In this document: positions 1-64,000 of the stretch, one piece after another
Layout: each line of letters starts with the position of its first letter
Position numbering within the stretch: the first letter of the stretch is position 1
Source of the DNA: Candidatus Berkelbacteria bacterium
GTDB taxonomy: Bacteria > Patescibacteriota > UBA1384 > 2-12-FULL-50-11
Assembly: GCA_016432625.1 (NCBI GenBank)
Contig: CP066697.1
Span: 215,363 to 279,362, forward strand
Reading direction: 5' to 3'
Length of the DNA stretch: 64,000 nucleotides
Notes under the pieces: model-generated
What the model saw: the letters and a program-made list of their open reading frames with translations, nothing else
Database searches by the model: none
What the model was told of the DNA's origin: nothing
Made by a program: the position numbers and the translations under genes

Positions 1-722
1 AAGGATACGGTAACCAACTAAGGGCCTTGCGCAACCAGCCGCAATTTATTATCGGTACGCCAGGACGCCTTAAGGACCACTTCCAGAGTCGAGCCATGCG
101 TTTGGACAACGTTGCCAACTTAGTACTCGACGAAGCTGATCGAATGGTTGAGATGGGTTTCATTAAAGACGTTAGAACACTAATTGCGGCTCTTCCAAAA
201 GCTCGTCAATCACTTTTCTTTTCCGCCACAATAACTTCAGAAGTTCAGCGGCTTATTCAGGAGTTCACTAATAACCCGGAGTCAGTTTCGGTTAAGAAGC
301 GAGAAACCAGCCAAAACGTTGACCAGGACATAATTCACTTTACCGACCCGCTGCATCGTATGACGTTACTACACGATTTACTAACAAAAGAGGAATGCAC
401 GAAAGTACTGGTCTTTGGTCGTACTAAGCACGGTGTGGAGAAATTGAGTCAAGCGTTAGTTGAGCGCGGTTTCAGCGCTGTTTCAATTCACGGCAACAAG
501 AACCAAGCTCAACGACAACGAGCTCTTGATGAATTCAAGGGCAATAAGTTTCAAGTCCTTGTGGCAACTGACGTCGCTGCCCGTGGATTAGATATTCCAG
601 ATGTCTCGCATGTAATAAATTTTGATGCGCCTGAAAGCTACTCCGACTATATCCACCGCATCGGCCGAACCGGCCGAGCTGATAAGACGGGCAAGGCGTT
701 TACTTTCGTCGGACTAGTCTAA
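1..722 (+). CDS. DEAD-box ATP-dependent RNA helicase, C-terminal part (gene starts upstream of window)
   Basis: Reading frame is open from nt 3. Motifs VLDEADRM (motif II), SAT (motif III) and HRIGRTGR (motif VI) are present. The listed ORF 27..722 begins at an internal TTG. Confidence 0.85.
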   Translation, partial: GYGNQLRALRNQPQFIIGTPGRLKDHFQSRAMRLDNVANLVLDEADRMVEMGFIKDVRTLIAALPKARQSLFFSATITSEVQRLIQEFTNNPESVSVKKRETSQNVDQDIIHFTDPLHRMTLLHDLLTKEECTKVLVFGRTKHGVEKLSQALVERGFSAVSIHGNKNQAQRQRALDEFKGNKFQVLVATDVAARGLDIPDVSHVINFDAPESYSDYIHRIGRTGRADKTGKAFTFVGLV

Positions 723-2539
723 TGAGCATCCGTAACGTCGCTATTATCGCTCACGTTGACCACGGCAAAACCACTCTTGTGGACGGCTTGCTTAAGCAGT
801 CTAAAGTTTTTCGCGACAACGAGGCGGTGATGCAGGAACACCTGATCATGGACTCCAACGATCAGGAGCGTGAACGCGGGATTACGATTATGGCTAAAAA
901 CACGGCTGTTACTTATAACGGCGTAAAGATTAATATAATCGACACTCCAGGACACGCCGATTTCGGCGGTGAAGTTGAGCGTACGCTCAACATGACCGAT
1001 AGCGCGCTGCTTATTATTGATGCTAAAGAAGGGCCAATGCCGCAGACTAAGTTCGTTTTGAAAAAAGCCTTAGAACTTGGCCTACGGCCGATCGTTATTA
1101 TTAACAAAATAGACAAGCCAGATTCTCAAATTGAGAAAGTAATCCGTGAAACTTCCGATTTATTTTTAGATTTAGCAACTGACGAATCTCAGCTCGAATT
1201 TCCGATTTTTTACGCGATTGGCCGCGAGGGCAAGGCGTGGTCCTACCAGCCTTCCACTAAAGAAGCCAACGAGGATGCCGATTTGACACCGATTTTTGAC
1301 GCCATTATTAATCACGCCCCCGCACCAAAAAAGGCTAACGCCGAGCCATTTCAAATGCTAGTTTCATCGCTCGACTGGGATCGTTTTCATGGTAAATACG
1401 CGATCGGTAAAGTCAGTTGCGGTGTCGCACGGCCTGGGCTAAGCGTAAGCATTGGGGCCGAGGGCGATTGGCGCGAAACCGTTAAAATTGACCAAGTGTT
1501 CGTTAGTCATGGCTTGAAACGACTTAAAGTTGATCAGGCCGAATCTGGCGAAATTGTTGCCCTAACGGGCTTAAATAATTGCCGCATTGGCGATACGATT
1601 GCCGATGCCGCCTCGCCAGTCGCGCTACCAAGTATGACTATCGCCGAACCGACGTTGAAAATGTCAGTTTCCGCCAATACCTCACCATTCGTTGGCAAAG
1701 AAGGCACGCAGCTCACTAGTCAGAAAATCTATGAGCGAATTATCAAAGAGCTCGAGGTCAATGTTTCTCTAAAAATGGAACCAGGTGAGAATAATGAATA
1801 TATTCTATCGGGCCGAGGCGAGCTTCATCTCTCAGTATTCATCGAGACACTTCGTCGCGAAGGCTTTGAATTACAAATCGGCAAGCCGCAAGTTATTACC
1901 AAAATTGTTGATGGGAAGGTTTATGAACCAATCGAAGAGCTAACCGTAGACGTTGCGAGTGAGTACGCTAGCGCCGTCACAGGTGAGGTTGGGCGGCGAA
2001 AGGGAATGCTGCTTAGCCAGAATGAGAATGAAGACCGGACAACCAGACTGATTTTTGAAATTCCAACCCGTGGCTTGCTTGGCTTGCGCAATGTCTTATT
2101 GACGCTCTCACGTGGCACGGCGGTGATGAACTCGCTATTTTTACACTCCGAGCCGATTGGCAGTGCCATTTCTAAAATGCGTAACGGCGTCCTGATCGCT
2201 TCGGAAGCTGGCACGGCGGTTTCTTACGGACTGAATAACGCTCAGCAACGCGGCACCACCTTCATCAATCCACAGACTCCGGTCTATGAGGGAATGATCA
2301 TCGGCCTAAACTCTCGCGAAACCGATCTGGAAATTAACGTCACCAAAGAAAAGAAGCAAACAAACGTTCGCTCAAGCGGCAACGACGACGCCATCACCTT
2401 GACCCCGCCAACGCTAATGAGCCTCGAGCAGTGCATCGACTTTTTAGAAGATGACGAACTCTTGGAAGCAACGCCAAAATCGTTACGATTACGCAAGAAA
2501 ATCTTAAACGGCTCGTTGCGCGCAAAATCGAAGAAGTGA
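722..2539 (+). CDS. typA: Translational GTPase TypA/BipA
   Basis: N-terminal [11 protein letters not shown]1 motif and DTPGHADF, with EF-G-like domains and length (605 aa) typical of BipA. Confidence 0.9.
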
Positions 2540-2571
2540 TTCTCTCTGGGTGGCACCGTCAGAGCTTTGTG

Positions 2572-4803
2572 TTAAATTTTAGCCCGTTTGAGCAACAGCG
2601 AGTTTAAAACTACCGAAATTGAGCTAGCGGCCATAGCCGCGGACGCAAAGATTGGGCTTAGCAAAATTCCCCAAATCGGGAATAAGACGCCGGCCGCAAC
2701 CGGAATAAGCAGGATATTATAGCCGAATGCCCAGACCAGATTCATCCTGATTGTCCCCATAGTCTTGCGGCTTAGGCGAATTGCGGCCGCGATACTACGT
2801 AGGTCCTTATTAATGAGCGTGATGTCGGCCGCTTCAATAGCAACATCGGTCCCTGAGCCCATGGCGATGCCGTTGTCGGCAGCAGCTAGGGCTGGTGCGT
2901 CGTTGATGCCGTCGCCGACCATGGCGACATGCAAGCCTTTTTGTTGTAGTTTGCGTACCTCGAGCTCTTTGTCTTGCGGCAATACTTCCGCTAAAACATT
3001 TTGCGCTTCAACGCCAGCCTCTCGGCCTATTGCCTCAGCAACCCGTCGGTTGTCCCCGGTAATCATGTAAACTTGCAGTCCTAGCTCCCGCAGCTCTTTA
3101 ATGGCGGCTGGTGAGGTTGGTCGAAGAGTATCGGCAACAGCCACAATTCCAGCTGCTTGAGAGTCGATGCCAACTAACATAGCGGTTTTGCCTTCATTCT
3201 CGAGTTGTTCCAAGGCCGTTTCTTGATCATTAGTCAGAGCTACTTTTTCTTGCGCGAAAAGTTTACGGTTGCCGACAACTACGGTCTTTTTCCCAACTTT
3301 GCCGCGAACGCCATGGCCAGAGATTGCCTCAAAATCGCTCACCTTTTCCAATAAAAGGTTTTTATCTTTAGCCGCTTTGACGATGGCCGTTGCTAAAGAG
3401 TGTTCAGACAACGCTTCAACGGCAGCTGTGAGAGCAAGCAGCTCATTCTCCTCACGATTCCACGCCACCACCTCCGTCAGGATTGGTTCACCATTGGTGA
3501 GTGTCCCGGTCTTATCAAAAACGATAGCGGTGACTTTATGGGCGGTCTCCAACGCCTCGGCGTTTTTAATAAGAATGCCGCGCTCGGCACCCCGACCAGT
3601 ACCGACCATGATAGCCGTCGGCGTTGCTAGCCCCATGGCGCACGGACAGGCGATAATTAACACCGTAACCATGCTGAGTAAGGCGTAAGTCATTGCCGGG
3701 TCGGGACCAACAACATACCAAACCACAAAAGTTGCGATCGCTACCATAATTACTATCGGCACGAAGTAGGAGGAGATGGTATCAACCAACCGCTGGATCG
3801 GTGCCTTTGAGCCCTGAGCTTCTTCAACAAGTTTGATGATCTGTGCCAGCATTGTTTCGCTCCCAACTTTCTCGGCTACGAAAGTAAAGCTGCCAGTTTT
3901 ATTGATTGTGGCGCCAATCACAGTGTCTCCGGCTTTTTTTGTCGCTGGTATGGATTCCCCGGTTACCATCGATTCGTCGATGCTTGAGGTGCCTTCTATT
4001 ATTTTTCCGTCAACGGGCACCTTTTCGCCAGGGCGAACGATAATTTTGTCACCATGGACAACCTGGTCGATCGGTAGGTCGATTCCCTTGCCGTCGCGAA
4101 TCACCCGGGCAGTTTTAGCTTGCAGGTTCATTAGTTTTTTTATCGCCTGGCTAGTTCGTTTCTTGGCGACAGCTTCTAGATAGCGTCCAAGCAAGATGAG
4201 CGTAATAACGATGACCGAGACGTCGAAATACGGCGCGATTTCCACCCCCAGCAACGACAAAGCGCCCGGGAAGAAAGTGATAAACGCAGAATAAATATAG
4301 GCGACAGTGGTTCCAAGCGCGATCAAAGTATCCATGTTGGCGCTACGGTGGACTAAGGCGGTTATAGTGCTCTTATAAAACTGCCATCCGGCCCAAAACT
4401 GAATTGGGGTAGCTAGTAATAGTTGAAAGTAAAAGTTTTTAACAATCTCCGGAGCAGTTTCCATCACCCCGGGTACGCTTCCCCACATAACGACTAATCC
4501 AACTAAAAATCCGGCAATGATTTTTGGCTTCAAAATTTTAAGTTCACGCTCCCGCATCATTTCCTGGTGGTCGTGCTGCTCGCTGCCGGCAGGGACTGCC
4601 TTATAGCCGACCCTATTTACCGCAGCTTCTAAGTCGTGACGCGTTGCATGTTTGTGATCGTAAGCAACGGTTGCTTTCCCCGTCACTAAGTTAACATTAG
4701 CTTCGTGGACGCCCGGAACCTTAGTGAGGGAGCGCTCGATTGTCCGGACGCAGCTAGCGCAGTGCATTCCCTCGATGTTGATGGTTTCTTTTTGATGGTT
4801 CAT
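2572..4803 (-). CDS. copA: Copper-translocating P1B-type ATPase CopA with N-terminal HMA domain
   Basis: GMHCASCV metal-binding motif, CPC ([10 protein letters not shown]) in the TM helix, DKTGTLT phosphorylation motif and [10 protein letters not shown] hinge. Confidence 0.9.
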
Positions 4804-4916
4804 CAGTGGTGATGCTCCTCATTTTTACTGCGATCGGCTTTGCCTAAGAAAAACCAATAAGTCAGGATTATTAGGATAATTCCGGCTACGATGACGATAA
4901 GTTTGTCGCTAGTCAT
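4803..4916 (-). CDS. Unannotated 37-aa single-TM peptide ending in HHH ([37 protein letters not shown]), translationally coupled between copZ and copA
   Basis: ATG at 4916 lies 4 nt inside the copZ stop, and its TGA overlaps the copA ATG (TGATG). Hydrophobic core followed by a basic/His3 tail. Below the 60-aa ORF-track cutoff. Confidence 0.45.
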
Positions 4917-5148
4917 GACTTACCTCGGCTTTGTAACCGCTCGTTTCTTCTATCGCTTTGATTACGTCTTCGACGCCCAATTTATTCTCGTCGAATACAA
5001 TTTCGGCGGACTTTTTACCTAAGTTAACCTCAACGCTGTTAATTGCGTCGTAATCCTCCTCCAAAGTTTCTAGCAGCATAACGCAGCTGGCACAGTGGAC
5101 ATCTGGTATATAGAATCTTTGTTTTGTCATCGTTGCCTCCTCATTCAA
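4909..5148 (-). CDS. copZ: Copper chaperone CopZ (HMA domain)
   Basis: HCASCV metal-binding motif in a ~70-aa ferredoxin-like HMA fold. The true start is probably M7 (MTKQRF). Confidence 0.8.
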   Translation of the reverse strand: MNEEATMTKQRFYIPDVHCASCVMLLETLEEDYDAINSVEVNLGKKSAEIVFDENKLGVEDVIKAIEETSGYKAEVSHD

Positions 5149-6298
5149 ACAATATTTGTCCGGTGTACATACCCATTGAGCAGCTGAAACGCAGCCGACC
5201 CTTATCTTGGGCGGGGATATTTATTGTCTCACGGCCAGTTTCCGGTAGAACCTTTTGGATCTTCAAGCTTGGAATTACAAAGGCCCTGCTACAACTGAAG
5301 GTGTCTTTGGTCACTAACGTCAGCCTTGTCGGTACGCCTGCTTTGGCTTTCAAGATGTTTGGCTCGTAACCATCTTCCTGAACGCTAATTGTTAACTTCT
5401 GTTCACTCTGGGCTGCGTCATTCACTTGCTCATTAGCTTTAGTTTGTTGGGCAATTTCGGTTGAGCCAATTGTATCGACCGGCGTATCGAGCCACTGTTT
5501 ATAGGCGGCATACGAGACTGGTGAGCCAACGAGATTAAGACCACTTTCAAGCGAATAGAGGCTGAAGATCAACACCAACACCGCTACTATTCTTACGAAG
5601 TATTTATTCAGGCTTTCGCCAAGACGAGTCGTGAAATAGGCAAGGATAAAGAACAGGGGAGAAGCGCCGAGCGTAAACGAGAATAGTATCAACGCTCCTG
5701 CAACGGGGCTACCCGTACCGAGCGCTAAGGCCATCATCGCCTGAGTAATACCGCACGGGATTAGTACCGTCAGAGCACCTAAAAAGATTGGTGTAGCGTA
5801 ATCTTCTTTGGCATTTTTACTAAAACGGCGGATAAAGCGGCGAATAAACTTTGGTGGTTGAATCTGGAAATAATTAAAGAACGGATGAACATTTAACAGC
5901 CGCAAGGCTGTTCCAAGCATAAAAATAGTAATAGCGAGCATTAGAACTCCGCGCATAACGGGCGTCAGTTGAAGCATTGTGCCGAGCCACCCTAAGCCAA
6001 GCCCTAATAATGTATAAGCAACAATTTTAGCGGCTAAGAATAGAACGATCGATAGAGTGATATCGCTGCGAAAACTTCTTGGCGCTCGCGGCTGTTCCTG
6101 ATGATGCTCGTAGAAGTTAATTAAGTCGTGTTTTGACATATGGGCCGGGTCAACTCGGTTCTCTTTAGGCTTATTTGGCTTAAACTCATCTTCGGCTTGT
6201 TTAGCGATCACATTAGCCAATAGCCCACCTTGAACGGCTAAACAACTAAGGCCGCCTGTAGTAAGGCCAGTCAAAAATATCACCCACAAATTTGGCAT
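5141..6298 (-). CDS. Polytopic membrane permease fused to a C-terminal cupredoxin-like domain (probable copper-handling protein)
   Basis: About 8 predicted TM helices with conserved Cys (GGLSCLA, LIPCGIT). The C-terminal ~90 aa resemble the cupredoxin_1-type fold, with two FSCS motifs and MGMY. Sits between arsR and copZ. Confidence 0.55.
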   Translation of the reverse strand: MPNLWVIFLTGLTTGGLSCLAVQGGLLANVIAKQAEDEFKPNKPKENRVDPAHMSKHDLINFYEHHQEQPRAPRSFRSDITLSIVLFLAAKIVAYTLLGLGLGWLGTMLQLTPVMRGVLMLAITIFMLGTALRLLNVHPFFNYFQIQPPKFIRRFIRRFSKNAKEDYATPIFLGALTVLIPCGITQAMMALALGTGSPVAGALILFSFTLGASPLFFILAYFTTRLGESLNKYFVRIVAVLVLIFSLYSLESGLNLVGSPVSYAAYKQWLDTPVDTIGSTEIAQQTKANEQVNDAAQSEQKLTISVQEDGYEPNILKAKAGVPTRLTLVTKDTFSCSRAFVIPSLKIQKVLPETGRETINIPAQDKGRLRFSCSMGMYTGQILFE

Positions 6299-6624
6299 TA
6301 TTTACTCACCCCTAATTCGTTCAGGAGGCTCTTGGTGAACTCGTTACTTTGCATGGTGTAGTAAACAGTTTGAGCATCCTTACTGGAACTTAGAATGTCT
6401 GCTTTCTTTAGCTTCTTTAACTGCCGGGATGCGGCTGAAATAGAAATACTGACGAGCTCTGCAATTTGGCCGACGGACAATTCCGGATAGTGTCGAAAGA
6501 GATAGCAAATCTTCATAGCCGTGGGGTCGCCAATAGTCCCGTGACGCCGCGCACACGCCTTAACGGCTTCACTGTCGGTAATCTCCCTCTTGATGTTGGC
6601 CAAGTTCTTACTGGCACGCATCAT
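6298..6624 (-). CDS. ArsR/SmtB-family metalloregulatory transcriptional repressor
   Basis: Winged HTH (LSVGQIAELVSISISAASRQLKKL) typical of ArsR/SmtB. First gene of the copper operon. Confidence 0.8.
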   Translation of the reverse strand: MMRASKNLANIKREITDSEAVKACARRHGTIGDPTAMKICYLFRHYPELSVGQIAELVSISISAASRQLKKLKKADILSSSKDAQTVYYTMQSNEFTKSLLNELGVSK

Positions 6625-6652
6625 GAATTGATTCTAATTAATGAGTAAGCAT

Positions 6653-6702
6653 GTATTTGCATGTATACGCAAATACTAACCTTGCCTGTAATTGCGTGTC
6701 AA
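6653..6702 (-). promoter_or_regulatory. Candidate arsR-copA operon promoter: -35 TTGACA (6702-6697), -10 TAGTAT (6678-6673), overlapped by the 8-8-8 inverted repeat GTATTTGC-ATGTATAC-GCAAATAC (6653-6676)
   Basis: Near-consensus sigma70-like hexamers are read on the minus strand. A perfect 8-bp inverted repeat overlapping -10/+1 fits ArsR/SmtB operator architecture. Confidence 0.4.
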
Positions 6703-6769
6703 GGAAACTACGTTACTGCCAGGAATTGACTTTGACTATGGTTCTTGATTAAATACGCCAATCGGAGGT

Positions 6770-7297
6770 GTGCGCTTGCAGCACTTTAAGAACATCGGGG
6801 CAGGACTGCTGATTTTAGCCGTCTTCTTCGCCCTTATCGTCGTCATGAAGCCGGCGGCGCGGGCAAAACGTCCGAACAACTCCTCGGGAGAGCCGGAGCT
6901 ACTCGTTCTCGACACCAAGGAAACGCCGGAGGTGAGCTACCTACCAACGGGCACGATCGAAGTTCGTTTCGACAAGCCGTTGACGATCAGTTCGGATTTC
7001 CTGGTGGGAATTGGCCAAACGAAGTCAGTTCGGGACATGGAGCTTAACAAGTCGACCGTAACGGTTCACGCCGAAGGGTCGAGTGTGAAGCTCAAGCAAA
7101 AGGGTGCCTACTTCGTTATGATCTTCACTCGCAACCTTGAAGGCAAACCCGACACCGGGACTGCTGTCCGTGTAATGATCATCATCGGCCCTTGGCCTCA
7201 CCCGGTTAACCGCAAGTTACTTCGCCCTGTTCCTGATTGGATCCGTCTCAGCAAAGCCCCACATCGGGGCTTTTCTTTTGGAGGTGGTTTGTTCTGA
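6770..7297 (+). CDS. Membrane-anchored secreted hypothetical protein (possible beta-sandwich, CopC-like; unproven)
   Basis: N-terminal TM/signal anchor; no recognisable catalytic motifs; transcribed divergently from the copper operon. Confidence 0.35.
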   Translation: MRLQHFKNIGAGLLILAVFFALIVVMKPAARAKRPNNSSGEPELLVLDTKETPEVSYLPTGTIEVRFDKPLTISSDFLVGIGQTKSVRDMELNKSTVTVHAEGSSVKLKQKGAYFVMIFTRNLEGKPDTGTAVRVMIIIGPWPHPVNRKLLRPVPDWIRLSKAPHRGFSFGGGLF

Positions 7298-7318
7298 GCT
7301 TGTCGAAGAGCGGCGAAC

Positions 7319-7882
7319 TTACTTCCAGACTAATATCGCTCTCCCTGTATAGCAGTCGTTGAACTTATCGTACGGGACTAAACCAGCTTTCCAATTCTGC
7401 TCAGCAACTTTAGAAGTGTGGTTAACGTAAAATCCTTCATCGTCGTATCCAACCACTACTGCTAAATGGCCACCGAACCTTTTCCAGAAAAGTATTTTTT
7501 CTATTAACAACTTGTTGTTCTTGAACGCCCACTTGATTGAAACGATTGGAAGCTTCTTTTCTTCAAGCGCTTTTTGCAATTCTTTAGTTGAAAGTGTTTT
7601 TCGCTCAGCGTGGAGACCCAATTTTTCAACCAGGCGAACTAAGCCCTCATGTTTCCATCCGTACTCCTCTGAGTAGCCGCCGAGTTCTTGGCCTTGTTTT
7701 ATTAGGCTCGACGTAGAATATTTTGTTTCGTTAAGAAACGAAGCAATCTCATTTACACAAAGGATCCCGCAGCACGAACGCTCCCAGTATTCCGCATCAT
7801 CTCGCGAACTAAATCCTAGCTTTTTCCATTCGTCCAAATTCCAATTTTGTGAATAAAGCGGAATTTCGTACAGAACTTTCAT
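7319..7882 (-). CDS. Stand-alone C39-like (papain-fold) cysteine peptidase domain protein
   Basis: Cys-rich SCCGILC motif and downstream GGHLAVVVGYDD, consistent with a Peptidase_C39_2-type catalytic Cys/His. Confidence 0.45.
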   Translation of the reverse strand: MKVLYEIPLYSQNWNLDEWKKLGFSSRDDAEYWERSCCGILCVNEIASFLNETKYSTSSLIKQGQELGGYSEEYGWKHEGLVRLVEKLGLHAERKTLSTKELQKALEEKKLPIVSIKWAFKNNKLLIEKILFWKRFGGHLAVVVGYDDEGFYVNHTSKVAEQNWKAGLVPYDKFNDCYTGRAILVWK

Positions 7883-7889
7883 TTTTTTG

Positions 7890-7961
7890 GGTGGCTAACG
7901 GGAATTGAACCCATATCAAGGGGACCACAACCCCACGTGTTACCATTACACCATAGCCACC
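7890..7961 (-). tRNA. tRNA-His (GTG) with encoded G-1
   Basis: Cloverleaf with acceptor GTGGCTA/TAGCCAC, G-1 pairing with discriminator C, and anticodon loop TTGTGGT. Confidence 0.85.
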
Positions 7962-7974
7962 ATGCTTTTAAGCT

Positions 7975-8005
7975 GGTGGTTATGCCCGAACGGGATATAG
8001 CCACC
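7975..8005. repeat. tRNA-His acceptor-stem-like minihelix hairpin (TGGTGGTTAT...ATAGCCACCA)
   Basis: Shares GGTGGCTAT/ATAGCCACC with the adjacent tRNA-His acceptor stem. Could be a tRNA remnant or a terminator. Confidence 0.4.
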
Positions 8006-8029
8006 ATGCTGCGTTATTATATAACGCCG

Positions 8030-8102
8030 CGCGCCCGGAGGGATTCGAACCCCCGACCCTCTGGTCCGAAGCCAGATACTCTATCCACTGAGCTACGGGC
8101 GC
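8030..8102 (-). tRNA. tRNA-Arg (TCG)
   Basis: Acceptor GCGCCCG/CGGGCGC, D-arm TAGCTCAGTGGATAGAG, anticodon loop CTTCGGA. Confidence 0.85.
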
Positions 8103-8161
8103 AAATCAACGAGCACAAACAAATGTACAGCGGCCGGAGCTAAGTGGAACGACACTCGGAG

Positions 8162-8182
8162 TATCCACTGAGCTACGGGCGC
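8162..8182. repeat. 21-bp exact duplicate of the tRNA-Arg(TCG) 5' end (TATCCACTGAGCTACGGGCGC), 80 bp from the gene
   Basis: Identical to 8082-8102; partial tRNA copy. Confidence 0.6.
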
Positions 8183-8282
8183 TTGTCGTCCAATTTTCCC
8201 ATAAATTGCCCTACTAATCTAGGAGATTAGGCCAAGTATCTAGATTTCGACTGCGAGCGATTGCGAGAAGTGAATTTCGTTT

Positions 8283-8705
8283 TTAGAATTCAATTTTTTG
8301 TTTTTTCCAGCCGAATAGCGGCTCGTAGATGATGTCGATGAATTTCGGTGAAAGTTTGTACCATTTGTGATTATCATCAATGTGATCGTCAGGTAAGTGG
8401 TATTTTGCTAGATAATTCTTAGCTAGTTGTTCGTCTTGATTGACTACCGTGACTGTCCCGGCAATCTGTAAGCCAGCTGCTTTGTGATCGGGCGTATCAA
8501 CCATGATTGCCGCTGCCGCTTGCGGCGCTAGGTCAACGGCCCTCGAGTGTCGTACTACCGGCATTGAGAGCCAATAGATATTCATCGCCTCGTCATGAAT
8601 GTAAATGAGCGGGCTGACCCAAACGCCACCGTCGTCGTTTGTGCCGAGATGGATCAAGCGGCCTTGTTCTAATAATTGCTGAGCTAGCTTCTTTAAATCT
8701 TCCAT
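8283..8705 (-). CDS. Pyridoxamine 5'-phosphate oxidase-like FMN-binding split-barrel protein
   Basis: Size (140 aa) and sequence pattern typical of the PNPOx-like family; weak call. Confidence 0.5.
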   Translation of the reverse strand: MEDLKKLAQQLLEQGRLIHLGTNDDGGVWVSPLIYIHDEAMNIYWLSMPVVRHSRAVDLAPQAAAAIMVDTPDHKAAGLQIAGTVTVVNQDEQLAKNYLAKYHLPDDHIDDNHKWYKLSPKFIDIIYEPLFGWKKQKIEF

Positions 8706-8766
8706 AGATTCAATAATACTCCCACGCCTGGAGGGCGGGAAGTATCCAGAGTAGAATTACGTCGTT

Positions 8767-8843
8767 GCCCTCGTAGCTCAGTGGATTAGAGCGTTGGTTT
8801 CCGGTACCAAAGGCCACAGGTTCAAGTCCTGTCGAGGGCGCCA
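8767..8843 (+). tRNA. tRNA-Arg (CCG), CCA encoded
   Basis: Acceptor GCCCTCG/CGAGGGC, anticodon loop TTCCGGT, 3' GCCA. Confidence 0.85.
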
Positions 8844-8880
8844 GTAGGGGGCGATACCACTTTAATTTTTCGCACAGCTA

Positions 8881-9582
8881 CTAGTGATTATGGTGTGGGC
8901 AGAATTTAGCGTGATCGCCGATCGCTTCGTTAGTTAGTTTACCGTCCTCGATTGTTACTACCCTGGTGGCGATATCCCGAAGGCGTTGGTCGTGGCTGAC
9001 GATCACGACCGACTTATGTTCCTGACAGGCTATTTCACACAGTAATAACATAACTGAATGGCCATTTTTCGAGTCGAGGTTAGCGGTCGGCTCATCGGCA
9101 AGAATGATTGGCGGATTGTTTATTAGCGATCGAGCGACGGCGACTCGTTGGCGTTCGCCACCCGAGAGTTCTTTAGGCTTGGCGTGAAGACGATTTTGCA
9201 AGCCCAGCCTGTTCAATAACTCTAAGGCGCGCTTGGTGTTGCGGTTTTTGCCAAACCCGGCAATGACGACGTTTTCAAAGGCGGTTAGATTGTCGAGTAA
9301 GTTAAAAGACTGAAAAATAAAGCCGATCTTTCCTCTGCGCAACATCGTCAGTTGTCCTTGGCTTAACTTTGAGATTGGTTGATCGGCAATAAATATCTCA
9401 CCGGCTGAGGGACTAAGTAGCCCGCCCAACATCGTCAGCAGCGTTGTCTTACCGCTGCCTGACGGCCCGATAATCAAGACAATTTCACCCGGTTCGATAC
9501 TAATACTAACGCTCTCGACGGCTTTCACCTCGGTGTGTTGCCGGGGATTAAACGTTTTAGATAATTCGGTGGCTTTGATCAT
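8881..9582 (-). CDS. ABC transporter ATP-binding protein (MacB/LolD-type)
   Basis: Walker A GPSGSGKTT, Q-loop, ABC signature LSGGERQRVAVAR, Walker B ILADEPT. Confidence 0.85.
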   Translation of the reverse strand: MIKATELSKTFNPRQHTEVKAVESVSISIEPGEIVLIIGPSGSGKTTLLTMLGGLLSPSAGEIFIADQPISKLSQGQLTMLRRGKIGFIFQSFNLLDNLTAFENVVIAGFGKNRNTKRALELLNRLGLQNRLHAKPKELSGGERQRVAVARSLINNPPIILADEPTANLDSKNGHSVMLLLCEIACQEHKSVVIVSHDQRLRDIATRVVTIEDGKLTNEAIGDHAKFCPHHNH

Positions 9583-9584
9583 CG

Positions 9585-10682
9585 TTAGGCTTTAAAGACT
9601 GAGGCGGGGTTAATCACCAGTAACCGCTTCAGTGGCATAAACGAGGCGATAATAGCCATCCCGACCACGGCGGCAAATACTAAAATGACCTGTCCGCCAC
9701 TAACTTCGTACAAAAATCCGCTAGCAATATTAGTGGCGGCGATCGCAAAAAGTGGCGCTAGTATCGCTCCCACAACAAAACCAATCGCTCCGGCTGTAAC
9801 TGATTGAATCAGTCCGATGCCGTATATTTGGGCGCCAGTGTAGCCGAGGGCTTTTAGGACCCCATACTCCCGACTTTTCTCGATGGTAGCGGTAAAGATA
9901 GTTAAGCCGATGACTGCTATGCCAATTAGAACAGCGATAATTAGCAGAACCTTAATGATGGGTAGGAATGTTTCAGTGAGAATAGATTTGTTGTTTTCCA
10001 GAAACTCAGTCTTCGTCATAACTTTGTAGTCGGGAAATTGCTTGGCGATATCAATCGTGGCCTGGTCGGGATCGGGTGTCTGTACGAGGTAGTAATTTAC
10101 TAGCCCATCTAGATCAAGGATGTTTTTAACGTCCGCCCGGTTAACCAGAGCGAAGGTGTAGGCGAGAATGTTACCGCCGCTAATAATCCCCGATACTTTG
10201 ACTGTGGTTTTGGCCACTTCAAAAGTGTCACCGATTTTAAGTCCGGTTTGACGGGCTAATACTTGATCGATAGCGATCTCGCCTAGTGCCGGGTCGTCTG
10301 TGCCTTCGACAAGCTCGTAACTCTTTATGAAGCGATCCTCGTCAACACCAACAACGAAAATATGAACGTCTTGGCCGTCAATTGTTGTCCCAACCTGGCG
10401 GCCGACAAATGTTGATACCCGAGTAACAGACCCTAGCTTAGAAACGTCTTCCGATCGGACCGCTTGGATAATTGAGATGCTATGGCTGAGATCACCACTG
10501 CCGGCCTGACCGACCCAGAGGTCGGCGGGGATATTGCCCGTGAACCTTGTCATTTGTTTTTCCCAACCGCTATATAACCCGAGTAGTATCAAGATCAGAA
10601 TCACCGAGAAGGTGACGCCACCTATAGTGATCAACAGCCGGCCTCTTTCGCCGAAAAGGTTCCTTAGCGCGATGAGAAACAT
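9585..10682 (-). CDS. ABC transporter permease, FtsX/MacB family
   Basis: N-terminal TM, large periplasmic MacB-like domain and C-terminal FtsX 3-TM bundle; 4-nt gap to the ATPase gene. Confidence 0.8.
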   Translation of the reverse strand: MFLIALRNLFGERGRLLITIGGVTFSVILILILLGLYSGWEKQMTRFTGNIPADLWVGQAGSGDLSHSISIIQAVRSEDVSKLGSVTRVSTFVGRQVGTTIDGQDVHIFVVGVDEDRFIKSYELVEGTDDPALGEIAIDQVLARQTGLKIGDTFEVAKTTVKVSGIISGGNILAYTFALVNRADVKNILDLDGLVNYYLVQTPDPDQATIDIAKQFPDYKVMTKTEFLENNKSILTETFLPIIKVLLIIAVLIGIAVIGLTIFTATIEKSREYGVLKALGYTGAQIYGIGLIQSVTAGAIGFVVGAILAPLFAIAATNIASGFLYEVSGGQVILVFAAVVGMAIIASFMPLKRLLVINPASVFKA

Positions 10683-10710
10683 ATGTTTACAGTAGTCCCC
10701 GAATAGTTAT

Positions 10711-10739
10711 TTGACAATCCCCCCAGGGGGGACTAGACT
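10711..10739 (+). promoter_or_regulatory. Promoter with embedded CsoR-like box: TTGACA - ATCCCCCCAGGGGGGAC (17 nt) - TAGACT
   Basis: Consensus -35 hexamer. The 17-nt spacer is a perfect C6-A-G6 inverted repeat. Oriented toward the DsbD-like gene at 10872. Confidence 0.45.
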
Positions 10740-10871
10740 CGGGTTGATGGAAATTTGCGACTGCCCAACAGTTTCGCAGGTTAGGACATACAGAGTCCTT
10801 GTTGGGCTGGCTATAATAGGATCCCTTCTGTCGTACCTCGGTAGTCAGGTCGCCGTATTATTGCTGGCGCA

Positions 10872-11747
10872 ATGACCCTGACTTTGTTTATCTTTTCGCT
10901 AACGAGTGCGTTTCTAAGTGGCTTATTGGCATTATTTGCCCCTTGCTGTATCACGTTTCTATTACCTTCCTACTTTGCTTCCGTTTTCCAGAGAAAGAGC
11001 AATATCATCTTTATGACCTTAATATTTTTCTTAGGGTTAACGACAATCCTTCTGCCGATTAGCCTAGGTGCAGCTTGGCTTTCTGGTCTATTCACTGGTT
11101 ATCACACTGCCATTTTTATCGTAGGTGGGTTACTTTTGATCGCCTATGGAATAATGTCCTTCTTCGGTAAGACGGTAATGATTCCACTTCATTACACTCC
11201 AGATTTGAAGCGATCCAGAGGTGTTTTCGGAACGTATCTTCTGGGTATATTCTCGGGCATAGCCAGCTCCTGCTGCGCGCCAGTTTTGGCTGGTTTGCTT
11301 ACCCTGTCGGCCTTATCGGCCACGCTACCGGTCGCTACACTAATCGGCCTCACTTACGTCTTAGGAATGACATTGCCGTTATTTATCCTGTCGCTCGTTT
11401 GGGATGCGAAAAAGATTGGGCAATCGAAATTTTTCAGGGGACGTCCAATCCGCTTCCAGCTTGGCGGTTGGCGGCATGTTGTTCATTCAACCCACCTATT
11501 GGTTAGCATTCTTTTTATCGCTATTGGCGGCTTCATTCTCTACAGCGCAGCAAACGGCGAATCGGCGGTTGCTGCGCCCTGGCAGATAAGACTTAATGCT
11601 AACTTCCAGGGGGCAATTCAAGACTTTGCCAACTTTGCCGCACGTTACCCGCTCCTTAGCTTGACGGCCTTTATATTGCTTATTACCGGCTGGGTGTTGT
11701 TAGTGCGAAAAGCCACAACGGCGTCAAAGGAGAAAAATGAAGCATAG
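10872..11747 (+). CDS. DsbD/CcdA-family thiol-disulfide transporter-like membrane protein (Cys doublets APCC and SSCC)
   Basis: Polytopic TM protein with Cys in TM1 and a mid-protein TM, as in CcdA/DsbD beta-domain proteins; overlaps the downstream TlpA-like gene. Confidence 0.5.
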   Translation: MTLTLFIFSLTSAFLSGLLALFAPCCITFLLPSYFASVFQRKSNIIFMTLIFFLGLTTILLPISLGAAWLSGLFTGYHTAIFIVGGLLLIAYGIMSFFGKTVMIPLHYTPDLKRSRGVFGTYLLGIFSGIASSCCAPVLAGLLTLSALSATLPVATLIGLTYVLGMTLPLFILSLVWDAKKIGQSKFFRGRPIRFQLGGWRHVVHSTHLLVSILFIAIGGFILYSAANGESAVAAPWQIRLNANFQGAIQDFANFAARYPLLSLTAFILLITGWVLLVRKATTASKEKNEA

Positions 11748-12330
11748 CGGAAAGAGTAGCGATCTCTTGTTTACTATTGGTGTAATCGTGGCGGTGGGCA
11801 TCGTCTTGACGGGGATCGTTATCTTTTCTAACGGCAGACCTTCTACCCCCCTTGCGAAGACTGGTTCGCTTAAGATAGGCGATTCGGCTCCAAGCTTTGA
11901 ACTTGCTTCGGCAACGGGTGGAAAGGTCACCTTGAATCAGTATGACGGCAAACCGGTGCTGTTGTACTTTAACGAAGGTGTTGGATGCCAGCCGTGCTGG
12001 AAACAGATTATCGACCTTGAAAACAATGAGAGCTTTAGCTCCCTCAAGATTCCAATGGTGGCAATTGCACCTAACGACCCGAGCGATTGGAGTCCGGTAG
12101 TCTCAAATAACCCTATGCAAACGCCGATCTTGGCCGACATTGAGAATGCCGTTTCAAAGTCCTATGGCATGTTGACCATGAAGTCGTCTATGCACAAGGG
12201 CGTCAACCCAGGCCACACCTTTATCCTGCTTGATGCAGAGCATAAGGTAACCTGGATCGGCGACTACCCGGGAATGAACATGACCGCTTCTGAAATAGTA
12301 ACTGTCATTAAGGACAAGATACGAGGTTGA
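11737..12330 (+). CDS. Membrane-anchored TlpA/ResA-like thioredoxin-fold oxidoreductase (CxxC = CQPC)
   Basis: N-terminal TM anchor, then redoxin domain with VGCQPCWKQ active site. Confidence 0.7.
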   Translation: MKHSGKSSDLLFTIGVIVAVGIVLTGIVIFSNGRPSTPLAKTGSLKIGDSAPSFELASATGGKVTLNQYDGKPVLLYFNEGVGCQPCWKQIIDLENNESFSSLKIPMVAIAPNDPSDWSPVVSNNPMQTPILADIENAVSKSYGMLTMKSSMHKGVNPGHTFILLDAEHKVTWIGDYPGMNMTASEIVTVIKDKIRG

Positions 12331-12404
12331 CGGTTTGGGGGCGACGGCTAATTTTAGTCAATGAATTAGTGTGACTCTGTTTAGGAGGAGGTAGCGCACT
12401 TCCA

Positions 12405-13577
12405 CTACGGGTAAATATATGTTGGAGTGCCGTAAAGCAACGCGTTAACATTGCGCCTTTCGCCATATCCACGTGGTACTAGCCAGTTGTATTCCGAAAC
12501 GTTAATTGTTCCGTCGCTATTAACTTTCTCTACCCAGGCTGTATGGCCGTAAGGGCGGTTCTCGCCAATTGGCCAGGAAACCACTGCCCCAACCCTGGGC
12601 GTTGAAGATGTTTTATAACCTTGGTCACGAGCGAGCGCTGGCCAGTTCCAACCACTGCCGGACCCAGGTCGCGTGTTCATAAACGGCTGACCGTAGGTAA
12701 CAAGCCACTTCCAGGCAGTATATGAAACGCATTGCCTTTTAATGAATAGCCACGGGTCAGCCGCCGCAGGGTTTGGTTCATCCGCGTACGGATAGGCGCT
12801 CGTCGCGCCCTGATTTATATTTTCCGAACCAGCCTGTCGTCGCCGAGCTTCATAAATGGACTGGCTTAGCGTTTCGTGTTCAGTGGCTAATTTTTTCAAT
12901 GAGTCTTCGTAGCGGTCTTGCTGCTCTTGGTTCAGGTTCAGCAGCAAACTTTGCTGTTGTTGCTGACTCGCTAATACGGCTTTATCATTTGATAATAGGC
13001 TCTCGACTTCTTCCAGCTGTTGTTGAAGAGCTACCTGCGAAGCTTTTTTGGCTAGTAGTTCCTGTTTAAGAGCACTTAACTTTTGTCCATCCTGCATTAA
13101 TTGCTGCTGTATAGATTCTAGATAGTTTATGCGCGTCGTGTATTCACCTATGCTTTCAGACGTCAACATAATCACTTTCGAGGTCGTCAGGGTCTCGTAA
13201 AGTAATATGTAAAGACGCCGAGTAGAGCCGTCGAGTTTGGCAATATCTTTCTCGGTTTTCTCGACCTCTCCGTCGATCCTTTCTATCTCTAATTTGGCAA
13301 TATTAAGTGTTCTCCTAGTCGTATCGAGTCGTCCTTGAGTGGAGGCGATGTCCTGCGTGAGCGCGTTTAGCGTCTGCTGCAACGTAAGTTCGACCTTCCG
13401 GCTCTGGTTAAGCCTTTGTTGGTTCTGCTGCTGTTGTTTCTCTACTTCTCTTTGTCGTTTCAAGAGCTCGTTTAATGAAACAGCTTGGGCAGATAGTGGA
13501 GCAGATAGTAAGGTGATTACTAACGCCAGAAAACCAACCGACTTAACAAATATTCGCTTCCCCCTCCTTGGAGGCAT
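12405..13577 (-). CDS. Secreted coiled-coil protein with C-terminal CHAP peptidoglycan-hydrolase domain (PcsB-like architecture)
   Basis: Signal peptide; ~230 aa of Q/E/L-rich heptads; C-terminal CHAP with catalytic Cys (CVSYTAWKW) and His (YGHTAWVE). Confidence 0.7.
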   Translation of the reverse strand: MPPRRGKRIFVKSVGFLALVITLLSAPLSAQAVSLNELLKRQREVEKQQQQNQQRLNQSRKVELTLQQTLNALTQDIASTQGRLDTTRRTLNIAKLEIERIDGEVEKTEKDIAKLDGSTRRLYILLYETLTTSKVIMLTSESIGEYTTRINYLESIQQQLMQDGQKLSALKQELLAKKASQVALQQQLEEVESLLSNDKAVLASQQQQQSLLLNLNQEQQDRYEDSLKKLATEHETLSQSIYEARRRQAGSENINQGATSAYPYADEPNPAAADPWLFIKRQCVSYTAWKWLVTYGQPFMNTRPGSGSGWNWPALARDQGYKTSSTPRVGAVVSWPIGENRPYGHTAWVEKVNSDGTINVSEYNWLVPRGYGERRNVNALLYGTPTYIYP

Positions 13578-13837
13578 TAGTTTTGAGAAAGGTGGTAGAG
13601 GTGTGATAGCTCATTAATAGCCTTGCTGTCCTCACCACTGACAAACTGATCTTTCACGCAGGTAGCCAGATGTTTCTTAAGCAACTCCTGGTTCAAGCTT
13701 TTAAGACTCTTCTGGATCGCTAGGCTTTGTGTCATAAGTTCGATGCAGTACCGGTCTTCCGCTACCATCTTCTGCAGTTTCAGGATATGCCCCTGAATAA
13801 TTTTTATTCGATGTCTAATTCGTTCGTCTTGTGTCAT
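13577..13837 (-). CDS. csoR: CsoR-family Cu(I)-sensing transcriptional repressor (Cys-His-Cys site)
   Basis: DUF156 helical-bundle family. The ligand pattern RYC ... H-x3-C (HLATC) matches Cu-sensing CsoR rather than RcnR. Start taken at M13 (MTQDER); the stop overlaps the CHAP gene ATG. Confidence 0.75.
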   Translation of the reverse strand: MTQDERIRHRIKIIQGHILKLQKMVAEDRYCIELMTQSLAIQKSLKSLNQELLKKHLATCVKDQFVSGEDSKAINELSHLYHLSQN

Positions 13838-13841
13838 GAGT

Positions 13842-13872
13842 ATATTTATAATCCCCCTATAGGGGATAGTCA
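13842..13872 (-). promoter_or_regulatory. csoR promoter with CsoR-like box: TTGACT (13872-13867) - ATCCCCTATAGGGGGAT (13867..13851; plus strand ATCCCCCTATAGGGGAT) - TATAAAT, ATG 6 nt later (near-leaderless)
   Basis: C-tract/G-tract pseudopalindrome forming the 17-nt spacer; same architecture as the 10711 promoter. Confidence 0.5.
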
Positions 13873-13919
13873 ATTCCTTTTTGTTGTGAGACTATGAGTT
13901 CAATAAGAAAGGGGCTTAG

Positions 13920-14060
13920 ATGATGGGAATGAACGCGGATATGATGAGCGGCGGGCTGGGGGGCGGCATGATGGTATTTGGGTGGCTTCTTTACCTACTG
14001 TTCGTTGTGGCTCTTGTTTTGTCGGCAATTGCGCTAGGCAAGTACATCGGCAAGAATTAG
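13920..14060 (+). CDS. Unannotated 46-aa Met/Gly-rich membrane peptide (MMGMNADMMSGGLGGGMMVFGWLLYLLFVVALVLSAIALGKYIGKN)
   Basis: RBS AAGAAAGGGG 6 nt upstream of ATG. N-terminal MxxM/MM motifs followed by one TM helix. Divergent from csoR, 53 nt from the CsoR-like box. Confidence 0.4.
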   Translation: MMGMNADMMSGGLGGGMMVFGWLLYLLFVVALVLSAIALGKYIGKN

Positions 14061-14122
14061 GGCAGCAAGGGGCCGTGGTTTCCCGGTAGGGGCAAGAGAG
14101 CCTCGCGTGTTAAAGTGAGTAT

Positions 14123-14671
14123 ATGCATCATCGGTGGAGATATCCGAACATCACCCTACTATTTATCAGCTTGGCCGTGACGGTTTTTCTGCTCAATAAC
14201 GGCTGGTTGGGGCATCTGAAAGATGGTTTTGAATCTATAGGCTATCTCGGCGTTTTTGTTGCTGGGTTCTTATTTGTCTCTACATTCACAATCGCGCCAG
14301 CGGCCGCTATTCTCTTTGAATTTGCGCAAAACCTCGAGCCAATATTCGTGGCTCTTATTGGTGGCGTTGGCGCGGCGATAGGCGATTACCTCGCCTACAG
14401 ATTCATTAGAGACCGACTGTTTGCCGAGCTTAACCCTCTTCTCAAAGCCCTTCATTTATATCGGCGGATCGACATCCTTCATACGAAGTATTTTGCTTGG
14501 TTGGCGCCGGTAATCGGCGCAGCGATAGTCGCCTCACCGTTACCTGACGAGATTGGTCTTAGCTTGCTTGGTTTGAAAAAGATCGCTTTCAGCCGCTTTA
14601 TCGCCTTGGCCTTCCTGCTCAACGCTTTAGGGATATATGTCATTGCGATTGCTGCTAATTCAGCCCCCTGA
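14123..14671 (+). CDS. Polytopic membrane protein, unknown function
   Basis: Four to five predicted TM helices; no confident family assignment. Confidence 0.35.
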   Translation: MHHRWRYPNITLLFISLAVTVFLLNNGWLGHLKDGFESIGYLGVFVAGFLFVSTFTIAPAAAILFEFAQNLEPIFVALIGGVGAAIGDYLAYRFIRDRLFAELNPLLKALHLYRRIDILHTKYFAWLAPVIGAAIVASPLPDEIGLSLLGLKKIAFSRFIALAFLLNALGIYVIAIAANSAP

Positions 14672-14692
14672 ACTTCGTGGTAGGATGTAACC

Positions 14693-15169
14693 ATGAAAAT
14701 ACTTGGGCAGGTCATTGTTGTCTTGTTGGTTGTCGGGGGAATAGTTATTTACAGCAATCGCTCTGGTGATAGCGGAGCTTCTCCAGGTCCGCAAACACAG
14801 TCCGAATCTTCGACGGCAGATCCGTCGCTCGGCGGGTCAACTGACCCTTCTGTAGCTAAAACTCCCGGCGCGTACGTCGATTACTCGGACTCGGTCATCG
14901 CAAGCACCAGTGGAACCAAGATACTTTTCTTTCATGCTCCTTGGTGTCCGCAATGCCGGACACTAGACGCTGATATTAGAAAGAGTAACGTTCCGGCGGG
15001 AGTGACAATAATTAAAACGGACTACGATACTAACCAGGCGCTTCGGCAAAAATACGGCGTGACGATCCAAACGACCTTAGTTAGGGTTGACGACGCCGGT
15101 AACCTGGTCAAGAAATATGTCGCTTACGATGAACCCACCTTTGCCGCCGTCAGTAGTAACCTGCTTTAG
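14693..15169 (+). CDS. Membrane-anchored thioredoxin-family protein (WCPQC)
   Basis: N-terminal TM, Ser/Thr/Pro linker, thioredoxin fold with the canonical WCPQC motif. Confidence 0.7.
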   Translation: MKILGQVIVVLLVVGGIVIYSNRSGDSGASPGPQTQSESSTADPSLGGSTDPSVAKTPGAYVDYSDSVIASTSGTKILFFHAPWCPQCRTLDADIRKSNVPAGVTIIKTDYDTNQALRQKYGVTIQTTLVRVDDAGNLVKKYVAYDEPTFAAVSSNLL

Positions 15170-15171
15170 AA

Positions 15172-15894
15172 ATGGTGTTACTTTATGCCTCGTTTGTCGC
15201 TGGTTTCCTTACCGTCTTGGCGCCGTGCATCTTGCCGGTTTTGCCGGTGGTTTTAGCCGGATCGGTAACAGAAAGCCGACGCACGAAACGTATTGTAACG
15301 ATTATTTTTGGCTTGACGATTTCAGTTGTTGTTTTCTCGTTACTCTTGAAAGCGACAACTAGCCTGCTCGGAATTCCACAAATTGTTTGGCAGCTAATTT
15401 CTGGCGGGATACTAATTCTCTTCGGAGTGGTCAGTCTCTATCCAGGGCTTTGGGAAAAAGTCTCGGCACCGCTCGGCGCTAAGGCGGGTGAGTCGTTGCA
15501 GACCAGTAGAACCAAATCTGGTCTTTGGGGGGATTTATTCCTTGGAGCAGCGCTGGGGCCGGTCTTCAACAGCTGTAGCCCGACATACGCCTTAATAGTC
15601 GCGGCGATTTTGCCTGTTTCGTTCGGGCGTGGACTTACTTATTTGGTATCTTACGCGATCGGTCTGGCCGTGGCGCTACTTTTAATCGCCTTCCTTGGCC
15701 GGGCACTAGTTAGCAAACTTGGCTGGGCTGCCAACCCAACAGGCTGGTTTCATAAAGTAATTGGCGTGTTACTAATAGTGATTGGGCTGGCTGTCATCTT
15801 TGGCGCCGACAAGAAGTTTCAAACCTATGTGCTTGATCGGGGCTACTATCAACCGATAATAAACTTAGAAGAACAACTTCGTTTACCGAAGTAA
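15172..15894 (+). CDS. ccdA: Cytochrome c-type biogenesis / thiol-disulfide transporter CcdA
   Basis: Six TM helices with conserved Cys in TM1 (APCILP) and TM4 (NSCSP); starts 3 nt after the thioredoxin gene. Confidence 0.75.
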   Translation: MVLLYASFVAGFLTVLAPCILPVLPVVLAGSVTESRRTKRIVTIIFGLTISVVVFSLLLKATTSLLGIPQIVWQLISGGILILFGVVSLYPGLWEKVSAPLGAKAGESLQTSRTKSGLWGDLFLGAALGPVFNSCSPTYALIVAAILPVSFGRGLTYLVSYAIGLAVALLLIAFLGRALVSKLGWAANPTGWFHKVIGVLLIVIGLAVIFGADKKFQTYVLDRGYYQPIINLEEQLRLPK

Positions 15895-16058
15895 TTCATT
15901 CTCTAAACTACCCCATCAAGCTTGGTCGTCTGAACGCTTACCTCAGTTATTTAAGATAACTATGTGTGCCCGAAATAAAGCACACTTAGGGCGATACTTG
16001 AAAAGTTAGTAGATCTAACGCACTCTGGGGCTACGGTTTTGTACCGAAGGAGGCTCAC

Positions 16059-16712
16059 GTGTATGTGAATCAAAGCGAGCGACGCATCATGATGCTTTGC
16101 GAGCAGCATGACATCATTTCGCGTGGCCACTTCAAGATTAAGGGGTTCCACAGCGACATTTTCATTGATCTTGAACGAGCGTTGTCACTTGCGCCCGTTC
16201 GCGACGAGTTCTGCGAAGCGATCACCCAAAACTGCTTGGATCGCAGCACCGACAACAGCGGTAGGCACGATACCAGTATCGATATCGTCATTGGTATCGG
16301 CAGGCGTGGGCTGACTATCGCCGATGCTGTCGCCAACCAGCTTAGGGCGTTGACGCATCGCCAGGTAATATCGCTTGAGGCGATAAAAGAAGACGGGATG
16401 GTTGCGTTGCCGATTAGCGGACGACGACTGATTCGTGGTCGGAACGTGTTGACAGTGATGGATATCGTCCGAACGGGGAGCACTGCTGCGAAGGCGGCCG
16501 ATTTGATTACGTCGAACGGTGGCAATAACTGTGGTTTGTCAGCCTTTTTCCGCCGAGGGGAATTGGCGGATTACGACGGCCACGGACGGCGGCCGTTCGT
16601 CATTTGCAACCCGAGCTTCGAGCTCTGGACGACCGCATGTCCCAAGTGTCAACAAGGAATTCCTTTGGACCCAATACCTAGATCTCGTGAGCAACTTGCT
16701 CTCGAGTTCTGA
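16059..16712 (+). CDS. Phosphoribosyltransferase-domain protein (orotate PRTase-like)
   Basis: PRPP-binding motif VLTVMDIVRTGSTA; GTG start 5 nt after SD AAGGAGG. Confidence 0.55.
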   Translation: MYVNQSERRIMMLCEQHDIISRGHFKIKGFHSDIFIDLERALSLAPVRDEFCEAITQNCLDRSTDNSGRHDTSIDIVIGIGRRGLTIADAVANQLRALTHRQVISLEAIKEDGMVALPISGRRLIRGRNVLTVMDIVRTGSTAAKAADLITSNGGNNCGLSAFFRRGELADYDGHGRRPFVICNPSFELWTTACPKCQQGIPLDPIPRSREQLALEF

Positions 16713-16716
16713 AACT

Positions 16717-16742
16717 GGCCCGCGCGCAAAAACGCGCGGGCC
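16717..16742 (+). terminator. Perfect GC-rich hairpin GGCCCGCGCG-caaaaa-CGCGCGGGCC downstream of the PRTase gene
   Basis: 10-bp stem with 6-nt loop directly after the stop codon; no U-tract. Confidence 0.4.
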
Positions 16743-16786
16743 AAATCTTATAAACACAGACAATGCCCTTCTGGTACTATTAAGTT

Positions 16787-17041
16787 ATGGCGCTCGACAA
16801 AACCGAAAAAGAGGGAATGGAGAATCTAGACCGGTTGGTTCGAGCGATCGATAAAGCCTATCACCACCCTGGCCCGCTCGTCTGGCGGGGTTTTATGATT
16901 GGTCTTGCGTCGGGATTAGGCGCGACAATCGGCGTTGCCGTGGTGCTAGCGATACTAGGTTTCTTGGTTAGAGAACTCGGCGGCCTGCCTTTTATCGGTG
17001 AGTGGATTCAAGGCGTTGGTAACACTATTAATCGTTACTAA
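16787..17041 (+). CDS. Small membrane protein, unknown function
   Basis: 84 aa, C-terminal TM hairpin. Confidence 0.35.
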   Translation: MALDKTEKEGMENLDRLVRAIDKAYHHPGPLVWRGFMIGLASGLGATIGVAVVLAILGFLVRELGGLPFIGEWIQGVGNTINRY

Positions 17042-17646
17042 CGTTTCTGGTGAGCTCTCAAGAGAGAAAGAGCGCCTGGTAGTACTGAAAGTAAGATAAC
17101 GATAATTATGAACGGCAGAATATATTTGTCGACGTTTGGTATAAGTCCGCCAATGTAATACGCCGACAAACCTAGGCCGAAAACCCAGAGCAACGCACCG
17201 ATAATATTGTAGGAGAAAAATGTTGTGTAGTTCATGTTACCGACACCGGCGAGAATTGGGGCAACGGTTCGTACCATCGGCACGAATCTGGCAAGCACGA
17301 TTGTCATCGGTCCGTATCGCGCATAGAATTTCTCGCTGCGTTCGATGTGTTTTCGGTCAAAGAGGAGAGACTTCTCTTTGTTAAATAATTGACGACCGTA
17401 GCGGCTACCAAGATAGTAGCCAAGATTATTACCGATAACAGCGGCTAGAAACATCAGTAACAAGAGAACCCAGATATTAAAAATACCTTGAGATGCAAGC
17501 AGGGCGGCAGCGATAATAAAACTATCGCCGGGAAGAAAGAATATTATGCTCGATTCAGCAAAAATGATTCCGAAAGCCAATAAGTACGCGACAACTGTCC
17601 CGGTGGTCGTAAATAGTGCCTTGACGTCGAAACCTAAAATATCCAT
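17038..17646 (-). CDS. DedA/SNARE-associated family membrane protein
   Basis: DedA-type core (FLPGDSF ... G..LG.YLG..G). The listed ORF's first 11 codons run into tRNA-Lys, so start is set at M12. Confidence 0.7.
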   Translation of the reverse strand: MDILGFDVKALFTTTGTVVAYLLAFGIIFAESSIIFFLPGDSFIIAAALLASQGIFNIWVLLLLMFLAAVIGNNLGYYLGSRYGRQLFNKEKSLLFDRKHIERSEKFYARYGPMTIVLARFVPMVRTVAPILAGVGNMNYTTFFSYNIIGALLWVFGLGLSAYYIGGLIPNVDKYILPFIIIVILLSVLPGALSLLRAHQKR

Positions 17647-17647
17647 G

Positions 17648-17719
17648 TGGGCCATGCTGGAATCGAACCAGCGACACACGGATTAAGAGTCCGTTGTTCT
17701 ACCGCTGAACTAATGGCCC
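17648..17719 (-). tRNA. tRNA-Lys (CTT)
   Basis: Acceptor GGGCCAT/ATGGCCC, anticodon stem ACGGA/TCCGT, loop CTCTTAA. Confidence 0.85.
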
Positions 17720-17813
17720 GGTGAGCTAAATTATATCTTATAACCGAGAAGCAAAATAGATTCCGGGTGGATGTTCTTTACCTTGAGAAGAAGCCCGGGG
17801 AGCTTCTTAAAGC

Positions 17814-18488
17814 CTAAATCTGTTTGTATTCGCCCGGCTTTAAGTCGCCCAGTTCGTACTGTCCGACCCTAATTCTGGTTAAATTGACCACTTCGATTCC
17901 GACGGCTGCACAAATTCGGCGCACCAGGTGATTACGGCCTTCGTGGATTGTAACCAAAAAACTTAAAGTATCCTTCTTCATCTTAATTAACTTCAGCTCA
18001 TCGAGGGTGACCGGGCCGTCCTTGAGGATAATCTTGTCTTGCTCGAGCTCGGTCAGTGCCGCTTTTGGTGTTTTAGTCGTGCCCTCAACGATATACTCCT
18101 TCTGGTGTTCAAACTTTGGGTGAGTCAGCTGGTAGCACAAATTGCCATCGTTTGTCAGGATAACGAGCCCCATAGTATCGTAGTCCAGCCGTCCGCATGG
18201 GAAGACCCGCGGGGTGTTTGGAACAAAATCCAAGACGGTTTTACGTCCTTCTGGGTCGTCGGCAGTTGTTACTACGCCCTTAGGTTTATTAAAAAGGTAG
18301 ATGACTTTCTTTGCAGAGGATTCAAGTCTCTGACCGTCGAGCGTAACCTTGTCTTTGTCTGGGTCTACCTTGGTGCCAAGCTCGCGAACTGTCTTGCCGT
18401 TGATCTGCACTTTACCGGCGGTTATGAGCTCATCTGCACCCCTTCGAGAACTGACGCCGCAGGAAGCTAGGAATTTATTTAATCTCAT
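17814..18488 (-). CDS. Pseudouridine synthase, RsuA/RluB family, with N-terminal S4 domain
   Basis: S4 RNA-binding motif (MRLNKFLA..GV.SRR) and PseudoU_synth_2 core with catalytic Asp (GRLD). Confidence 0.8.
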   Translation of the reverse strand: MRLNKFLASCGVSSRRGADELITAGKVQINGKTVRELGTKVDPDKDKVTLDGQRLESSAKKVIYLFNKPKGVVTTADDPEGRKTVLDFVPNTPRVFPCGRLDYDTMGLVILTNDGNLCYQLTHPKFEHQKEYIVEGTTKTPKAALTELEQDKIILKDGPVTLDELKLIKMKKDTLSFLVTIHEGRNHLVRRICAAVGIEVVNLTRIRVGQYELGDLKPGEYKQI

Positions 18489-18635
18489 TTGTGTGATCGA
18501 TTTATTTTTATTAAATGACACCAGCTAGAATCTGTTTGGAAAGCCGGTGGCTTATTGAGTCGCATGCGTGACAAAAGGATACCTTAAAAACCCACCAAGT
18601 GGTAAGATGCTTCCTAGCTTAAACCTTACCTAGAA

Positions 18636-19418
18636 TTGAGTCAGTTGATGCTACTTTCTGCTAAAGACTTAGTTACTGAAACTACTTCCCAACTTGTTAG
18701 GGATCGTCAAAAAATCAAAACCAGGCCTGGGCTGGCTTTAGTTTGGGTGGGAAATGACCCACAGACCAAAACCTTCATCCGCGTTAAACAACAAAAAGCC
18801 AAACAACTGGACTGCGATTTTTACCTTCACCACTTAGAACACGCAAAATTCGACCAACTCTCGGCGTTAATGCGCGGCCTGAATCGTAAGAAAGAAATCC
18901 ACGGTATTGTCTTACAACTACCACTGCCCCGCAAAGAAGAGACCCAAGCGTTGATTGATTTGATGGAACCGAAAAAAGACATCGACCACCTTCGTCCCGA
19001 CAGCCCGTTCGATGCCCCAACCCCCAGCGGAATCCTGGCGATTTTACGCCATCATAATATTGATCCAAAAGATGAGAAGACAGTGATTTTGGGTGCCGGA
19101 CGGCTTGTTGGTGCCCCGCTTGCTGAAACCTACAAGAGAAATAAGTGGGATTTTGTGCAGATTCCACGCAAAGCCCGTGAACACCTCGAAGAAATCCGTC
19201 AGTCTAGCCTGCTTATAAGCGGTACTGGCGTACGTCAATTAGTAACGCCGGAGTTTGTTCGTGGCAAAATGGTCGTTGTTGATGGCTCGGGTATAGATGT
19301 TGACGTACCGGCGGTCGAAAAAGTCGCAAAAGCGGTGACACCTTCCAAAGGTGCCGTTGGCCCGATGACCGTTTGCTACTTGTTTAAGAATTTACTTCTT
19401 GCCGCGAAGCAGGCTTAA
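18636..19418 (+). CDS. folD: Bifunctional methylenetetrahydrofolate dehydrogenase/cyclohydrolase FolD
   Basis: FolD N-terminal catalytic and C-terminal NAD(P)-binding domain pattern, 260 aa. Confidence 0.8.
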   Translation: MSQLMLLSAKDLVTETTSQLVRDRQKIKTRPGLALVWVGNDPQTKTFIRVKQQKAKQLDCDFYLHHLEHAKFDQLSALMRGLNRKKEIHGIVLQLPLPRKEETQALIDLMEPKKDIDHLRPDSPFDAPTPSGILAILRHHNIDPKDEKTVILGAGRLVGAPLAETYKRNKWDFVQIPRKAREHLEEIRQSSLLISGTGVRQLVTPEFVRGKMVVVDGSGIDVDVPAVEKVAKAVTPSKGAVGPMTVCYLFKNLLLAAKQA

Positions 19419-21131
19419 GAATTGTTCTACAGAAACGGTTGATTGCTCCGGCGTGTGACGCTCGCGGACGGCAACGGTTTTAGCGGTTTGTTCTTTTTCG
19501 CCAACCACTAGGATAAACGGTATTTTCTGGCCCTCGGCTTGGCGGATACGCTTACCGAGCGATTCATTAGAATCATCCGTCTCAACTCTAACGCCGCTCT
19601 GGTGCAATTCGTCGGACACTTTATCGGCATAGGTGACGAACTTTTCACTTAACGGCAAAACGACTACTTGTACTGGCGCAAGCCAAACTGGAAACTCACC
19701 GCCGAAGTGTTCGATCAGGATCGAGACGAAGCGCTCAATGGAACCCATGATTGCGGCGTGAATCATGACAACGTCCTCGTCTTTACCTGCAGGATTGACA
19801 AAAGTCAGCTCAAAGCGTTTCGGCAGGTTCATGTCTAACTGAATTGTCGCTACTTGCCACTGACGCTCCAGTGAGTCGTAGGCCATAAAGTCAATTTTTG
19901 GTCCGTAAAAGTTGGCCTCGCCAGGTGCGACCAAATATTTCGCCCCACGTTTCTTAGCGGTTTTTTCTAATTCAGCCTCAGAATTTTTCCAAATCTTCGG
20001 ATCACCAAGATATTTCTCGGGAGTCTTAGGGTCGTGAAAAGATAATCTCACTTCAAGTCGGAAACCGAACCGGCTATAAAACTCCTCGACGATATCCCAA
20101 ATAGCGTCTAGTTCCTCGCTGACTTGGTCTGGCCGGCAAAAAACATGGGCATCGTCCTGAGTGATACTAATAACCCGACTTAAACCGGCCAGCTCACCTG
20201 ATTGTTCGTCACGATAGACCATTGTGGTATTGGCGTAACGTTGAGGCATCTCGCGGTAACTCCACTTTTTCCGCGCAAAAATCTGAGTGTGGTGCGGGCA
20301 ATTCATCGGCTTGACGGCAAATTGCTTGCCCTCACGGGTTTCAATTACGAACAGGTCGTCTTTGAATTTATCCCAGTGGCCGCTTTTCTCATACAAGTCT
20401 TTCTTCGCTAGGTGTGGGATTTCGACTTTCTCGTAACCTTTTTTGCGTCGCAGCTCCCAGACGAAATCGTCGAGTAACTCGCGGATGACGGTACCTTTTG
20501 GCGTCCAGAGCGGCAGGCCGGGGCCCACCAGTGGCGAGAAAACAAATAGGTCGAGTGCCACCCCGAGCTTTTTGTGGTCACGTTTCTTGGCTTCCTCCAA
20601 CATCTTAAGATGTTCGTCAAGCTCTTTCTTGGATTCGAAGGCCGTGCCGTAAATACGCGTTAGCATCGGATTGTTCTCGCTACCGCGCCAGTAAGCACCA
20701 GCAATACCGAGCAGTTTGACAGCTTTAACCTCCCCGGTCGAAGCAACGTGCGGGCCCTTGCACAAATCCCAAAAGTCGCCGATGACGTAGTGGCTGAGCT
20801 CTTTGTCGGGCAAATCGTTAATCAGCTCTTCTTTGTAGGGCTGGTGTTCTTTTTTTGCCCTGCCTAACGCCTCACTACGGGTCAAAGTTTTATGCTCAAC
20901 GGGCAAGTTCTTAGCGATTAACTGGCCGATCGTTTTCTCCAGGTTTCGTAGGACCTCATCGTTGATCGGTTTCGTAAACTCAAAATCGTAATAGAAGCCG
21001 TGCTCGATTGGCGGGCCGATTGCAAGTTTAGCCTTGGGGTCGTACTCGAGTACTGCCATAGCCAAAAGATGGGCGGCTGTGTGCCTGATACGGTAGAGCC
21101 GTGAGTCTTCGTAGGGTTTTTGGCTTTTCAT
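19392..21131 (-). CDS. thrS: Threonyl-tRNA synthetase (short form lacking N-terminal TGS domain)
   Basis: Second additional domain, class II catalytic core motifs and C-terminal anticodon-binding domain; starts at the editing/SAD region. Confidence 0.9.
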   Translation of the reverse strand: MKSQKPYEDSRLYRIRHTAAHLLAMAVLEYDPKAKLAIGPPIEHGFYYDFEFTKPINDEVLRNLEKTIGQLIAKNLPVEHKTLTRSEALGRAKKEHQPYKEELINDLPDKELSHYVIGDFWDLCKGPHVASTGEVKAVKLLGIAGAYWRGSENNPMLTRIYGTAFESKKELDEHLKMLEEAKKRDHKKLGVALDLFVFSPLVGPGLPLWTPKGTVIRELLDDFVWELRRKKGYEKVEIPHLAKKDLYEKSGHWDKFKDDLFVIETREGKQFAVKPMNCPHHTQIFARKKWSYREMPQRYANTTMVYRDEQSGELAGLSRVISITQDDAHVFCRPDQVSEELDAIWDIVEEFYSRFGFRLEVRLSFHDPKTPEKYLGDPKIWKNSEAELEKTAKKRGAKYLVAPGEANFYGPKIDFMAYDSLERQWQVATIQLDMNLPKRFELTFVNPAGKDEDVVMIHAAIMGSIERFVSILIEHFGGEFPVWLAPVQVVVLPLSEKFVTYADKVSDELHQSGVRVETDDSNESLGKRIRQAEGQKIPFILVVGEKEQTAKTVAVRERHTPEQSTVSVEQFLSLLRGKK

Positions 21132-21186
21132 CTGTCACATCAGATTGTAACGGAACTTCTTAGGGTTTGAAACGCAACCGGTTGCC

Positions 21187-24100
21187 TTGCTGGCAATATC
21201 TTGCGATTATATTTTCGGAGGGAATATTTTTCGATCTAGCATTCCTAATAGAACAAAACACGCTCTGGCCAATTACCCATTGACCTTTTACTTTGGCCTA
21301 CTTGCTTTAGGCCTAGCCGCATTACTTGGTTGGCTGAAGTGGGCTTATAAGTGGGATATCGACTTCCAGCAGTTCTACTTATGGGCTAGCCGTAACGCGG
21401 AGATTTTACTGATCGGGGTAACTTTTTTGCTGAGCTTAACGCTGATTGCGAGCGCGATTGCATACAGGCAGACGTGCAAGATGAGCCAGGAAGATTACTA
21501 CCTGTGGCTTCAACAGCGGGCGACCAGAACACTCTTCCCGTTTTTTACGCCAATTCACGATTGGCTTAGACTACATGTCAGGCTCTATCGTTGGTGGCAC
21601 ACGCAGGTCTACTCAACGACATTACACGTGCTACTCTTTCTCTTTTTCCTTGTTTTGAGCGCCTCCTCCGTTAGAACGATTTATTCGCCGGCGCCGGGAG
21701 ACCCGGGTTGTACAGGCGACGAACCGCCAATCACGATTTCTAGCAACACAACCTGGTCGGGCAACAACTGTTACGACACCATAACAATTAATAATAACGC
21801 TACCCTAACTCTAAACGGGGGAGCTTCTGTTCAGGCTAACTCCCTCACTCTAGGGACGGGCGCCATACCGCCGGTGAATGGTCACATCACCTTCAAATAC
21901 GACACTCTTAATAACCTCGGTGTTTCGATCAAAATTTTGGGCGGCGTAACTGTGAATAGTGGTAGTACCATAAAGGGCAATGGCCAAGGCTACGCTGGTG
22001 GTACAGCCGGCTCAGTTAACGGCGCTGGAACCGGCGGTGGTCTTGGTAACGTTGGCGGCAACTCTGGCGGTGGTGGTTACGGCGGAGCCGGAGGAACGGT
22101 AGGTTCAGCGACAGGGGGTGCTACTTACGGCTCCGATACGGCGCCCGACGTCGCTGGTTCAGGCGGCGGGTACGTTTCTGTTAGTGGTGCGGCCAGTAAC
22201 GGCGGGGCTGGTGGTGCGGCGTTAAAAATTGAATCAACCGGTACTTTTACGTTTAATGGCAGTATTAATGCCGATGGTACTGTTAGTGTGCCAGCTTCGG
22301 GAATAGGCAGCGGTAAGGGGGGCGGGGGCTCTGGCGGTAGTGTTTGGATGATTGCTGACACTTTCACTGGTACCGGAACTGTTACGGCCAATGGTGCCAA
22401 CGGCGGGAGTAACGGTGGTGGTGGCGGTGGCGGTCGGATAGTTCGACGCTATACCTCAGCAATCGGTACGGGACTTACATTGAGCGCGACTAAAGGATCC
22501 GGAGGCACTGGCGGAGCCGATGGGACGATTAAAAATATCGGCCCGGTCACAACCTACGATGTTGCTGTTCCAGTCGGAGGCTCGACGACTAAAACAGCTG
22601 GGACGTCATTTTCTCTTGTGATTACGGCGAAGGATTCTCTTGGAGCAACGTACCCAACGTATAACGGTACGGTCACGTTTACTTCTAATGATACGCAAGC
22701 AATAATGCCTTCGAATTACACATTCGTCGCCGGTGATAATGGTATCAAAACCGTTAGTGGCTTCACGCTTAAGACGGCCGGCACCAAAACAATTACAGTA
22801 ACCGAGGTTGGTAATAGTACAGTTATCGGCACGATCAACTTAACGGTTATCGCCGGTACCGCCACCAACTTAACGGTGACGGGCATTACTTCAACGGTTA
22901 GCGCCGGTAATGCCGTATCTCCGACGGTGACGATCTTTGACCAGTACGGAAACGTCGCGACCACTTTTACGGGGGTGGTAAGTTTCTCGTCGAATGATGC
23001 TCAGGCGACGTTGCCGGCAAATTATACTTTCGGGAATCCAGACCAAGGAGTGAAAGTTTTCACCAACCAGTTTGTTGTCAAAACGGCCGGCACGAGAACG
23101 CTCACGGCGACAGCCACGTCGTCCAGTTCCCCGGGCCTTTCCTCGACCTTCCAGGGGTCCCACAGTAATTTCACTGTCGTACCAAATACAGCGACGCAGA
23201 TAATTCTGACCAACATTAATGACTCGGTCTTAGCTGGCGAAAAGCTGACCCCAATCGTAACGATGAAAGACGCCTACGGTAACGTTGCCACTGGCTACAC
23301 AGGAACAGTTCGCTTCACAGCGACAGATACTAGCGCCGTTTTGCCGGGCGATTACACCTATGTCGCGAACGATGCTGGGATTAAGACGTTCACAAACCTA
23401 CTAGAATTTAGAACCCTAGGTTCAATTACATTGACTATTGCCGAAATCGGGGGGTCGAGCGGAGGAATCATTTCAAGCGAACGGAGTCTATCCACTAAGC
23501 TGACTTTAACGGTTAACCCTGGTGCTCATTCTACGTACAGTCTAACTACCACCTCACCGCAAAAAGTTGGTGTTGGCTGGCAGGAAACGGTAACGCCGAA
23601 GGACGCTTTTGGTAATACCGTAACAATCTCGGAGAAAACCGTCATAACTCCTACCGCTTCGGGTTCGGTAAAGTTCTACACTAGCAATACTTACCTGACG
23701 GAAACAAGCGAGTATGTGATGGCGACTCAGTCGTTAACTATCTATCTCAAGGCAACCGCTGCTGGGACAACTACAATCACCGTTAATGACGGCACTCGTC
23801 AGGCCACTTCGGGAAGCATCAAGATCAATCCGGCGGATACCGCCACGGAAACACCGCCCGTGACTGGTACTACCGAAGAGACGCCGCCCACAACAGCTCC
23901 GCCAGTAACCACGCCGACTGTCTCTACACCACAGGCCACGTCCCAACCGTCAACTGGCATAACGCGAGTGTTCGAGACGATACAGGAAACTGTCGAGAAT
24001 AACCAAGCGTTGGTGAACGCTGCTAACACCGCTGCGGTGGCCGTCTCGCCCGTTGCTACGGTCGTTGCCCTGGGGCCACTTAGCACCGCGTTAGTAACGG

Positions 24101-24906
24101 CGATAATTGACACCTTTGTTAAGGGTGCCTCATTCCTTGGTGGGTTCTTCGGAGTTACGCCAACACGCTTACGCGGTAGGCGTTGGGGCATTGTTCGTAA
24201 CCGACGAAGCGGCATGCCAATTGGCGGCGTGTTTATCGAGTTATTGGACGCTACTGGAGAGGCGATCGACCGGGTCTTGACCGACCGAACCGGACATTAT
24301 GCCTTCCTTGTGGATAAGCCCGGACGTTACTGGATCCAAGTGAGAAATCCGCTCTATGAACGATTTTTGAGCCGTCCGCTAACTGTCAATAATCCTGCCG
24401 ACGATTTAATCAATGAAGACATAACGCTTGAGTTGATTGAGGAGAAATTGAAGAGTCGCATGATGATGGTTGGCTGGCTCTTTGGTCTCATGAGGGTACT
24501 TAACTTCATCCACTGGCCGCTCTTAATCTTCGGTAGCGTGTTAGCCGTTTATATCTACTCGATCGATCAGACTTTGCTTAAAGCGCTCGTGGTATCGCTC
24601 TATGTCCTGTTGTGGGGAACAAAGGTACTTGAACTTGATTACAAGCGACCGTTCGGAGTGGTAGTGGATGCGCAAACCGGTAAGCCCCAGCCTTCATCCG
24701 TGGTTCAGATTGTTCAGCGCTCCAAAAACGAAGGCCCGGCGAGTGTCCGTTCAACTATCACAGACCATGCGGGACGTTTCCTATTTGTCATCAAGCCTGG
24801 GCGATATCACCTAATTGCCGGGAAAGAAGGGTACGAACCAGTTGAGATGGAAATTCAGGGCGACACCGTTAACCTAACGATCAAGTTGAAGCAGGATAAG
24901 CGCTAG
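21187..24906 (+). CDS. Giant (1239 aa) multi-domain surface protein: N-terminal TM helices, Gly-rich beta-helix-like region, four Ig-like (Big) repeats, Thr/Pro linker, C-terminal TMs with two carboxypeptidase-regulatory-like domains
   Basis: About 100-aa repeats (TYDVAVPVGG..., TATNLTVTG..., SHSNFTVVPN..., TYSLTTTSPQ...); GGxGG-rich tract; PT-rich linker TETPPVTGTTEETPPTTAPPVTTPT. Exact start uncertain. Confidence 0.6.
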   Translation: MLAISCDYIFGGNIFRSSIPNRTKHALANYPLTFYFGLLALGLAALLGWLKWAYKWDIDFQQFYLWASRNAEILLIGVTFLLSLTLIASAIAYRQTCKMSQEDYYLWLQQRATRTLFPFFTPIHDWLRLHVRLYRWWHTQVYSTTLHVLLFLFFLVLSASSVRTIYSPAPGDPGCTGDEPPITISSNTTWSGNNCYDTITINNNATLTLNGGASVQANSLTLGTGAIPPVNGHITFKYDTLNNLGVSIKILGGVTVNSGSTIKGNGQGYAGGTAGSVNGAGTGGGLGNVGGNSGGGGYGGAGGTVGSATGGATYGSDTAPDVAGSGGGYVSVSGAASNGGAGGAALKIESTGTFTFNGSINADGTVSVPASGIGSGKGGGGSGGSVWMIADTFTGTGTVTANGANGGSNGGGGGGGRIVRRYTSAIGTGLTLSATKGSGGTGGADGTIKNIGPVTTYDVAVPVGGSTTKTAGTSFSLVITAKDSLGATYPTYNGTVTFTSNDTQAIMPSNYTFVAGDNGIKTVSGFTLKTAGTKTITVTEVGNSTVIGTINLTVIAGTATNLTVTGITSTVSAGNAVSPTVTIFDQYGNVATTFTGVVSFSSNDAQATLPANYTFGNPDQGVKVFTNQFVVKTAGTRTLTATATSSSSPGLSSTFQGSHSNFTVVPNTATQIILTNINDSVLAGEKLTPIVTMKDAYGNVATGYTGTVRFTATDTSAVLPGDYTYVANDAGIKTFTNLLEFRTLGSITLTIAEIGGSSGGIISSERSLSTKLTLTVNPGAHSTYSLTTTSPQKVGVGWQETVTPKDAFGNTVTISEKTVITPTASGSVKFYTSNTYLTETSEYVMATQSLTIYLKATAAGTTTITVNDGTRQATSGSIKINPADTATETPPVTGTTEETPPTTAPPVTTPTVSTPQATSQPSTGITRVFETIQETVENNQALVNAANTAAVAVSPVATVVALGPLSTALVTAIIDTFVKGASFLGGFFGVTPTRLRGRRWGIVRNRRSGMPIGGVFIELLDATGEAIDRVLTDRTGHYAFLVDKPGRYWIQVRNPLYERFLSRPLTVNNPADDLINEDITLELIEEKLKSRMMMVGWLFGLMRVLNFIHWPLLIFGSVLAVYIYSIDQTLLKALVVSLYVLLWGTKVLELDYKRPFGVVVDAQTGKPQPSSVVQIVQRSKNEGPASVRSTITDHAGRFLFVIKPGRYHLIAGKEGYEPVEMEIQGDTVNLTIKLKQDKR

Positions 24907-26042
24907 CGCTTAAGTATCGAGGCGATTTTTTTGGCAAGTGACGGCATGTCTTTCGTTGTCATGCCCTTGGTGGTAATTGCCGGTGTACCAAGCCTAATAC
25001 CGTTGGGGTTCATCGGTGAAGCGTCGTCGTAAGGGATAGTATTTTTGTTAACGACTATCTTTTCTTTTTCCAGGCGACTCTGGGCCTCAGTGCCGTCGAT
25101 TCCAAGTGGGCGTAAGTCTATAAGCATTAAGTGGTTGTCGGTGCCGTCGGTTAAGATCGTGATTCCTTCTTTTTGCAGGGATTGTGATAACTCGCGCGCG
25201 TTATCCAGTACGGCCTGGCAGTACTCAACGTATTTTGGGGATGATGCTTCTTCTAGCGCGACGCCAATTGAGGCAATGGCATTTTCATGCGGACCACCCT
25301 GGATGCCAGGGAAAACCGCTTTATCGATTTGTTTTGCTAGATCTTCCCTGCAAAAAATTAACGCTCCTCGCGGTCCACGTAGCAGTTTATGGGTTGTTGT
25401 TGTCACAATATCGGCGTTACCAAATGGCGTTGGATGAAGGCCGGTTGCCACCAGTCCAGAGATGTGGGAAATGTCCGCCAAATGATAGGCTCCAACACTT
25501 TTAGCGATAGCACTAAGGCGTGCAAAGTCGATTGTGCGTGGGTAGGCCGAGGCGCCAGAGATAATCAGTTTTGGTTTTGAAGCCTTAGCGGCCTTAGCGA
25601 TTTCGCCATAGTCGAGCCGGTAACCTTTCTGGCTTACAACGTATGAAGTCCGGTTGTAAGTTTTGCCAGAAATCGTAATAGGATGGCCGTGCGTTAAGTG
25701 ACCACCGTGGCTAAGCTCGAGTCCCATAATTGGGTCCCCCGGCTGGAGGAGTGCGAAGTACACCGCTAAGTTCGCAATTGAACCCGAATAGGCTTGGGTA
25801 TTGACGTGATAATCGGTTTTAAAAACTTTCTGCGCCAAGCCAATCACTAGGTTCTCCATCTCGTCGACTACTTCATTACCGGCGTAATAACGCTTACCGG
25901 GGTAGCCTTCGGCGTATTTGTTAGTGAAATCAGATGCAAGGGCTGCTTTAACCGCATCGGAGGCGTAGTTTTCAGAAGCAATTAGATCAATACATTCGGC
26001 TTGTCGTGCCGTCTCCCGCTTCACTAAATCGACGATCTTCAT
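24903..26042 (-). CDS. glyA: Serine hydroxymethyltransferase
   Basis: PLP-binding Lys region (TTTTHKLLRGPRGA), N-terminal ASENY motif, overall SHMT pattern. Confidence 0.9.
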   Translation of the reverse strand: MKIVDLVKRETARQAECIDLIASENYASDAVKAALASDFTNKYAEGYPGKRYYAGNEVVDEMENLVIGLAQKVFKTDYHVNTQAYSGSIANLAVYFALLQPGDPIMGLELSHGGHLTHGHPITISGKTYNRTSYVVSQKGYRLDYGEIAKAAKASKPKLIISGASAYPRTIDFARLSAIAKSVGAYHLADISHISGLVATGLHPTPFGNADIVTTTTHKLLRGPRGALIFCREDLAKQIDKAVFPGIQGGPHENAIASIGVALEEASSPKYVEYCQAVLDNARELSQSLQKEGITILTDGTDNHLMLIDLRPLGIDGTEAQSRLEKEKIVVNKNTIPYDDASPMNPNGIRLGTPAITTKGMTTKDMPSLAKKIASILKR

Positions 26043-26124
26043 GAGAGCATGTTAGCAGTAAGATGATTTGGTTCCAAGCGACGCGCCATCGGGGTAGCGG
26101 CATAATCCAAGCGGCTCGTTTTAC

Positions 26125-26153
26125 ATGACAAATTCAGACTCAGACCCTACAAT
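26125..26153 (+). promoter_or_regulatory. Candidate promoter for the smpB unit: -35 ATGACA / 17 nt / -10 TACAAT, 11 nt before the first ATG
   Basis: Hexamer match and spacing. Confidence 0.35.
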
Positions 26154-26164
26154 ACGGAAGAACG

Positions 26165-26310
26165 ATGACTGTTATTGCCCGAAATACCCAAGCTTTGCTT
26201 TCGTTGCTCACAATGCGGATTATTGGTGGTGGCAAATGACAATCATAGCTCGCAATACTCAAGCTTCGCTTTCATTGCTCGCTTTGCCGATTATTATAAT
26301 TAGCCAATGA
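26165..26310 (+). repeat. Two tandem 71-nt paralogous copies of the smpB 5' end, each a 24-codon uORF (MTVIARNTQALLSLLTMRIIGGGK; MTIIARNTQASLSLLALPIIIISQ) joined by ATGA overlaps to the real smpB ATG at 26307
   Basis: Units at 26165-26239 and 26236-26310. Unit 2 and smpB share 21/22 nt at the start; unit 1 vs unit 2 about 73% identical. Confidence 0.6.
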
Positions 26311-26756
26311 CAACCATAGCTCGCAATAAAAAGGCCTTCTTTGACTATGAAATCGAGGACAGCGTAGAGGCTGGTCTCGTATTACTTGGAGCAGAAATTA
26401 AAGCCATCCGCGCTAAAGACGTTAATATCACCGGTAGTTACATTAAGCCGTTTGCTGATAAATCAGGACGGGTTGAGCTATGGTGGGTTGGCAGCCATTT
26501 TGGCGTCGCTGAGGGTGATCAGACAAGGACGAAAAAGTTGCTGCTTAACCGTCGGGAGATTGATCATATCACTGGCCGACAGAGCGCCAAGGGTCAGACA
26601 ATTTTGCCCTTGGAGCTCTTTATCAACCGTGGTCGTGCCAAGCTAAAAATAGGTTTAGGTACTCACAAGAAGCCTCATGACCGTCGAGAAGAGCTGCGCG
26701 AGCGTGCTGTTCAGCGCGATGCTGAACGTGACTGGCGCGAACGTTCGAAGCGCTAG
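26307..26756 (+). CDS. smpB: SsrA-binding protein SmpB
   Basis: IARNKKAFFDYEIED...G.EIKAIR N-terminal signature and basic C-terminal tail. Confidence 0.9.
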   Translation: MTTIARNKKAFFDYEIEDSVEAGLVLLGAEIKAIRAKDVNITGSYIKPFADKSGRVELWWVGSHFGVAEGDQTRTKKLLLNRREIDHITGRQSAKGQTILPLELFINRGRAKLKIGLGTHKKPHDRREELRERAVQRDAERDWRERSKR

Positions 26757-27629
26757 TTACCTACTAGTTGGCGTGGAACTCTCGTCCTCAGACGAAGTTA
26801 ATTCCTTGAGTTTGTCGATCTCGTCTCGGGCGGCGCTCAGGCTTGTTTTTGCTTCTTTAAGCTTGGCCTTCGCTGCTGCCAGGTCAGTTTTATAACTGGA
26901 CGCACCCGGGTCGTTAGCAATTTTCTTGTAGGCGTCGTATGCAGCCTGCGCGCTAGTTTTTGCCTGGGCCAGCAAGCCCTCCAACGTCGTAGTATCGAGG
27001 CCGTCGGCCTTTAGACGATCAACTAAAGTTTTTAGCTTACCGTCAATCAGTCCGATTATTCTGTCTGAAGCGCACATGCCGCGCACTGCTGGTAGCAGGG
27101 CGACGTAAACGTGATTCTTGCCGATGATGCCGTTCTTTATCTGTGAACGAACTTGGTCGACGGTTGTATTACTCGGCACAGCTGCGAGATCTTGTTCCAA
27201 TCGGGCAATTACAGCGTTAATCGCGGTCGTTGCTTCAGCCTTAGCCGCAGCGCGACATTTTTTGGTATATTCGCCATCGCGCAACTTCTTTAAGAGTTCC
27301 AAGCGTTCCTCGGTCAATTTCTCAGCTAGCTCTTTTGAGGATTCTAACTTTTTATCTTCTCGGGCATTTTTCGCTGTCTCGAGTGCGGCCTTGCGCGCTT
27401 CTCGCTCTTTCTTTACTTGCTCACGCAAGTTCTCGGCGGTTGTCTTCTTCAATTCAGCTTCTTTCTTCTGGGCCTCAGTTTGCTCAGTAGTACTGGATGA
27501 TTCAGTGTCCTCGGCAAGGACTCTCACTGTAGTCGGGTAGGCTAGTAGGCCGAAGGCTAGAACTAACCCCAGGCTCACGCTTCCAACGGTCTTAAAAATC
27601 GATCGTGTCATCGTCGCTCCCTTCATCAC
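26757..27629 (-). CDS. Secreted coiled-coil protein, unknown function
   Basis: Signal peptide; K/E/A-rich heptad repeats. Confidence 0.4.
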   Translation of the reverse strand: MMKGATMTRSIFKTVGSVSLGLVLAFGLLAYPTTVRVLAEDTESSSTTEQTEAQKKEAELKKTTAENLREQVKKEREARKAALETAKNAREDKKLESSKELAEKLTEERLELLKKLRDGEYTKKCRAAAKAEATTAINAVIARLEQDLAAVPSNTTVDQVRSQIKNGIIGKNHVYVALLPAVRGMCASDRIIGLIDGKLKTLVDRLKADGLDTTTLEGLLAQAKTSAQAAYDAYKKIANDPGASSYKTDLAAAKAKLKEAKTSLSAARDEIDKLKELTSSEDESSTPTSR

Positions 27630-27870
27630 TTGCGATTTGTGTTAGCTCTGTATCAACTTCATCCAAGGTCGAGGAAATTTCAGTTTTCGCCTCTGCTTTT
27701 GGATCGGTTGCAGTTGGCGTTTCGGTCGTTGTCGTCGTCGCTGTCGTGTCGGCGGTTTTTGAGGCACCGGTCAGATAGAACCACGCCGAAGCGCCGATTA
27801 TCAGCGCCACAAAAACTACTGCCAAAATTACGTAAATTACTTTTGAGCCCCCAGTACTTTCTTCACCCAT
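27592..27870 (-). CDS. Small N-terminally anchored Thr-rich acidic protein, unknown function
   Basis: One TM followed by TTATTTTTETPTATDP and an acidic tail. Confidence 0.3.
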   Translation of the reverse strand: MGEESTGGSKVIYVILAVVFVALIIGASAWFYLTGASKTADTTATTTTTETPTATDPKAEAKTEISSTLDEVDTELTQIASDEGSDDDTIDF

Positions 27871-27933
27871 GATTATATAACCCCCTTATTACAATACGCT
27901 CTCAAAGAGAGAGCCAAGAGTCAAGGACAATTT

Positions 27934-28419
27934 TTACTGAGCGTTTTCGTATTTCCAGGTTAGGACGTCGGTAGCTTTAGTTATATAAGTACTTGCGCCC
28001 ACTTCAGCAGGAGCACCGTTAATGTAGAACACCCAGAACTGATTTTCTGTCGAGGCTTTACCGTTGATAGCGATCACTAATTCACCGAGCCCTTCGTAAG
28101 TCTTGGTCTCTATCACAGCTCGTTCTCTGAGTAGCTCCACAGCGTTTTTACCCTCAACGCCTTGATAACTAATTTCGTTCTCAGTCTGCGTTACGGCCGT
28201 TGCGGCACCATCGGTCGTCTGTGGTTTATGGATAATTAGGTAAAGTCCGAAAGCTAGAATAAGTGCCATAAGCACGAGTACTAGACCTGTCCAGCGGGCT
28301 AGCGTTGTATGTGCTGTTTGGACTGTAACTGTCGAGCGGCTCTGATCTTCGGACTTGCGAGTAGAACGGGTTACGGTTGCAGACTTGCGGGGAGTTCGTT
28401 TGATTCTTCGTGTTGCCAT
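27934..28419 (-). CDS. Membrane-anchored DUF4430-like (transcobalamin-like fold) protein
   Basis: Basic N-terminus, one TM, C-terminal domain with YQGVEGKNA...FWVFYINGAPA...DVLTWKYE. Confidence 0.4.
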   Translation of the reverse strand: MATRRIKRTPRKSATVTRSTRKSEDQSRSTVTVQTAHTTLARWTGLVLVLMALILAFGLYLIIHKPQTTDGAATAVTQTENEISYQGVEGKNAVELLRERAVIETKTYEGLGELVIAINGKASTENQFWVFYINGAPAEVGASTYITKATDVLTWKYENAQ

Positions 28420-28494
28420 TGTTGTTCACTTGTACGGTAAAACAAATCCGGCGTCAAGTGTAGCTTTGGAAGTTGTTACAGATATAATACCGAT

Positions 28495-29556
28495 ATGGAG
28501 ATTGGAATCGTTGGTTTGCCGAACGTTGGTAAATCATCATTATTTAATGCGCTCACAAAAGCCGGCGCCGAGGCGCAGAACTTTCCGTTCACTACTATCG
28601 AACCAAATGTCGGCATCGTCGAGGTGCCCGACGAGCGGCTGAGCTTTTTAACAGAAAAATTTAAGGCAGCAAAAACCGTCCCGGCAACAATTAAGTTTGT
28701 TGATATCGCGGGACTTGTTAAAGGCGCGTCGCAGGGTGAGGGACTGGGCAATAAGTTCCTGAGCCATATTCGCTCCGTTGATGCGATTGCGGAGGTGGTG
28801 CGGGTTTTCGACGATCCGCAAGTAACGCATGTTCATGGCGGCGTCGACCCTGGTAATGATATCTCAACGATTAACACTGAACTCTTGCTAGCTGACTTAG
28901 AACAAGCTGACCGAGCGTTAACGGCCAACCAAGACAAAATCAAACGCGGCGAGAAGGAAGCTGTTAGGCTGGGCACTTTACTTGAGCAAGCCGTCGCCTT
29001 ATTCAACGACAACAAACCGCTTCGAACTAACCCCGAACTCGCAAAGTCGCTACGCGATTTTCAATTCCTCAGCGCTAAGCCGCTATTATACGTCGCAAAC
29101 ACTGACGAAAAATCAGCTGACGTTAGCGCCGTCGAAACACACGCCCAAAACGAGCAGGCAAAAGTCGTGGCGATTAATGTTAAAGCCGAGCAAGAAATAG
29201 TTGAACTTCCTAGTGGAGAGCAGCTCGAATATCGTGAGGGGCTAGGTCTGAAGTCTGGGTTAGAAGAGGTAATTAAAGCCGGCTACGAGCTACTAGGATT
29301 AATTACTTTCTTTACCGCTGGACCAGACGAATCTCGTGCTTGGACGATCGCGAAAGGTACTAAGGCACCGCAGGCCGCCGGCAAAATTCACACCGATTTT
29401 GAGCATGGCTTTATACGCGCCCAAGTTTATACCTTTGAAGACATAAAAAAATTCGGCAGTGAGAAGGCGATTCGCGACGCCGGCAAACTACGTAGTGAGG
29501 GCAAGGAATATGTGATGCGCGACGGTGATGTAGTGGAGTTCCTGTTTAACGTGTAG
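28495..29556 (+). CDS. ychF: Ribosome-binding ATPase YchF (Obg-family)
   Basis: GLPNVGKSSLFNAL G1 motif, TGS domain at the C-terminus, 353 aa. Confidence 0.9.
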   Translation: MEIGIVGLPNVGKSSLFNALTKAGAEAQNFPFTTIEPNVGIVEVPDERLSFLTEKFKAAKTVPATIKFVDIAGLVKGASQGEGLGNKFLSHIRSVDAIAEVVRVFDDPQVTHVHGGVDPGNDISTINTELLLADLEQADRALTANQDKIKRGEKEAVRLGTLLEQAVALFNDNKPLRTNPELAKSLRDFQFLSAKPLLYVANTDEKSADVSAVETHAQNEQAKVVAINVKAEQEIVELPSGEQLEYREGLGLKSGLEEVIKAGYELLGLITFFTAGPDESRAWTIAKGTKAPQAAGKIHTDFEHGFIRAQVYTFEDIKKFGSEKAIRDAGKLRSEGKEYVMRDGDVVEFLFNV

Positions 29557-29565
29557 ATTTAGGTT

Positions 29566-30237
29566 ATGGTTATCGCAAGAGTTAGCCGTTTCTGTGAAGC
29601 GGTTCGCGATGTTGGCATCGCCCAACCTGTAAACTCTTGGACTTCGATTATTTTCTTTTGGGCGGTGGCGATTTTCCTTTGGCAGCACGCTGCGCGCAAT
29701 CAGCAATTTATTAATGGCAGTAAGCTCGTTAGCGTCTTATTTATTACGGTGGTTTTCCTGATCGGGGCAAGCTCGTTCTGGGGACACGCGACATTGAGTT
29801 TTTGGGGCGGAGTGGCGGATTTTTCTAGTATGTACCTGCTCGTGACATTGGCGGCGTTGCTTGGAATAAGCTGGTTCAAGCCGTGGCGAAATTCAACGTT
29901 AATTACCTGGTGGATTATCGTCAATATTCCGCTTTTTTACGTCGCTGGGCTCTCAGATGGGATAACCGACTATACATTTATGGCTTTAGTTTTTGTGGTT
30001 GTGATCTTGGAAGTTGTGGCGCTAAGCCGATTAAAGAAAATCGGCAGCCCTTATTTCTGGCTATCATTGACATCACTCGCCGTTGGCTACGGGGTCTGGC
30101 AACTGGATAGGCGAGGTATTTGGTGCAACCCGGAGAGCCTTTGGCAGGGTCACGGCCTCTGGCATCTTCTAACGGCTCTTGCTGCGGGCTTCCTTTATCT
30201 GTATTTGGCTGGAAAACCTGCAAATGAGTCGCGGTAA
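29566..30237 (+). CDS. Polytopic membrane protein (possible ceramidase/PAQR-like hydrolase fold; weak)
   Basis: Seven predicted TM helices with conserved His/Ser/Asp in helices. Confidence 0.3.
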   Translation: MVIARVSRFCEAVRDVGIAQPVNSWTSIIFFWAVAIFLWQHAARNQQFINGSKLVSVLFITVVFLIGASSFWGHATLSFWGGVADFSSMYLLVTLAALLGISWFKPWRNSTLITWWIIVNIPLFYVAGLSDGITDYTFMALVFVVVILEVVALSRLKKIGSPYFWLSLTSLAVGYGVWQLDRRGIWCNPESLWQGHGLWHLLTALAAGFLYLYLAGKPANESR

Positions 30238-30937
30238 ATTTTGGGTTAGTGTTGCCGTTCTCGTTCTAGTTAACCTAATACCTCTCGCTGGAGTGAAGTA
30301 TTATGACTGGGATCTTGCGACGTTAATGTTTGGTTATTGGTTGGAGACGTTGGTGCTTTGCTTTTTCTCTGTAATAAAAATCCTTTGTTCTAAATCGCAG
30401 GACAGGAGGCCGGAGATCAAGGTCGAGGTTAATCCTCGCACTCTCCACTTCCGCTTGCGACCGATCGGGCGCTTCGAACACGCCGTGACGTTTCTTGCCT
30501 GGTCGGCGATATTCTTGCTAGTTCATCTGACGTTGATTTTCACCCTACTTTCTAACCAAACAGCGGGGCAATTTGGCTTCATTGAGGTGCGCACAATTGC
30601 GGAGTTCTTCTACCGAACTGACGCAAAATTCTTTCTGCTGGCCGTGTTCTTAAGCCATTTATTCTCTTTTGGAGTGAACTACATCGGCAAACAAGAAAAT
30701 TTGATCTTTTCTCCGAAAGAGCTAATGGTCCAGCCAATTCGACGAGTTATGGCACTGCATTTAGCGATATTAGGCGGCGCACTTATTCTGGCTCGTCTTG
30801 ATACATTGACGGGATTTCTGTGGATCCTGGTTATTCTCAAAATAATCCTAGACATTATCGCCCATCTCGAAGAGCACCGAATTGTGCCGCGCAGCACAGG
30901 CGACGATTTGGTGACAGATATCGGTCGCAATATGTAA
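30224..30937 (+). CDS. Polytopic membrane protein, unknown function
   Basis: Start set at MSRGKFWVSV; the listed ORF start overlaps the upstream gene. Confidence 0.35.
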   Translation: MSRGKFWVSVAVLVLVNLIPLAGVKYYDWDLATLMFGYWLETLVLCFFSVIKILCSKSQDRRPEIKVEVNPRTLHFRLRPIGRFEHAVTFLAWSAIFLLVHLTLIFTLLSNQTAGQFGFIEVRTIAEFFYRTDAKFFLLAVFLSHLFSFGVNYIGKQENLIFSPKELMVQPIRRVMALHLAILGGALILARLDTLTGFLWILVILKIILDIIAHLEEHRIVPRSTGDDLVTDIGRNM

Positions 30938-30950
30938 GCTCGCCGCGCTG

Positions 30951-31631
30951 TTAGAAATGAAGGAGGTTGTGGTGTTTTTTGAGCCACCGCTCTGAGGCTT
31001 TGTAGTTTTTGTCGTAGCTCTCGACTAACGCCCAAAACCGCTCTGAGTGATTCATATGGGTTAAGTGTGATAGCTCGTGGTAGATAACGTAGTCGCTGAC
31101 GCTGTCCGGTGCCATAATCAGTCGCCAGTTGAGCGATAACGTGTTGCGACTTGAGCACGAGCCCCATCGTGTTCGTTGGTCACGGATCGTGACTTTAACT
31201 ACGTCTCGACCAACTAAATCTGCTAGCAGCGGTACGCGTTCACGAAACCGTTTTTCCGCCTCACGACGGTAAAATTTTTCTAAAATTTTCCGGACGGTAT
31301 CATGATCCTCAGCTAGACTTGAAACGATGAAAGATCGCCCGTCTATTTTTACCCCGGATTTAACGTCGTTCGAAACGTTGAGGCGAAAATCATATTCCTG
31401 ACCACGAAAGAAAAGTTTCTCTTGCTCGGCGGTTAGTTTATTTAACCTAGTCGTGGCCTCAGACAATTTTTCTTCAATCCAGTTTTCGTGCTCTAAAATG
31501 AAGTCTTCAATCAACTTTTGAGGCGCCCTTAAGGGTGCGGTCACTACTACTGAGCCGTCGTGAAAAACCTTTAGGCGTAAGTGACGGGACCGGCGTAGGC
31601 GTTTAACTTTAATCCGGTCTGGCATCTTCAT
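30951..31631 (-). CDS. DUF45/YgjP-type zinc metallopeptidase (HExxH = HELSH)
   Basis: YVIYHELSHLTHMNHS motif in a ~220-aa soluble protein. Confidence 0.65.
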   Translation of the reverse strand: MKMPDRIKVKRLRRSRHLRLKVFHDGSVVVTAPLRAPQKLIEDFILEHENWIEEKLSEATTRLNKLTAEQEKLFFRGQEYDFRLNVSNDVKSGVKIDGRSFIVSSLAEDHDTVRKILEKFYRREAEKRFRERVPLLADLVGRDVVKVTIRDQRTRWGSCSSRNTLSLNWRLIMAPDSVSDYVIYHELSHLTHMNHSERFWALVESYDKNYKASERWLKKHHNLLHF

Positions 31632-32928
31632 TTTGTAGTTTTAGCGCATTCGCTTGTCGACGCCAAAATAAAATCCGCTGAATAACAATCGCTAAGCCCA
31701 TCATTCCCACGCCGAATAACGACAAGAGGAGGTAAGCAACTGTTTCTTTTTGTTCGCCCAGCATCACAAAAGCCGGCAGGTTTAGGATTTGCTCAATCTT
31801 ACTCTCGGTCTTTTCGCCGTTACTGTTCGTGGTGCGTGATGAGACTGGGTTACTGGCGTACTCTGGTTGGTTTTTAGGGCTATCGGTCGTTGGCGAGGTG
31901 GTTGCTGAACTGCTATTAGCGTTCTCGCTGGTCTTAGTAGTAGTTTCGGTGGAGCCTGAGCTACTCTGCCCGCCACCGTTGCTCCCAGAGTTACTGTTCG
32001 CGCCCTTTACAGAAGAAGCGAACTGATCTTGTGAGGCAGGGCTAGAATTAATTCTCATATCAAACTGCGGATAAGCGACGCTCCACCAAGTTAAGCCCTT
32101 TATTTTAGGAAACCCTGTTTCTAGATCGTCAAACATTTCTTTTATCCACTGCGCCTTACTTCCCCCTTGTTCAACCGAGCCAATTTCCATAATCAACATG
32201 TCTTTGTTGGTGACAGCAAGCATCTCATTGTAGGAACTCTCAAAAAGCTGACGGAAACTGAGCCAAGGGGCGCCATTGGTGCTACTAAAGTTGTAACCAT
32301 CAAAGCCGGTGAAATCGACGTAATCGTCGCCCGGGTACATTGAAGCATAGGTTGCGGCGCCGCCAAACGGACGAATATTGGGCGACCAGACCCATTTAAC
32401 ATTATTTGTCCCAGCCTCACGGAACTTGTTGATGACGTATCGCCAGAAAGTCTTGTGGTTCTCGGTGTTATTGCCAACTTTGCCGATTCCCCACGGATTC
32501 CAATCACCGTTCATCTCTGCGGCAAGCGAGATGCGAACTTCGAAACCTAACGACTTAATGACTTGGGCGTAAGAATTGATGTAGTTGTCGTACTGACCGC
32601 TTGTGACGTCGTCGTACGAGACACCAACGTAATCAGAGCCGACTTTATACATGGGTTGCCAACTGAGTTCTGGCAGGTAACCGTTGCTGTGGTAATTTCT
32701 GGCGATATTTTGGTTAAGTTCCTGGTCCCAGTTTTGATACCACTTTAATGAGTAGAACTTAATTCCCATTTGTGCCTCGAAACTTGTCACCGGAGTAATG
32801 TCTGGGGCGCCATGCATCCAAAGGTTGACCTCAACCCTAGTTGGCTGGTGACTCGCGAGCACCCTTTTAGGGTTGGGCGACCAACACAATATTGCGAGGA
32901 GACATAAGAATACTGCGATTACTCTCAT
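31609..32928 (-). CDS. Secreted glycoside hydrolase-like protein (TIM-barrel cellulase superfamily, GH26-like) with Ser/Thr-rich linker and C-terminal TM anchor
   Basis: Signal peptide; LAAEMNGDWNPWG and DYVDFTGFDGYNF motifs; S/T-rich tract; C-terminal hydrophobic helix. Listed ORF's first 36 codons cross tRNA-Asp, so start set at M37. Confidence 0.5.
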   Translation of the reverse strand: MRVIAVFLCLLAILCWSPNPKRVLASHQPTRVEVNLWMHGAPDITPVTSFEAQMGIKFYSLKWYQNWDQELNQNIARNYHSNGYLPELSWQPMYKVGSDYVGVSYDDVTSGQYDNYINSYAQVIKSLGFEVRISLAAEMNGDWNPWGIGKVGNNTENHKTFWRYVINKFREAGTNNVKWVWSPNIRPFGGAATYASMYPGDDYVDFTGFDGYNFSSTNGAPWLSFRQLFESSYNEMLAVTNKDMLIMEIGSVEQGGSKAQWIKEMFDDLETGFPKIKGLTWWSVAYPQFDMRINSSPASQDQFASSVKGANSNSGSNGGGQSSSGSTETTTKTSENANSSSATTSPTTDSPKNQPEYASNPVSSRTTNSNGEKTESKIEQILNLPAFVMLGEQKETVAYLLLSLFGVGMMGLAIVIQRILFWRRQANALKLQNEDARPD

Positions 32929-32965
32929 CCTCTGATGATAGCTGCTTTTGAGATTGGCTGCGCTG

Positions 32966-33039
32966 CGCAGTGGACGGGACTTGAACCCGCGACCCCCGCC
33001 GTGACAGGGCGGTGCTCTAACCAACTGAGCTACCACTGC
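32966..33039 (-). tRNA. tRNA-Asp (GTC)
   Basis: Acceptor GCAGTGG/CCACTGC, anticodon stem CCGCC/GGCGG, loop CTGTCAC, discriminator G. Confidence 0.85.
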
Positions 33040-33085
33040 AAGCTTTGTTATTTTCCCAAAATTTACTTACAAAATCCAGGAGAGA

Positions 33086-34108
33086 TCAGGTTTTGACGTA
33101 GCGCTTAAGGCGGTATTTGCTGAGCTGTTGCTTGTACCATTCTTCGTACGTTTGCAGGTTATCGCCGGACCTTTCCGTGACTTGAAGAATGTGAAAGCCA
33201 AAAGGCGATTGGATGAGCCCAGAAATTTGGTTGACCTGTTGGGCAAAAGCGGCTTCCTCAAATCCGGGCGAGATCTGAGCCGATAGCTCGCCCTTGCGCC
33301 AGTACCCTAGGTCCCCGCCAGAGTCTTTCGACTTGGCGTCCTGGCTGAACTCTTTGGCAACTTCGGCAAAATCACGTCCGGTGTCGAGCTGTTTCTTAGC
33401 TTCGTTGGCAACAGGTTGGGTAGAGATTAGGATGTGTCGCACTCGAACTTTGGTAAGCACGGCGTTCTTTACTTTTTCTTTAAGAAGTTGCTCGGCAATT
33501 ATTTCTTTAAAGTCGGCCAGATTCATGCCGTATAGCTCATCAATCTTCTTAGCGACATCTTCCGCCTTGCCCTGTTTCTCGAGCGCTTTAGTCAGCTCCT
33601 CCTCGGTCACCCGCAGCCCTCGTTGTTTTGCCTCCAGGACGATAACGCGGTCTTCAATCAGCCCTTCTAGCACCCGAGTTCGAAGCTCGGCGTCGGTCGG
33701 GGGCTTGAGGGCGGTGTCCTTTGGCACCTGATGGTTAAAGGTATTTAAAAAGCGCAGGCGTTCGAGAAACTTATGGCTCCAGATGAAGGAATTATTTACT
33801 TTTGCTGCTGGCAGAGGATAGAGGATAGCTAGTGTTTCCGTGAACGAGGTTTCGGATTTCTTCGGATAAATCAGAATGTAACCCAACAGGCCAAAAGCGG
33901 TATAAAGCACCAAAACAGCAATCGCGATGTCAACGAATAGGGTCGAGGGGTTGTTAGTATGCCGGCGTACAAGTGCCTTGACGAATGGGAGGCGAACTTT
34001 CGCCCAACCCCAAACGATCACGTAAATGCGCTTCAGGAAGTCCCAAAAGAGCGCCAAGACGGCCTTGACTCTCTCTAGAAAAATCTGAACTGAGGAAAAT
34101 TTACCCAC
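33086..34108 (-). CDS. PpiC-type (parvulin) peptidyl-prolyl isomerase, PrsA/SurA-like, membrane-anchored
   Basis: N-terminal TM; parvulin domain with VRVRHILIS ... GGDLGYW ... GFHIL. Confidence 0.7.
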   Translation of the reverse strand: MGKFSSVQIFLERVKAVLALFWDFLKRIYVIVWGWAKVRLPFVKALVRRHTNNPSTLFVDIAIAVLVLYTAFGLLGYILIYPKKSETSFTETLAILYPLPAAKVNNSFIWSHKFLERLRFLNTFNHQVPKDTALKPPTDAELRTRVLEGLIEDRVIVLEAKQRGLRVTEEELTKALEKQGKAEDVAKKIDELYGMNLADFKEIIAEQLLKEKVKNAVLTKVRVRHILISTQPVANEAKKQLDTGRDFAEVAKEFSQDAKSKDSGGDLGYWRKGELSAQISPGFEEAAFAQQVNQISGLIQSPFGFHILQVTERSGDNLQTYEEWYKQQLSKYRLKRYVKT

Positions 34109-34662
34109 AGTACTGCCCCCAGCACTACGATAACAGTGACCAGGGTGAAAACAAAGTGAGCGATCAGCGATCGCCGCTCACTTGTGGAAAAAAGCTGAAT
34201 CAACTGCCAAAAAGTATAGTAAATAATGAAACTTATCAGGCTATTTTCGAAGTAGGAGAACGGCCAATAGAGCAGCAAGCTATTTACCTGAGCAGTCAGG
34301 AACGCCAATACCAGCCAGTGGACAACATTGTCGCGCTCGATGGGCATTCGGTTTAGCCGCCGCAGAACCAGTCCCGAAGTGGTGATAAGGATAAAGACAA
34401 CCAAGGTTACGATTAATGGATGTAATAGCACGTAGGCTTGCCAGTAGTTTGCCAAAAGCAAAATGAAGAACGGGGTACCGATTAGCGGGTAGCTAGTTTG
34501 TCTGACGGCAGCGCTAAGAGCAATCACAGCTGCAGCAATGGATAGAGCGAACCGAGTTGAAGTTTGCGGTATAGTGTCCCAAACAACGGCGAGCGTTATA
34601 AAAGGCACGAGCCAGAAAAAAAGCGAGGCGTAGGGCGGATGAGCGGCTCTCATGTGAGACAC
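34075..34662 (-). CDS. Polytopic membrane protein, unknown function
   Basis: Five to six predicted TM helices. Confidence 0.3.
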   Translation of the reverse strand: MSHMRAAHPPYASLFFWLVPFITLAVVWDTIPQTSTRFALSIAAAVIALSAAVRQTSYPLIGTPFFILLLANYWQAYVLLHPLIVTLVVFILITTSGLVLRRLNRMPIERDNVVHWLVLAFLTAQVNSLLLYWPFSYFENSLISFIIYYTFWQLIQLFSTSERRSLIAHFVFTLVTVIVVLGAVLWVNFPQFRFF

Positions 34663-34692
34663 ATTACAGTAATTTACTGGTTGGTAGTAGAA

Positions 34693-36099
34693 CTATTTTG
34701 CTTTGTAGTTTGAGCCGACGGTTATAACAACCTTGGCCTGGCCGGGTCGCTCATCGGCCTTTCCTTTGGTCGGATTAATGCCGAACCGTTTTTTAAGCAA
34801 CGCAGTAGCGTATGGCGCGTCCTCGAAGTATTTAATAGTTGTCGTAAGCGAGACACTGCTTGCAACCTGGGTACTAGTGACGTTGTAGCCTAAGCTCTTA
34901 AGCTTAGTGGCGACGGCTTGTCCGGTACCAGTTTTGCCACTGGCGTCGATAATAACGACGCTGGCGTTTTCCTTAACGAGGTAAGGTTCAGGCAGGTAAG
35001 AATTAACGAATTCGATTACCTCAGTCCAGTCATTGTCGCCCTTCTTCGGCACCAGCACATAAGCGCCGCCTATTGTGGTACTTCGCAACACTCCGTCATT
35101 ACCATTTTCTAGAACAGCGGATTTAATTCTATCGCTTTTAGTATCTTTGATTAGTTTGTAGAGCTGGGATATCTGGTCGACAGTTAGATCGGTTCGCAAC
35201 CCCTTGCCAACGGCGGTGATGATTGAAGTAATTTTCTGCGGGTTTATAAATAGATTGGAGCTAACTATCTTATCTCTTAAAGCAATTACGACCTGCTGTT
35301 GTCGACGTGCCCGGCCAAAATCGCCACCGCAATTTCCACCGCGGCACCGAGCGTACTTGAGCGCGGTCTCGCCGTTTAAAGTCTTCATTCCCGCGCCGAT
35401 ACTAAACGGATCGTAGCCAGAATATGATCTATTCGGGAAATTGGGGTCACTGAGCGGCTTTTCGACGTAGACTTGGATGCCGCCGACCGTGTCGACGATT
35501 CGCTTCAAGCCGTCAAAGTCAATTTTGACAAAGTAACTCGTTTTAACGCCGACTAAGTCCTCGATCAGCTCGCTCAGACTCTCGGCGCCGTAGTCGATCT
35601 CCGGATCGCAAGTGGAAGTTTTACGCGGGCAATTTTTTGACGAATCTCGGTAGACTTCGTTAATGCGCGTTTTACGGTTCTTTGCTGGATTTGTGACATA
35701 TAAATCACGTGGGATGGAGAGCATGGCGATAGAATTATTGATTGGGTCGATAGAGGCGATTTGAATTGAGTCCGTCAAGCCGGCGGCGCTATCGACTCCG
35801 AGTAGTAGAATGTTAATGCGGCTCTCGCCTTCAGCTAGTACCTTGTCCGGGTCGATGTTACTGCCAAACTTAAAGAATGATGGTGTCTCGTCAGTGTTTT
35901 TGGCGGTAATGTTCTTGAGCGCTAATGCCCCAGTTACTCCAACCCACCCAGCGATGCCAATAATAATAATAACGACTCCCCAAAAAAATCGTTTCCAAAC
36001 TTTGCGCCGCCTGTTAGCGGGCTCGTCAACAGGGTTGATTACACGTCTGATTAACATGATGCTGCCTCCTACTGTAACACAGCCTGCGCCTAAGAGCAC
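34693..36099 (-). CDS. LytR-CpsA-Psr (LCP) family cell-envelope phosphotransferase with C-terminal LytR_C domain
   Basis: N-terminal TM; LLLGVDS...IASIDP...LSIPRDLYV LCP core motifs. Confidence 0.75.
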   Translation of the reverse strand: MLLGAGCVTVGGSIMLIRRVINPVDEPANRRRKVWKRFFWGVVIIIIGIAGWVGVTGALALKNITAKNTDETPSFFKFGSNIDPDKVLAEGESRINILLLGVDSAAGLTDSIQIASIDPINNSIAMLSIPRDLYVTNPAKNRKTRINEVYRDSSKNCPRKTSTCDPEIDYGAESLSELIEDLVGVKTSYFVKIDFDGLKRIVDTVGGIQVYVEKPLSDPNFPNRSYSGYDPFSIGAGMKTLNGETALKYARCRGGNCGGDFGRARRQQQVVIALRDKIVSSNLFINPQKITSIITAVGKGLRTDLTVDQISQLYKLIKDTKSDRIKSAVLENGNDGVLRSTTIGGAYVLVPKKGDNDWTEVIEFVNSYLPEPYLVKENASVVIIDASGKTGTGQAVATKLKSLGYNVTSTQVASSVSLTTTIKYFEDAPYATALLKKRFGINPTKGKADERPGQAKVVITVGSNYKAK

Positions 36100-36104
36100 T
36101 CCTG

Positions 36105-36491
36105 TTAATCGCGAGGCGAGAAGTAGGTTGTGACGTCAAATTCTTCGCCCGACATTAGCCGTTCGGCGGCCTCGGAAATATCGGTTCCGGGTATGACGAT
36201 GACCGGCATGCGATAAAGCCAGTGCAGGGTATTTCCCGTCGTGGCGCCGATTCTAATTCCCGTGTACGAACCTGGCCCCTCAAGAACGGCGACGGCTTTT
36301 ATTTCGCCAATCTCAATATGGTTGTTATCAATTAGTTCTTCGACGATCGACTGTAACTCTTGGGCGCGGCGAGATTTTTCGCTAATTTTTACGGAACCAT
36401 TTTTTATCAACGCCACCGACGTTTTATCCTTTTCGGTAGTATTAAAAACCAAAATTGTTGGAAAATGTGATACGTCGTGTTTTATCATCAA
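36105..36491 (-). CDS. tsaB: tRNA t6A protein TsaB (YeaZ), N-terminal domain only (128 aa)
   Basis: GPGSYTGIRIG motif; overlaps tsaE by 50 nt; lacks the usual C-terminal half. Confidence 0.65.
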   Translation of the reverse strand: MMIKHDVSHFPTILVFNTTEKDKTSVALIKNGSVKISEKSRRAQELQSIVEELIDNNHIEIGEIKAVAVLEGPGSYTGIRIGATTGNTLHWLYRMPVIVIPGTDISEAAERLMSGEEFDVTTYFSPRD

Positions 36492-36867
36492 TTATTTCTA
36501 GCGATATAGTCTTAGCTTTTTTCGGAAGGTGTGCGGCGGCTATTTCTGGCCATTCAATAAAGGCGATCGTTCCTCGGTCGCCGATATGGTCCTGCCAGTC
36601 GAAGCTCTCTATTTCCTCTGCTGTCAGTCGGTAAAAATCGAGATGCAATACTTCCTTCACGCCTTGCCATTCGACGGGGTAGCGGCGCTCCAGCACGAAA
36701 GTTGGGCTACTAACCCTACCCGCGTAACCCATCGCTGCGACGAGGTGCTTAACTAAGCTTGTTTTCCCAGAAGCAAGTGGGCCCGAAAGAGCGATAACGT
36801 CGCCATCGTGCAGTGACCCAACTACCTTTTTTGCCACCGTCAAAAGGCCTTCCTCGTTAATTTCCAT
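36442..36867 (-). CDS. tsaE: tRNA t6A ATPase TsaE (YjeE)
   Basis: Walker A GPLASGKTSL, 141 aa. Confidence 0.8.
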   Translation of the reverse strand: MEINEEGLLTVAKKVVGSLHDGDVIALSGPLASGKTSLVKHLVAAMGYAGRVSSPTFVLERRYPVEWQGVKEVLHLDFYRLTAEEIESFDWQDHIGDRGTIAFIEWPEIAAAHLPKKAKTISLEIIDDKTRRITFSNNFGF

Positions 36868-36919
36868 AGCCGTATTTTACTTTAGGGCTATCGTCTTACC
36901 AAATTAACCAAATTCAAGC

Positions 36920-37324
36920 TTGACCTATACTGCTAAAATCAACCAGATGGCGAATAAGGTTACTTTGCACGACTCTTTTATAGAACTAGTTTTTATAGGA
37001 GATCAGACAGAGAAGACTGTCCGTTCGATTTCAGAAAAAGCACGTCGATTGAGCGAGAAGCAGTGGAAAGGCGATCCGACACTTGTCCTTGTGAATTTAT
37101 ACAAAATGGGCAAATCTAGTTTCACTTCCCGCAGCGCGGCTTTGGAGGCGTTAAATGCCGCTCCATTTATTCGTATGGCAGTCTACGCAAACAGTGTTTT
37201 CTTACGACACGTCGCCGAGCTGATCATCCGAGCTGCACGCATGGGCGAAAAGATAAGAATCTTTACTGCCCGTGAGGAAGCAGTTCGTTGGTTAACTGGA
37301 GGCAACCATTTCAAAACAGAGTGA
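36920..37324 (+). CDS. Hypothetical protein (possible STAS/SpoIIAA-like fold), first gene of a signalling cluster
   Basis: 134 aa; alpha/beta pattern; context with the PAS histidine kinase. Confidence 0.3.
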   Translation: MTYTAKINQMANKVTLHDSFIELVFIGDQTEKTVRSISEKARRLSEKQWKGDPTLVLVNLYKMGKSSFTSRSAALEALNAAPFIRMAVYANSVFLRHVAELIIRAARMGEKIRIFTAREEAVRWLTGGNHFKTE

Positions 37325-37388
37325 CCGACAATCTAACGGTAAGTTAAAGGCTAAGTCTGATGCGCTGAAGCTTGAAAAGTATCGAGCG

Positions 37389-38732
37389 ATGACTCGCCGT
37401 CGCCTCGACGAGCTCACTGATGTGTTAGCTCAAATTTCTGTCGGTGACCTATCGGCCAACGTGCGAATTCCTAAAAAGGAAGATGAGTTTACTGATTTAT
37501 ACGTCGGCGTTCAGCTTATTCTCGAAGTTTTTCGCGAGAACATTAAGTATTTTGAAGCAGCCAACGAGGACCTTGCCAGGAATATCGAAAAAGTGGAGGC
37601 GTCTAGTTTAGTTATCGAGCAGGAAAAGGTAATCGACGAAGCGATTTTAGAAAGTATTGGTGAAGGATTAGTGGTGACCGATATCTCTGGCAAGATAATG
37701 GTAGTTAATCGACAAGCAGAGGAGATGTTCGGCATACCTTCGCGGGAGATGATCGGCAAGAAGTGGTCGAAGACCGTAAAGGCACGTTACCCGGATGGGG
37801 CGGAGCTAACCGATGAACAACGTCCGAGCCTACTGTCGATAACTAGACACCGCAAAGTAAACCATCCCCACCTTATTTTTTCGACTCGTCGTGTTAAAGA
37901 GCTCGCAGTGGCTATTACCTCGACGCCGATACTGATAGGTAAGACAGTCATCGGATCGGTCTCGGTTTTCCGCGATATCAAAGAAGAGCGCGAGATTGAT
38001 CTGGCTAAAACCGAGGTTATCTCATTTACTTCGCACCAGCTGCGCACCCCGCTCTCGGTTATCAACTGGTATAGCGAGGTGTTGCTGAAGGGTAATCGTG
38101 GCAAACTGACTCGTCCACAACACGAGTATCTAAAAGTTATTCATTTTACGACACGTAGAATGATTGAGCTGGTGAATACTTTCCTTAGTATTTCGCGGAT
38201 TCAGCTTGGGAAATTAGTTGTAGAGTATGCGCCAGTTGACGTACGAAAGGTTGTCACCGAAGTTTACAAGGAATTAATCCCTCAAGTGACGCAGCGTGAC
38301 CTTAAATTTACTACGCAGTTTGACGAAAAACTGCCAAAAATCATCTCCGACGCCAAGTTGTTACGGATTGTTTTCCAGAACCTATTTGGTAACGCGGTCA
38401 AGTACACTCCGGACAAGGGAAGCATTAGTGTCGAAGTTTCCGTGATTAGGCCGAAGGATAATTTGCCAATTAGTGAGGGAGTTTTGGTGGTTATCAGAGA
38501 CACTGGGTACGGCATTCCGAGAAAACAGCAAGACAAAGTATTTACTAAACTTTTCCGCGCCGAGAACGCCAAAATTATTGACACAGAAGGTGCGGGGCTA
38601 GGACTCTATATGGTCAAATCAATCCTAAATCATACGGGCGGCGATATTTGGTTACGCTCGCGGATTAATCGGGGGACGGTTTTCTTTGTGGTGTTGCCTC
38701 ATCAACCAAAAATTGAGGAGAAATCCCGTTGA
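37389..38732 (+). CDS. Cytoplasmic PAS-domain sensor histidine kinase
   Basis: PAS (EAILESIGEGLVVTD), HisKA H-box (SHQLRTPLSVI), HATPase_c G-boxes (DTGYGIP, GLGLYMV); no TM. Confidence 0.8.
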   Translation: MTRRRLDELTDVLAQISVGDLSANVRIPKKEDEFTDLYVGVQLILEVFRENIKYFEAANEDLARNIEKVEASSLVIEQEKVIDEAILESIGEGLVVTDISGKIMVVNRQAEEMFGIPSREMIGKKWSKTVKARYPDGAELTDEQRPSLLSITRHRKVNHPHLIFSTRRVKELAVAITSTPILIGKTVIGSVSVFRDIKEEREIDLAKTEVISFTSHQLRTPLSVINWYSEVLLKGNRGKLTRPQHEYLKVIHFTTRRMIELVNTFLSISRIQLGKLVVEYAPVDVRKVVTEVYKELIPQVTQRDLKFTTQFDEKLPKIISDAKLLRIVFQNLFGNAVKYTPDKGSISVEVSVIRPKDNLPISEGVLVVIRDTGYGIPRKQQDKVFTKLFRAENAKIIDTEGAGLGLYMVKSILNHTGGDIWLRSRINRGTVFFVVLPHQPKIEEKSR

Positions 38733-38763
38733 CAGGCCACAAGCTGAACGGTTGAATATCCAC

Positions 38764-39150
38764 ATGAACCAATCAAAGAAGCAAATCTTAATTATTGAGG
38801 ACGACAGTCTGCTGCGCGGCGTTCTTCGTGACGAGCTTGAACGAGACGGCTTCGGTGTTTCCGAGGCCAAGGACGGCAAAGTTGGCTTAGAAATGGTCTC
38901 AGAGACGTGTTACGACCTCATTTTGCTTGACATTGTCATGCCTAACCGCGATGGCCTATCTGTTTTGCGTCAAATGCGCAAATTCGATAAATGCGCCAAG
39001 GTACCGGTTATTTTACTTTCAAATCTCAACGACCCAGAAAAAGTCGCCGAAGCGATGATGGATGATTATGTTCACGACTACCTAGTCAAATCCGACTGGT
39101 CGCTCGCAGACGTATCGAAGAAAGTTAAAAACCTCCTAGGGGTTCTTTAA
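38764..39150 (+). CDS. Single-domain (CheY-like) response regulator
   Basis: ILIIEDD, phospho-acceptor D in LILLDIVMP, conserved K; no output domain. Confidence 0.75.
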   Translation: MNQSKKQILIIEDDSLLRGVLRDELERDGFGVSEAKDGKVGLEMVSETCYDLILLDIVMPNRDGLSVLRQMRKFDKCAKVPVILLSNLNDPEKVAEAMMDDYVHDYLVKSDWSLADVSKKVKNLLGVL

Positions 39151-39881
39151 CGAAATAGATCTTCCCGGGTCCGGGAGCAGAAAAGCTGACCGGCGCTTGA
39201 GCGGTAGAACCGACCTTTTGAATCGAGTTGTCTGTATGAATTAAGCTCTTCGCTAGTATTGCTGAGCCAAGCGTAGTTTTCGTTGAAAACAGTCGTTGGA
39301 CAACGTCCCGCCAAATAAAAACCATCGCTTATTAGCGATTTGATAATAAATAACGCCGAGATAGCAATTATCGTCAAAGCGCCAGCAGTAAGCGTTATCT
39401 TTGCCCGACCGAAGACGAGGATAATTATCCCTCCAGCAAAAAACGCGTAGTCGGCCACTGTGCGCCACGGGGAGATTTGCAGTTCAGCTAGTGCCTCTTG
39501 GGCTGTAAATACTCCGAATAAGAAGAGTAAGGGGAAAATTGACGGCGCAACCATCCACAAAAAGAAGATAAGACCGGGAATTTGCCAATTAGTCTCGCCC
39601 GGTTGGGAAAAACTTAGCGTCAGTATCCCGATAAATAAACTCGTCAAAATTCCGCCCGCTATCGCCAAGAATTCAACGTTAGTCGAAAACGGTGGAGTTA
39701 CCGAGTGTAGCCATAGGTAAAAGATTACCGTAAAGAAAAAGCCGCCAAATATTAGCCAAAAAAATAACCACGTTGAGAGTGCGGCACGAAAACTGTTCCG
39801 TGGCCTAATCTTCGCTAGTCGCCGTACTAGGCGCCGCTCAAGCGCGTAGAGGATTTCGTATTCTCGAGTTATGGTTAGCAT
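39147..39881 (-). CDS. Polytopic membrane protein, unknown function
   Basis: Five to six predicted TM helices. Confidence 0.3.
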   Translation of the reverse strand: MLTITREYEILYALERRLVRRLAKIRPRNSFRAALSTWLFFWLIFGGFFFTVIFYLWLHSVTPPFSTNVEFLAIAGGILTSLFIGILTLSFSQPGETNWQIPGLIFFLWMVAPSIFPLLFLFGVFTAQEALAELQISPWRTVADYAFFAGGIIILVFGRAKITLTAGALTIIAISALFIIKSLISDGFYLAGRCPTTVFNENYAWLSNTSEELNSYRQLDSKGRFYRSSAGQLFCSRTREDLFR

Positions 39882-39963
39882 GACAAGAGGTTACCACGAT
39901 TTTGTCAGATTCGGACTAGGCGTATTATTCTGAGGAAGAAGGACTACTCGTAAGCTTCGCTTG

Positions 39964-40010
39964 CTCCCGGGCTTGGAACCCGAGCTCGCAAGCTCGCTCA
40001 ATCCAAGCCC
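39964..40010. repeat. 15-nt duplicate of the tRNA-Gln 3' end (GCTCCCGGGCTTGGA) embedded in a 9-bp-arm hairpin (GGGCTTGGA...TCCAAGCCC)
   Basis: Exact match to 40034-40048, 70 bp downstream of the tRNA 3' end. Confidence 0.5.
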
Positions 40011-40035
40011 TCTAGCTCGTCGCTGACGCTTCTCG

Positions 40036-40106
40036 CTCCCGGGCTTGGATTCGAACCAAGATAGTCGCCTCCAAAGGGCGGTGTCCTACCATTAGACGAC
40101 CCGGGA
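40036..40106 (-). tRNA. tRNA-Gln (TTG)
   Basis: Self-complementary acceptor TCCCGGG/CCCGGGA, D-stem GTCT/GGAC, anticodon loop CTTTGGA (stem with one mismatch). Confidence 0.7.
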
Positions 40107-40181
40107 TTACCGCTATATTTTACCTTAAAACATCTTGATTTGCAGGTAGCGAGCAGGCGGCCATAAGGCCGCCTGGGTCGG

Positions 40182-40493
40182 TTAAACTGTTTCCTTATCT
40201 TCGATCCACTCTGTTTCGACTTTAAGCGGCCAGAAATGACCCTCATTGTTAATAACAAAAGCGATCTCGAAGCTGCGGTAACAGACAGTAGCGAAGCGTT
40301 TTTTGACCGGTCGACGCTCTGAAAGGTCAACGCGACCGATAACGAGGCGGCTCGTGCCGTTTGGCACGAAGACTTCGATGATACCGCTACCGCAGTTCTT
40401 GATCGAGGTGGCATGGTCGGGAAACACCAACCGAGCTGCCTCTTTCAATAGCCACTCGTTCGACGCGGTATAGGGACGTTTAAGGTGCTTCAT
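40182..40493 (-). CDS. Hypothetical 103-aa protein; GC hairpin (40154-40175) just downstream
   Basis: ORF with no recognisable motifs; hairpin CAGGCGGCC-ataa-GGCCGCCTG after the stop. Confidence 0.3.
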   Translation of the reverse strand: MKHLKRPYTASNEWLLKEAARLVFPDHATSIKNCGSGIIEVFVPNGTSRLVIGRVDLSERRPVKKRFATVCYRSFEIAFVINNEGHFWPLKVETEWIEDKETV

Positions 40494-40544
40494 GACACAC
40501 TCCTAACGGCGCCAATATACTCTTAAGCTCGGCAGTAACGCAAA

Positions 40545-41258
40545 AGCGCCTCCTTGCGGAAGCGCTTTTAGCGGAAACCTAATAAGCCGGGTTCTGTAAC
40601 TACCTTGCGGCAGCTCGCGAACATTAATCTAATGCGTTGAGACCAACTATTCTGTCTCGAGACCGAGACGGAGCTCGTTGTTCCTTTTGGGAACGATGAA
40701 CTTAATGAATAGCGGCCCGCTCAACTTGCACCACGCTGGGTTTAGCCACTCGCCTTATTACTAAGGACGATTGTGAGCTCTTACCTCACTCTTTTCACCT
40801 TTGCCTTTTCCGATTCAGTTAGGAAGGGGCGAACAAGTCGCCCAGATTAAGGGGACGGGTCGAATGAACTAGGTCTAGTTACAGGTCACGCTGACGATTG
40901 TTGCCTTGACTACACCAGCCTCGGCGTACATTCCTTGGCAACTGTTTTCGGCCCATCGTCTTGCTTTGCGATCGGCTTCTTGGCGGTTTTCGGCATCGAT
41001 CGACTTTTCCAAAGTTTTGATATAAGAACCATTCTCATTGATTGGTTCGAACACACCTGCCTTGGCTTTGCACGTGACTCGAATTTTAGCGGTTGCATTA
41101 AAGTACATGAATATCACCTCCTAACTGAACCGGACATTGGCTGTTTTGTTTCTGTGCCACTTTCCCTTGCCTTACGACAGCCAGCCGTTAGCTGGAGCGC
41201 GTCTCTATGGTGCCCGGACTTTCCTCACATTTTAAAATGCGCGATCGCGTTGATTTCA
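40545..41258 (-). ncRNA. rnpB: RNase P RNA (bacterial type A), interrupted by a ~290-nt insertion (40828-41116)
   Basis: P4 5' strand GAGGAAAGUCCGGGCACCAUAG (41235-41214); GGGAAAGUGGCACAGAAA; AAGGUGAAAAGAGUGAGGUAAGAGCUCAC (J11/12-P12); GGCUAAACCCA; P4 3' strand ACAGAACCCGGCUUAUU (40597-40581). Promoter TGGACT/17/TATAAT upstream and hairpin plus UUUUG terminator downstream. Confidence 0.75.
40875..41108 (-). CDS. 77-codon ORF embedded in the rnpB insertion (MYFNATAKIRVTCKAKAG...SVTCN), preceded by SD AGGAGG
   Basis: AGGAGGUG, then 8 nt, then AUG; basic soluble peptide with 3 Cys; the SD forms part of the helix closing the insertion. Confidence 0.4.
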   Translation of the reverse strand: MYFNATAKIRVTCKAKAGVFEPINENGSYIKTLEKSIDAENRQEADRKARRWAENSCQGMYAEAGVVKATIVSVTCN

Positions 41259-41326
41259 CGGAAATTATAGCCCAAATTATCGTGAAAGTCCACCGCTAGA
41301 GTGGCGATTTTCTCTTATTGTAAAGC

Positions 41327-41938
41327 TTAGAGAAACGATTGCCGGTGCAGCGTGCACGGTCCGATTTCACTGATTTTCTGGCGATGAAAAGCGGTGCCGT
41401 AGCCGGCGTTCTGGTGCCAGACGTATTCGGGGAAAAAGCGGTCGTAAACTTTCATCAGCTGATCGCGATAGACTTTTGCCACTATAGAAGCGGCCGCAAC
41501 GGGGTAGAACAAGGAATCACCGTGGGTGGCTCTAATGTATCGGCATTTGGTCGGCGGGTCGTAATGGTCCGTTAAGACCAGGTCGGCTTCAAATTCACTA
41601 AGAGCTCTTTGGTAGGCTAGTCGTAGGGCCTGGCTCAACCCGAGGCTATCAATTTCTAAGTGGCTAGCGTAGCCGAAACGGATTCTCACAACGGATCTAT
41701 GTATAATCTGAGCAACCTCTGCCCTGAAACGACGTTCCAGAAGTTTGGAATCGTTAACACCGGGAATCTCGGTTGCTATTTCAACTGCGGCAACAATCAC
41801 CGGCCCGGCTAATGCCCCGCGGCCAACCTCATCGACGCCGACGATTTCTTGATAACCTAAATCTTGAAGCTGTTTTAAAAGATGAAAATCAGGTGTGGAC
41901 GGGCTGAGCGGTCTTGGTCTTAGCTTTTTTGGGAGCAT
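41327..41938 (-). CDS. rnhB: Ribonuclease HII
   Basis: VGVDEVGRGALAGPV active-site motif (DEDD family), 203 aa. Confidence 0.85.
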   Translation of the reverse strand: MLPKKLRPRPLSPSTPDFHLLKQLQDLGYQEIVGVDEVGRGALAGPVIVAAVEIATEIPGVNDSKLLERRFRAEVAQIIHRSVVRIRFGYASHLEIDSLGLSQALRLAYQRALSEFEADLVLTDHYDPPTKCRYIRATHGDSLFYPVAAASIVAKVYRDQLMKVYDRFFPEYVWHQNAGYGTAFHRQKISEIGPCTLHRQSFL

Positions 41939-44759
41939 CTGCCTTTGACGATACCAGGAATTTGCCGGTTATCGACTGCGGGTTCTTGATAATTTCATCC
42001 GGCGTCCCAGTAGCCACGATGTTACCACCCTTTGTACCGCCATCCGGGCCAAGGTCAACAATCCAATCGGCACAGCGAATTACGTCGGTGTTATGTTCGA
42101 TGATGATCACCGTATTACCTCTATCGACGAGCTGATAGAGCACTGTTAGCAATTTCTGAATGTCCTCAAAATGTAGGCCGGTTGTAGGTTCATCCAAAAT
42201 ATAAAGCGTTTTGCCGGTCTCGCGTTTTGCGAGCTCAGTAGCGAGTTTAATGCGTTGTGCTTCACCGCCAGATAACGTCGTGGCTGGCTGTCCGAGTCGC
42301 ATATACTCTAGGCCGACTGACTGTAGGACGGAGAGTTTTTCCGTAACCTCAATTTCGCCATCGAAAAAGTTCAACGCTTCTTCAACCGACATTTCTAGGA
42401 CGTCGCTAATATCTTTGCCCTTGTACTTTATCTCAAGTGTCTCGGCGTTGTAGCGACGGCTGCGGCATTCAGGGCACTGGACGTAAACATCAGGCAGGAA
42501 ATTCATCTCAATTTTAATTTGGCCATCACCGCGACAGTGCTCGCAGCGACCACCGCGTAAATTGAAACTGAAACGAGATGGGTCGTAGCCGCGATTCATC
42601 GCTTCACTAGTGTTAGCAAAAAGTTCCCGAATTGGGCCTAGGGCACCGGTGTAAGTGGCGGGGTTACTGCGAGGTGTGCGGCCGATTGGTGACTGGTCGA
42701 TGTTGATAATGTTGTCTATCTCCTCCGTACCCTCGATACGTTCGTGCGGTGCTGGGTCGTCGCCTGATCCATGGAACTGATTTTCTAGAGCCCGGGCCAG
42801 AGTATCTTCTACGAGCGTTGATTTACCGCTGCCAGAGACGCCGGTGACGCAAATCAGGCGGTTGAGCGGGAACGAAGCAGTGACGTTTTTGAGGTTATTG
42901 CCTGTGGCGCCAACGACAGTTAGATAGCTCTCGGCATGTTCGTGACGGTGCTCGGGTAGTGAGATGGATTTTTTGCCTGACAAATAGGCACCCGTAACTG
43001 AATTTGGGTCGTTAAGGATCTCTTTCAAAGTTCCTTGGGAAATAATTTTTCCACCGTGCTCTCCTGCACCTGGTCCCATGTCGATAATCTCATCGGCACG
43101 CAGCATCGTTTCTTTATCGTGCTCGACGACAATTACCGTGTTACCGCGTTCTTTTAGCTCCTCGATAGTTTGCAGCAACTTGTCGTGATCGCGGGGGTGC
43201 AAACCAATTGACGGCTCATCAAGAATATAGATAACGCCAGTTAGCCCTGCCCCAAGTTGGGTGGCTAGGCGAACCCGCTGCGCTTCGCCGCCAGCTAACG
43301 TTGAAGTCGTTCGGTCGAGCGTGACATAGCTAAGGCCAACCTCAAGTAGATAGCTCAAGCGGGAGCGGATTTCTTTCAAAATAGGTACGGCGATAACCTG
43401 CTGTGAGGCGTGAACCGAAGCAGATAGTTCGGCGAAGAAATTATTCGCGTCCTCAATCGACATGGATGTGGCGTCAATAATGTTCTTATCTTTAATTCGG
43501 ACGCTGAGAACCTCTACTCTAAGTCGCTGGCCGTTACATGACTGACAGGTTTTCTCGACCATATATTTTTCAATCTCGTTTTTAAGATAATCGGAATCCG
43601 TTTCGCGGTAACGCCGTTCCAAGTTTGGAAGAATGCCTTCGAAAGCTTCCTCGTCGGAGTCGTTAGTGGTCTTTTCACCGTGGAGCAGGATATCTAAAGT
43701 TGCCTCTGGCAACTCTCCGACAGGGGTGTCGAGGCTGAAGCGGTATTTAGCACTTAAGTCGTTTAAGACCTTTTGATACCAATTGGCGTGGCTTGTCGTC
43801 CGACTCCAAGGGCGAACAGCACCTTCAGCGAGAGTTAGTCTAGGGTTAGGGATAACTAGGTCGCGATCAGCGACCATTTGCACGCCTAAGCCCTGGCAAA
43901 TCTGGCAAGCACCCTCGGGGTTATTAAACGAGAAGAGCCTCGGTTCAATATCAGGAAATTGCCAGCCACATTTGGTGCAGGCGAACTTCTGTGAGTAAAA
44001 TTCTTCTTTGTCGCCGTGGGAGGCGATTAATAGTCCGTTCCCTAACTTCAAGGCTCGGTCGACAAGTTTAAGTAGGTCTATTTGCGCCAATTGCTCTGAT
44101 TGGTCGTTACTAACGGGAAAATCGATAGAGCCAACTAGGAATTCGATGGTGTGTCGCTTGTTTTTATCAACCTCTAGACCGATTGCCTCGTTGATATCCA
44201 TTTCGACGCCATCAACACGTACACGTAAAATGCCCGACTTCTTGCCCTGCTTTAAGTGAAATTTGTGTTCTCCCTTACGAGCCTGGACGATCAGGGCATA
44301 CAAAGTAACTTTTAGAGTTTCTTCCAAACGGAAATGCTTTAGGATTGCTCGAGCGATTGATTCTGGTGACTGTTGGGTGATTGGGATATCGCACTTCGGG
44401 CAAAATGGCGTACCCACACGTGAAAATAGTAGACGCAAGAAGTCATAAATCTCGGTCGCTGTAGCAACCGTTGAACGTGGGTTACGGGCGGCAGTCTTTT
44501 GGTCAATAGCAATTGCCGGCGCTAAACCCTCGATGTAATCAAAGTCTGGTTTCTCAATTTCGCTTAAGAATTGACGGACAAATGAGCTCAGCGATTCGAT
44601 ATAGCGCCGTTGTCCTTCGGCGAAAATAGTATCAAAAGCAAGCGAAGATTTACCGGAGCCAGAGAGACCGGTCACTACCGTGATCTTGTTTTTGGGAATC
44701 TCTACCGTCAGATTCTTCAGGTTATGGGTTCTGGCGCCGACGACGCGAATGCTTTCCAT
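41889..44759 (-). CDS. uvrA: Excinuclease ABC subunit A
   Basis: Two ABC modules ([25 protein letters not shown]) and zinc-finger Cys clusters. Start set at M41 ([16 protein letters not shown]), the canonical UvrA N-terminus. Confidence 0.9.
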
Positions 44760-44879
44760 GTATGAACTGCCTGCAAGTCTAGCAAAAAAATATTGACACT
44801 TCAACCCCCTAGGGACTTGCAAATAGCCGTCTTTGGGATACAAAAGAAACAGTAATAAAAGGTAAGCACGAGGAGGCAT

Positions 44880-45344
44880 ATGCTAAAAGGCTCGAACATA
44901 ACAGGTGAAACTGACGGTCCGGGCACAACCGTCGGTGTCAACGTCGCCTTGTCCGGTACATTGCGAGACCAGAATGATATTCATATCTTCGGTCTGATTG
45001 ATGGTGAAGTGATTAGCGAGAAAACCGTCACAGTTGGCAAAACGGCCCAAGTAAAAGGACCTGTCCGTGGACAGATAGTATCAATCGCCGGTACAGTCCG
45101 CGGCTCGATTGATGCGTCAGATAAATTAGAGCTCCTAGATACAGCGAAAGTTTTCGGCAGTATTTCAACGAAGGATTTGGTTATCCATTCGGGTGCCGCC
45201 TTTGTTGGCAAATGCACTATGCCTTCCGAGGGTGCAGAAGAAGAGGCAGAAGAAGCGGCGAGCGAAGAGGCAAGCGAGCCAGAGGCCGAAGAGACTGAAG
45301 AACCAGCAGACGTAGAAGCGGAACTAACTCCGGAAGAGGAGTAA
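44880..45344 (+). CDS. Bactofilin-family cytoskeletal protein with acidic C-terminal tail
   Basis: DUF583 beta-helix repeats (G.V.G.V.G) and an E/A-rich tail. Confidence 0.75.
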   Translation: MLKGSNITGETDGPGTTVGVNVALSGTLRDQNDIHIFGLIDGEVISEKTVTVGKTAQVKGPVRGQIVSIAGTVRGSIDASDKLELLDTAKVFGSISTKDLVIHSGAAFVGKCTMPSEGAEEEAEEAASEEASEPEAEETEEPADVEAELTPEEE

Positions 45345-45378
45345 TGACACCGGGCGTTCTTCGCCCGCGCCTTAAGTA

Positions 45379-46104
45379 ATGTACTACTATATCCTCGAGG
45401 CACCGGCAAATCGTTCAGTGCGTCAAACCTACCAGCGTCTGCGGGATATTTTGACGAACCTTGGTATTGCCGGCGAGATGGTAGCGGCAAGTCCAGCCCG
45501 AACTCCCGAGGAACTTGCCGGAATGGGGATCGAGAAGGGATATTCAACCATTGTGGCAGTTGGAGGCGATCATCATATCAATCAAGTCGCCACGAACGTT
45601 ATGAACCGCGCCGTATTAGGGATTGTGCCGATCAACGCTTCCAACCAAGTTACGGATCTAGTCGGCGTCAACGACATCCGTGCTGCGGCTGAAACGCTTA
45701 AATTTAGACGCCTGACTATGGTCAGCACTGTTTTAATTGAACCTGACCTACCGTTATTTTTAGATGCCGAGATTCTTCCCGAACGCTTAGCGAAAGTCAG
45801 TCTGGTAATTGATAATCGAGTACGTGCGTTCGCTTACTTCAACCGAGCAGTAATTAATCGTTCTTTGGAAATTCATCTAGAGAGCACTCATGTCACCGAA
45901 CCAAAAAAAGTATTAGGTATTTTCTCTGTCGGCGGCAATATCGTAAAGTCTGAGAGCCTGCTTCACGGTCGATCGGTACGATTAGTTACCGATCCTGACC
46001 TGCCGTTACTGGTGGCGGGGCGGCCGGTCGCGACGTCGCCGTTGCAGCTTCGATTGCTCCCCGAATCCTTGAAAGTCATCACCAGGCGTGGTACAGTTTC
46101 CTAG
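45379..46104 (+). CDS. Diacylglycerol-kinase catalytic-domain family lipid kinase (YegS/DgkB-like)
   Basis: DAGK_cat pattern ending IVAVGGDHH (GGDG-motif variant). Confidence 0.55.
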   Translation: MYYYILEAPANRSVRQTYQRLRDILTNLGIAGEMVAASPARTPEELAGMGIEKGYSTIVAVGGDHHINQVATNVMNRAVLGIVPINASNQVTDLVGVNDIRAAAETLKFRRLTMVSTVLIEPDLPLFLDAEILPERLAKVSLVIDNRVRAFAYFNRAVINRSLEIHLESTHVTEPKKVLGIFSVGGNIVKSESLLHGRSVRLVTDPDLPLLVAGRPVATSPLQLRLLPESLKVITRRGTVS

Positions 46105-46188
46105 ATAACTCATGGGTCACAAACAGGCTCAGTTAGGGAATGTACATTAACCGAATTCAGTTCGGCATACTTTGCGTGGGAGACAACA

Positions 46189-46695
46189 ATTAACGACCGC
46201 GAACACCGCATCAATCACGAAATTCGTGTTCCCCAGGTTCATTTAGTTCTAAATGACGGGGAATCGCGCGGTATTGTCTCTACACAAGAAGCTCTGCGTT
46301 TAGCTCGCGAAAGCGGACTCGACTTGGTTGAGATTGCTCCAAAGGCAATGCCGCCGGTTGCCAAGATTCTTGATTACAATAAGTTCCGCTACGAACAAGA
46401 AAAGAAAGCTCGCGCTTCTGCCAAGTCAGCCAAGAACCCCCAGCTAAAAGAGGTTAGGTTGAGTTTTGGCATCGGGGCACATGATATCGAAACTAAAGCC
46501 AAACGGGCCAAGGAATTCTTGGACGAAGGACACTTCATCCGTGTTTTTATCACCTTGCGTGGCCGCGAAAATGTCTTTCCCGGCAAAGCTAAGCAGACCC
46601 TGGAAACTTTCCGAGATGCAACTGAATCAGCGGTTGAACAGCCTATCACCCAAGTTGGTAATAAGATCCAAGTTATACTAAAACCAAAAAAGTAA
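46189..46695 (+). CDS. infC: Translation initiation factor IF-3, initiating at AUU
   Basis: ATT at 46189 preceded by GGGAGA (5-nt spacing). N-terminal ...RINHEIRVPQVHLVLNDGESRGIVS... aligns with the IF-3 N-domain. The listed ORF 46324..46695 starts inside the gene. Confidence 0.85.
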   Translation: MNDREHRINHEIRVPQVHLVLNDGESRGIVSTQEALRLARESGLDLVEIAPKAMPPVAKILDYNKFRYEQEKKARASAKSAKNPQLKEVRLSFGIGAHDIETKAKRAKEFLDEGHFIRVFITLRGRENVFPGKAKQTLETFRDATESAVEQPITQVGNKIQVILKPKK

Positions 46696-46889
46696 TGCCA
46701 AAGATTAAGACAAGAAAAACTATCAAGAAACGTGTCATCGGTGTCACCGCCGACGGCTTGCTGCGTCTGCGCAAACAGTCAAACCAGCATCGAGCTCGCT
46801 TTAAATCTACTCGCAGCATGGCGAACGCCGCTAAGTCGCAAAAAGTAACCAGAACTCTATCTAAGAAAATCCGAAAGGTAACCAAGTAA
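46695..46889 (+). CDS. rpmI: 50S ribosomal protein L35
   Basis: [13 protein letters not shown]... signature, 64 aa, immediately after infC. Confidence 0.9.
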
Positions 46890-46890
46890 A

Positions 46891-47253
46891 ATGGCACGAG
46901 TTAAGCGCGGTTTACAGGCTCATAAGCGTCACAAAAAAATCCTCCAAGCGGCGAAGGGCTACAAGCTTGGTCGGAAGAATATTTTCCGTCTCGCTAAACA
47001 AGCTGTCTTGAAAGCCGGGCAGTACAGCTATCGTGATCGTCGCAATAAAAAGCGCGATTTCCGCAAGCTTTGGATTGTTCAGTTAAATGCTGCGGCACGA
47101 GCTCACGAGATGAGCTATAGCCAGTTTATTTACGGGCTCAATAAGGCAGAACTAAATATCAACCGCAAGGTCTTGGCCGAGATGTCAGTAAAAGCTCCGG
47201 ACAAGTTCGCATCAATCGCCGTCAGAGTTAAAGCAGCCCTTGCTAAAGACTAA
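46891..47253 (+). CDS. rplT: 50S ribosomal protein L20
   Basis: [15 protein letters not shown] signature; infC-rpmI-rplT order. Confidence 0.9.
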
Positions 47254-47254
47254 T

Positions 47255-48016
47255 TTACCGGCGCCTAAGCAGAATATTCTTGAAATTAGAGACAGCTCCT
47301 GAAGAGCTGACTTTTGGACCGTGCAAGAACCAGAAGATGGCGTACACGGCGACGATAAGCGTTAAATATGAAATTGCTTCGAATTGCGCGATTCCCTCGC
47401 CAAAATCAGCCTTGAGTGTTTTGATTAGAAACTCTGAGAGTAAGAAGCCCTCTATGGCCAGGAAGAAAATAACTCCCTCTCGTAATTTAGACTGAGCCCA
47501 AATAACGCTTAGCGCTGTTGCCAGTCCCATCGCGAGTAGGCTGCCGTATAAATCGACTGGATATGTACCGTTTAGTGCCAGGAAGTTGCCCGCTCGTCCA
47601 ACCGTACAGCTAGATAAGTGACAACCGAATTTACCGACGCCCCAACCATAAAGCAGGGATAAAAGCCCGATGTCTAACATGACCCAGTTTGAGAGTTTAT
47701 CTCGACGTAAGAAATAAAGATAAGCTGCGAAACCGGCGAGCAAACCTGTCAGCGAGACCAGTCCGCCCTGCCAAAAATAAAAAACTTGCCAGAAACTTTG
47801 GAACTGATCGTGATAGAGTGCGTAATAACCGATTCTAGCCCCTATTAGACCGGCAAGCAGGCTGTAAAGTACTATATCGAAAAGCTGTTGAGTGGGTAGT
47901 TTCTTATGTCTGGCGGCACGGTAAAGAAATACCCCAGCCACAATTGCCCCAAGGGCAATGAAGGAGCCGAAAGAATACAGCTTAAACTTTCCGATCGAAA
48001 AAAGTACCGGATACAT
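47255..48016 (-). CDS. lgt: Prolipoprotein diacylglyceryl transferase
   Basis: Lgt signature region GLLAGFAAYLYF...GKFGCH and 7-TM topology. Confidence 0.85.
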   Translation of the reverse strand: MYPVLFSIGKFKLYSFGSFIALGAIVAGVFLYRAARHKKLPTQQLFDIVLYSLLAGLIGARIGYYALYHDQFQSFWQVFYFWQGGLVSLTGLLAGFAAYLYFLRRDKLSNWVMLDIGLLSLLYGWGVGKFGCHLSSCTVGRAGNFLALNGTYPVDLYGSLLAMGLATALSVIWAQSKLREGVIFFLAIEGFLLSEFLIKTLKADFGEGIAQFEAISYLTLIVAVYAIFWFLHGPKVSSSGAVSNFKNILLRRR

Positions 48017-48141
48017 CTCGAATCGGCTTCAACTATCGCATTTCTGTCCTGATTGGTCAATCTAACCTGGTGACTTACGTGGGGTTGAAGGGTAAAATGA
48101 AGCAGTCCGTAATTTGGCGGGTGGTTCGGGTACGAAGTACC

Positions 48142-48255
48142 AAGAACGGCCGCAAGATGCGGGTGATTCTGAACACAAAGTGCGAGGAACGACCGTCGTA
48201 GACGGGTGATTCTGAACATGAAATGTAAAGAACGGCCGCAAGATGCGGGTGATTA
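48142..48255. repeat. Tandem partial duplications of the tRNA-Val 5' end and leader: a 27-nt exact repeat AAGAACGGCCGCAAGATGCGGGTGATT (48142-48168 and 48229-48255) and a third GGGTGATTCTGAACA copy (48204-48218)
   Basis: Direct sequence identity; period about 43-44 nt. Confidence 0.55.
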
Positions 48256-48318
48256 GCTCAGCGGTAGAGCATCGCGTTCACATCGCGAGGGTCGCTGGTT
48301 CAAGTCCAGCATCACCCA
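48247..48318 (+). tRNA. tRNA-Val (CAC)
   Basis: Acceptor GGGTGAT/ATCACCC, anticodon stem TCGCG/CGCGA, loop TTCACAT. Confidence 0.85.
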
Positions 48319-48372
48319 CTTCGTAAGAATAAATATTTCCAAGATCCAACCAATTGATTACAATAATGACCA

Positions 48373-48921
48373 ATGAGGAGATTCTCTAGTTTAGTTGAAG
48401 TTGTCAAAGTTGTAGCGATAGTTTTCTTGTCGGCGATTGTAATTCGCACCTTTGTTTTTCAACCCTTCGTTGTTGAGGGCTCGAGTATGGAAGGCAACTT
48501 TCACAACGGCGAATATCTGTTTATTGAAAAAATTTCTTATAAACTAAAAGTCCCCAAAAGGGGTGACGTTATAGTTTTTCGCTACCCACGCGACGTTCGA
48601 TACAACTATATCAAGCGTGTTATCGGTTTGCCTGGGGAGACCATTCAGATCAAAAATGGCCACGTTTATGTCGCCGGCGAACTGCTCAAGGAAGACTATC
48701 TGAAGAATGATGAGGGCACTTTCGTTGATAACAATCGCGACCTGGATTACGAAGTCACGTTGGAAAAAGGACAGTATTTTGTGATGGGGGATAATCGAGG
48801 ACACTCCTCGGATTCGAGAGAATGGGGGCCGCTTGATGAGCGATTTGTTATCGGTCGCTCGGCGCTAGTACTCTATCCGCACGCGAGTTTTCGGGCGATT
48901 GCCTCGCCTACTTACCGCTAG
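48373..48921 (+). CDS. lepB: Signal peptidase I
   Basis: Catalytic Ser (EGSSMEG) and Lys (YIKRVIGLPGE) boxes, GDNR box (MGDNRGHSSDSR). Confidence 0.85.
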   Translation: MRRFSSLVEVVKVVAIVFLSAIVIRTFVFQPFVVEGSSMEGNFHNGEYLFIEKISYKLKVPKRGDVIVFRYPRDVRYNYIKRVIGLPGETIQIKNGHVYVAGELLKEDYLKNDEGTFVDNNRDLDYEVTLEKGQYFVMGDNRGHSSDSREWGPLDERFVIGRSALVLYPHASFRAIASPTYR

Positions 48922-49948
48922 CGACGTTTTCTTTTAGCCAGGTTAGTACCTTGTCGGTATTCTCGCCCTTTAAGGCTGATACAGGGATATTCGGGAATTT
49001 ATGAAGATATCTATGAAAAGGCATACGGCCGGTTTCAATAAGATCCATTTTATTTATAACGATAAGTAAAGGTTTGCCGAGATCATGGGCGAAATAAATT
49101 AGGTGCAGATCACCTCTAGTTGTCCCTTCGCTGGCATCGATTACTACTAACACCGCGTCAGAACGAGAAATGGTTGTTAGGGCTCGTTTAACACTGAAAT
49201 CTTCGGTGCCTCGAGCGATTCTGCCACGCCGACGCACGCCCGCCGTATCGGCTAGCAAGAAGTCAGTGCCGTCAATAATTATTTTTTCAGTGACGATATC
49301 GCGTGTCGTCCCCGCCAGCGGACTCACTACCGCCCGATTAGATTTAGTTAAGCTATTTAGTAGGGTAGATTTACCAACATTTGGTCTGCCAACGATAGTT
49401 ATAACTGGCGCAGATGGATCGTTAATTTTTACCTTTGGCAGATCGTTACTGGCGGCTTCTAGCAAATCTCCGACGCCGTTTCCCTTGATGGCCGAAACGG
49501 CGAAAGTCTTTAGTCCGAGATAGTCATAGGTTGATAGCTCGGCCCGACGTTTCGGCGAATCCATTTTATTGGCTACCAGCCAGACGTTTTTCGTTTGACG
49601 CAGAGTTTTAATAAATTGCAGATTACTTGGAGTGAGGCCTGAGGTTGCATCGAATACAAACAGAACCAAGTCGGCTTCAGTCACCGCCTGCAGTGTTTGC
49701 GATTTTATTTTCTGGTACAGTTCCGACTCGTCTTCAGCCAGGCCACCGGTATCAACCAGATTAAAGCGCCAGCTTTGCCATTCAACTTCACCATAAATAC
49801 GGTCGCGCGTGGTGGACTCTTCACGGGCCGTTATTGCCTGCCACGAACCTGTCATACGATTAAATAACGTCGACTTACCCGCGTTGGTCGGACCAACGAG
49901 GGCAATAAGTGGCAAGTTGTCCTCAGATTTTTTGCGCATTGTATGCAT
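48908..49948 (-). CDS. der: Ribosome-biogenesis GTPase Der (EngA), two tandem G domains
   Basis: GPTNAGKSTL and GRPNVGKSTL Walker A motifs plus KH-like C-terminus. Start probably at M23/M26, so the gene does not overlap priA. Confidence 0.85.
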   Translation of the reverse strand: MHTMRKKSEDNLPLIALVGPTNAGKSTLFNRMTGSWQAITAREESTTRDRIYGEVEWQSWRFNLVDTGGLAEDESELYQKIKSQTLQAVTEADLVLFVFDATSGLTPSNLQFIKTLRQTKNVWLVANKMDSPKRRAELSTYDYLGLKTFAVSAIKGNGVGDLLEAASNDLPKVKINDPSAPVITIVGRPNVGKSTLLNSLTKSNRAVVSPLAGTTRDIVTEKIIIDGTDFLLADTAGVRRRGRIARGTEDFSVKRALTTISRSDAVLVVIDASEGTTRGDLHLIYFAHDLGKPLLIVINKMDLIETGRMPFHRYLHKFPNIPVSALKGENTDKVLTWLKENVASGK

Positions 49949-49969
49949 GACTGTTAGTTTGGTTTCGAG

Positions 49970-51700
49970 ATGCTTTACGCCCAAGTAGTCGTTAAACAGC
50001 GCACTAGCGCCCATGAGCTGACATACGAGATTCCTGCCTCAATGTTACCTTATATTAAGGTTGGCAGTCTAGTCACCGCCCCACTCCGGCGAAGGCAAGT
50101 GACGGGAATTGTTGTCGAACTTCAGCAACGCCTTGAGCATAAACTGCGTGGCAAGGTGCGCCCGATCGCTAAACTGGAACGAGACCAGCAGTTAAGTGAG
50201 CGGCAAATTGAGGTAATTAAAAAACTGGCGGCGCATTATGGTGCGAGTAACGCTGAAGTCGCCTTTCACGCCTTGAAATATTCGTTTATCCCCAAAGTTC
50301 AAACCGTCCGCTCAACCGAGAAGCCCACTTTTATCCAAGCAAAAACATCACGACGTTACGAGGAATATCTCAAGATCATTACTCGGGACGACGGAACGAC
50401 TTTCCTTGTATTGTTCGCCCAGAAGAATTTTGCTCAGGAATTTGCGAGAATAGCGGCGAAAGTAGTCGGCGAAGTTGTGCTTGATAACGACAAGTCCCAG
50501 GCGCGACGAATTATGCAAGACAGACTTGGTTCGGGTAAGCGAATAGTGCTTGTTGGTACTATTCAACAAGCCTTTTTCCCCTTGGATTCCGGCGACTGCA
50601 TCATCGTCGACCAACCAAGTCATATCGGCGCTAAACAGCAGCAGCGTCCCTTCATGCGCCTCGGACGCATCGCTGAAATTCGCGCTACAACGGAATCTTT
50701 GCGGCTAATTACTGGCGACATACTTCCCGAAGTCGGAATTCTGCCTAAATTCTTACGACATGAATGGCAGTTGCAGAGCCATCCGCCTACTGCCCAGCCA
50801 TTACTAATTTTTAGTCGTCAGGGTACACGTTCGTTCCTTGTACCAGGGGTGGAGGACGAGCTTAGGACTCGAGCTAGCGTGAAAGGCAAGGTGCTAATTA
50901 TTGTGCTTTCACGAGGCGTGGCGCCTGCTCTAGTATGTGCTGATTGCGCTCAGATTATCGATTGCGCTAATTGCGGCAGAACTATTTCGGTAACTCGCTC
51001 AAAACTGAAGTGTCGTTATTGTAGTCATGAACAAGCGATTCCCTCAAAATGTCCGAACTGCAACCGGAATAATTTGCGCCCGGTGGGTGAGGGGGTCGAG
51101 AGCGCTATGAGTTACGTTAGGCAGCTTGTGCCGAATGTCGAAGTCGAAGTTTTCAGTAGCGATCAACCTGTTTTTCCGCATCGAGCAAAAATAGTTATAT
51201 CCACTGAAAAGATCTTCAACGTGCCCCGAGCGGAATTCGACTCGGTTTTCTTTCTTAGCGTCGATCGTCTATTATCCGGCACGGAAATAGAAAGTGCCTG
51301 GGAATTGATGAACTACATATTGACGCTGCCGGGGGAGAAAATTATCCAGACATACCTTCCCGAGCATCGTCTGTGGGGTTATGCCGGCACGGGGAACATA
51401 AAAAAATTTTTCACTGAAGAGTTGACGCTTCGACGTCGTTATCGTTTACCACCGTACAGCGTTTTCTTTGCCGTTGTCGGTCAGTCAAGCGCCTTAGAGT
51501 CGTTACAGCGGCAAGCAAAAATAATTACCGACAACTTGGCAGAAATCCTTCCTGCGGCCGAAATAGGGCTAGCGGAGTATGAATTACTCACCGAGCATCA
51601 CGGTAAGATCGGTATCTTAACCTCGCGTCTGACAAATAGACAAAAAGAGACGATCCGCGAAACCTTGCCACCTAACTGGCACCTTGATATTGAGCCATAA
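49970..51700 (+). CDS. PriA-like primosomal protein N' homolog with degenerate helicase motifs
   Basis: PriA-type N-terminal 3'-DNA-binding domain (YAQVVV...VTAPLRRRQVTGIVV) and Cys4-type zinc cluster (CADCAQIIDCANCG...CRYCSH...CPNCN). Walker A absent; Walker B DEEH replaced by DQPSH. Confidence 0.65.
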   Translation: MLYAQVVVKQRTSAHELTYEIPASMLPYIKVGSLVTAPLRRRQVTGIVVELQQRLEHKLRGKVRPIAKLERDQQLSERQIEVIKKLAAHYGASNAEVAFHALKYSFIPKVQTVRSTEKPTFIQAKTSRRYEEYLKIITRDDGTTFLVLFAQKNFAQEFARIAAKVVGEVVLDNDKSQARRIMQDRLGSGKRIVLVGTIQQAFFPLDSGDCIIVDQPSHIGAKQQQRPFMRLGRIAEIRATTESLRLITGDILPEVGILPKFLRHEWQLQSHPPTAQPLLIFSRQGTRSFLVPGVEDELRTRASVKGKVLIIVLSRGVAPALVCADCAQIIDCANCGRTISVTRSKLKCRYCSHEQAIPSKCPNCNRNNLRPVGEGVESAMSYVRQLVPNVEVEVFSSDQPVFPHRAKIVISTEKIFNVPRAEFDSVFFLSVDRLLSGTEIESAWELMNYILTLPGEKIIQTYLPEHRLWGYAGTGNIKKFFTEELTLRRRYRLPPYSVFFAVVGQSSALESLQRQAKIITDNLAEILPAAEIGLAEYELLTEHHGKIGILTSRLTNRQKETIRETLPPNWHLDIEP

Positions 51701-51755
51701 ATACTGACGCATCGCCGGATGACAAATTAAACCTGTTAGAGTACAATTACCAAGC

Positions 51756-53135
51756 ATGAAATCGCCAAAGGCCGGCAAATTAGAACTCAAGGTGATTTAT
51801 CACCCCGCTTTGCGACGTCAAGCTCGCCCTGTCGTGGACTTCGGCCCAGATTTAAAGAACGAAGCCGAACAAATGATAAGAGTGATGAAGGAACATCACG
51901 GTCTCGGTTTGGCAGCGCCACAGGTTGACCTTGATAAGCGGCTAATCGTTTACGGCTACGAGCCAAAAAACAAAGATGATAAATTGCCGGCGATCCCTTT
52001 CACGGCCCTAATGAACCCAAAAGTAGTTAAGTTCAGTCAAGAAAAAGAGACCATGACTGAGGGATGCTTATCGCTACCCGGGCTAGAGCTTCCTGTGACC
52101 CGTAGTGCCGGGGTGACGGTCAACGCTCAGAACCTTGATGGGCAACCGGTAGTGATTAGAGCTAAGGGTCTGGCGGCACGAGTTTTGCAGCACGAGATTG
52201 ACCATCTTGACGGTATCTTATTCACTGATCGAGCCGATAATTTCCGCGATCTTGCCGATTACAGGTTTGCGAAAATTGTTTTCTTTGGTAGTGATGATTT
52301 TTCCTTACCGGTCTTGCGAGCACTCGTCGCCGCTAAATTAAGCATTATCGCGGCAATAACCGAGACGGATAAACCAGCTGGTCGGGGCGGGAAGTTACTG
52401 CCGACGCCAATAAAAACTGAGGCCGATAAGTTGGGTATCGCCATAATTCAGCCCGAGTCTAAGGAAGAAATCACCGCAGTTATCCGACAGCTCAAGCCGG
52501 ATCTAGTCGTTTTGGCGTCCTACGGCAAAATTTTGTTACCGGAAACACTGAGTACGCCGACCTTCGGGGCGCTCAACGTTCACCCTTCACTCCTACCGAA
52601 GTACCGCGGCGCCACGCCAATTCAAAGCGCTATTTTAAGCGGGGAGGACAAGACTGGCGTGACGATAATGACGATGGCACCAGAGGTGGACGCCGGCTTG
52701 ATGATCGCTCAGGAAACTCACCGCATCGAGTCAAGTGACACTGCCGCAACACTACGCCATAAACTCGCCCAACTAGGCGCGACGCTTCTTGTTAACGCTA
52801 TACCGCCGTACTTAGCCGGACAGGCAAAGTTGGCTCACCAGATGGAAAATCAGGTTACAAAAACGCAGAAACTGAGTAAGGAAATGGGCCAGATCGACTG
52901 GTCGAAGCCGTTACAACAAATTGACCGGGAAATTCGGGCGTTCTACCCATGGCCAGGGGCGTACACCGACCTTGCCGGGAAACGGCTTAAGTTTCTTGGT
53001 AGCCGGTTTGAAGCTGGTAGGTTGATACTGGAGACAGTTCAGCTTGAAGGGAAAAAGCCGGCTGCTTGGAGTGACTTTGAGCGGGGCTATCTTCAGGTAT
53101 TGAAGAAAACTGACTGGTACGGTAAGATTTCCTAG
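51756..53135 (+). CDS. def-fmt: Fusion protein: peptide deformylase (N-terminal) + methionyl-tRNA formyltransferase (C-terminal)
   Basis: PDF motifs GLGLAAPQ, EGCLS, QHEIDH in aa 1-165. Fmt domains from IVFFGSDDFSLPVL with NVHPSLLPKYRG through the C-terminal domain. Single uninterrupted 459-codon frame. Confidence 0.8.
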   Translation: MKSPKAGKLELKVIYHPALRRQARPVVDFGPDLKNEAEQMIRVMKEHHGLGLAAPQVDLDKRLIVYGYEPKNKDDKLPAIPFTALMNPKVVKFSQEKETMTEGCLSLPGLELPVTRSAGVTVNAQNLDGQPVVIRAKGLAARVLQHEIDHLDGILFTDRADNFRDLADYRFAKIVFFGSDDFSLPVLRALVAAKLSIIAAITETDKPAGRGGKLLPTPIKTEADKLGIAIIQPESKEEITAVIRQLKPDLVVLASYGKILLPETLSTPTFGALNVHPSLLPKYRGATPIQSAILSGEDKTGVTIMTMAPEVDAGLMIAQETHRIESSDTAATLRHKLAQLGATLLVNAIPPYLAGQAKLAHQMENQVTKTQKLSKEMGQIDWSKPLQQIDREIRAFYPWPGAYTDLAGKRLKFLGSRFEAGRLILETVQLEGKKPAAWSDFERGYLQVLKKTDWYGKIS

Positions 53136-53582
53136 ATGTTAGTTATACGACTCCGCCGAATTGGTAAGAAAAATAAACCGACGTATCGCGTCGTTGTTGC
53201 TGAGCATTCCTACCCGATTGACGGCAAGTTTACGGCTGATTTAGGGTTCTATAACCCTCACACGAAAAAAGTTGGCCTCGAACTCAAAGAGGTCTCCCTA
53301 TGGCTCGACAAGGGTGCTAAGCCTTCGAATACCGTCGCCAAAATCCTGCAGCATGAAAAACTCAAGCATAAATCTGTAGTTATCCACACCCGTAACCGCA
53401 AGCCGAAAGCGGAGCTTAAACCAGCTAAGGAGAGCTCTAAGCCTGCTGCCGCTCCGACAGAAGAAGCCCAAACCCCGGCTGCAAATGATACAGAGAACTC
53501 CGCCGAAACACCGTCTGCTGAAGTCGAAGAGTCAGTTGTTGAAGAAAGTACACCAGAAGAAGAGCCTGTTGCCCAAGCGTAA
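53136..53582 (+). CDS. rpsP: 30S ribosomal protein S16 with acidic/Ala-rich C-terminal extension
   Basis: MLVIRLRRIGKKNKPTYRVVV signature. Confidence 0.9.
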   Translation: MLVIRLRRIGKKNKPTYRVVVAEHSYPIDGKFTADLGFYNPHTKKVGLELKEVSLWLDKGAKPSNTVAKILQHEKLKHKSVVIHTRNRKPKAELKPAKESSKPAAAPTEEAQTPAANDTENSAETPSAEVEESVVEESTPEEEPVAQA

Positions 53583-53642
53583 GGTCGCTTGAGGGCTAAC
53601 CGAGCCTTTTAGGCTAAGCTCGGGTATTATGTTTGAGGAGGG

Positions 53643-54017
53643 ATGGTTTTAACTGGATTTTTTGTTTGGTGGTACGGCGAGGGGCTTACTCAGAGCTTCC
53701 AGATTATTCTTGCAACCGCCGAAAAAATTATTGATTTTTTCTCGCTGGAGATTCTTTTTAAGACCTGGGTATCGCCCTGGAAAAACGACGTCCTTTCCGC
53801 AGAGAACATTTCCCTATCAGATCAAATCCATCTCTGGCAGATGAACTTAGTCAGTCGTTTCGTTGGCTTTGTCGTTCGAACGATGATAATTATCGTCGCG
53901 ATAATTTGCCTCGGAGTTAGCGGCGTACTTGGCGGTCTGGCCTTAGCGTTCTGGATCGCGCTGCCTCTTGCAGCGGTGTTGTTTCCGATCCTTGGAGTGA
54001 GGATGTTGTTCACATGA
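53643..54017 (+). CDS. Small membrane protein, unknown function
   Basis: Two to three TM helices; its end overlaps the start of the AAA+ gene. Confidence 0.3.
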   Translation: MVLTGFFVWWYGEGLTQSFQIILATAEKIIDFFSLEILFKTWVSPWKNDVLSAENISLSDQIHLWQMNLVSRFVGFVVRTMIIIVAIICLGVSGVLGGLALAFWIALPLAAVLFPILGVRMLFT

Positions 54018-56428
54018 AAACGCGAGTCTTGCAAACCGAACGGGCGAATTTTCTGCAGCTCTACCAGTCGCTGCCTATTACCGTATTCCGCGCAACAGTA
54101 TTAGGAATTGGGGTTCTAGCAATCTTTGGTAGCGTCCTGCCACTCATTAACATTGAGTCGCCAAATATTACCGGGATTTCACTTATCTTATTGGGGCCGT
54201 GTTTAGCGGTTTGGGCTTTTCATTTTTACATAATTTACTTACGCGATAATCCAGAATTTTTAATTGGTGAAAGGGAGCGCAAGGAGCTATTAAATAACTT
54301 TGATTACGTCGGCGCCCAGGCTTTGTCTTCACTTGAAAGTAGAAAAAGCTACCAACCGTTATGGCAGGCGTTATTTACTAAACCAGCGATTGAATCAATC
54401 TTTTTCCGTTTAGGCCTTAGTAAAGAATTATTAATCGAAGGTTTCGCCTCCGCCCCGTCGGGTGACGCTGAGCGTTTGGCCAAAACCGCCCAATCCCTAG
54501 CTGCCGGCAAAACGGCTGACTGTTTCGATTTGGCTCGCACCCTCTTACGGGAACCAGGGTTGCAAGCGTTCCTAAAGCAGCAGAAATTGCCTCCCGATAC
54601 CGTTGAGGACTTAGTCAGTTTTTATCAGGCACGTTACAAGCTCTCGCAGCATGATCATTTTTGGCTACCGGAAGGCTCGAGTCGCGACGGCGGCGTTGCT
54701 CGTTCCTGGTCTATCAGCTACACCAATTTACTTGATCAGTTCACGGAGAAAATACCGCCGCAAATTTCGCGCCGTGTTAAGTATTTCCCCTTTTACGGGC
54801 GTGAGAAGCTCGTCGAACAGGTAGTAACGAGTCTTAACAAAATTGAGGGCCAAAATATCTTACTTGTCGGAGAGCCAGGAATTGGCAAGAAAGAGCTGTT
54901 CTACTCCATCGCTTCTCGAGTGACGAACTACCAGACGAAAACTGGAATAGATGGTTATGAGGTGCGAATTCTCGACCTTCAGTCAATGCTGGCCGCGGCA
55001 CCAACTGTTGAACAGCTTGGCCCACTTTTTCAGGGCCTCTTTCGCGACTTAACCAGTGCCGGCAACGTAATCCTACTCGTACCAGGTATTGATTTGCTTC
55101 TAGCTACAGAGGGTGCTGGCTCGGCTGACGTTGGTAATTTGCTAACCGAATACCTCTCGCACGATAAAATCCATATCATCGGCACGATTACGCCGGCTCA
55201 TTACGTAACCATGGTTCAGTCAAAATCGATCTTAGCCTCAAAGTTTGTGGCGATTGAGGTTGGCGCTCCGAAGGGCAGGGATTTGGAGAAAATTCTCCTT
55301 AACAGCTTGCCACCAATTGAGAGCCGGTACGGCGTATTTTTCCAGCTTCAGTCATTACTAACCACCGTTCAGCTGTCGGATAGGTACATCAAAGATAAAG
55401 TCTCGCCTAAGCGCGAGATTGACCTTCTAGAGGAAATTGCCGCTTCAGCCCACGCCAAGAACACTGTCTTCGTGCTCCCGGAGGACGTAATGTTGGTTGT
55501 TGAGCAGCGGACCAAGGTGCCGCTACAGGTTAACGAAAAGGAACAGAAGACCTTACTGAATCTAGAAGAAGCCCTTCACCAGAGGATTATCGGGCAAAAT
55601 CGCGCCATCAAGCTTGTGAGTGACGCGCTACTTAGAGCTAGAGCCGGCTTAAGTACCGGCAAGAAGCCAATCGGTTCGTTTCTGTTCTTAGGGCCAACGG
55701 GCGTTGGTAAAACCGAAACCGCCAAGGCCTTAGCGCAAATATATTTTGGGAGCGAAGAAAAGATTATCCGCCTGGATATGACCGAGTACGCTGACGAAAA
55801 TGCGCTATCCAAATTACTCGGAACTGACGAGCTAAGGCATCCGGGCAGCTTGACTGTCGCGATCATGCAGAGCCCCTCAACCGTTCTACTACTGGACGAA
55901 ATCGAGAAAGCTTCTGATACAGTGAAAAATGTTCTGCTCCAATTACTCGACGAAGGTCGTCTAACCACTAATTTCGGCAAAGTCCTAGATTTCACCAACA
56001 CGATTGTCATCGCCACAAGTAACGCCGGATCAAGTTTTATAAAGAGTCAGGTCGAGCGCGGTGCCGAGGCGGCGACTACGGAGAAACAGCTACTTGATCA
56101 GCTCATAAGCGAGAGAACCTACCTTCCCGAGTTCCTTAATCGTTTCGATGGCGTTGTGGTCTTTTTACCGCTAACTAAAGCTGAAGTGAAACAAGTGGTG
56201 CTCTTGCAGCTTGAGCAGCTGAAAGCCCTAGTCAAACAGGAAAAAGGACTCGAGCTGGAGATCGCGCCAAGCGTAATAGAAACTCTGGCGGCCAAGGGCT
56301 ATGACCCAGTGTTTGGGGCGCGAGCATTGCAGCGAGTCATGAAGCAAGAGCTGGAGACGGCGATCGCGCGTGAGATTATCGCCCAGAACCCAGACCCCGG
56401 GACGAAGCTAGTTATCTCTTCCCTGTAG
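54014..56428 (+). CDS. Membrane-anchored ClpB/ClpC-like AAA+ ATPase with degenerate first nucleotide-binding domain
   Basis: N-terminal TM helices; D1 Walker A GEPGIGKK (K replaces T/S) with no DE Walker B; D2 intact (GPTGVGKTE, LLLDEIEKA, sensor-2 region). Confidence 0.7.
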   Translation: MKTRVLQTERANFLQLYQSLPITVFRATVLGIGVLAIFGSVLPLINIESPNITGISLILLGPCLAVWAFHFYIIYLRDNPEFLIGERERKELLNNFDYVGAQALSSLESRKSYQPLWQALFTKPAIESIFFRLGLSKELLIEGFASAPSGDAERLAKTAQSLAAGKTADCFDLARTLLREPGLQAFLKQQKLPPDTVEDLVSFYQARYKLSQHDHFWLPEGSSRDGGVARSWSISYTNLLDQFTEKIPPQISRRVKYFPFYGREKLVEQVVTSLNKIEGQNILLVGEPGIGKKELFYSIASRVTNYQTKTGIDGYEVRILDLQSMLAAAPTVEQLGPLFQGLFRDLTSAGNVILLVPGIDLLLATEGAGSADVGNLLTEYLSHDKIHIIGTITPAHYVTMVQSKSILASKFVAIEVGAPKGRDLEKILLNSLPPIESRYGVFFQLQSLLTTVQLSDRYIKDKVSPKREIDLLEEIAASAHAKNTVFVLPEDVMLVVEQRTKVPLQVNEKEQKTLLNLEEALHQRIIGQNRAIKLVSDALLRARAGLSTGKKPIGSFLFLGPTGVGKTETAKALAQIYFGSEEKIIRLDMTEYADENALSKLLGTDELRHPGSLTVAIMQSPSTVLLLDEIEKASDTVKNVLLQLLDEGRLTTNFGKVLDFTNTIVIATSNAGSSFIKSQVERGAEAATTEKQLLDQLISERTYLPEFLNRFDGVVVFLPLTKAEVKQVVLLQLEQLKALVKQEKGLELEIAPSVIETLAAKGYDPVFGARALQRVMKQELETAIAREIIAQNPDPGTKLVISSL

Positions 56429-56519
56429 AGCTTTACAAGCGTAAACCGCTCTGTTACAACTTGTTAAATCGCAGTGGTGTAGGTCGAGGCTGCGTTACTC
56501 GCGTAAGACAAAGGACAGC

Positions 56520-56867
56520 ATGGCAGAAATTACAGATCAAGAATACGTCGAAAGTATCGTAAAGCCTCTGGTAGAAAATCCCGAGGAAGTTGTCACTAGC
56601 CGAACCGTCGATGAGATGGGTGTTTTAATCCAGCTCACTTTGAACCGCTCTGATATGGGTAAGGTTATCGGTCGTGACGGACGAACCGCTAAAGCGATCC
56701 GCTCGCTTTTGCGCGTCTTCGGTTCAAAATCGAATGCCCGCATTAATCTGAAGATCGTTGAGCCTGAAGGTGGCGAACCGGCTCCGGAAAAAGTAAAGAA
56801 GGAAGAAACTGAATCAATTCCGGAAGAGAAGCCAACCTCAGAAGAAAAAGCTACTAGCGTTATCTAG
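56520..56867 (+). CDS. KH-domain RNA-binding protein (YlqC/UPF0109-like) with charged C-terminal tail
   Basis: GKVIGRDGRTAKAIR KH GxxG loop; position between rpsP and trmD as in many bacteria. Confidence 0.75.
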   Translation: MAEITDQEYVESIVKPLVENPEEVVTSRTVDEMGVLIQLTLNRSDMGKVIGRDGRTAKAIRSLLRVFGSKSNARINLKIVEPEGGEPAPEKVKKEETESIPEEKPTSEEKATSVI

Positions 56868-56944
56868 ATAAAACAGAATTGTTAGAATTGTGGCCGCGCC
56901 CGAGTGGGCGCGGCCACTACGTTGTCTTGAGGTACAATTGAAAG

Positions 56945-57583
56945 ATGAAGGTTGATGTTCTAACGCTATTTCCGGATCTAATTGAGCAGGTTTTGACTCA
57001 CTCTATACCTGGTAGAGCTCAACGTAGCGGAGTTGTTGACCTCAACGCGCATCAGTTACGCACTTGGGCGATAGATAAACGAGGTACTGTCGACGATTCG
57101 CCGTACGGCGGCGGCCCGGGAATGGTTCTGCGCGTTGACGTGGCACACGCAGCGCTCGAAGGAGTCGATCACGGACATAGAGCACATCGCATTATGCTCT
57201 CGCCGGACGGCGAACAGTTTACGCAAGAAATTGCCGAAAAATTAAGCCATGAAAAAAGGTTGGTGCTACTTTGTGGGCGTTACGAGGGTTTCGACGCCCG
57301 GATTGAAAAATACGTCGACCAGAAACTCTCGATCGGACCGTACGTTATCAGCGGTGGCGAGCTAGCCGCGGCGGTTGTGATCGACGCTGTCACTCGCCTT
57401 CTATCAGGAGTTCTAGGAAATGCCGCTTCTCTAGAATCCGAAACCTTCGTCGAGGGGCAAACTGATTTTCCGCAATATACTCGACCAGAGGTTTACAAAG
57501 GAAAGAAAGTCCCCGAGGTACTACTTGGCGGGCACCACGCCGAGATCCAGAAATGGCGCGACACCCAACGTCGGCAGGTTTGA
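56945..57583 (+). CDS. trmD: tRNA (guanine37-N1)-methyltransferase
   Basis: SPOUT fold motifs (LLCGRYEGFD, ISIGPYVISGGELAA). Confidence 0.9.
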   Translation: MKVDVLTLFPDLIEQVLTHSIPGRAQRSGVVDLNAHQLRTWAIDKRGTVDDSPYGGGPGMVLRVDVAHAALEGVDHGHRAHRIMLSPDGEQFTQEIAEKLSHEKRLVLLCGRYEGFDARIEKYVDQKLSIGPYVISGGELAAAVVIDAVTRLLSGVLGNAASLESETFVEGQTDFPQYTRPEVYKGKKVPEVLLGGHHAEIQKWRDTQRRQV

Positions 57584-57632
57584 CGTTCTTGGTTGACGAG
57601 TTGCCGATTTATCAGGTATCATCTAGGTAGAA

Positions 57633-57917
57633 ATGCGTTCCCTACAGGACGAAATTGCCGAAATGCAGCGCGAGCTTTCCTGCCCGGTCTGTAACCGGAC
57701 TTTTTCGCTACGAGATATTCAACTTAAAGCGTTTAACGACGAGCATAACGTTGAGCTCTCCGTTATCTGTAACCGGGGCCATTTTCCGGTCATCTTGCTA
57801 GTGCCAGTCAACCTGAAAGAGGTTGCCAAGGCCGGCCTGATTACCAAAACCGAGCTGCAACGCACCGTAAAGGCGCTTGACAGTTTCGAAGGCAGTTTCG
57901 AAAACATCTTGAAATAA
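57633..57917 (+). CDS. Small hypothetical protein with CPVC...C motif
   Basis: 94 aa; possible zinc-ribbon-like N-terminus. Confidence 0.3.
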   Translation: MRSLQDEIAEMQRELSCPVCNRTFSLRDIQLKAFNDEHNVELSVICNRGHFPVILLVPVNLKEVAKAGLITKTELQRTVKALDSFEGSFENILK

Positions 57918-58639
57918 TGGTCAACAAAACGATTGCTCTACACGCCGAAGGGCGTGAAATTACTGGGAAAAAAGTAAAAAAGCTGCGCCAACGCGCGGTG
58001 ATGCCTGCTGTAGTTTATGGTCGCGACCTTGAACCAAGTCCTATCTCAATTGACCTCAAGGAGTTCAAGAAAGTTTTTGCTGAGGCTGGAACGAGCGCTT
58101 TGGTGGACTTAACTATTAATGACGCTAAGCCGATCAAAGTGCTTCTTCACGAACCGCAAACCCATTATCTTAACGGTGAGCCGATTCACGTCGATTTTTA
58201 TGCCGTTAAAATGACCGAAAAAATTGAGACAGCCATTCCGATTACTTTCGTTGGCGTTTCGCCAGCCGTGGAAGAAATGGAAGGCAACTTTATCTCTAAC
58301 AAAGACGAACTTAATATCCGTTGTCTGCCGGGCGATCTCATTCCAGGAGTTGAGGTTGATTTAACCGTACTCAAGACATTTGACGATCAAGTACGCGTTA
58401 AAGATATCCAGGTGCCGGAAACAGTTGAGGTTACCGACGATCCTGAAGACGTGGTTTGCCTCGTCGCCGCGCCAATCAGTGAAGAGGAGCTCGAAGCTGA
58501 GCTAACTGAAGACACCGCTGCTGAAGAAGCTGCCGTTGCTGAGCTCGGTGCTGAAGAAGCTGCCGAAGGTGAAGAAAAAGCCGAAGGCGAAACCGCTGAA
58601 GCCGAAGCCTCACCAGAGCCAGAAACAAAAGACGCCTAA
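57917..58639 (+). CDS. rplY: 50S ribosomal protein L25 / general stress protein Ctc, with acidic C-terminal extension
   Basis: L25 beta-barrel N-terminus (RQRAVMPAVVYG) plus Ctc-type C-domain and E/A-rich tail. Confidence 0.85.
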   Translation: MVNKTIALHAEGREITGKKVKKLRQRAVMPAVVYGRDLEPSPISIDLKEFKKVFAEAGTSALVDLTINDAKPIKVLLHEPQTHYLNGEPIHVDFYAVKMTEKIETAIPITFVGVSPAVEEMEGNFISNKDELNIRCLPGDLIPGVEVDLTVLKTFDDQVRVKDIQVPETVEVTDDPEDVVCLVAAPISEEELEAELTEDTAAEEAAVAELGAEEAAEGEEKAEGETAEAEASPEPETKDA

Positions 58640-58652
58640 GGTGATCAATCTG

Positions 58653-58724
58653 AGCCACCTCGGGGATTTGAACCCCGGACCCACGGTTTACGATACCGTT
58701 GCTCTACCACTGAGCTAAGGTGGC
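58653..58724 (-). tRNA. tRNA-Thr (CGT)
   Basis: Acceptor GCCACCT/AGGTGGC, anticodon stem ACGGT/ACCGT, loop ATCGTAA. Confidence 0.85.
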
Positions 58725-58765
58725 GACTGAAGTATTCTACCCTAAAATTAACCTTGAATTAAGGC

Positions 58766-59533
58766 TTACTTTATTGCCTTGCGGAACGACATGACGGTTA
58801 ACGTCACGAGGACGATGAACATCCCGGCGGCGGCATAAAAACCGTAGGCAATATCCGGATTACCCCAACCGTCAAGGACGAGGGCGCGGATCCCCTCAAT
58901 AATGTAGGTGACAGGGTTGTAATCAGTAATTTGGGCGAAAGTCGATGGCAGAAGCTCACGCGGTGATTGTGACGTTGTTAGGTAAAGCAGCGGGAAGACC
59001 AGGATAAACAACGACTGAACTAGGCGAGCATTCTGAGTTCTAAGGGCGGAGATCATGCCGATACAGCTCCATGCCATCGCGAATAGAATCAGCATCCCAA
59101 ACATCGCCAATACCCCGAAGAAACCGGTTTTAATAGTCACGCCCCAAACCAAAAGTAAAATCAGCATAACCACGCCCTGTAAAATGGACTGAACGGCGAT
59201 CTCAGTGAGTTTTGCTAAGACGATGCTCAGGCGGTTAATCGGCATTATGACCAATTTCTTGAAATAACCACTTTGAATATCTTGGACTAACTCAATACCG
59301 GCGTTACCAGCCGAGAAGAAGATCGCCGTAAAAATTGCCACAGGGGCGATGAAGTCTTTATAAGAAACGTCAGGGAAACCAGGGACTTTAGCGAACGACG
59401 ACAATGAGAGCGAGTTTACCGCAAAGAAAAAGATCGGCATAAAAAACGGTGGCAATAGCGCCATGAGCGGTCGCCAAATCAGTTTAATGTTACGGATCGA
59501 CAGATAATACCAATCAGAAAAGAAAGTCGTCAT
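58766..59533 (-). CDS. ABC-2 type transporter permease
   Basis: Six TM helices with ABC-2 pattern; starts 2 nt after the ATPase gene. Confidence 0.7.
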   Translation of the reverse strand: MTTFFSDWYYLSIRNIKLIWRPLMALLPPFFMPIFFFAVNSLSLSSFAKVPGFPDVSYKDFIAPVAIFTAIFFSAGNAGIELVQDIQSGYFKKLVIMPINRLSIVLAKLTEIAVQSILQGVVMLILLLVWGVTIKTGFFGVLAMFGMLILFAMAWSCIGMISALRTQNARLVQSLFILVFPLLYLTTSQSPRELLPSTFAQITDYNPVTYIIEGIRALVLDGWGNPDIAYGFYAAAGMFIVLVTLTVMSFRKAIK

Positions 59534-59534
59534 G

Positions 59535-60341
59535 CTAGCTCCTCATCCTCACGAATGGGTCAGCGGCGTTCTTATTAACATCCTCCTCGCCGATATTGTG
59601 TCCGGTGGTTTTAAGGAAAACTTCTTCGATATTTTTGGCGTTATGTTTCTTGATTAATTCTTGCGGTGAACCCATTTCAACGATCTGGCCTTTGTCCATA
59701 ATCGCTAAACGTTCACAAAGCTCCTCGGCCTCTTCCATAAAGTGAGTAGTCAGGAAAATCGTCATACCCTCTTTATTGAGCTTGCGCAGGTGACTCCAGA
59801 TCAGTTGCCTGGCATGTGGATCGAGGCCTTGGGTCGGTTCATCAAGGAACAAGACCTTTGGCTCGTGCATCAAGGACAGGGCTAAGTCGAAGCGACGACG
59901 CATGCCGCCAGAGTACGTTGAAGTAAATTTGTCGGCAACTTTCTCAAGCTCAACTAGTTTGAGGAGCATGCTGACTCGCTGCTGGATTTTTTCGTTATCC
60001 ATGTGATAAAGCTTGCCGTGCAATTGCAGCATTTCTCGAGCTGTCGCCACCTCATCAAGGCCAACTTCTTGCATGGCAAAGCCGACACGCTTATATATTT
60101 CGTCTAGGTTATCTTCGAGCCTCAGGCCGTCAATCTTAATTTCGCCCGAAGTTTTCTTGACCAAATTGACGAGCATATTGATGGTAGTTGTTTTACCAGC
60201 CCCATTGGGCCCTAAAAAGCCAAAGAATTCGCCCTGACGCACGTCGAAACTAACCCCCCGCACCGCCTCGGTACCGCCCGGATAGGTTTTCCTGATATCT
60301 TTGACGCTGATGATATTTTTTGACACGACAGTAGAACTCAT
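59535..60341 (-). CDS. ABC transporter ATP-binding protein
   Basis: Walker A GPNGAGKTT, signature YSGGMRRRFDLALSL, Walker B LFLDEPT. Confidence 0.85.
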   Translation of the reverse strand: MSSTVVSKNIISVKDIRKTYPGGTEAVRGVSFDVRQGEFFGFLGPNGAGKTTTINMLVNLVKKTSGEIKIDGLRLEDNLDEIYKRVGFAMQEVGLDEVATAREMLQLHGKLYHMDNEKIQQRVSMLLKLVELEKVADKFTSTYSGGMRRRFDLALSLMHEPKVLFLDEPTQGLDPHARQLIWSHLRKLNKEGMTIFLTTHFMEEAEELCERLAIMDKGQIVEMGSPQELIKKHNAKNIEEVFLKTTGHNIGEEDVNKNAADPFVRMRS

Positions 60342-60650
60342 GAGTCAACAGTATGCCAAACGAAAAGTTGCCTGTAAAGTATGCCAACAGCAGATCATCC
60401 AAAACATTTTCCACGGCCAGCGTTACCTTAATTCAAAGACTAGAGAAACTACTAAAGCTCTTTTGGCCAAGTGTGACTAGGGTAAGTACATGCAACGACT
60501 CGTGTTGGTGAGAACCGATTACGAGAAGCATCGCGACGACCACCCGGTTTGAGGCGATGGCGTTGTGACAATTAGTCCACCTCGACTCTAGCAAACTTCC
60601 CGGCCCCCTCCGGGATTTTTGCTATTTTGTTGAGGCAATTTCCTTGTTCG

Positions 60651-60721
60651 AGCGGGTGAGGGGAATTGAACCCCCTTCTCAACCTTGGGAAGGTTACGTC
60701 ATGCCGTTAGACCACACCCGC
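60651..60721 (-). tRNA. tRNA-Gly (CCC)
   Basis: Acceptor GCGGGTG/CACCCGC, anticodon loop TTCCCAA. Confidence 0.8.
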
Positions 60722-60769
60722 GTTTTTAACAGGGTTAGCTTACCTGATGCGGTGTGGTACAGTAAAGGT

Positions 60770-61777
60770 ATGGAGGGGAAGCGTGTAGTCTTTTTTGAGG
60801 TAGAAAAATGGGAAGAAGAGTTCTTTCGTGAGCGATTACACGGCACGGAACTTGTCTTTTATCCGCATCGTTTGACGCCGCATAACGTCCCCGAGGCCGA
60901 GGGGGCGGATTTCCTGGTCTGTTTTGTTTACTCTGACCTGAAGGCTCATGTCCTCGATCAGTTGCGCGACATCAGGGGGATTGCCACGATGTCAGTGGGT
61001 ACTAATCATATTGATATGAAACTAGCCCACGAGCGTAATATCACGGTTTGCAACGTCCCGGCGTACGGCCCAAACACCGTCGCGGAACACGCGATCGCTC
61101 TCTTACTGGCACTGTCTCGTAATATCGTCCCCTCTGTCGAGCGAACCCGCGACGGTGACTTTGACTATCGCGGTCTGACAGGTTGGGACTTGATGGGCAA
61201 AACGCTCGGCGTTGTCGGCACTGGCAAAATTGGTGCTCACGTTGCCCGGATCGCAAGCGGCTTGGGTATGCGCCTTATGGCCTTCGATCCCAAACCAAAT
61301 GACGAACTAGTAGAGAAATACGGTGTTGAATTTGTTTCATTGCCGCAACTGCTCCACGCCAGCGATGTTATTACCCTCCATTGTCCGTTACTTGCTAACA
61401 ACACCCACGTCGTCGGGCGCGACGAGTTCAAACAAATGAAAAGAGGAGTGGTATTAATTAACACCGCACGTGGCGGCTTAGTCGACACGAGAGCCTTGCT
61501 CGAGGCGATCGATGATGGGATCGTCTCCCAAGCGGCTGTCGATGTGTTGGAGGACGAGGAGCTTCTACAAGAAGAAAAAGAGTTTTTCTCACCGTATTTC
61601 CAGCTTAAAGACTACCAAACAGCGCTCGCCGATCACGCCCTAATGCGTCACCCGAAAGTTTTAGTCACGCCGCACAACGCGTTCAATAGTCGAGAAGCGC
61701 TCGACAATATTTTAGAAACTACCGCTAAGAATATCGAAGGAATGCTGACGAGCGATCTAGTTAATGTAGTGAGCTGA
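60770..61777 (+). CDS. D-isomer-specific 2-hydroxyacid dehydrogenase (D-lactate dehydrogenase-like)
   Basis: NAD-binding GxGxxG (VVGTGKIGAHVA), catalytic R/E/H arrangement. Listed ORF's first 42 codons cross tRNA-Gly, so start set at MEGKRVVFF. Confidence 0.8.
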   Translation: MEGKRVVFFEVEKWEEEFFRERLHGTELVFYPHRLTPHNVPEAEGADFLVCFVYSDLKAHVLDQLRDIRGIATMSVGTNHIDMKLAHERNITVCNVPAYGPNTVAEHAIALLLALSRNIVPSVERTRDGDFDYRGLTGWDLMGKTLGVVGTGKIGAHVARIASGLGMRLMAFDPKPNDELVEKYGVEFVSLPQLLHASDVITLHCPLLANNTHVVGRDEFKQMKRGVVLINTARGGLVDTRALLEAIDDGIVSQAAVDVLEDEELLQEEKEFFSPYFQLKDYQTALADHALMRHPKVLVTPHNAFNSREALDNILETTAKNIEGMLTSDLVNVVS

Positions 61778-61779
61778 CG

Positions 61780-62208
61780 ATGCTCTACCTTGCCGCCGAC
61801 CATGCGGGGTTTGAGCAGAAAGAATTTGTGGCCCATAAGTTGGCAATCGATGGCGTCGCTTTTGAAGATCTAGGGACGTTTTCCAAGGAGATGGATGACT
61901 ATCCCGTACACGCCAGGCGTGTTGCTAAGGAAGTCATAAAGCACGGCGGCACTGGGTTGCTTTTCTGCGGCACCGGCGTAGGAATGTCGATTGTGGCCAA
62001 TAGAACCAAAGGTATCCGGGCGGCGGTGGTTTGGAACGAAGAGGTCGCTCAACGTTCACGCGATGAGGACGATGCCAATATCGCCTGCTTGCCGGCCCGA
62101 CTTGTAAGTAACGAAACGGCTTGGGAGATAGTTCGGATGTTTCTGGCTACGACATTTGGCCATGAAGAGAGATATAAACGCCGAGTCAAGGAGATCGATC
62201 GAATATGA
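61780..62208 (+). CDS. rpiB: Ribose-5-phosphate isomerase B
   Basis: RpiB/LacAB fold motifs (LLFCGTGVGMSIVANR), 142 aa. Confidence 0.85.
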   Translation: MLYLAADHAGFEQKEFVAHKLAIDGVAFEDLGTFSKEMDDYPVHARRVAKEVIKHGGTGLLFCGTGVGMSIVANRTKGIRAAVVWNEEVAQRSRDEDDANIACLPARLVSNETAWEIVRMFLATTFGHEERYKRRVKEIDRI

Positions 62209-62852
62209 AGGCTAAGGGACCGATCTTGCCTGGAAACTTAACGAATACTGCAGAAGATTTCCTGCGCCATTTAGAGTTCGCTCGTGAGAATGCTAACGCC
62301 ATTCATATCGACGTCGCCGACGGTGAGTTTGTCCCTCCAACTACGCTCCCAATCAAAAAATGGCCGACGCTGGCGATTGACTACGCCGAAGCACATTTGA
62401 TGGTGAAAAACCCGATACCTTATTTGGACGATCTTAAAAAAGCTGGAGTGACGCGCAGTATTGTTCATATTGAGTCGTTTTTCGACCCGGATGAATTGGT
62501 CTCGTACGCCAGGGAAATCGATATGTTGCTCGGTTTTGCTGTTAGCCCAGAAACTGACCTGGAGTATCTCAGACCCTTTTTAGAACTGAGTAACTACGTT
62601 CAAGTAATGGGTATTGAACCAGGCAAGACGGGGCAGACCATGTTGCCTCAGACGCCAACGGCCGTAAGTTACCTTCATCGATTACCCAACCGCCGACTGG
62701 TGATAAGTGTCGATGGCGGTGTACACGAGAACACTATCCTACAGCTACGTAAAAATGGGGCGAGTTATTTTGTCGCCTCTTCGGCAATTTTCGATAGCAC
62801 CGATTGGCAAGCTAGCTACTCGCGACTTTTAGAACTAGCGGAGATGTCATGA
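62205..62852 (+). CDS. rpe: Ribulose-phosphate 3-epimerase
   Basis: TIM-barrel with HIDVADG and MGIEPGKTGQ / VDGGV motifs. Confidence 0.8.
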   Translation: MKAKGPILPGNLTNTAEDFLRHLEFARENANAIHIDVADGEFVPPTTLPIKKWPTLAIDYAEAHLMVKNPIPYLDDLKKAGVTRSIVHIESFFDPDELVSYAREIDMLLGFAVSPETDLEYLRPFLELSNYVQVMGIEPGKTGQTMLPQTPTAVSYLHRLPNRRLVISVDGGVHENTILQLRKNGASYFVASSAIFDSTDWQASYSRLLELAEMS

Positions 62853-63691
62853 ACAGCAAGCAGCTTGCACTTAAAGCCAACGAAATTCGTCAAGAAATAA
62901 TCGCTATGTTACTTGAGGCTGGTTCAGGTCATTCGGCGGGGCCGCTTGGTATGGCCGACGTCTTCACGGCGCTATATTTTGAAATTCTTAAAATTAAAAA
63001 CGAAGATCCCGATTGGTCAGAGCGCGACCGTTTAGTTCTGTCTTGTGGCCACATTTGTCCAGTGCTTTACGCGACGCTGGCGTTGCGCGGCTTTTTCCCA
63101 CGAGCCGAGTTAAAGACGTTGCGACAAATTGGTAGTCGCCTGCAAGGACACCCGCATAATCTATCACTCCCAGGCGTAGAGACGTCCTCAGGACCGCTAG
63201 GCCAGGGCGTTAGCCAAGCTATTGGCATGGCCTTAGCGGCTAAATTAAAGGACGAGGATTGGCGGACCTACCTTGTGATGAGTGACGGCGAGCACAACGA
63301 AGGGCAGAGTTGGGAAGGAATTATGTATGCGGGTGCAAGGCGCCTTCATAATCTAACGGCAATTGTTGACCGCAATAATATCCAGATCGACGGCCATACC
63401 GAAGACGTTTTGCCGCTAGAGCCACTACTCGAAAAATACCAAGCTTTTAACTGGCACGTGATCGAGGCTGACGGCCACAATTTTGACGACATTATTAGCT
63501 CTTTCCGTCACGCCCGAGCAGTTTTTGAAAAGCCGACCGCGATAATTTTTCATACTATCCCCGGTAAGGGCGTTGACTTCATGGAACAAGATTATAAATG
63601 GCACGGTACGCCACCCGATAAAGAGCAAGCTCACCAGGCATTAAATGAGCTCCGGACACTGCGCGGAAAAATTCAGGGAGAACACGAGTGA
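62849..63691 (+). CDS. Transketolase, N-terminal (TPP-binding) subunit
   Basis: GHSAGPLGMADV and GDGE.NEGQSWE TPP-binding motifs in a 280-aa protein; the stop overlaps the next ATG. Confidence 0.9.
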   Translation: MNSKQLALKANEIRQEIIAMLLEAGSGHSAGPLGMADVFTALYFEILKIKNEDPDWSERDRLVLSCGHICPVLYATLALRGFFPRAELKTLRQIGSRLQGHPHNLSLPGVETSSGPLGQGVSQAIGMALAAKLKDEDWRTYLVMSDGEHNEGQSWEGIMYAGARRLHNLTAIVDRNNIQIDGHTEDVLPLEPLLEKYQAFNWHVIEADGHNFDDIISSFRHARAVFEKPTAIIFHTIPGKGVDFMEQDYKWHGTPPDKEQAHQALNELRTLRGKIQGEHE

Positions 63692-64000
63692 TGCAACTCT
63701 TGAACGGCGTTGGCGTAGGTGAGTTGGAACAAGCGGCGATTCGTGACGGCTTTGGTGAAGCGCTTCTTCAGCTTGGTAAGCACAACGAGAGTATTGTCGC
63801 CCTAACGGCCGACTTGACAGAGAGCACTAGGGTTCAGCAATTTGCCAAGAGTTTTCCGGAGCGGTTTTTTGAAATTGGCGTCGCGGAACAAAATTTAATT
63901 GGTATCGCTGCCGGACTTTCTCATGAAGGCTTTATTCCGTTCGCCGCGTCTTACGCCGTCTTCTCGCCAGGACGAACTTGGGATCAAATCAGAGTCTCAG
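63691..64000 (+). CDS. Transketolase, C-terminal (pyrimidine-binding) subunit, truncated by window end
   Basis: FGEALLQLGKHNESIVALTADL...FFEIGVAEQNLIGIAAGLS pattern. Confidence 0.85.
   Translation, partial: MQLLNGVGVGELEQAAIRDGFGEALLQLGKHNESIVALTADLTESTRVQQFAKSFPERFFEIGVAEQNLIGIAAGLSHEGFIPFAASYAVFSPGRTWDQIRVS

Follow-up and report, generated by a model that had tools for sequence, protein, structure and literature searches.

Between the genes for a copper chaperone and a copper-exporting ATPase of a Candidatus Berkelbacteria bacterium lies an open reading frame (ORF) of 37 codons, which raises the question of whether so short a frame is a gene and, if so, what its product might do beside a copper pump. 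Accounts of copper export by CopA usually feature a soluble CopZ chaperone, and to our knowledge partners tethered to the membrane have been described only in a few streptococci (CupA) and in mycobacteria (PacL). The genes around the frame are listed here in operon order, with coordinates in the window, the whole stretch of 64,000 nucleotides that was analyzed.

6702..6673, (-) strand: promoter-like site near the ArsR/SmtB-family gene
6298..6624, (-) strand: ArsR/SmtB-family metalloregulator, first gene of the operon (NF033788, 57 bits; cut-off, 55)
5141..6298, (-) strand: fusion of a DsbD_2 membrane protein with a CupA-type cupredoxin, 385 aa (DsbD_2, 7e-29; Cupredoxin_1, 1.3e-15)
4909..5130, (-) strand: CopZ-like HMA protein, 73 aa, ATG at 5130 with GGAGG upstream (Pfam HMA, E 1.6e-11)
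4803..4916, (-) strand: microprotein ORF, 37 aa (ATG, 4916..4914; TGA, 4805..4803)
2572..4803, (-) strand: CopA, P1B-1 copper-exporting ATPase, 743 aa (TIGR01511, 624 bits; cut-off, 397)

CopA has an N-terminal HMA domain by Pfam, and its translation contains the CPC, YN, and MxxSS motifs. The CopZ-like protein matches the NCBIfam CopZ models under their cut-offs. The DsbD_2-cupredoxin protein keeps the C...CxMxM ligands and matches CupA (2mry/4f2e, E 1.2e-6) as well as the CopA metal-binding domain (4f2f) in the PDB.

The first-pass annotation had read the frame from an ATG at 4916 to a TGA at 4803, and both these coordinates and the strand hold. An in-frame TAA two codons 5' of the ATG makes this ATG the earliest start possible. 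At the downstream end, the TGA and the copA ATG have the A at 4803 in common (TGATG), as had also been proposed, and the arrangement T[GA]ATG is found in eight of nine orthologs. The upstream junction needs correction: the start is not 4 nt inside the copZ stop, as the ATG begins 5 nt ahead of the TAG and the two genes overlap by 8 nt, ATGACTAG. This overlap is 8 or 11 nt in the orthologs. The gene had also been described as hidden, which fits its length; automatic gene callers, on the other hand, annotate the same ORF and its orthologs on public contigs.

The same annotation suggested looking at orthologous junctions for a conserved small frame ending in His. Nine orthologs hold such a frame, each of 37 codons and in the same slot, with the gene order HMA gene, 37 aa, copA. 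Variation in their alignment falls mostly on third positions (17/8/32 variable columns per codon position). The pN/pS ratio is 0.23 for the whole gene and 0.07 for codons 20-37, with synonymous sites saturated, which is lower than in the neighboring genes (HMA gene, 0.31; copA, about 0.2). Purifying selection is confined to this frame: stops interrupt each of the five others in every ortholog, and alternative frames give ratios above 1.

Profile searches assign the peptide to a family without a name that comprises at least 90 distinct microproteins of 27-47 aa. Fifty-two cluster representatives were recovered at E ≤ 1e-3 among 1.84 billion proteins and 80 members at E ≤ 0.01 among 5.8 billion, the two sets giving 90 distinct microproteins. 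Neither Pfam nor NCBIfam has a family for any of them. The microproteins have an N-terminal helix, MxxDKIIVxxxGxxxIxFxYWFFLGKK, in common with the membrane-anchored cupredoxin chaperones of the CupA type, and sequence comparison shows it to be the CupA-type anchor, a connection that the first-pass annotation had not made. Among the matches of these searches are the cupredoxin-bearing protein P0052 (121 aa; Cupredoxin_1, 1.6e-23), fragments of PF13473 (E 1e-10) and, by profile matches, a third subgroup in which the helix is followed by an HMBD metal-binding domain. The anchor is widespread across phyla, and its sequence is conserved irrespective of the C-terminal part; in a Listeria copY/cupA-type/copA operon it reads MSQIIVLIIGLTLIAFIGWWFFGK. 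A CopA-based genome scan returned relatives at ≤54% identity only, without orthologous junctions, and exposed CupA-type anchors. Genes of the family lie directly 5' of copA in 13 of 13 evaluable microprotein loci, as do those of the CupA type in 50 of 51, in a locus set drawn from the subset that shares YWFFLGK and therefore biased toward this motif. Because of this bias, we checked motif-independent members separately (3/3 adjoin copA, and one of the family lies downstream of copA) and redid the chance test with seven CupA-type anchors found independently of the motif. Of the 1,920 segments between stops in the window, only the 37-codon ORF matched their profile significantly (E 8.4e-5, 18.9 bits; runner-up, 5.1 bits).

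An open frame of 37 codons is by itself not rare at this composition, so one could suppose a chance frame in an intergenic spacer or, alternatively, a conserved RNA element. The selection, third-position variation, and anchor-profile match contradict the chance frame, and no Rfam family matches at this site. On these comparative data, we regard both versions as already refuted, with a residual chance near zero. The sequences instead indicate that the 37-codon frame between the copper-chaperone and copper-pump genes is a genuine, strongly conserved gene, and a well-supported one that standard length thresholds miss.

The predicted product divides into three parts.

4902..4916, (-) strand: residues 1-5 (MTSDK), predicted extracytoplasmic N-terminus (from the charge distribution and the fusion at locus L075)
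4845..4901, (-) strand: residues 6-24, transmembrane helix with the core YWFF (homologous to the CupA-type anchor)
4806..4844, (-) strand: residues 25-37, predicted cytoplasmic basic/acidic tail ending in H-x-H (from selection and the family tails)

AlphaFold2 models a helix over residues 3-32, with pLDDT 90-95 over residues 1-20. The earlier proposal of a short membrane anchor agrees with this single helix and the flexible tail that follows. At position 4, at least 90% of the family alignment has Asp (D4). Lys and Arg together number 2.6 in the 10 residues past the helix versus about one before it across the family, and locus L075 encodes a natural in-frame fusion of anchor, cupredoxin, and CopA. 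From these features, we infer that the N-terminus lies outside and the C-terminus in the cytoplasm. The peptide also resembles CopA's own helix ahead of the CPC helix (…FVPIVIGIAxLTFxIWFFLG), a likeness that we judged non-specific because the independent anchor profile scores no CopA segment of the window. Scanned against Pfam and NCBIfam, the peptide produced sub-threshold matches only (DUF3149, YebO, FliL, and SA1362); these were dropped as family candidates, being below cut-offs and typical of transmembrane helices. A tblastn search of the peptide against plasmids gave no match.

Two sites bear on how translation of the three genes might be connected.

4923..4926, (-) strand: GAGG, weak Shine-Dalgarno-like site 6 nt 5' of the microprotein ATG, within the end of the copZ-like gene
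4815..4820, (-) strand: GAGGAG, Shine-Dalgarno-like site for copA 11 nt 5' of its ATG, formed by codons E33-E34

The downstream site is GAGGAG or GAGGGG in all nine orthologs, despite GAA also coding for Glu. The upstream site occurs 6-12 nt 5' of the microprotein ATG in five of the nine (window, L082, L084, L086, and L088) and is absent in four. Together with the stop/start overlap in eight of the nine orthologs, the invariant downstream site fits the earlier suggestion of coupled translation bridging both genes. Part of the conservation of the tail may be for copA translation, through GAGGAG, rather than for the peptide. Tight coupling is not obligatory, since in L086 the copA start lies further downstream, by about 40 nt.

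Taken to its limit, this arrangement could describe a leader ORF or coupling device, in which passage of ribosomes to the copA start matters and the peptide is irrelevant; the overlaps at both ends and the invariant site for copA inside the ORF would be expected of such a device. A sequence free to vary is not what the orthologs show, though, as the amino acids are conserved across many synonymous changes (pN/pS of 0.07). The helix moreover has a homolog in the anchor of a known membrane protein, the family member downstream of copA would be useless for copA initiation, and the L086 peptide gene is intact though separated from copA. We consider a mere leader extremely unlikely.

Homology of the anchor makes CupA the closest point of reference. 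CupA is membrane-anchored and passes Cu(I) to CopA, and deletion of its membrane leader raises copper sensitivity (PMC7558416, section 4.2; PMC5646241). The microprotein resembles CupA of Streptococcus pneumoniae (PDB 4F2E and 2MRY) and the PF13473 group in its anchor (…IIVxxxGxxLIxFxxW[FWY]FFGK…), in its place directly beside copA in a metal-regulated operon (here with an ArsR-family regulator), and in a C-terminal part predicted to be cytoplasmic. Unlike CupA, it ends 13 residues past the helix and has neither a cupredoxin domain (no PF13473 match at E ≤ 1) nor the binuclear Cu(I) Cys/Met site (C…CxMxM). The CupA-type domain of this operon is a separate one, fused to the DsbD_2 membrane protein.

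These differences could also be those of a decaying cupA remnant, perhaps still transcribed but functionless, that has lost its cupredoxin. Full-length CupA-type genes fill the same slot in related loci, and some very short variants have no tail. A DsbD_2-cupredoxin gene lies upstream in 7/9 microprotein loci versus 10/29 CupA-type loci (Fisher p 0.05), so that the cupredoxin domain could have become dispensable. Decay is nonetheless difficult to reconcile with 37 codons fixed in nine orthologs whose synonymous sites are saturated, with a constraint exceeding that of the neighboring genes, and with His-rich tails gained independently in different lineages; a remnant is, in our estimate, very unlikely. 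We also considered a fission in which the cupredoxin moved to the DsbD_2 protein. It was rejected as a general explanation because many loci hold both a full CupA-type gene and a DsbD_2-cupredoxin gene.

We then compared the tails, which distinguish the microproteins from the other carriers of the anchor. Two or more His occur among the last eight residues in 66 of 90 microproteins, and His makes up 27% of these residues versus 0% of the equivalent stretch in full CupA-type proteins. Family tails include HDHDH, HDHSH, HEHHH, and HDHEH. In the nine orthologs, the conserved element at the C-terminus is H-x-H (HHH, HKH, or HRH); the first-pass annotation was thus right about a His-rich end but not about His3 as such. 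CopZ and CupA usually bind Cu(I) through Cys and Met. Cys is absent from the family tails (0%), and the window peptide has no Cys and no Met beyond the initiator. In 15 of the 90 microproteins, His is missing from the last eight residues, and in 12 Met is missing as well; some of the His-less ones are only 27-31 aa long and end in GKANK or GKKK. A His tail is therefore not universally required. In addition, because the operon has an HMA chaperone, a CupA-type domain, and the HMA domain of CopA, an extra metal site could be redundant.

An alternative is a purely structural or regulatory CopA subunit, of the kind that KdpF is for KdpB or that PacL is in its core role, in which the helix tunes, localizes, or stabilizes the pump and the tail has no metal role. 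Its anchor would be conserved whatever the C-terminal part, as observed, and anchor-only variants of 27-31 aa persist 5' of copA. A second clade of microproteins, 42 aa long, shows clear selection on the anchor alone (pN/pS of 0.15), its tail (0.39) not being distinguishable from an alternative frame (0.34). PacL, for its part, is needed mainly for ATPase stability, with its His motif accessory (PMC13460109). What weighs against such a subunit is the tail: His enrichment recurs on unrelated tails in many lineages, no part of the gene is under stronger constraint than the tail in the window's clade (pN/pS of 0.07), and both other cargos on this anchor are metal-binding domains. We regard a structural role alone as rather unlikely, albeit the most serious of the alternatives.

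The reading that we favor, and consider probable, is that the microprotein is a domain-less relative of CupA: a minimal metal-binding partner of CopA that is tethered to the membrane, faces the cytoplasm, and is translationally coupled to the pump. The 13-residue cytoplasmic tail with H-x-H would occupy the place of CupA's cupredoxin domain. The stop/start overlap and the copA ribosome-binding site within the Glu-Glu codons would lead to co-production of peptide and CopA, so that both would enter the membrane at the same place. There the anchor would most likely pack against CopA, and the tail could provide His and carboxylate ligands for a weak metal site on the cytoplasmic face of the membrane. 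Copper captured by the tail might then pass to the CopA entry platform, to the HMA domain of CopA, or to the other chaperones of the operon; the peptide may also stabilize the pump. Metal binding and association with CopA had both been suggested in the first-pass annotation, and the adjacency of the family to copA and the His-enriched tails support the suggestion, with binding, contact, and hence function inferred from sequence. If the anchor does dock CopA, the locus offers a simple, testable model of metal delivery to a P1B-ATPase at the membrane surface, and a whole family of about 37-aa microproteins that consist only of this anchor and a His-rich tail would be among the smallest metallochaperone-like proteins described.

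Small partners of other ATPases appear to offer analogies for this role. Single-helix partners of P-type ATPases include KdpF (in KdpFABC), CcoS/FixS (with the copper ATPase CcoI/FixI), and sarcolipin and phospholamban (with SERCA). Like the microprotein, they have one transmembrane helix and are encoded with, or bind, a P-type ATPase; we know of none with a His-rich tail or a CupA-type anchor. No sequence relationship to KdpF or FixS was found, as their Pfam models are absent at E ≤ 1.

The scaffold/chaperone proteins PacL1, PacL2, and PacL3 (Mycobacterium tuberculosis, DUF1490) of the P1B-ATPases CtpC, CtpG, and CtpV come closer. PacL proteins are likewise small and single-pass, and within their operons their genes immediately precede that of a P1B-ATPase (PMC13460109). 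They have an optional C-terminal His-rich motif, which the microprotein family matches by composition, DLHDHDH of PacL1 being comparable to the family tails given above. PacL1 uses this motif to bind Zn, Cd, and Cu, and the motif is important when the metal load is high (PMC13460109). Unlike PacL, the window peptide has no DUF1490 match (Pfam at E ≤ 1 gives only DUF3149 and YebO, below cut-off), lacks the cytoplasmic Glu/Ala repeats by which PacL binds the ATPase metal-binding domain, and at 37 aa has no long disordered region. Because its helix derives from the CupA-type anchor, the likeness to PacL is convergent rather than homologous. The best reading is thus that the microprotein is a functional analog of PacL1, by comparison of the two systems, and stands outside the PacL family.

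The anchor-HMBD proteins (PF19335, 69-77 aa; P0103-P0110) extend the comparison. Their version of the anchor reads MDxxxIxVxxGGxxxIVFxLWFFFGKRE and leads into a small metal-binding module, a Cys-based CPMH…CxxCGM domain where the microprotein instead has its His tail. Such variety makes it possible, although we advance this tentatively, that the CupA-type helix, rather than tethering passively, is a portable CopA-docking module with swappable cupredoxin, HMBD, or His-tail parts. The 27-47-aa forms would then be minimal accessory subunits of copper-exporting P1B-ATPases that reached a PacL1-like solution by a different route, in which case this class of accessory subunits would be widespread, unnamed, and common in ultra-small groundwater bacteria. 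A few of the microproteins do bear names in public sources, which are unrelated or misleading. The loci of relatives carry a CsoR-type regulator.

The 37-aa ORF lies in a tightly packed minus-strand operon, preceded by genes for an ArsR/SmtB regulator, a DsbD_2-cupredoxin protein, and an HMA protein and followed by copA.

Operon features (window coordinates)
6298..6624, minus strand: ArsR/SmtB regulator
5141..6298, minus strand: DsbD_2 membrane protein, 385 aa, with a C-terminal Cupredoxin_1 domain
4909..5130, minus strand: HMA (CopZ-like) protein, 73 aa
4916..4803, minus strand: 37-aa microprotein ORF, ATG start
2572..4803, minus strand: CopA, 743 aa

CopA clears the cut-off for TIGR01511, a copper-ATPase model, by a wide margin, and its translation contains CPC, YN, and MxxSS, the motifs by which Cu(I)/Ag(I) P1B-1 pumps are classified. 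In the 385-aa protein, the cupredoxin domain matches the S. pneumoniae CupA structures 2MRY/4F2E (E 1.2e-6) as well as 4F2F, the cupredoxin metal-binding domain of CopA, with the C…CxMxM ligands aligned. The CopZ-like protein falls short of the thresholds set for NCBIfam CopZ models. A promoter-like site is present 5' of the regulator gene, and no terminator-like site was found on the minus strand within the operon. The ATG of the 37-aa ORF is its first possible start, as a TAA closes the frame two codons before it, and GAGG sits 6 nt 5' of the ATG. As the first-pass annotation stated, the window sequence reads TGATG at the downstream junction, where the TGA of the ORF and the copA ATG share one base; the overlap with the upstream copZ-like gene, given there as 4 nt, is 8 nt (ATGACTAG).

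A curated-family scan (Pfam, NCBIfam) found no family that claims the peptide. The identical ORF is already called as a gene on a public contig, and a search of a 5.8-billion-protein collection recovered orthologs at 65–84% identity, every one between an HMA gene and copA, after the same ArsR and DsbD_2-cupredoxin genes. Metagenome contigs contributed two further orthologs. The peptide predicted from the window is borne out at orthologous copZ–copA junctions, where nine orthologs have a conserved small frame ending in His. Codon alignment of five orthologs, later nine, revealed abundant synonymous differences but hardly any replacements. The pN/pS was 0.23 over the full ORF, 0.42 in codons 2–19, and 0.07 in codons 20–37 (HMA gene 0.31 and copA ~0.2 in the same genomes); with pS at 0.8–0.97, synonymous sites are saturated and these ratios are qualitative, but the asymmetry is unmistakable. 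Both other frames gave pN/pS >1, stops occur in every alternative frame, and the columns that vary at codon positions 1/2/3 number 17/8/32. Taken together, the low pN/pS, the stops in other frames, and the codon-position pattern demonstrate that the ORF is a protein-coding gene. A chance reading frame, or an RNA element, is hardly credible here, and no Rfam family matched over the operon region. The stop codon alternates between TGA and TAA among orthologs, indicating that TGA is a true stop here. The most constrained part is the C-terminal half, ending in -x-H. The last three residues are HHH, HKH, or HRH, making H-x-H rather than His3 the conserved element.

Glu33 and Glu34 of the peptide are encoded by GAGGAG, the only Shine–Dalgarno-like sequence of copA, 11 nt before its ATG. 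GAGGAG or GAGGGG occurs in all nine orthologs although GAA also encodes Glu, so part of the nucleotide conservation in the tail may serve copA translation. The T[GA]ATG junction with copA is retained in eight of the nine; in the exception, ortholog locus L086 (8114..8154), a 39-nt insert separates the microprotein stop from copA, which starts ~40 nt further downstream. The old-junction TAATG of L086 now starts a 12-codon ORF. A coupling ORF whose product is itself irrelevant is nonetheless very unlikely: the invariant K-A-D-R-S-K of the tail varies freely at synonymous sites in the ortholog alignment, and copA translation therefore cannot account for its conservation.

When the peptide was compared by tblastn with 80 CopA loci from unrelated genomes, the best matches were the N-termini of ~125-aa proteins encoded beside copA in Bacteroidota, Acidobacteriota, Chloroflexota, and Gemmatimonadota, in which a helix (…IIVxxxGxxLIxxxxWYF…) precedes a cupredoxin domain of the type found in CupA, a membrane-anchored Cu(I) chaperone. 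An actinobacterial protein also matched (L075 3398..6175, Propioniciclava MAG), with anchor and cupredoxin domain fused in frame to CopA over 925 aa. The C-terminus of this fusion carries a Cys-rich YHS/TRASH-like segment, then HH. An exhaustive profile search with the five closest peptides against 1.84 billion representatives returned 52 at E<=1e-3, most of them 28–45 aa long with the pattern MxxDKIIVxxxGxxxIxFxYWFFLGKK and a short tail rich in His or sometimes in Met; several bear a cupredoxin domain behind the same N-terminus (e.g., the 121-aa P0052, Cupredoxin_1 E 1.6e-23). A broader microprotein-only profile collected 80 members in the 5.8-billion set, including PF13473-bearing fragments (~E 1e-10) and a 69–77-aa subgroup (P0103–P0110) in which the helix leads into a third cargo, the HMBD heavy-metal-binding domain PF19335 (CPMH…CxxCGM). 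In JGI, several microproteins bear the name 'plastocyanin domain-containing protein' and one is called 'cbb3-type cytochrome oxidase subunit 3'; others there are 'hypothetical', and copies at NCBI are nameless.

Because the metagenome set had been drawn via the YWFFLGK motif, we repeated the chance test with seven independent CupA-type anchors found only via CopA or the cupredoxin domain, including one from a Listeria plasmid copY/cupA-type/cupredoxin/copA operon. Of the 1,920 stop-to-stop segments, only the window ORF matched this profile significantly (E 8.4e-5, with the next best at 5.1 bits), which by sequence comparison identifies the peptide helix as a CupA-type anchor. Reviews limit CupA to a few streptococci (PMC7558416, PMC5646241). 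CupA-type proteins are encoded on 111 plasmids (Listeria, Lactococcus, Nostoc, Hymenobacter, Alteromonas, Streptomyces, and others), with no annotation beyond 'cupredoxin domain-containing protein' (e.g., L171, Listeria monocytogenes NZ_CP014254.1).

The metagenome scan yielded 79 loci, comprising 14 complete microprotein ORFs (27–47 aa, 12 distinct), 59 complete CupA-type genes (116–121 aa), and 6 cut by contig ends. These lie directly 5' of copA on the same strand at 13/13 evaluable microprotein loci and 50/51 evaluable CupA-type loci; three distant members without the exact motif all adjoin copA: two precede it, and the third follows it directly, overlapping by 4 nt. Of the microprotein loci, 7/9 have a DsbD_2-cupredoxin gene upstream, versus 10/29 CupA-type loci (Fisher p 0.05). 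Since many loci hold this gene together with a full CupA-type gene, transfer of the domain is disfavored, and we prefer to view the microprotein as a CupA-type gene that has lost the domain. Selection data contradict the further step of regarding it as a decaying cupA remnant, which is improbable. Cyanobacterial short proteins 3' of copA (L025 5785..6039, L020 6310..6579, L040 2699..3127) combine a signal peptide and a QKIEQPL motif with the helix GGLxLIGLELWWFL; they lack a cupredoxin domain, which relatives in L010 and L005 retain; this looks like parallel domain loss. Close relatives were recovered from groundwater filtrates of 0.1 µm, which Patescibacteria dominate (PMC8672522), making an ultra-small groundwater bacterium a plausible source of the window on circumstantial grounds.

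Across the 90 distinct microproteins, the His share is 14.8% for the tail and 27% for the eight C-terminal residues; this stretch holds two or more His in 66 of them, and 12 have neither His nor Met. In full CupA-type proteins, the equivalent 20 residues behind the anchor have zero His. Frequent microprotein tails are HDHDH, HDHSH, HEHHH, and HDHEH. Lys and Arg average 2.6 in the ten residues behind the helix versus about one (the DK pair) ahead of it. CopA N-terminal domains are cytoplasmic, which requires the C-terminal side of the anchor in the actinobacterial fusion to be cytoplasmic as well. CupA itself is described as facing the cytoplasm (PMC7558416). From an input of 13 sequences, AlphaFold2 predicts a single helix over residues 3–32, with pLDDT 90–95 over residues 1–20, dropping to 63 over 31–37.

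The peptide is probably a minimal CupA-type partner of CopA, coupled to copA and relaying copper from a tail site. It would insert N-out/C-in, be made together with CopA via translational coupling, and be kept beside the pump by its conserved helix; the tail would offer a weak His/carboxylate metal site on the cytoplasmic membrane face, capturing copper for relay to CopA or the operon's other chaperones. We argue that the helix may be more than a greasy tether, because D4, G12, YWFF, and GK are conserved across three cargos and several phyla, and because pneumococcus becomes more sensitive to copper when the leader of CupA is deleted (PMC5646241), and CopZ placed on the CupA helix does not substitute for CupA (PMC7558416). 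A purely structural or regulatory CopA subunit is a rather unlikely alternative, though anchor-only variants speak for it, as does a second microprotein clade with clear selection on the anchor alone. The closest functional precedent is mycobacterial PacL1, likewise a small protein with a single membrane pass, whose gene precedes that of a P1B-ATPase; the C-terminal DLHDHDH of PacL1 binds Zn, Cd, and Cu and is important only under high metal load, while the remainder of PacL1 stabilizes the pump (PMC13460109). The peptide has no DUF1490 match and no EA repeats, and is proposed to work like PacL1 rather than to belong to the PacL family. Membrane-tethered metallochaperones and accessory proteins of P1B-ATPases are a known kind; the anchor-only CupA-type microprotein is a new form, for which a literature search found no description and which no curated family covers.

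Other features of the operon and window were recorded. The DsbD_2 part of the 385-aa protein has two membrane-embedded Cys (GGLSCLAVQGG, LIPCGITQ); the fusion occurs beside copA in many metagenome loci, in some with an added N-terminal HMA domain (L173), and our literature search found no description of its function. The metal-binding loops of the CopZ-like protein and the CopA N-terminal domain read H-C-A-S-C (VHCASC, MHCASC). A CsoR-type repressor gene (Trns_repr_metal) adjoins the operon in L084, L088–L090, and L172, besides or replacing the ArsR-type regulator; in L172 the repressor stop and the start of the microprotein overlap. A gene for a 187-aa protein with faint Peptidase_C39 similarity neighbors the operon, and just past it three tRNA genes (His-GTG, Arg-TCG, Arg-CCG) cluster at 7889..8843. 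Finally, a class A bacterial RNase P RNA match at 40568..41260 (minus strand) spans 693 nt versus a 367-position model, implying ~300 inserted nt.

Follow-up and report, generated by a model that had tools for sequence, protein, structure and literature searches.

The segment at positions 10711-10739 of the window (i.e., the whole 64-kb stretch of DNA that was analyzed) is a real and probably functional CsoR operator-promoter. We interpret it as a sigma-70-type promoter gated by a repressor, in which the 17-bp spacer between a consensus -35 and a TAnnnT -10 would be the operator of the neighboring CsoR, and we give this reading a probability of roughly 75%. In this genome of an uncultured member of the Berkelbacteria (CPR), the near-consensus promoter seems to drive expression of a small peptide of the membrane together with an electron-transfer pair (CcdA and a CxxC redoxin), so that copper sensing would be wired to the repair of surface thiols and not to a copper pump. 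The features of the locus, with coordinates, strand and, where applicable, the basis of the assignment in brackets, are as follows.

8881..10682, minus strand: MacB/FtsX-type ABC permease (9585-10682) and ATPase (8881-9582) (conserved neighbors of ccdA-tlpA).
10689..10717, minus strand: divergent leaderless promoter, TTGTCA (10717-10712), 17 nt, TACTGT (10694-10689), 6 nt, permease ATG at 10682.
10711..10716, plus strand: -35 hexamer TTGACA (sequence reading and promoter scan).
10717..10733, no strand: predicted CsoR-type operator ATCCCCCCAGGGGGGAC, filling the 17-nt spacer (palindrome and comparison with other genomes).
10734..10739, plus strand: -10 hexamer TAGACT (sequence reading and promoter scan).
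10747..10875, plus strand: leaderless small ORF (sORF) of 42 aa, MEICDCPTVSQVRTYRVLVGLAIIGSLLSYLGSQVAVLLLAQ, with a predicted C-terminal TM helix (composite pattern and L084 homologue).
10872..11747, plus strand: CcdA-type thiol-disulfide electron transporter of the membrane (CC pairs C25/C26 and C134/C135 conserved).
11737..12330, plus strand: membrane-anchored extracytoplasmic CxxC redoxin (GCQPC) of AhpC-TSA/Redoxin fold, ResA/TlpA-like (overlaps ccdA by 11 nt).
12405..13577, minus strand: CHAP-domain gene (catalytic-Cys cell-wall hydrolase type), second cistron of the csoR transcript.
13577..13837, minus strand: csoR, 86 aa, PF02583, with C31/H56/C60, Y30 and E76 (profile match and alignment).
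13845..13873, minus strand: csoR promoter-operator, TTGACT (13873-13868), ATCCCCTATAGGGGGAT (13867-13851), TATAAA (13850-13845), 7 nt, ATG at 13837.

The anatomy of the site can be read directly from the DNA. TTGACA, a palindromic 17-nt spacer and TAGACT had been claimed for 10711-10739, and all three were read back exactly. The core palindrome TCCCCCC-A-GGGGGGA (10718-10732) consists of two perfect 7-nt arms, TCCCCCC (10718-10724) and GGGGGGA (10726-10732), that stand 1 nt apart. In a promoter scan of positions 4500-16500 this promoter took the joint top rank, matching 10 of the 12 hexamer positions at a spacing of 17 nt, and the complement of its TTGACA doubles as the -35 TTGTCA (10717-10712) of the divergent promoter.

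The motif scan for boxes covered 64 kb of a contig of roughly 769 kb. Within this window, the pattern ATCCCC-N5-GGGGAT with up to two mismatches gave six matches against 1.34 expected, a number reached by none of 100 shuffles. At zero or one mismatch only 10717 and 13851 were recovered, so that a spread of the box to many unrelated places is not seen in the window. Generic C4..G4 palindromes were without enrichment in the window (seven nested matches vs 5.4 +/- 3.1 in shuffles), and a relaxed search for C6AG6 with three mismatches was not significant there. Two C4..G4 palindromes were rejected as candidates, one (48552) lying within a coding region and the other (7257) resembling a terminator. 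Additionally, a composite pattern of a -35, 16-18 nt, a -10, 5-9 nt, a start codon and an ORF occurred five times as compared to 0.17 in shuffles, and three of its four distinct places fall at the two boxes.

The promoter had been described as oriented toward the gene at 10872. The ccdA gene is indeed in the operon, but there is no untranslated leader of 125 nt; instead, the ATG at 10747 opens the sORF. This ATG lies 7 nt after the -10 hexamer, and the stop codon of the sORF overlaps the ccdA start (ATGA). A homologue in L084 has the same geometry, with codon-position differences of 19/11/29, and the frame is the only one open in both genomes. The support for the sORF comes from only two genomes (the window and L084), and a two-sequence profile search for further homologues returned only the L084 protein, without a Pfam match. 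The leaderless sORF is a candidate micro-protein missed by current annotation. A search of 10300-14300 for known RNA elements, covering the region 10740-10872 and the csoR intergenic region, gave no Rfam match at E <= 1. A perfect TATAAT at 10812-10817 was set aside as an internal promoter because it falls within the sORF, lacks a usable -35 and has no counterpart in L084.

The DsbD/CcdA-like character proposed for the gene at 10872, which has no Shine-Dalgarno sequence of its own, was borne out at the level of the family. Its product alone scored below the Pfam cut-off for DsbD_TM (17.5 vs 27.1 bits). A 22-sequence CcdA family profile matched Thermus CcdA (5VKV) with E = 1.3e-12 over about 175 residues; the PCC and SCC motifs of the family align with both catalytic Cys of 5VKV, and the family shows the DsbD_TM fold with a single catalytic Cys per pseudo-symmetric half. 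The downstream protein, previously called TlpA-like, is a membrane-anchored CxxC redoxin with a ResA/TlpA-like fold (PF00578 at 6.7e-20, PF08534 at 7.9e-14), in which a hydrophobic N-terminus is visible in the translation and GCQPC aligns with the CEPC of ResA. The label needs qualification, however, as the scores are below the curated cut-offs of both ResA (38 vs 170 bits) and Bcp (48 vs 140), and the best PDB match is a peroxiredoxin-like protein; we place it in the family at large and in no particular subtype.

A csoR gene was found 3 kb away behind a comparable box, as proposed, and its product matched PF02583 (Trns_repr_metal) at 72.7 bits (cut-off 22.8, E = 3.4e-20). The Cu(I) triad is present: C31, H56 and C60 align with the x-C-H-C ligands C36/H61/C65 of M. 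tuberculosis CsoR (2HH7), and likewise with those of 4M1P and 4ADZ, while Y30 and E76 align with the second-shell allosteric pair Y35/E81 of 2HH7 (residue numbering derived from the printed alignment). The top PDB matches were all Cu-CsoRs, and the closest NCBIfam model was RicR at 52 bits, far under its cut-off of 175. The RLXR DNA-contact motif of helix alpha1 (R54-R57 in S. lividans) is not retained; the window CsoR reads R10-I-K-I13, with the first Arg kept and the second lost. Elsewhere, alpha1 reads RLKT in M. tuberculosis and RLKI, RLQI or RMNY in related CPR CsoRs. A covariation of the alpha1 motif with the operator dyad was considered and yielded no clean rule: RIKI, RLQI and RLKI pair with TCC/GGA, yet TAC/GTA occurs in L027 (RLKI), L041 (RLNI) and L082 (RMNY).

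The two boxes had been called near-identical, which overstated their likeness. They are similar, agreeing at 13 of 17 positions with common ATCCCC and GGGGA ends. Box 2 (13851-13867) matches ATCCCC-N5-GGGGAT without mismatches and lies upstream of the regulator's own gene, as in autoregulation. The CHAP gene overlaps csoR translationally via TAATG. No convincing plus-strand promoter for the gene array starting at 13920 was seen at box 2, where a perfect TATAAT (13847-13852) has no -35.

The consensus of type-2 CsoR operators, which are pseudopalindromes built on G tracts, is ATACCC-N5-GGGTAT, with 2-4 bases between the tracts; two CsoR tetramers occupy such a site, and Cu(I)-CsoR does not bind (PMC3902906). 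The description of the box as CsoR-type held for the frame of this consensus but not for the dyad, in which TCC/GGA replaces TAC/GTA. The 17-bp frame, ATCCCC-N5-GGGGA(T/C) here, is shared with the operators of S. lividans csoR/copZA, B. subtilis copZA, L. monocytogenes and S. aureus (PMC3902906), as are the AT at the outer ends, the placement on the promoter of csoR plus a stress operon, and a repressor with C-H-C ligands plus the Tyr/Glu pair. Box 1 has the inverted tracts, C6 and G6, with the flanks AT and AC, inside the -35/-10 spacer. In contrast to the type-2 dyad 5'-TAC-X9-GTA-3', box 1 reads TCC-X9-GGA, and with the central base of each dyad half changed in this way the tracts become C6/G6. 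A single base (A) separates the tracts of box 1, unlike in type-2 operators, whereas box 2 has four (TATA), within the 2-4 definition. The operator here also differs in exactly filling the 17-nt spacer of a leaderless promoter, in its target (ccdA-tlpA, not copZA) and in the alpha1 motif of its repressor (RIKI vs RLXR). TACCC-N5-GGGTA with up to one mismatch has no site in the window, and the canonical TAC/GTA dyad is present in other CPR loci (L027, L041, L058, L060 and L082). Judged from these letters, the box is a variant type-2 CsoR operator with a TCC/GGA dyad. Any base swap in the TAC/GTA dyad abolished detectable binding by S. lividans CsoR (PMC3902906); the altered dyad, the single base between the tracts of box 1 and the RIKI motif of alpha1 all speak against the CsoR reading. 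The variant also serves as a natural test of the TAC/GTA "anchor" rule of CsoR-DNA recognition.

The conservation of the box and its association with csoR were observed in other genomes. The original prediction would have been refuted by absence of the box upstream of orthologous genes; the box, a canonical CsoR box or membership in a csoR/copA operon was found at 10 of 13 orthologous ccdA-tlpA loci. In L084 (78% identity) the arrangement is TTGACA-ATCCCCCCTGGGGGGAT-TAGGGT-7 nt-ATG, followed by the sORF and ccdA. L002 (73%) has TTGACA-GTCCCCCCGGTGGGGAT upstream of ccdA, and its csoR has TTGACA-CTCCTCCAAGGGGGGAT-TATAAC-7 nt-ATG. At the L084 and L002 promoters the box is kept despite diverged flanks. 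In L082, L088 and L211 a canonical TACCCC..GGGG(G)TA box overlaps the -35 of a leaderless ccdA, divergent from csoR(-copA); in L081, L086 and L087, ccdA-tlpA is joined to the end of (csoR-)copA operons; and in L001 a CsoR paralogue is the first gene of the ccdA operon. No recognizable box was seen in L085, L089 and L210 among these 13 loci. Other CPR lineages carry continuous csoR-copA-...-ccdA-tlpA arrays, and across 80 loci of the ccdA family copA was found within 6 kb in 29 and csoR in 14.

A promoter-operator scan of metagenomes also linked the pattern to csoR, which lies directly downstream in six of seven unique TTGACA-ATCCCC..GGGGAT-TA promoters as opposed to 1 of 33 other pattern matches. 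The dominant metagenome match, an unrelated T-box promoter of a gut bacterium with TCCCC-N5-GGGGA in the spacer, was rejected. When JGI metagenome contigs were scanned using the window CsoR as a single protein, 221 pattern matches came up, none of which was confirmed.

These observations support the CsoR interpretation of the box to the extent that sequence comparison can test it. A CsoR-family operator could respond not to copper but to persulfide, thiol-oxidative or other stress in the manner of CstR or TTHA1953, with direct induction of thiol repair. The regulated genes encode thiol-disulfide proteins in place of a copper pump, an ArsR-type regulator has charge of copA in this window, and both Cys needed for persulfide sensing are present in the window CsoR. 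CsoR-family proteins with non-metal roles also exist and can control thioredoxin genes (e.g., TTHA1953, which controls Sox genes including a thioredoxin; PMC10318464). We nevertheless consider a signal other than copper unlikely, given that the full Cu(I) C-H-C set and the Tyr/Glu allosteric pair are conserved, that the CsoRs with the same ATCCCC..GGGGAT promoter in L102/103, L111 and L151 head csoR-copA operons, that orthologous ccdA-tlpA pairs are embedded in csoR-copA operons, and that known systems link copper and envelope thiol repair.

The palindrome might also serve chiefly the divergent MacB-type ABC transporter, its place in the ccdA promoter being secondary. The leaderless promoter of the permease shares its -35 region with the box promoter and is kept in L084 as TTGTCA-16-TAGAGT-6-ATG, and the ABC pair adjoins ccdA-tlpA in five genomes. 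Against this, the box lies upstream of the ABC -35 (about -37 to -53), a weaker position for repression than a spacer; the ABC genes of L002 and L081 are not downstream of any box, whereas ccdA still is or belongs to a csoR operon; and no ABC gene stands beside the box in L082, L088 and L211. Control chiefly of the transporter is thus very improbable, while the ABC pair is possibly co-repressed by the box. We would give even less credence to a MerR/CueR-type activator site that remodels the spacer, or to a G/C palindrome that arose by chance or for structural reasons and serves no regulatory protein. MerR-family copper sensors likewise bind dyads between the -35 and the -10, and both the missing enrichment of generic C4..G4 palindromes in the window and the gut T-box promoter noted above would fit a fortuitous palindrome. 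Promoters of the MerR type, however, require spacers lengthened to 19-20 nt, and the spacer here has 17 nt, which is the optimum. The same box, moreover, fronts csoR here and in at least six other sequence types, persists at orthologous promoters whose flanks have diverged, and belongs to a pattern that is significantly enriched in the window.

For CsoR as a copper-responsive repressor at this promoter, we infer the following course of CsoR binding, copper signal, transcription start, translational coupling and substrates. Without copper, apo-CsoR would occupy the C-tract/G-tract pseudopalindrome and keep RNA polymerase off both hexamers, possibly as two tetramers, one per DNA face, by analogy with S. 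lividans. The bound protein would probably also block the back-to-back ABC-permease promoter, with which the -35 region is shared, and through the second box CsoR would repress its own leaderless csoR-CHAP transcript. Rising cytoplasmic Cu(I) would bind C31/H56/C60, the Y30-H56-E76 network would lower DNA affinity, and CsoR would leave. Transcription would then begin at or beside the A of the ATG at 10747 and give a leaderless mRNA, on which ribosomes that have translated the 42-aa peptide would start again at the ccdA ATG overlapped by its stop codon (ATGA), with tlpA next through its 11-nt overlap. Reducing equivalents would cross the membrane through CcdA and reach the anchored CxxC redoxin, which would in turn reduce surface-protein cysteines that are copper-oxidized or mis-paired; one candidate client is the CHAP hydrolase, which is co-regulated and has a catalytic Cys.

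Copper-induced envelope reductases of the DsbD/TlpA type confer copper resistance in Salmonella (Scs; PMC10907172; bioRxiv 10.64898/2026.05.22.727170) and in P. aeruginosa (dsbDEG; bioRxiv 10.1101/2020.08.17.255257), and copper also induces a tlpA gene in C. glutamicum (PMC3140484). As in ScsABCD (ScsB/ScsD) and DsbRS-dsbDEG, the locus encodes a DsbD-family membrane transporter alongside a TlpA/DsbE-like CxxC reductase of membrane-anchored or periplasmic type, and the pair would likewise be under copper-responsive control and protect envelope thiols. A putative membrane protein carrying a CX2C motif is the product of the first Scs gene, scsA, which loosely recalls the sORF. Induction of the Scs and Dsb systems is by two-component activators that sense the envelope (CpxRA, DsbRS), whereas here the proposed control is by a one-component repressor in the cytoplasm; the transporter is a minimal CcdA without the extra domains of ScsB, no gene for a ScsC/DsbG-like partner was seen in the operon, and the host is a CPR bacterium. 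To our knowledge, CPR bacteria are generally without an outer membrane and c-type cytochromes. We treat the locus as a functional analogue of Scs and not as a member, the two being likened by description. Since thiol reduction serves copper resistance via two-component systems in Salmonella and Pseudomonas and would do so via CsoR here, the same answer to copper damage of the cell surface would have arisen convergently in different bacteria.

Gram-positive CcdA-ResA and CcdA-Etrx systems resemble the locus in that overlapping neighbor genes pair a minimal CcdA with a thioredoxin-fold CxxC protein tethered to the membrane. They differ in that the partner here falls between ResA-like and Prx-like groups, below the ResA and Bcp cut-offs, in the predicted CsoR regulation, and in the context, which is a copper island and not cytochrome c maturation or Msr genes. 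With M. tuberculosis CsoR/RicR the proposal shares an autoregulating Cu(I) repressor that also reaches genes other than pumps via related palindromes; the targets themselves differ, and the M. tuberculosis CsoR operator has the inverse GTA/TAC orientation (PMC3902906), unlike the boxes described here.

A tentative joint reading, which we hold at clearly less than even odds, is that in this Berkelbacteria lineage CsoR has been rewired from the pump (now ArsR-type) to a regulon for the rescue of surface thiols. This regulon would comprise the 42-aa peptide, for ribosome loading on, or work with, CcdA and the redoxin; the CHAP hydrolase; and possibly the MacB-type exporter, under a TCC/GGA operator that canonical CsoRs would not bind. 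On the main reading of the locus, the CsoR regulon would reach beyond copper efflux to the reduction of thiols outside the cytoplasm. Hardly any CPR/Patescibacteria have been cultured, and their gene regulation is largely unexplored; in the literature searched, no paper linking CsoR with CPR bacteria was found. The circuit is compact (one 86-aa repressor and two 17-bp operators) and could be reconstituted in vitro or heterologously.

The copA gene of the window lies 9 kb from csoR in an ArsR-led operon, with a different operator/palindrome at the arsR promoter. A CsoR site controlling copA was considered and rejected, as the space between copZ and copA is taken up by a 37-aa ORF whose stop and start codons overlap. 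The placement of copA in an ArsR-led operon is unusual for a copper CsoR.

The promoter at 10711-10739 reads exactly as had been claimed from the sequence, with TTGACA, a palindromic 17-nt spacer and TAGACT. The arms of the palindrome, TCCCCCC and GGGGGGA, are perfect complements with one base between them, and the promoter scan gave a score of 10/12 with a 17-nt spacer, the joint best in 12 kb. The reading of this palindrome (box 1, 10717-10733) as a CsoR operator was supported, with corrections, by its anatomy, its conservation and its association with csoR, and the sequence supports an operator-promoter in which the dyad is altered, the output leaderless, the first cistron small and the target operon unusual. 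The elements at box 1 and at a second box (box 2) are as follows.

10711-10739, plus strand: box 1 promoter, TTGACA, 17-nt spacer ATCCCCCCAGGGGGGAC, TAGACT
10717-10682, minus strand: ABC permease promoter from the strict scan described below, TTGTCA (10717-10712), TACTGT (10694-10689), ATG at 10682
13577-13837, minus strand: csoR, 86 aa, CsoR/RcnR family (PF02583, E = 3e-20)
13873-13845, minus strand: csoR promoter, TTGACT (13873-13868), ATCCCCTATAGGGGGAT (13867-13851, box 2), TATAAA (13850-13845), then 7 nt and the ATG
12405-13577, minus strand: CHAP-domain gene with a long coiled-coil N-terminal part, its start overlapping the csoR stop as TAATG

In the window, neither a loose C6AG6 motif with 3 mismatches (11 matches, 9.1 expected) nor C4..G4 palindromes of any kind (7 matches, 5.4 expected) were significantly enriched. 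The form ATCCCC-N5-GGGGAT with at most 2 mismatches gave 6 matches against 1.34 expected, a count reached in 0 of 100 shuffles. The box is not scattered over unrelated sites in this stretch, as matches with 0-1 mismatch occur only at 10717 and 13851, and the others lie in coding or terminator-like contexts. The original prediction had also placed a csoR gene 3 kb away behind a near-identical box; the gene and the type of box were confirmed, with the same promoter architecture as at box 1, but the two boxes match at only 13 of 17 positions.

Among solved structures, the window CsoR best matches copper CsoRs, namely those of Geobacillus, M. tuberculosis and S. lividans. Residues C31/H56/C60 align with the M. 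tuberculosis Cu(I) ligands C36/H61/C65, and Y30/E76 with the allosteric pair Y35/E81. RicR is the nearest NCBIfam model, with a score below its cut-off, and the alpha1 'RLXR' motif reads RIKI. Membership of the CsoR family alone is no proof of copper sensing, since the family member TTHA1953 controls sulfur-oxidation genes, including a thioredoxin (PMC10318464).

In known type-2 CsoR operators, AT-rich inverted repeats flank a pair of G/C tracts on the outside (Tan et al., PMC3902906). The Streptomyces consensus is ATATACCCCTNAGGGGTATAT, with a conserved ATACCC-N5-GGGTAT core; a TAC-X9-GTA dyad is common to species, and base swaps in it abolish detectable binding. Such a site is bound by two tetramers but not by Cu(I)-CsoR (PMC3902906). 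Both boxes of the window retain that 17-bp frame, as ATCCCC-N5-GGGGA[T/C], but carry TCC/GGA where known sites have TAC/GTA, and in box 1 the tracts are a single base apart. No canonical TAC/GTA-type site occurs anywhere in the window. Simple covariation of the alpha1 motif with the dyad type was also considered, and none was found among the CsoRs compared.

Metagenome contigs scanned for TTGACW-N-TCCCC-N5-GGGGA-N-TA yielded at least 120 stretches and at least 40 unique promoters. Among the matches listed, six of the seven unique ATCCCC...GGGGAT spacers had csoR directly downstream, usually followed by copA, and three of these six were leaderless, with 6-7 nt from the -10 to the ATG. The remaining unique matches listed had csoR downstream in 1 of 33 cases, at a locus with a separate canonical box; this difference links the variant box specifically to CsoR genes. 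One gut-bacterial promoter, TTGACT-TTCCCCTTGCAGGGGAG-TATACT, accounted for 73 of the at least 120 stretches listed (L099, 3888-5169, and about 72 other loci amongst L091-L209) and is a very common human-gut metagenome sequence. It was rejected as a CsoR site, having no CsoR context and driving a T-box leader (RF00230, 109 bits) that precedes a bile-acid/Na+ symporter-like transporter. The closest metagenomic CsoR among the matches listed (L188, 119-899; 74% identical) is encoded by a leaderless gene with a ATCCCCCGTCGGGGGAT box; downstream of it on that strand comes a 160-aa membrane-anchored protein containing a CDC motif.

Conservation was assessed at twelve further loci with a ccdA at least 55% identical, leaving out L083 as a duplicate of L082, and the orthologous ccdA-tlpA genes carried a box or csoR/copA operon linkage at nine of them. 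The spacer-box design of the window recurs at L084 and L002. In the latter, TTGACA-GTCCCCCCGGTGGGGAT stands directly ahead of ccdA, and csoR lies just downstream, behind TTGACA-CTCCTCCAAGGGGGGAT-TATAAC-7 nt-ATG. In a sister clade (L082, L088 and L211), two back-to-back -35 hexamers flank a canonical TACCC..GGGGGTA palindrome; a leaderless ccdA lies to one side and csoR(-copA) to the other, an arrangement in which one operator would gate csoR-copA plus ccdA-tlpA. The box merges with the divergent hexamers at 5800-5840, 2470-2515 and 635-680, respectively, and at L082 they form a perfect 13-nt inverted repeat, TGTCAATACCCCC / GGGGGTATTGACA. At L081, L086 and L087, (csoR-...-)copA operons have ccdA-tlpA fused on at their 3' end. 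At L001, which has the nearest ccdA orthologue in the collection of genome contigs (83%), the ccdA operon begins with the gene of a divergent CsoR paralogue (5600-6005; 38% identical, C-H-C retained). This gene lies behind a different weak palindrome, TACCTATACCTAGGGTGGAGGTA, and a 27-aa ORF separates it from ccdA. No recognisable box was found at L085, at L089 (ccdA divergent from copA) or in the 96 nt upstream covered at L210. Across 80 loci of this ccdA family, copA lies within 6 kb at 29 and csoR at 14. Several CPR lineages have uninterrupted same-strand csoR-...-copA-...-ccdA-tlpA arrays, in whose csoR promoters the box again occupies a TTGACA-N17 spacer.

The expected 125-nt leader ahead of ccdA (10872) gave way to a 42-codon ORF, opened by an ATG at 10747 and closed by a stop that overlaps the ccdA start as ATGA. 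This ATG lies 7 nt past the -10 of the box 1 promoter, the same distance as at csoR. A strict pattern (-35, 16-18 nt, -10, 5-9 nt, start codon, ORF) matched five times in the window (0.17 in shuffles), and three of the four distinct places were at the two boxes, namely the small ORF, csoR and the minus-strand ABC permease gene; from this spacing, transcripts at the boxes are predicted to be leaderless. L084, a 78% ccdA orthologue, has TTGACA-ATCCCCCCTGGGGGGAT-TAGGGT-7 nt-ATG and then a 41-aa gene abutting ccdA. The two peptides are 39% identical and both contain a TM-grade hydrophobic stretch, their frame is the only one open in both loci, and their codon-position differences (19/11/29) are ordered as in ccdA (75/30/192). 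The CxC motif of the window peptide is not conserved in the L084 peptide, and a protein database search found no further homologues. Altogether, the comparison suggests that the small ORF is probably a real gene. A small CxC theme may recur between its MEICDC start and the L188 CDC protein.

ABC genes of the MacB/FtsX type, for a permease and an ATPase (8881-10682 in the window), neighbour ccdA-tlpA in five genomes, with varying orientation, including at L001, L002, L081 and L084. In the window and L084 the leaderless ABC promoter is back-to-back with the box promoter, and the divergent permease promoter, which has its -35 region in common with the box 1 promoter, may be co-repressed.

The window belongs to a Candidatus Berkelbacteria (CPR/Patescibacteria) metagenome-assembled genome, and its CcdA-like protein is 100% identical to the NCBI entry with locus tag HZB70_01660. 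The profile of this protein's family matches Thermus CcdA, and the two catalytic Cys positions align, which identifies it by sequence as a genuine CcdA. The tlpA gene, overlapping ccdA by 11 nt, encodes a redoxin of the AhpC-TSA/Redoxin fold that is anchored in the membrane and carries a CxxC motif (GCQPC); it resembles ResA and Prx proteins, with scores below both curated cut-offs.

What is established is the sequence anatomy, its conservation and its association with csoR; we infer the rest. Apo-CsoR on the spacer would exclude RNA polymerase, and Cu(I) at C31/H56/C60 would release it. The 42-aa peptide would then be translated from a leaderless mRNA starting at 10747, and ribosomes would re-initiate at the overlapping start of ccdA, which lacks its own Shine-Dalgarno sequence; tlpA comes next, across the 11-nt overlap. 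CcdA would hand electrons to the anchored redoxin, which would repair copper-oxidised surface thiols. The same CsoR would control its own transcript, extending into the CHAP-domain gene, whose start at the TAATG overlap makes it the second cistron. This enzyme is a plausible candidate client of the reductase, given the exposed catalytic cysteine that CHAP hydrolases need and the single ccdA-tlpA-CHAP array at L085.

Copper-induced envelope reductases of the DsbD/TlpA type are known in Salmonella (ScsABCD, in which ScsD is a membrane-bound reductase and ScsB its redox partner, under CpxRA; PMC10907172; bioRxiv 10.64898/2026.05.22.727170), P. aeruginosa (dsbDEG, under DsbRS; bioRxiv 10.1101/2020.08.17.255257) and C. 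glutamicum (tlpA, cg3289, under CopRS; PMC3140484). All three are under two-component control, whereas the window has a CsoR-type box. A literature search found no paper on CsoR control of a CcdA/TlpA pair or on CsoR in CPR bacteria. The circuit belongs to a phylum in which regulation has hardly been studied, and it is small enough for a direct in vitro test.

A second redox module (13920-15894, plus strand) is encoded divergently from csoR and box 2; no convincing plus-strand promoter was found for it.

13920-14060, plus strand: TM ORF, 46 aa
14123-14671, plus strand: membrane protein with no family match
14693-15169, plus strand: Trx-like WCPQC protein
15172-15894, plus strand: DsbD_2 protein

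In the window copA is not behind a CsoR box but closes a minus-strand operon of tightly overlapping genes (2572-6702).

6298-6624, minus strand: arsR
5141-6298, minus strand: DsbD_2-cupredoxin fusion
4909-5148, minus strand: HMA copZ
4803-4916, minus strand: 37-aa TM ORF ending in HHH
2572-4803, minus strand: copA

The L002 copA arrangement is the same and, with copA outside the CsoR box in both, CsoR in this lineage seems to regulate thiol repair at the envelope instead of efflux. Downstream of the operon promoter, TTGACA(6702)-18-TAGTAT, comes a perfect inverted repeat, GTATTTGC-N8-GCAAATAC (6653-6676), that differs from the CsoR boxes and is likely an ArsR/SmtB operator. Between the arsR -10 and ATG (6625-6680, minus strand) lies a 13-codon ORF, MQIHAYSLIRINS, ending in a TGA that overlaps the ATGATG start of arsR. 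At L002 the arsR ATG is 6 nt after the -10, and the metal regulons of this lineage seem typically to start leaderless or behind a mini-ORF.

Follow-up and report, generated by a model that had tools for sequence, protein, structure and literature searches.

Which genes does a CsoR-type copper sensor control when the copper efflux ATPase next to it stands behind a different regulator? This question is raised by a 64-kb stretch of DNA (hereafter, the window) from the 768-kb genome of Candidatus Berkelbacteria, a tiny uncultured CPR bacterium. The region 2572-14060 looks like a copper-defense island with typA/bipA on one side and, on the other, a conserved housekeeping operon (module 2 below) beside which it was inserted. 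The original prediction combined two thiol relay modules, a peptidoglycan hydrolase, and a Met-rich peptide in a single CsoR regulon. For the palindromic boxes, csoR, module 1, and the hydrolase, this assignment is supported; module 2 most likely drops out. The island would instead comprise two regulatory arms, an ArsR-type arm for efflux and a CsoR arm. Sequence features, promoter geometry, conservation, and gene linkage were observed directly, and the features are listed in the table.

Table. Features of the copper island and the adjacent operon, with positions in the window
Feature	Position	Strand	Basis
arsR, DsbD_2/cupredoxin membrane protein, copZ, copA (P1B-1) operon	2572-6624	-	ORFs; ArsR/SmtB match 1e-15
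MacB-type ABC transporter (permease 9585-10682, ATPase 8881-9582)	8881-10682	-	divergent from box 1
Box 1, predicted CsoR operator ATCCCCCCAGGGGGGAC	10717-10733		exact pattern match
CC-CcdA, CcdA-family membrane protein with doublets APCC and SSCCAPV	10872-11747	+	5VKV match
Membrane-anchored TlpA/ResA-like redoxin, CQPC	11737-12330	+	PF00578 E 7e-20, PF08534 E 8e-14
Secreted coiled-coil CHAP peptidoglycan hydrolase	12405-13577	-	PF05257 E 5e-19
csoR, 86 aa, Cu(I)-type (Tyr30-Cys31, His56, Cys60)	13577-13837	-	PF02583 E 3e-20
Box 2, predicted CsoR operator ATCCCCCTATAGGGGAT, minus strand ATCCCCTATAGGGGGAT	13851-13867		in csoR promoter
Met-rich single-TM peptide, 46 aa	13920-14060	+	divergent from box 2
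Module 2: 182-aa membrane protein, WCPQC thioredoxin, CcdA	14123-15894	+	PF00085 (thioredoxin), PF13386 (CcdA)

In the first arm, an ArsR-type repressor would head the copA/copZ/DsbD_2-cupredoxin efflux operon. An inverted repeat, GTATTTGC-N8-GCAAATAC (6653-6676), overlaps the -10 element (TAGTAT) of this operon, and a pattern scan of the 64-kb window found no C/G box there, in agreement with the predicted placement of copA behind an ArsR-type gene. The arsR-copA operon adjoins csoR in three loci (L001-L003), and the relatives among the fetched loci carry csoR in or beside copA operons. The proposed two tiers of copper control fit the gene behind which copA stands here, but do not generalize: because several other contigs hold copA inside a CsoR cluster, the arrangement is specific to this lineage.

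The second arm is delineated by two palindromes of the form ATCCCC-N5-GGGGAY. Box 1 makes up the 17-nt spacer between TTGACA (10711-10716) and TAGACT (10734-10739), and box 2, on the minus strand, the 17-nt spacer between TTGACT (13873-13868) and TATAAA (13850-13845), followed after 7 nt by ATG 13837; these -35 and -10 elements were judged by consensus, CPR promoters being uncharacterized. This ATG is the true csoR start, and the TTG at 13873 given in the ORF list was rejected. Box 1 would control the CC-CcdA/TlpA-like promoter and also abuts the -35 element of the divergent MacB-type ABC operon; box 2, in the spacer of the csoR-CHAP promoter, would make CsoR autoregulatory. The CC-CcdA start is 139 nt from box 1, against about 20 nt in L001, so that the leader may contain a further promoter that has no box.

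CC-CcdA, the "DsbD-like" protein of the original prediction, falls under the Pfam cut-off. Its match to Thermus CcdA (5VKV, E 6e-10) pairs the leading Cys of either doublet with a CcdA redox Cys (AF2 model pLDDT 76.6). Both doublets are invariant in all 72 locus-derived homologs and in 118 of the 120 database homologs, the other 2 being N-terminally truncated. The gene overlaps the start of the redoxin gene, whose product also matches the NCBIfam ResA subfamily (1e-9). The partner of CC-CcdA is a redoxin or a DUF1573 protein in 50 of 66 unique metagenomic loci; the redoxins carry a single CxxC motif (38/38), nearly always CxPC (36/38), and DUF1573 carries SCxCT. Among the 26 CC-CcdA loci of at least 8 kb, 17 encode a heavy-metal ATPase and 10 a CsoR; many CC-CcdA/redoxin loci, mostly on soil contigs, have no csoR or box within reach. 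A berkelbacterial locus (L014) provides a non-orthologous control for the CsoR/CC-CcdA linkage: here, a CC-CcdA operon with 83% identity, which also encodes the ABC pair and a P-type ATPase, follows a non-orthologous CsoR paralog. The placement of module 1 behind box 1 is supported by retention of the box at the orthologous promoter and by the presence of the module in csoR/copper-ATPase clusters of many other genomes.

The CC-CcdA conduit would hand reducing power to the anchored CxPC redoxin, which would keep exported cysteines reduced or mend copper-catalyzed disulfides. Invariant cysteines in vicinal pairs, together with CxC partners, are as compatible with metal binding as with electron transfer, and MerT and MerF have vicinal Cys pairs in their transmembrane helices. 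Module 1 could accordingly be read as a MerP/MerT-like route for thiophilic metals, in which the redoxin or DUF1573 would capture Cu(I) and pass it to the CC-CcdA Cys pairs, for sequestration or for delivery to the efflux ATPase or ABC pump. We regard this possibility as the less likely one, but the strongest of the alternatives. Both Cys-Cys doublets are family-invariant where ordinary CcdA has single cysteines, SCxCT is not a classical redox motif, and the module shows tight gene linkage to heavy-metal ATPases, YHS/TRASH, DUF305, and Met-rich proteins; a selenoprotein DUF1573 with UGC also exists (PMC9312934). Against it, homology to the electron transporter CcdA is clear, with the catalytic cysteines in register, the usual partner combines a CxPC motif with the AhpC-TSA/Redoxin fold of TlpA/ResA reductases, and copper import during copper stress is of no obvious benefit. 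A disulfide relay remains our preferred reading of module 1.

The predicted translational coupling of csoR to the CHAP gene is evident from the overlap of the csoR stop with the CHAP start (TAATG), and the link recurs in L004, where the csoR operon encodes a full-length CHAP homolog (33% identity). The CHAP protein has a partial PcsB-like NCBIfam match (59 bits against an equivalog cut-off of 450). Copper causes non-native disulfides and inhibits Cys-dependent LD-transpeptidases (PMC9302775); an extra CHAP (cysteine) hydrolase would replace or back up copper-poisoned wall hydrolases.

The Met-rich peptide represents a real small family, with 22 representative homologs of 38-68 aa (mostly 42-48) and the consensus MMG..MMSGG.GG.MM.FGWL.YLL....L.L.IAALWKYI.K. 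Its gene lies ~55 bp downstream of box 2, and a promoter scan found no consensus promoter on its strand. Homologs are encoded in the copper clusters of L001, L004, and L030 and inside the csoR operon of L033, which favors the proposed regulon link of this box-facing gene; the peptide is a probable member. The MacB-type ABC operon, missed in the original prediction, probably belongs to the copper system as well. Its promoter, weak by consensus, consists of TTGTCA (10717-10712), a 17-nt spacer, and TACTGT (10694-10689), 6 nt from the ATG. The ABC pair adjoins CC-CcdA/redoxin in four lineages (the window, L001, L014, and L033), and H-x-x-[FY]-C-x-H-H forms a conserved tail of the ATPase. The anchored peptide and the transporter would probably bind or expel Cu(I).

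Module 2 is most likely a housekeeping unit, a core operon found across the CPR and equipped with a conserved promoter of its own. In six other loci (L008-L011, L095, and L096), the trio has no csoR, box, or peptide nearby, and in the window, its own -10 element, TAAAGT (14111-14116), is located 6 nt 5' of the ATG, as it is in L096 and L008. Any control of module 2 by box 2 would require read-through from the peptide gene. If box 2 also drove the peptide and transcription continued into module 2, both relay modules would be copper-inducible as originally proposed, which we consider unlikely. The four genes share a strand, the 62-nt gap at 14060-14123 contains no predicted terminator, the -35 region of the trio is degraded (TAGGGG against TTAGAA in L096 and L010), such that it could depend on upstream transcription, and boxes abutting a -35 element in L016 and L018 appear to serve divergent promoters. 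Yet, at least four related lineages have the trio as a core operon on its own, the -10 element and leaderless spacing of the trio are kept in the window, no consensus peptide promoter overlaps box 2, and an island inserted between bipA and the trio accounts for the adjacency of peptide and trio. Module 2 is therefore best left outside the CsoR arm.

The sensor itself has the x-C-H-C ligand set and the second-shell Tyr/Glu in register with solved copper CsoRs, which are its best PDB matches (4M1P, 2HH7, and 4ADZ; E 7e-12 to 1.5e-10; YC...H...C aligned). The best NCBIfam match is RicR, at 52 bits far under the model cut-off of 175 bits. The C-H-C set is kept in orthologs of 78-100% identity; the next, more distant homologs have C-H-H or C-Y-C, and the CsoR of L004 lacks the His ligand. 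These matches point to a Cu(I)-type CsoR, as originally predicted. It appears improbable that the effector is instead a persulfide or thiol oxidant (as for CstR/TTHA1953), Ni/Co, or an aldehyde, with the regulon serving a general envelope thiol-stress response. Family members with other effectors exist, one of them governing Thermus sulfur-oxidation genes (PMC10318464), the predicted target genes are thiol-based, and the nearest of the more distant homologs depart from C-H-C. However, the full Cu(I) set is present and retained among close orthologs, an N-terminal His that could coordinate Ni/Co is missing, the best family matches are RicR/CsoR rather than RcnR/FrmR, orthologs and paralogs lie in or beside copA/copZ operons, and the operator with its G/C tracts is of the CsoR type, the Thermus CsoR operator being a G/C-rich pseudopalindrome (PMC10318464).

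Both boxes have the look of genuine CsoR operators placed within promoter cores. In the 64-kb window, the part of the 768-kb genome covered by the scan, they are the only matches to ATCCCC-N5-GGGGAY both at 0 and at up to 1 mismatch, a statistic that is circular because the pattern was built from these two boxes. Independent support comes from the 97 fetched loci, among which the exact pattern is confined to cognate promoters: the orthologous CcdA-like promoter of L001 and L002 and the region upstream of a csoR homolog in L033. The L001 CC-CcdA promoter, TTGACA-GTCCCCCCGGTGGGGAT-ATACTG, keeps the box with changed flanks, which speaks against a lineage-specific accident, and the L001 csoR promoter shares the layout of box 2 with a degenerate box. 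Related C/G boxes adjoin csoR in eight loci (L007, L016, L018, L021, L027, L028, L033, and L039); that of L007 reads TTGACA-ATACCCCTAGGGGGTAC-TACCAT, and those of L016 and L018 lie between csoR-ATPase and CC-CcdA-redoxin. In L030, a box is located 5' of the redoxin gene, and the csoR-CHAP locus of L004 shows no obvious C/G box. Strict boxes were found upstream of 7 of 18 csoR genes (1.3 expected). The shorter CCCC-N5-GGGG occurs three times in the window (0.46 expected), the third copy (7257) being a terminator-like hairpin between convergent genes. That boxes 1 and 2, too, are chance or lineage-specific features (hairpins or remnants of repeats) without a part in regulation is highly implausible: C/G palindromes in a loose definition turn up often in the fetched loci (0.37 per kb) and one window copy is merely a hairpin, but the exact fit to two promoter spacers, the conservation at the orthologous promoter, the restriction to cognate promoters, and the excess upstream of csoR all argue otherwise.

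Canonical CsoR regulons (M. tuberculosis cso, B. subtilis copZA, Thermus copZ-csoR-copA, and gut Firmicutes) share with this arm a small, all-helical repressor of the DUF156 family with a Cys-His-Cys ligand set for Cu(I) and an autoregulatory G/C-tract pseudopalindromic operator overlapping the promoter (PMC10318464, PMC4938975). Those regulons consist essentially of csoR and copA with or without a chaperone, which account for >90% of regulated promoters in gut Firmicutes (PMC4938975), whereas here copA has an ArsR-type gene and no box 5' of it, and the boxed promoters serve the CcdA-like/TlpA-like pair, the CHAP hydrolase, and probably the ABC pump and Met-rich peptide. M. tuberculosis RicR is likewise a CsoR-family copper sensor uncoupled from the efflux ATPase that controls accessory defense genes, with two copper regulators side by side (PMC9302775). 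The RicR targets, however, are a metallothionein, a multicopper oxidase, and small proteins rather than thiol-disulfide relay genes or a wall hydrolase, and the second regulator in the window is ArsR-type, not another CsoR.

Salmonella ScsABCD is under envelope-stress (CpxR) control. Together with P. aeruginosa DsbRS-DsbDEG, it resembles the present system in the combination of a copper-induced DsbD/CcdA-type conduit and a TlpA/DsbE-like protein that protects the envelope (bioRxiv 10.1101/2020.08.17.255257; ScsB described in PMC3322552); in P. aeruginosa, dsbDEG is copper-induced under the copper-sensing two-component system DsbRS (bioRxiv 10.1101/2020.08.17.255257). Those systems belong to diderm Proteobacteria, in contrast to a CPR bacterium with a cytoplasmic CsoR repressor and a minimal CcdA conduit with vicinal Cys doublets. 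Monoderm CcdA-ResA/TlpA/Etrx pairs share the fold class, the redox Cys positions of Thermus CcdA, and the adjacent, overlapping gene for a membrane-anchored CxPC redoxin. Unlike in those pairs, each active-site Cys of CC-CcdA is followed by a second invariant Cys (APCC, SSCCAPV), the protein has a C-terminal extension of ~110 aa, and the context is copper resistance, not cytochrome c maturation or Met-sulfoxide repair. As for an ordinary CcdA/thioredoxin pair, this genome has it in module 2. The CHAP protein shares with the hydrolases of PcsB-FtsEX systems a signal peptide, a long coiled-coil, a C-terminal CHAP domain, and the partial PcsB match, and the genes of a type VII (FtsX/MacB-fold) ABC transporter lie nearby. 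The permease, however, has a MacB periplasmic domain rather than the FtsX ECL, and the CHAP gene appears to be co-transcribed with a metal sensor.

On balance, we lean toward the complete two-arm model, in which the CsoR arm covers module 1, the CHAP gene, and csoR, and module 2 is housekeeping and adjacent only; DNA binding, the copper response, and all biochemical roles we infer from sequence. The copper-free repressor would sit on both palindromes, and Cu(I) binding to Cys31, His56, and Cys60 would take it off DNA; the products so induced would all act outside the membrane. The original description of such a regulon as so far unusual was overstated: csoR with CC-CcdA and a CxxC/CxC partner is widespread in CPR-type metagenomic contigs, and the design is not unique to the Berkelbacterium window. 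In this bacterium, judging from the genes behind its putative operators, CsoR seems to turn on not the usual copper pump but a membrane thiol-reducing pair, a hydrolase of the cell wall, and probably a Met-rich peptide.

The regulator gene behind box 2 encodes a protein that matches PF02583 (Trns_repr_metal) with 72.7 bits (cut-off 22.8; E = 3.4e-20). An ATG start at 13837 gives a protein of the normal length of 86 aa; the TTG start at 13873 in the ORF listing is almost certainly wrong, because box 2 would then fall inside the gene. The closest solved structures are the copper sensors 4M1P (Geobacillus), 2HH7 (M. tuberculosis), and 4ADZ (Streptomyces) (E = 7e-12 to 1.5e-10), and in the alignments Tyr30-Cys31, His56, and Cys60 fall on their Cu(I) ligands and second-shell Tyr. 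Cys31, His56, and Cys60 correspond to Cys36, His61, and Cys65 in M. tuberculosis numbering, forming the x-C-H-C fingerprint, and CsoR orthologues of 78-100% identity retain the C-H-C set. The RYC and INELS motifs line up with RYC/AYC and the conserved Glu in the solved CsoR structures. A supporting alignment to reference sequences agrees on the ligands and shows the conserved Glu, and neither the CstR-type (no His) nor the RcnR-type (C-H-H) pattern was found in it. The Tyr before the first Cys and the Glu belong to the allosteric network, a role known from M. tuberculosis CsoR. The top NCBIfam match is RicR, above RcnR and FrmR. Judged from its sequence, the regulator is a copper-type CsoR.

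Features of the copper gene region and the adjoining trio (window coordinates)
Feature	Position	Strand
copA	2572-4803	-
copZ	4909-5148	-
DsbD_2/cupredoxin membrane protein	5141-6298	-
arsR	6298-6624	-
MacB-type ABC ATPase	8881-9582	-
MacB-type ABC permease	9585-10682	-
CcdA-like membrane protein with Cys doublets (CC-CcdA)	10872-11747	+
Anchored AhpC-TSA/Redoxin protein, CQPC	11737-12330	+
Secreted coiled-coil CHAP hydrolase	12405-13577	-
csoR	13577-13837	-
Met-rich single-TM peptide, 46 aa	13920-14060	+
182-aa membrane protein	14123-14671	+
Anchored WCPQC thioredoxin	14693-15169	+
CcdA (module 2)	15172-15894	+

In the nearest CsoR homologues beyond the orthologue group (L004 5883-6140; P0007-P0018), the ligand sets are altered. 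The L004 protein (5883-6140) has Cys...Tyr-Leu-Thr-Cys with a one-residue deletion, yet lies within a copA operon. A Saccharimonadia-type CsoR group carries C-H-H (NHLKTH or NHISEH) and adjoins an HMA-less P-type ATPase and a TRASH protein.

The two C/G-tract boxes of the original prediction, ATCCCCCCAGGGGGGAC (box 1, 10717-10733) and ATCCCCCTATAGGGGAT (box 2, 13851-13867), are real. Box 1 takes up precisely the 17-nt spacer of TTGACA/TAGACT, the top sigma-70-like site of the region, and box 2 does the same for TTGACT/TATAAA on the minus strand, a promoter that ends 7 nt upstream of the csoR ATG. The latter arrangement (TTGACT-17-TATAAA) gives csoR a predicted G/C-tract pseudopalindromic operator at its own promoter, as in the CsoR subgroup (compare the Thermus CsoR site, CCCCACCCCACCTGGGGTGGGG; PMC10318464). 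A scan of the 64-kb window with ATCCCC-N5-GGGGAY, allowing at most one mismatch, matched boxes 1 and 2 only; because this pattern was itself built from the two boxes, their placement and recurrence are what counts.

Recurrence was found among the homologous loci fetched for comparison (numbered with the prefix L). In L001, from a relative in Hainich groundwater, the CcdA-like promoter is TTGACA-GTCCCCCCGGTGGGGAT-ATACTG and the csoR promoter is TTGACA-CTCCTCCAAGGGGGGAT-TATAAC; both carry boxes in their spacers with differing flanks, so the box-in-spacer design is conserved. Among the 97 fetched loci, the exact window pattern was found only in L001/L002 and L033, each time at these promoters. 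In L007 (CsoR 52% identical), TTGACA-ATACCCCTAGGGGGTAC-TACCAT precedes csoR, a TRASH protein gene, and a P-type ATPase gene. C/G-tract boxes also precede csoR in L016, L018, L021, L027, L028, L033, and L039; in L016 and L018, a single box has TTGACA hexamers diverging on either flank, one of which appears to serve csoR-ATPase and the other CC-CcdA-redoxin. A generic palindrome detector (7-nt arms with CCC/GGG) gave hits upstream of csoR in 7 of 18 cases (1.3 expected) and directly upstream of CC-CcdA in 6 of 62 (6.0 expected), figures that are only rough since the detector is too permissive (0.37 hits per kb) and missed interrupted boxes, such as that of L014.

Two other palindromes were rejected as boxes. 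A third CCCC-N5-GGGG copy at 7257 belongs to a bidirectional terminator-like hairpin between convergent genes, AAAGCCCCACATCGGGGCTTTTC (7252-7274), with a superficial likeness to the boxes. The long-spaced L001 palindrome ATCCCCGTGGCAAGCCAACGGGGTAT, upstream of the peptide gene, has the wrong spacing, and similar hairpins recur nearby. Between the boxed promoter and the CC-CcdA gene lies a leader of ~126 nt (10740-10871; ~10 nt in L001) that holds a perfect TATAAT (10812-10817) lacking a good -35. An Rfam scan of 10400-16200 (E up to 1) gave no match, so this leader is not a known riboswitch. In several promoters, the -10 hexamer is only 6-7 nt from the start codon, which suggests that leaderless mRNAs are common in the lineage; such short distances occur at csoR (13838-13850), the macB-like permease gene (10683-10694), the 182-aa gene (14111-14122), and L001 arsR (L001 5866-5880).

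Module 1, consisting of CC-CcdA and the CQPC redoxin, is the best-supported part of the predicted regulon. CC-CcdA aligns with the CcdA structure 5VKV (E = 6e-10), PCC falling on PCV and SCCAP on PCIGP, so that a second Cys directly follows each redox cysteine. The window protein scores below the Pfam DsbD_TM/DsbD_2 gathering threshold (PF02683, 17.5 bits vs 27.1), and many members of its family carry a precomputed PF02683 match. Foldseek comparison of the AF2 model with the PDB returned only non-significant MFS/ZIP matches (E of at least 0.07) and hence adds nothing to the 5VKV sequence match. On the strength of that alignment, CC-CcdA is a true CcdA homologue. The overlapping downstream gene supplies an adjacent CxxC partner with an N-terminal anchor, CQPC, and PF00578/PF08534 matches. 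A His triad in the C-terminal part of CC-CcdA (WRHVVHSTH) was rejected as a metal site, as it is not conserved outside Berkelbacteria.

A genome-contig scan with the single protein yielded one locus, L014 (Berkelbacteria RIFCSPLOWO2_01_FULL_50_28), where an 83%-identical CC-CcdA lies in a one-direction cluster of a CsoR paralogue, CC-CcdA, CQPC redoxin, Met-rich DUF305, P-type ATPase, and the same ABC pair. This paralogue is C-H-C but non-orthologous (29% identical) and has its own palindrome, TACCTATACC-TAG-GGTGGAGGTA. A metagenome scan seeded with two N-terminal peptide patterns yielded 80 loci (66 unique); tblastn with queries taken from the window served to map the genes around them. In 50 of the 66 unique loci, CC-CcdA adjoins either a CxxC redoxin or an anchored DUF1573 protein, the partner being a redoxin in 34. 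Among the 26 loci that are 8 kb or longer, 17 hold a putative heavy-metal P-type ATPase and 10 a CsoR-family gene; for the DUF1573-type loci of this length, the putative ATPase is present in 8/8 and CsoR in 7/8. The redoxin partners have one CxxC in 38/38 cases (CxPC in 36/38), and the DUF1573 partners have (S/T)CxCT in 20/20. The SSCCAPV doublet, although not a selection criterion for loci, is invariant in 72/72 sequences. Of the 120 best database homologues, 118 contain both doublets, and the other two are N-terminally truncated. These invariant vicinal cysteines, together with the CxC partners, leave real room for a less likely alternative in which module 1 hands over Cu(I) in the manner of MerT/MerP; the match to CcdA and the CxPC motif of nearly all redoxin partners count against it. 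In the Met-rich DUF305 position, after the redoxin gene of L014 (L014 7520-8050), L001 has a 61-aa ORF (L001 6235-6420) that looks like a truncated N-terminal remnant, and the window has lost DUF305 altogether.

The csoR stop and the CHAP gene start overlap as TAATG. The encoded hydrolase has a CHAP domain (PF05257, E = 4.6e-19, residues 280-364) with visible QCVSY and YGHTAWV motifs and a coiled-coil-like N-terminal half, the PcsB-type combination of catalytic Cys/His and N-terminal coiled coil; against the NCBIfam PcsB equivalog it scores 59.2 bits, below the cut-off of 450. L004 (CsoR 56%) has a long operon that begins with HMA-DsbD_2-cupredoxin, copZ, copA, and csoR and continues with a DUF1573 protein with CDC, a CcdA-like protein, a coiled-coil CHAP protein, and DUF2933. 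Its CHAP protein is 33% identical to that of the window over the full length, and the csoR-CHAP link is therefore present in two lineages.

The Met-rich peptide has 22 representative homologues of 38-68 aa (mostly 42-48) with the consensus MMG..MMSGG.GG.MM.FGWL.YLL...IAALWKYI.K, and by this conservation it is a genuine family. Four other copper clusters contain a homologue: in L001 it precedes the ABC pair, in L004 it lies close to DUF305, in L030 it diverges from a redoxin promoter that has a box, and in L033 it is part of a boxed csoR operon of csoR, peptide, YHS/TRASH protein, CC-CcdA, redoxin, and FtsX-like genes. No convincing sigma-70-like promoter for the peptide gene overlaps box 2 on the peptide strand of the window, so direct control by CsoR is suggested by genomic company and not by geometry. 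The gene has a clear AAAGGGG ribosome-binding site. The MacB-type pair lies alongside module 1 in the window, L001, L014, and L033; in the window its promoter is TTGTCA-17-TACTGT-6-ATG, with the -35 abutting box 1, a geometry shared with L016 and L018. Both the peptide and the pump probably belong to the system. The C-terminal tail of the ABC ATPase is conserved as H-x-x-[FY]-C-x-H-H and may serve a type VII ABC transporter in binding or sensing metal on the cytoplasmic side; the tails are GDHAKFCPHHNH in the window, GEHNKYCAHHTSQDKH in L001 (7936-8655), and GQHQQFCEHHSDSNKS in L014 (11465-12184). The ABC-operon promoter of L001 has a lone TGCAAATAC half-site within its spacer (L001 ~9770-9790).

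Inclusion of module 2 in the CsoR regulon, as originally predicted, was not borne out. CPR homologues of the 182-aa protein number in the hundreds, and the trio of this protein, thioredoxin, and CcdA occurs without csoR, box, or peptide in L008/L009 (77%), L010/L011 (66%), L095, and L096 (80%). The gene order in L010 is DEAD helicase, BipA, trio, PfkB ... DUF5665, VTT; in the window, the stretch from copA to the Met-rich peptide (2572-14060) lies between BipA/typA and the trio, and the L001 copper genes likewise follow BipA. These gene orders make the copper genes look like an island, with the bipA-trio gap as its variable insertion spot. In relatives (L010 5878-8001; L012), bipA/typA and the trio are directly adjacent or split by other cargo, such as the tRNA genes in L012. 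No GC anomaly was found across the copper gene set. The trio promoter is TTAGAA-17-TAAAGT-6-ATG in L096 and L008, with TAGAGT in L010; the window retains TAAAGT (14111-14116) and has a degraded -35. No terminator was found between the peptide gene and the trio, so box 2-driven read-through could bring module 2 into the copper regulon, an explanation that we consider unlikely. What looks like a second relay module is most likely a housekeeping operon beside an inserted island, which calls for caution about adjacency.

The efflux operon begins with arsR, whose product matches HTH_metalloreg (NF033788, 57 bits vs 55). As expected of ArsR/SmtB regulators, there is an inverted repeat at its own promoter, GTATTTGC-N8-GCAAATAC (6653-6676), which overlaps the arsR-copA -10 TAGTAT (6673-6678, minus strand); the promoter core is conserved in L001. 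Control of the copper efflux ATPase by CsoR was not apparent, the pattern search of the window finding no C/G box at the promoter upstream of the arsR-copA operon. For Clostridium copZ, a connection between copper and an ArsR-type regulator has been proposed (PMC4938975). Two tiers of copper control are thus plausible in this lineage, where arsR heads the efflux operon in the absence of a C/G box. The split is not general, since single clusters in L069, L084, and L091-L094 hold csoR, DUF1573, CC-CcdA, and copA. In relatives, csoR lies beside or inside copA operons: inside in L004, and in L001-L003 (CsoR 80% identical) back-to-back with an arsR-DsbD_2/cupredoxin-copZ-copA operon and convergent with the CcdA-like/redoxin operon. 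The DsbD_2/cupredoxin protein of the window, co-transcribed with copZ/copA, is a 385-aa fusion of a DsbD_2 membrane domain and a C-terminal cupredoxin-like domain; HMA-extended versions occur in L004.

By homology, apo-CsoR would occlude both promoters and be released by Cu(I). The proteins induced, all of which would act outside the membrane, would be a CcdA-type conduit that supplies an anchored CxPC reductase, a CHAP hydrolase that depends on cysteine, the Met-rich peptide, whose N-terminus should face outward given the positive charges at its C-terminus, and probably the ABC pump. Non-native disulfides form under copper catalysis, and copper also inhibits peptidoglycan enzymes that depend on Cys (PMC9302775); in Proteobacteria, DsbD/TlpA-like systems are induced under copper (bioRxiv 10.1101/2020.08.17.255257; PMC3322552). 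The most economical reading is a programme, triggered by copper, that would keep exported thiols in the reduced state and re-establish hydrolysis of the wall.

The textbook CsoR regulon consists of sensor, pump, and chaperone. Compared with canonical CsoR regulons of csoR and copA (PMC4938975), the sensor here seems uncoupled from the pump and linked instead with extracytoplasmic thiol chemistry and wall hydrolysis. Proteobacteria protect envelope cysteines from copper via Scs and DsbDEG, whereas in this Candidatus Berkelbacteria (CPR/Patescibacteria) organism the regulator is different and the cell plan minimal. The literature searched (CsoR with CcdA, DsbD, or thiol-disulfide) describes no CsoR-controlled CcdA/TlpA pair, which, with incomplete coverage, is weak evidence of absence. 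Tentatively, and as a possibility we do not rate highly, CC-CcdA, with its invariant vicinal Cys doublets, may define an undescribed, widespread envelope copper-defence system under CsoR control in CPR and other uncultured bacteria. It would combine CC-CcdA, a CxPC redoxin or CxC DUF1573 protein, an anchored Met-rich peptide of ~45 aa, and a MacB-type ABC pump bearing a Cys/His tail. Such a system would either conduct reductant in a copper-proof way or relay Cu(I)-thiolate across the membrane; in this lineage, CsoR would also bring in a spare wall hydrolase of the cysteine type to counter the poisoning of cell division by copper. The CC-CcdA family, large and unannotated, is now labelled 'cytochrome c biogenesis protein' in organisms without cytochromes c, and its copper-resistance company offers a concrete function to test. 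The arrangement would be a different route to a known principle.
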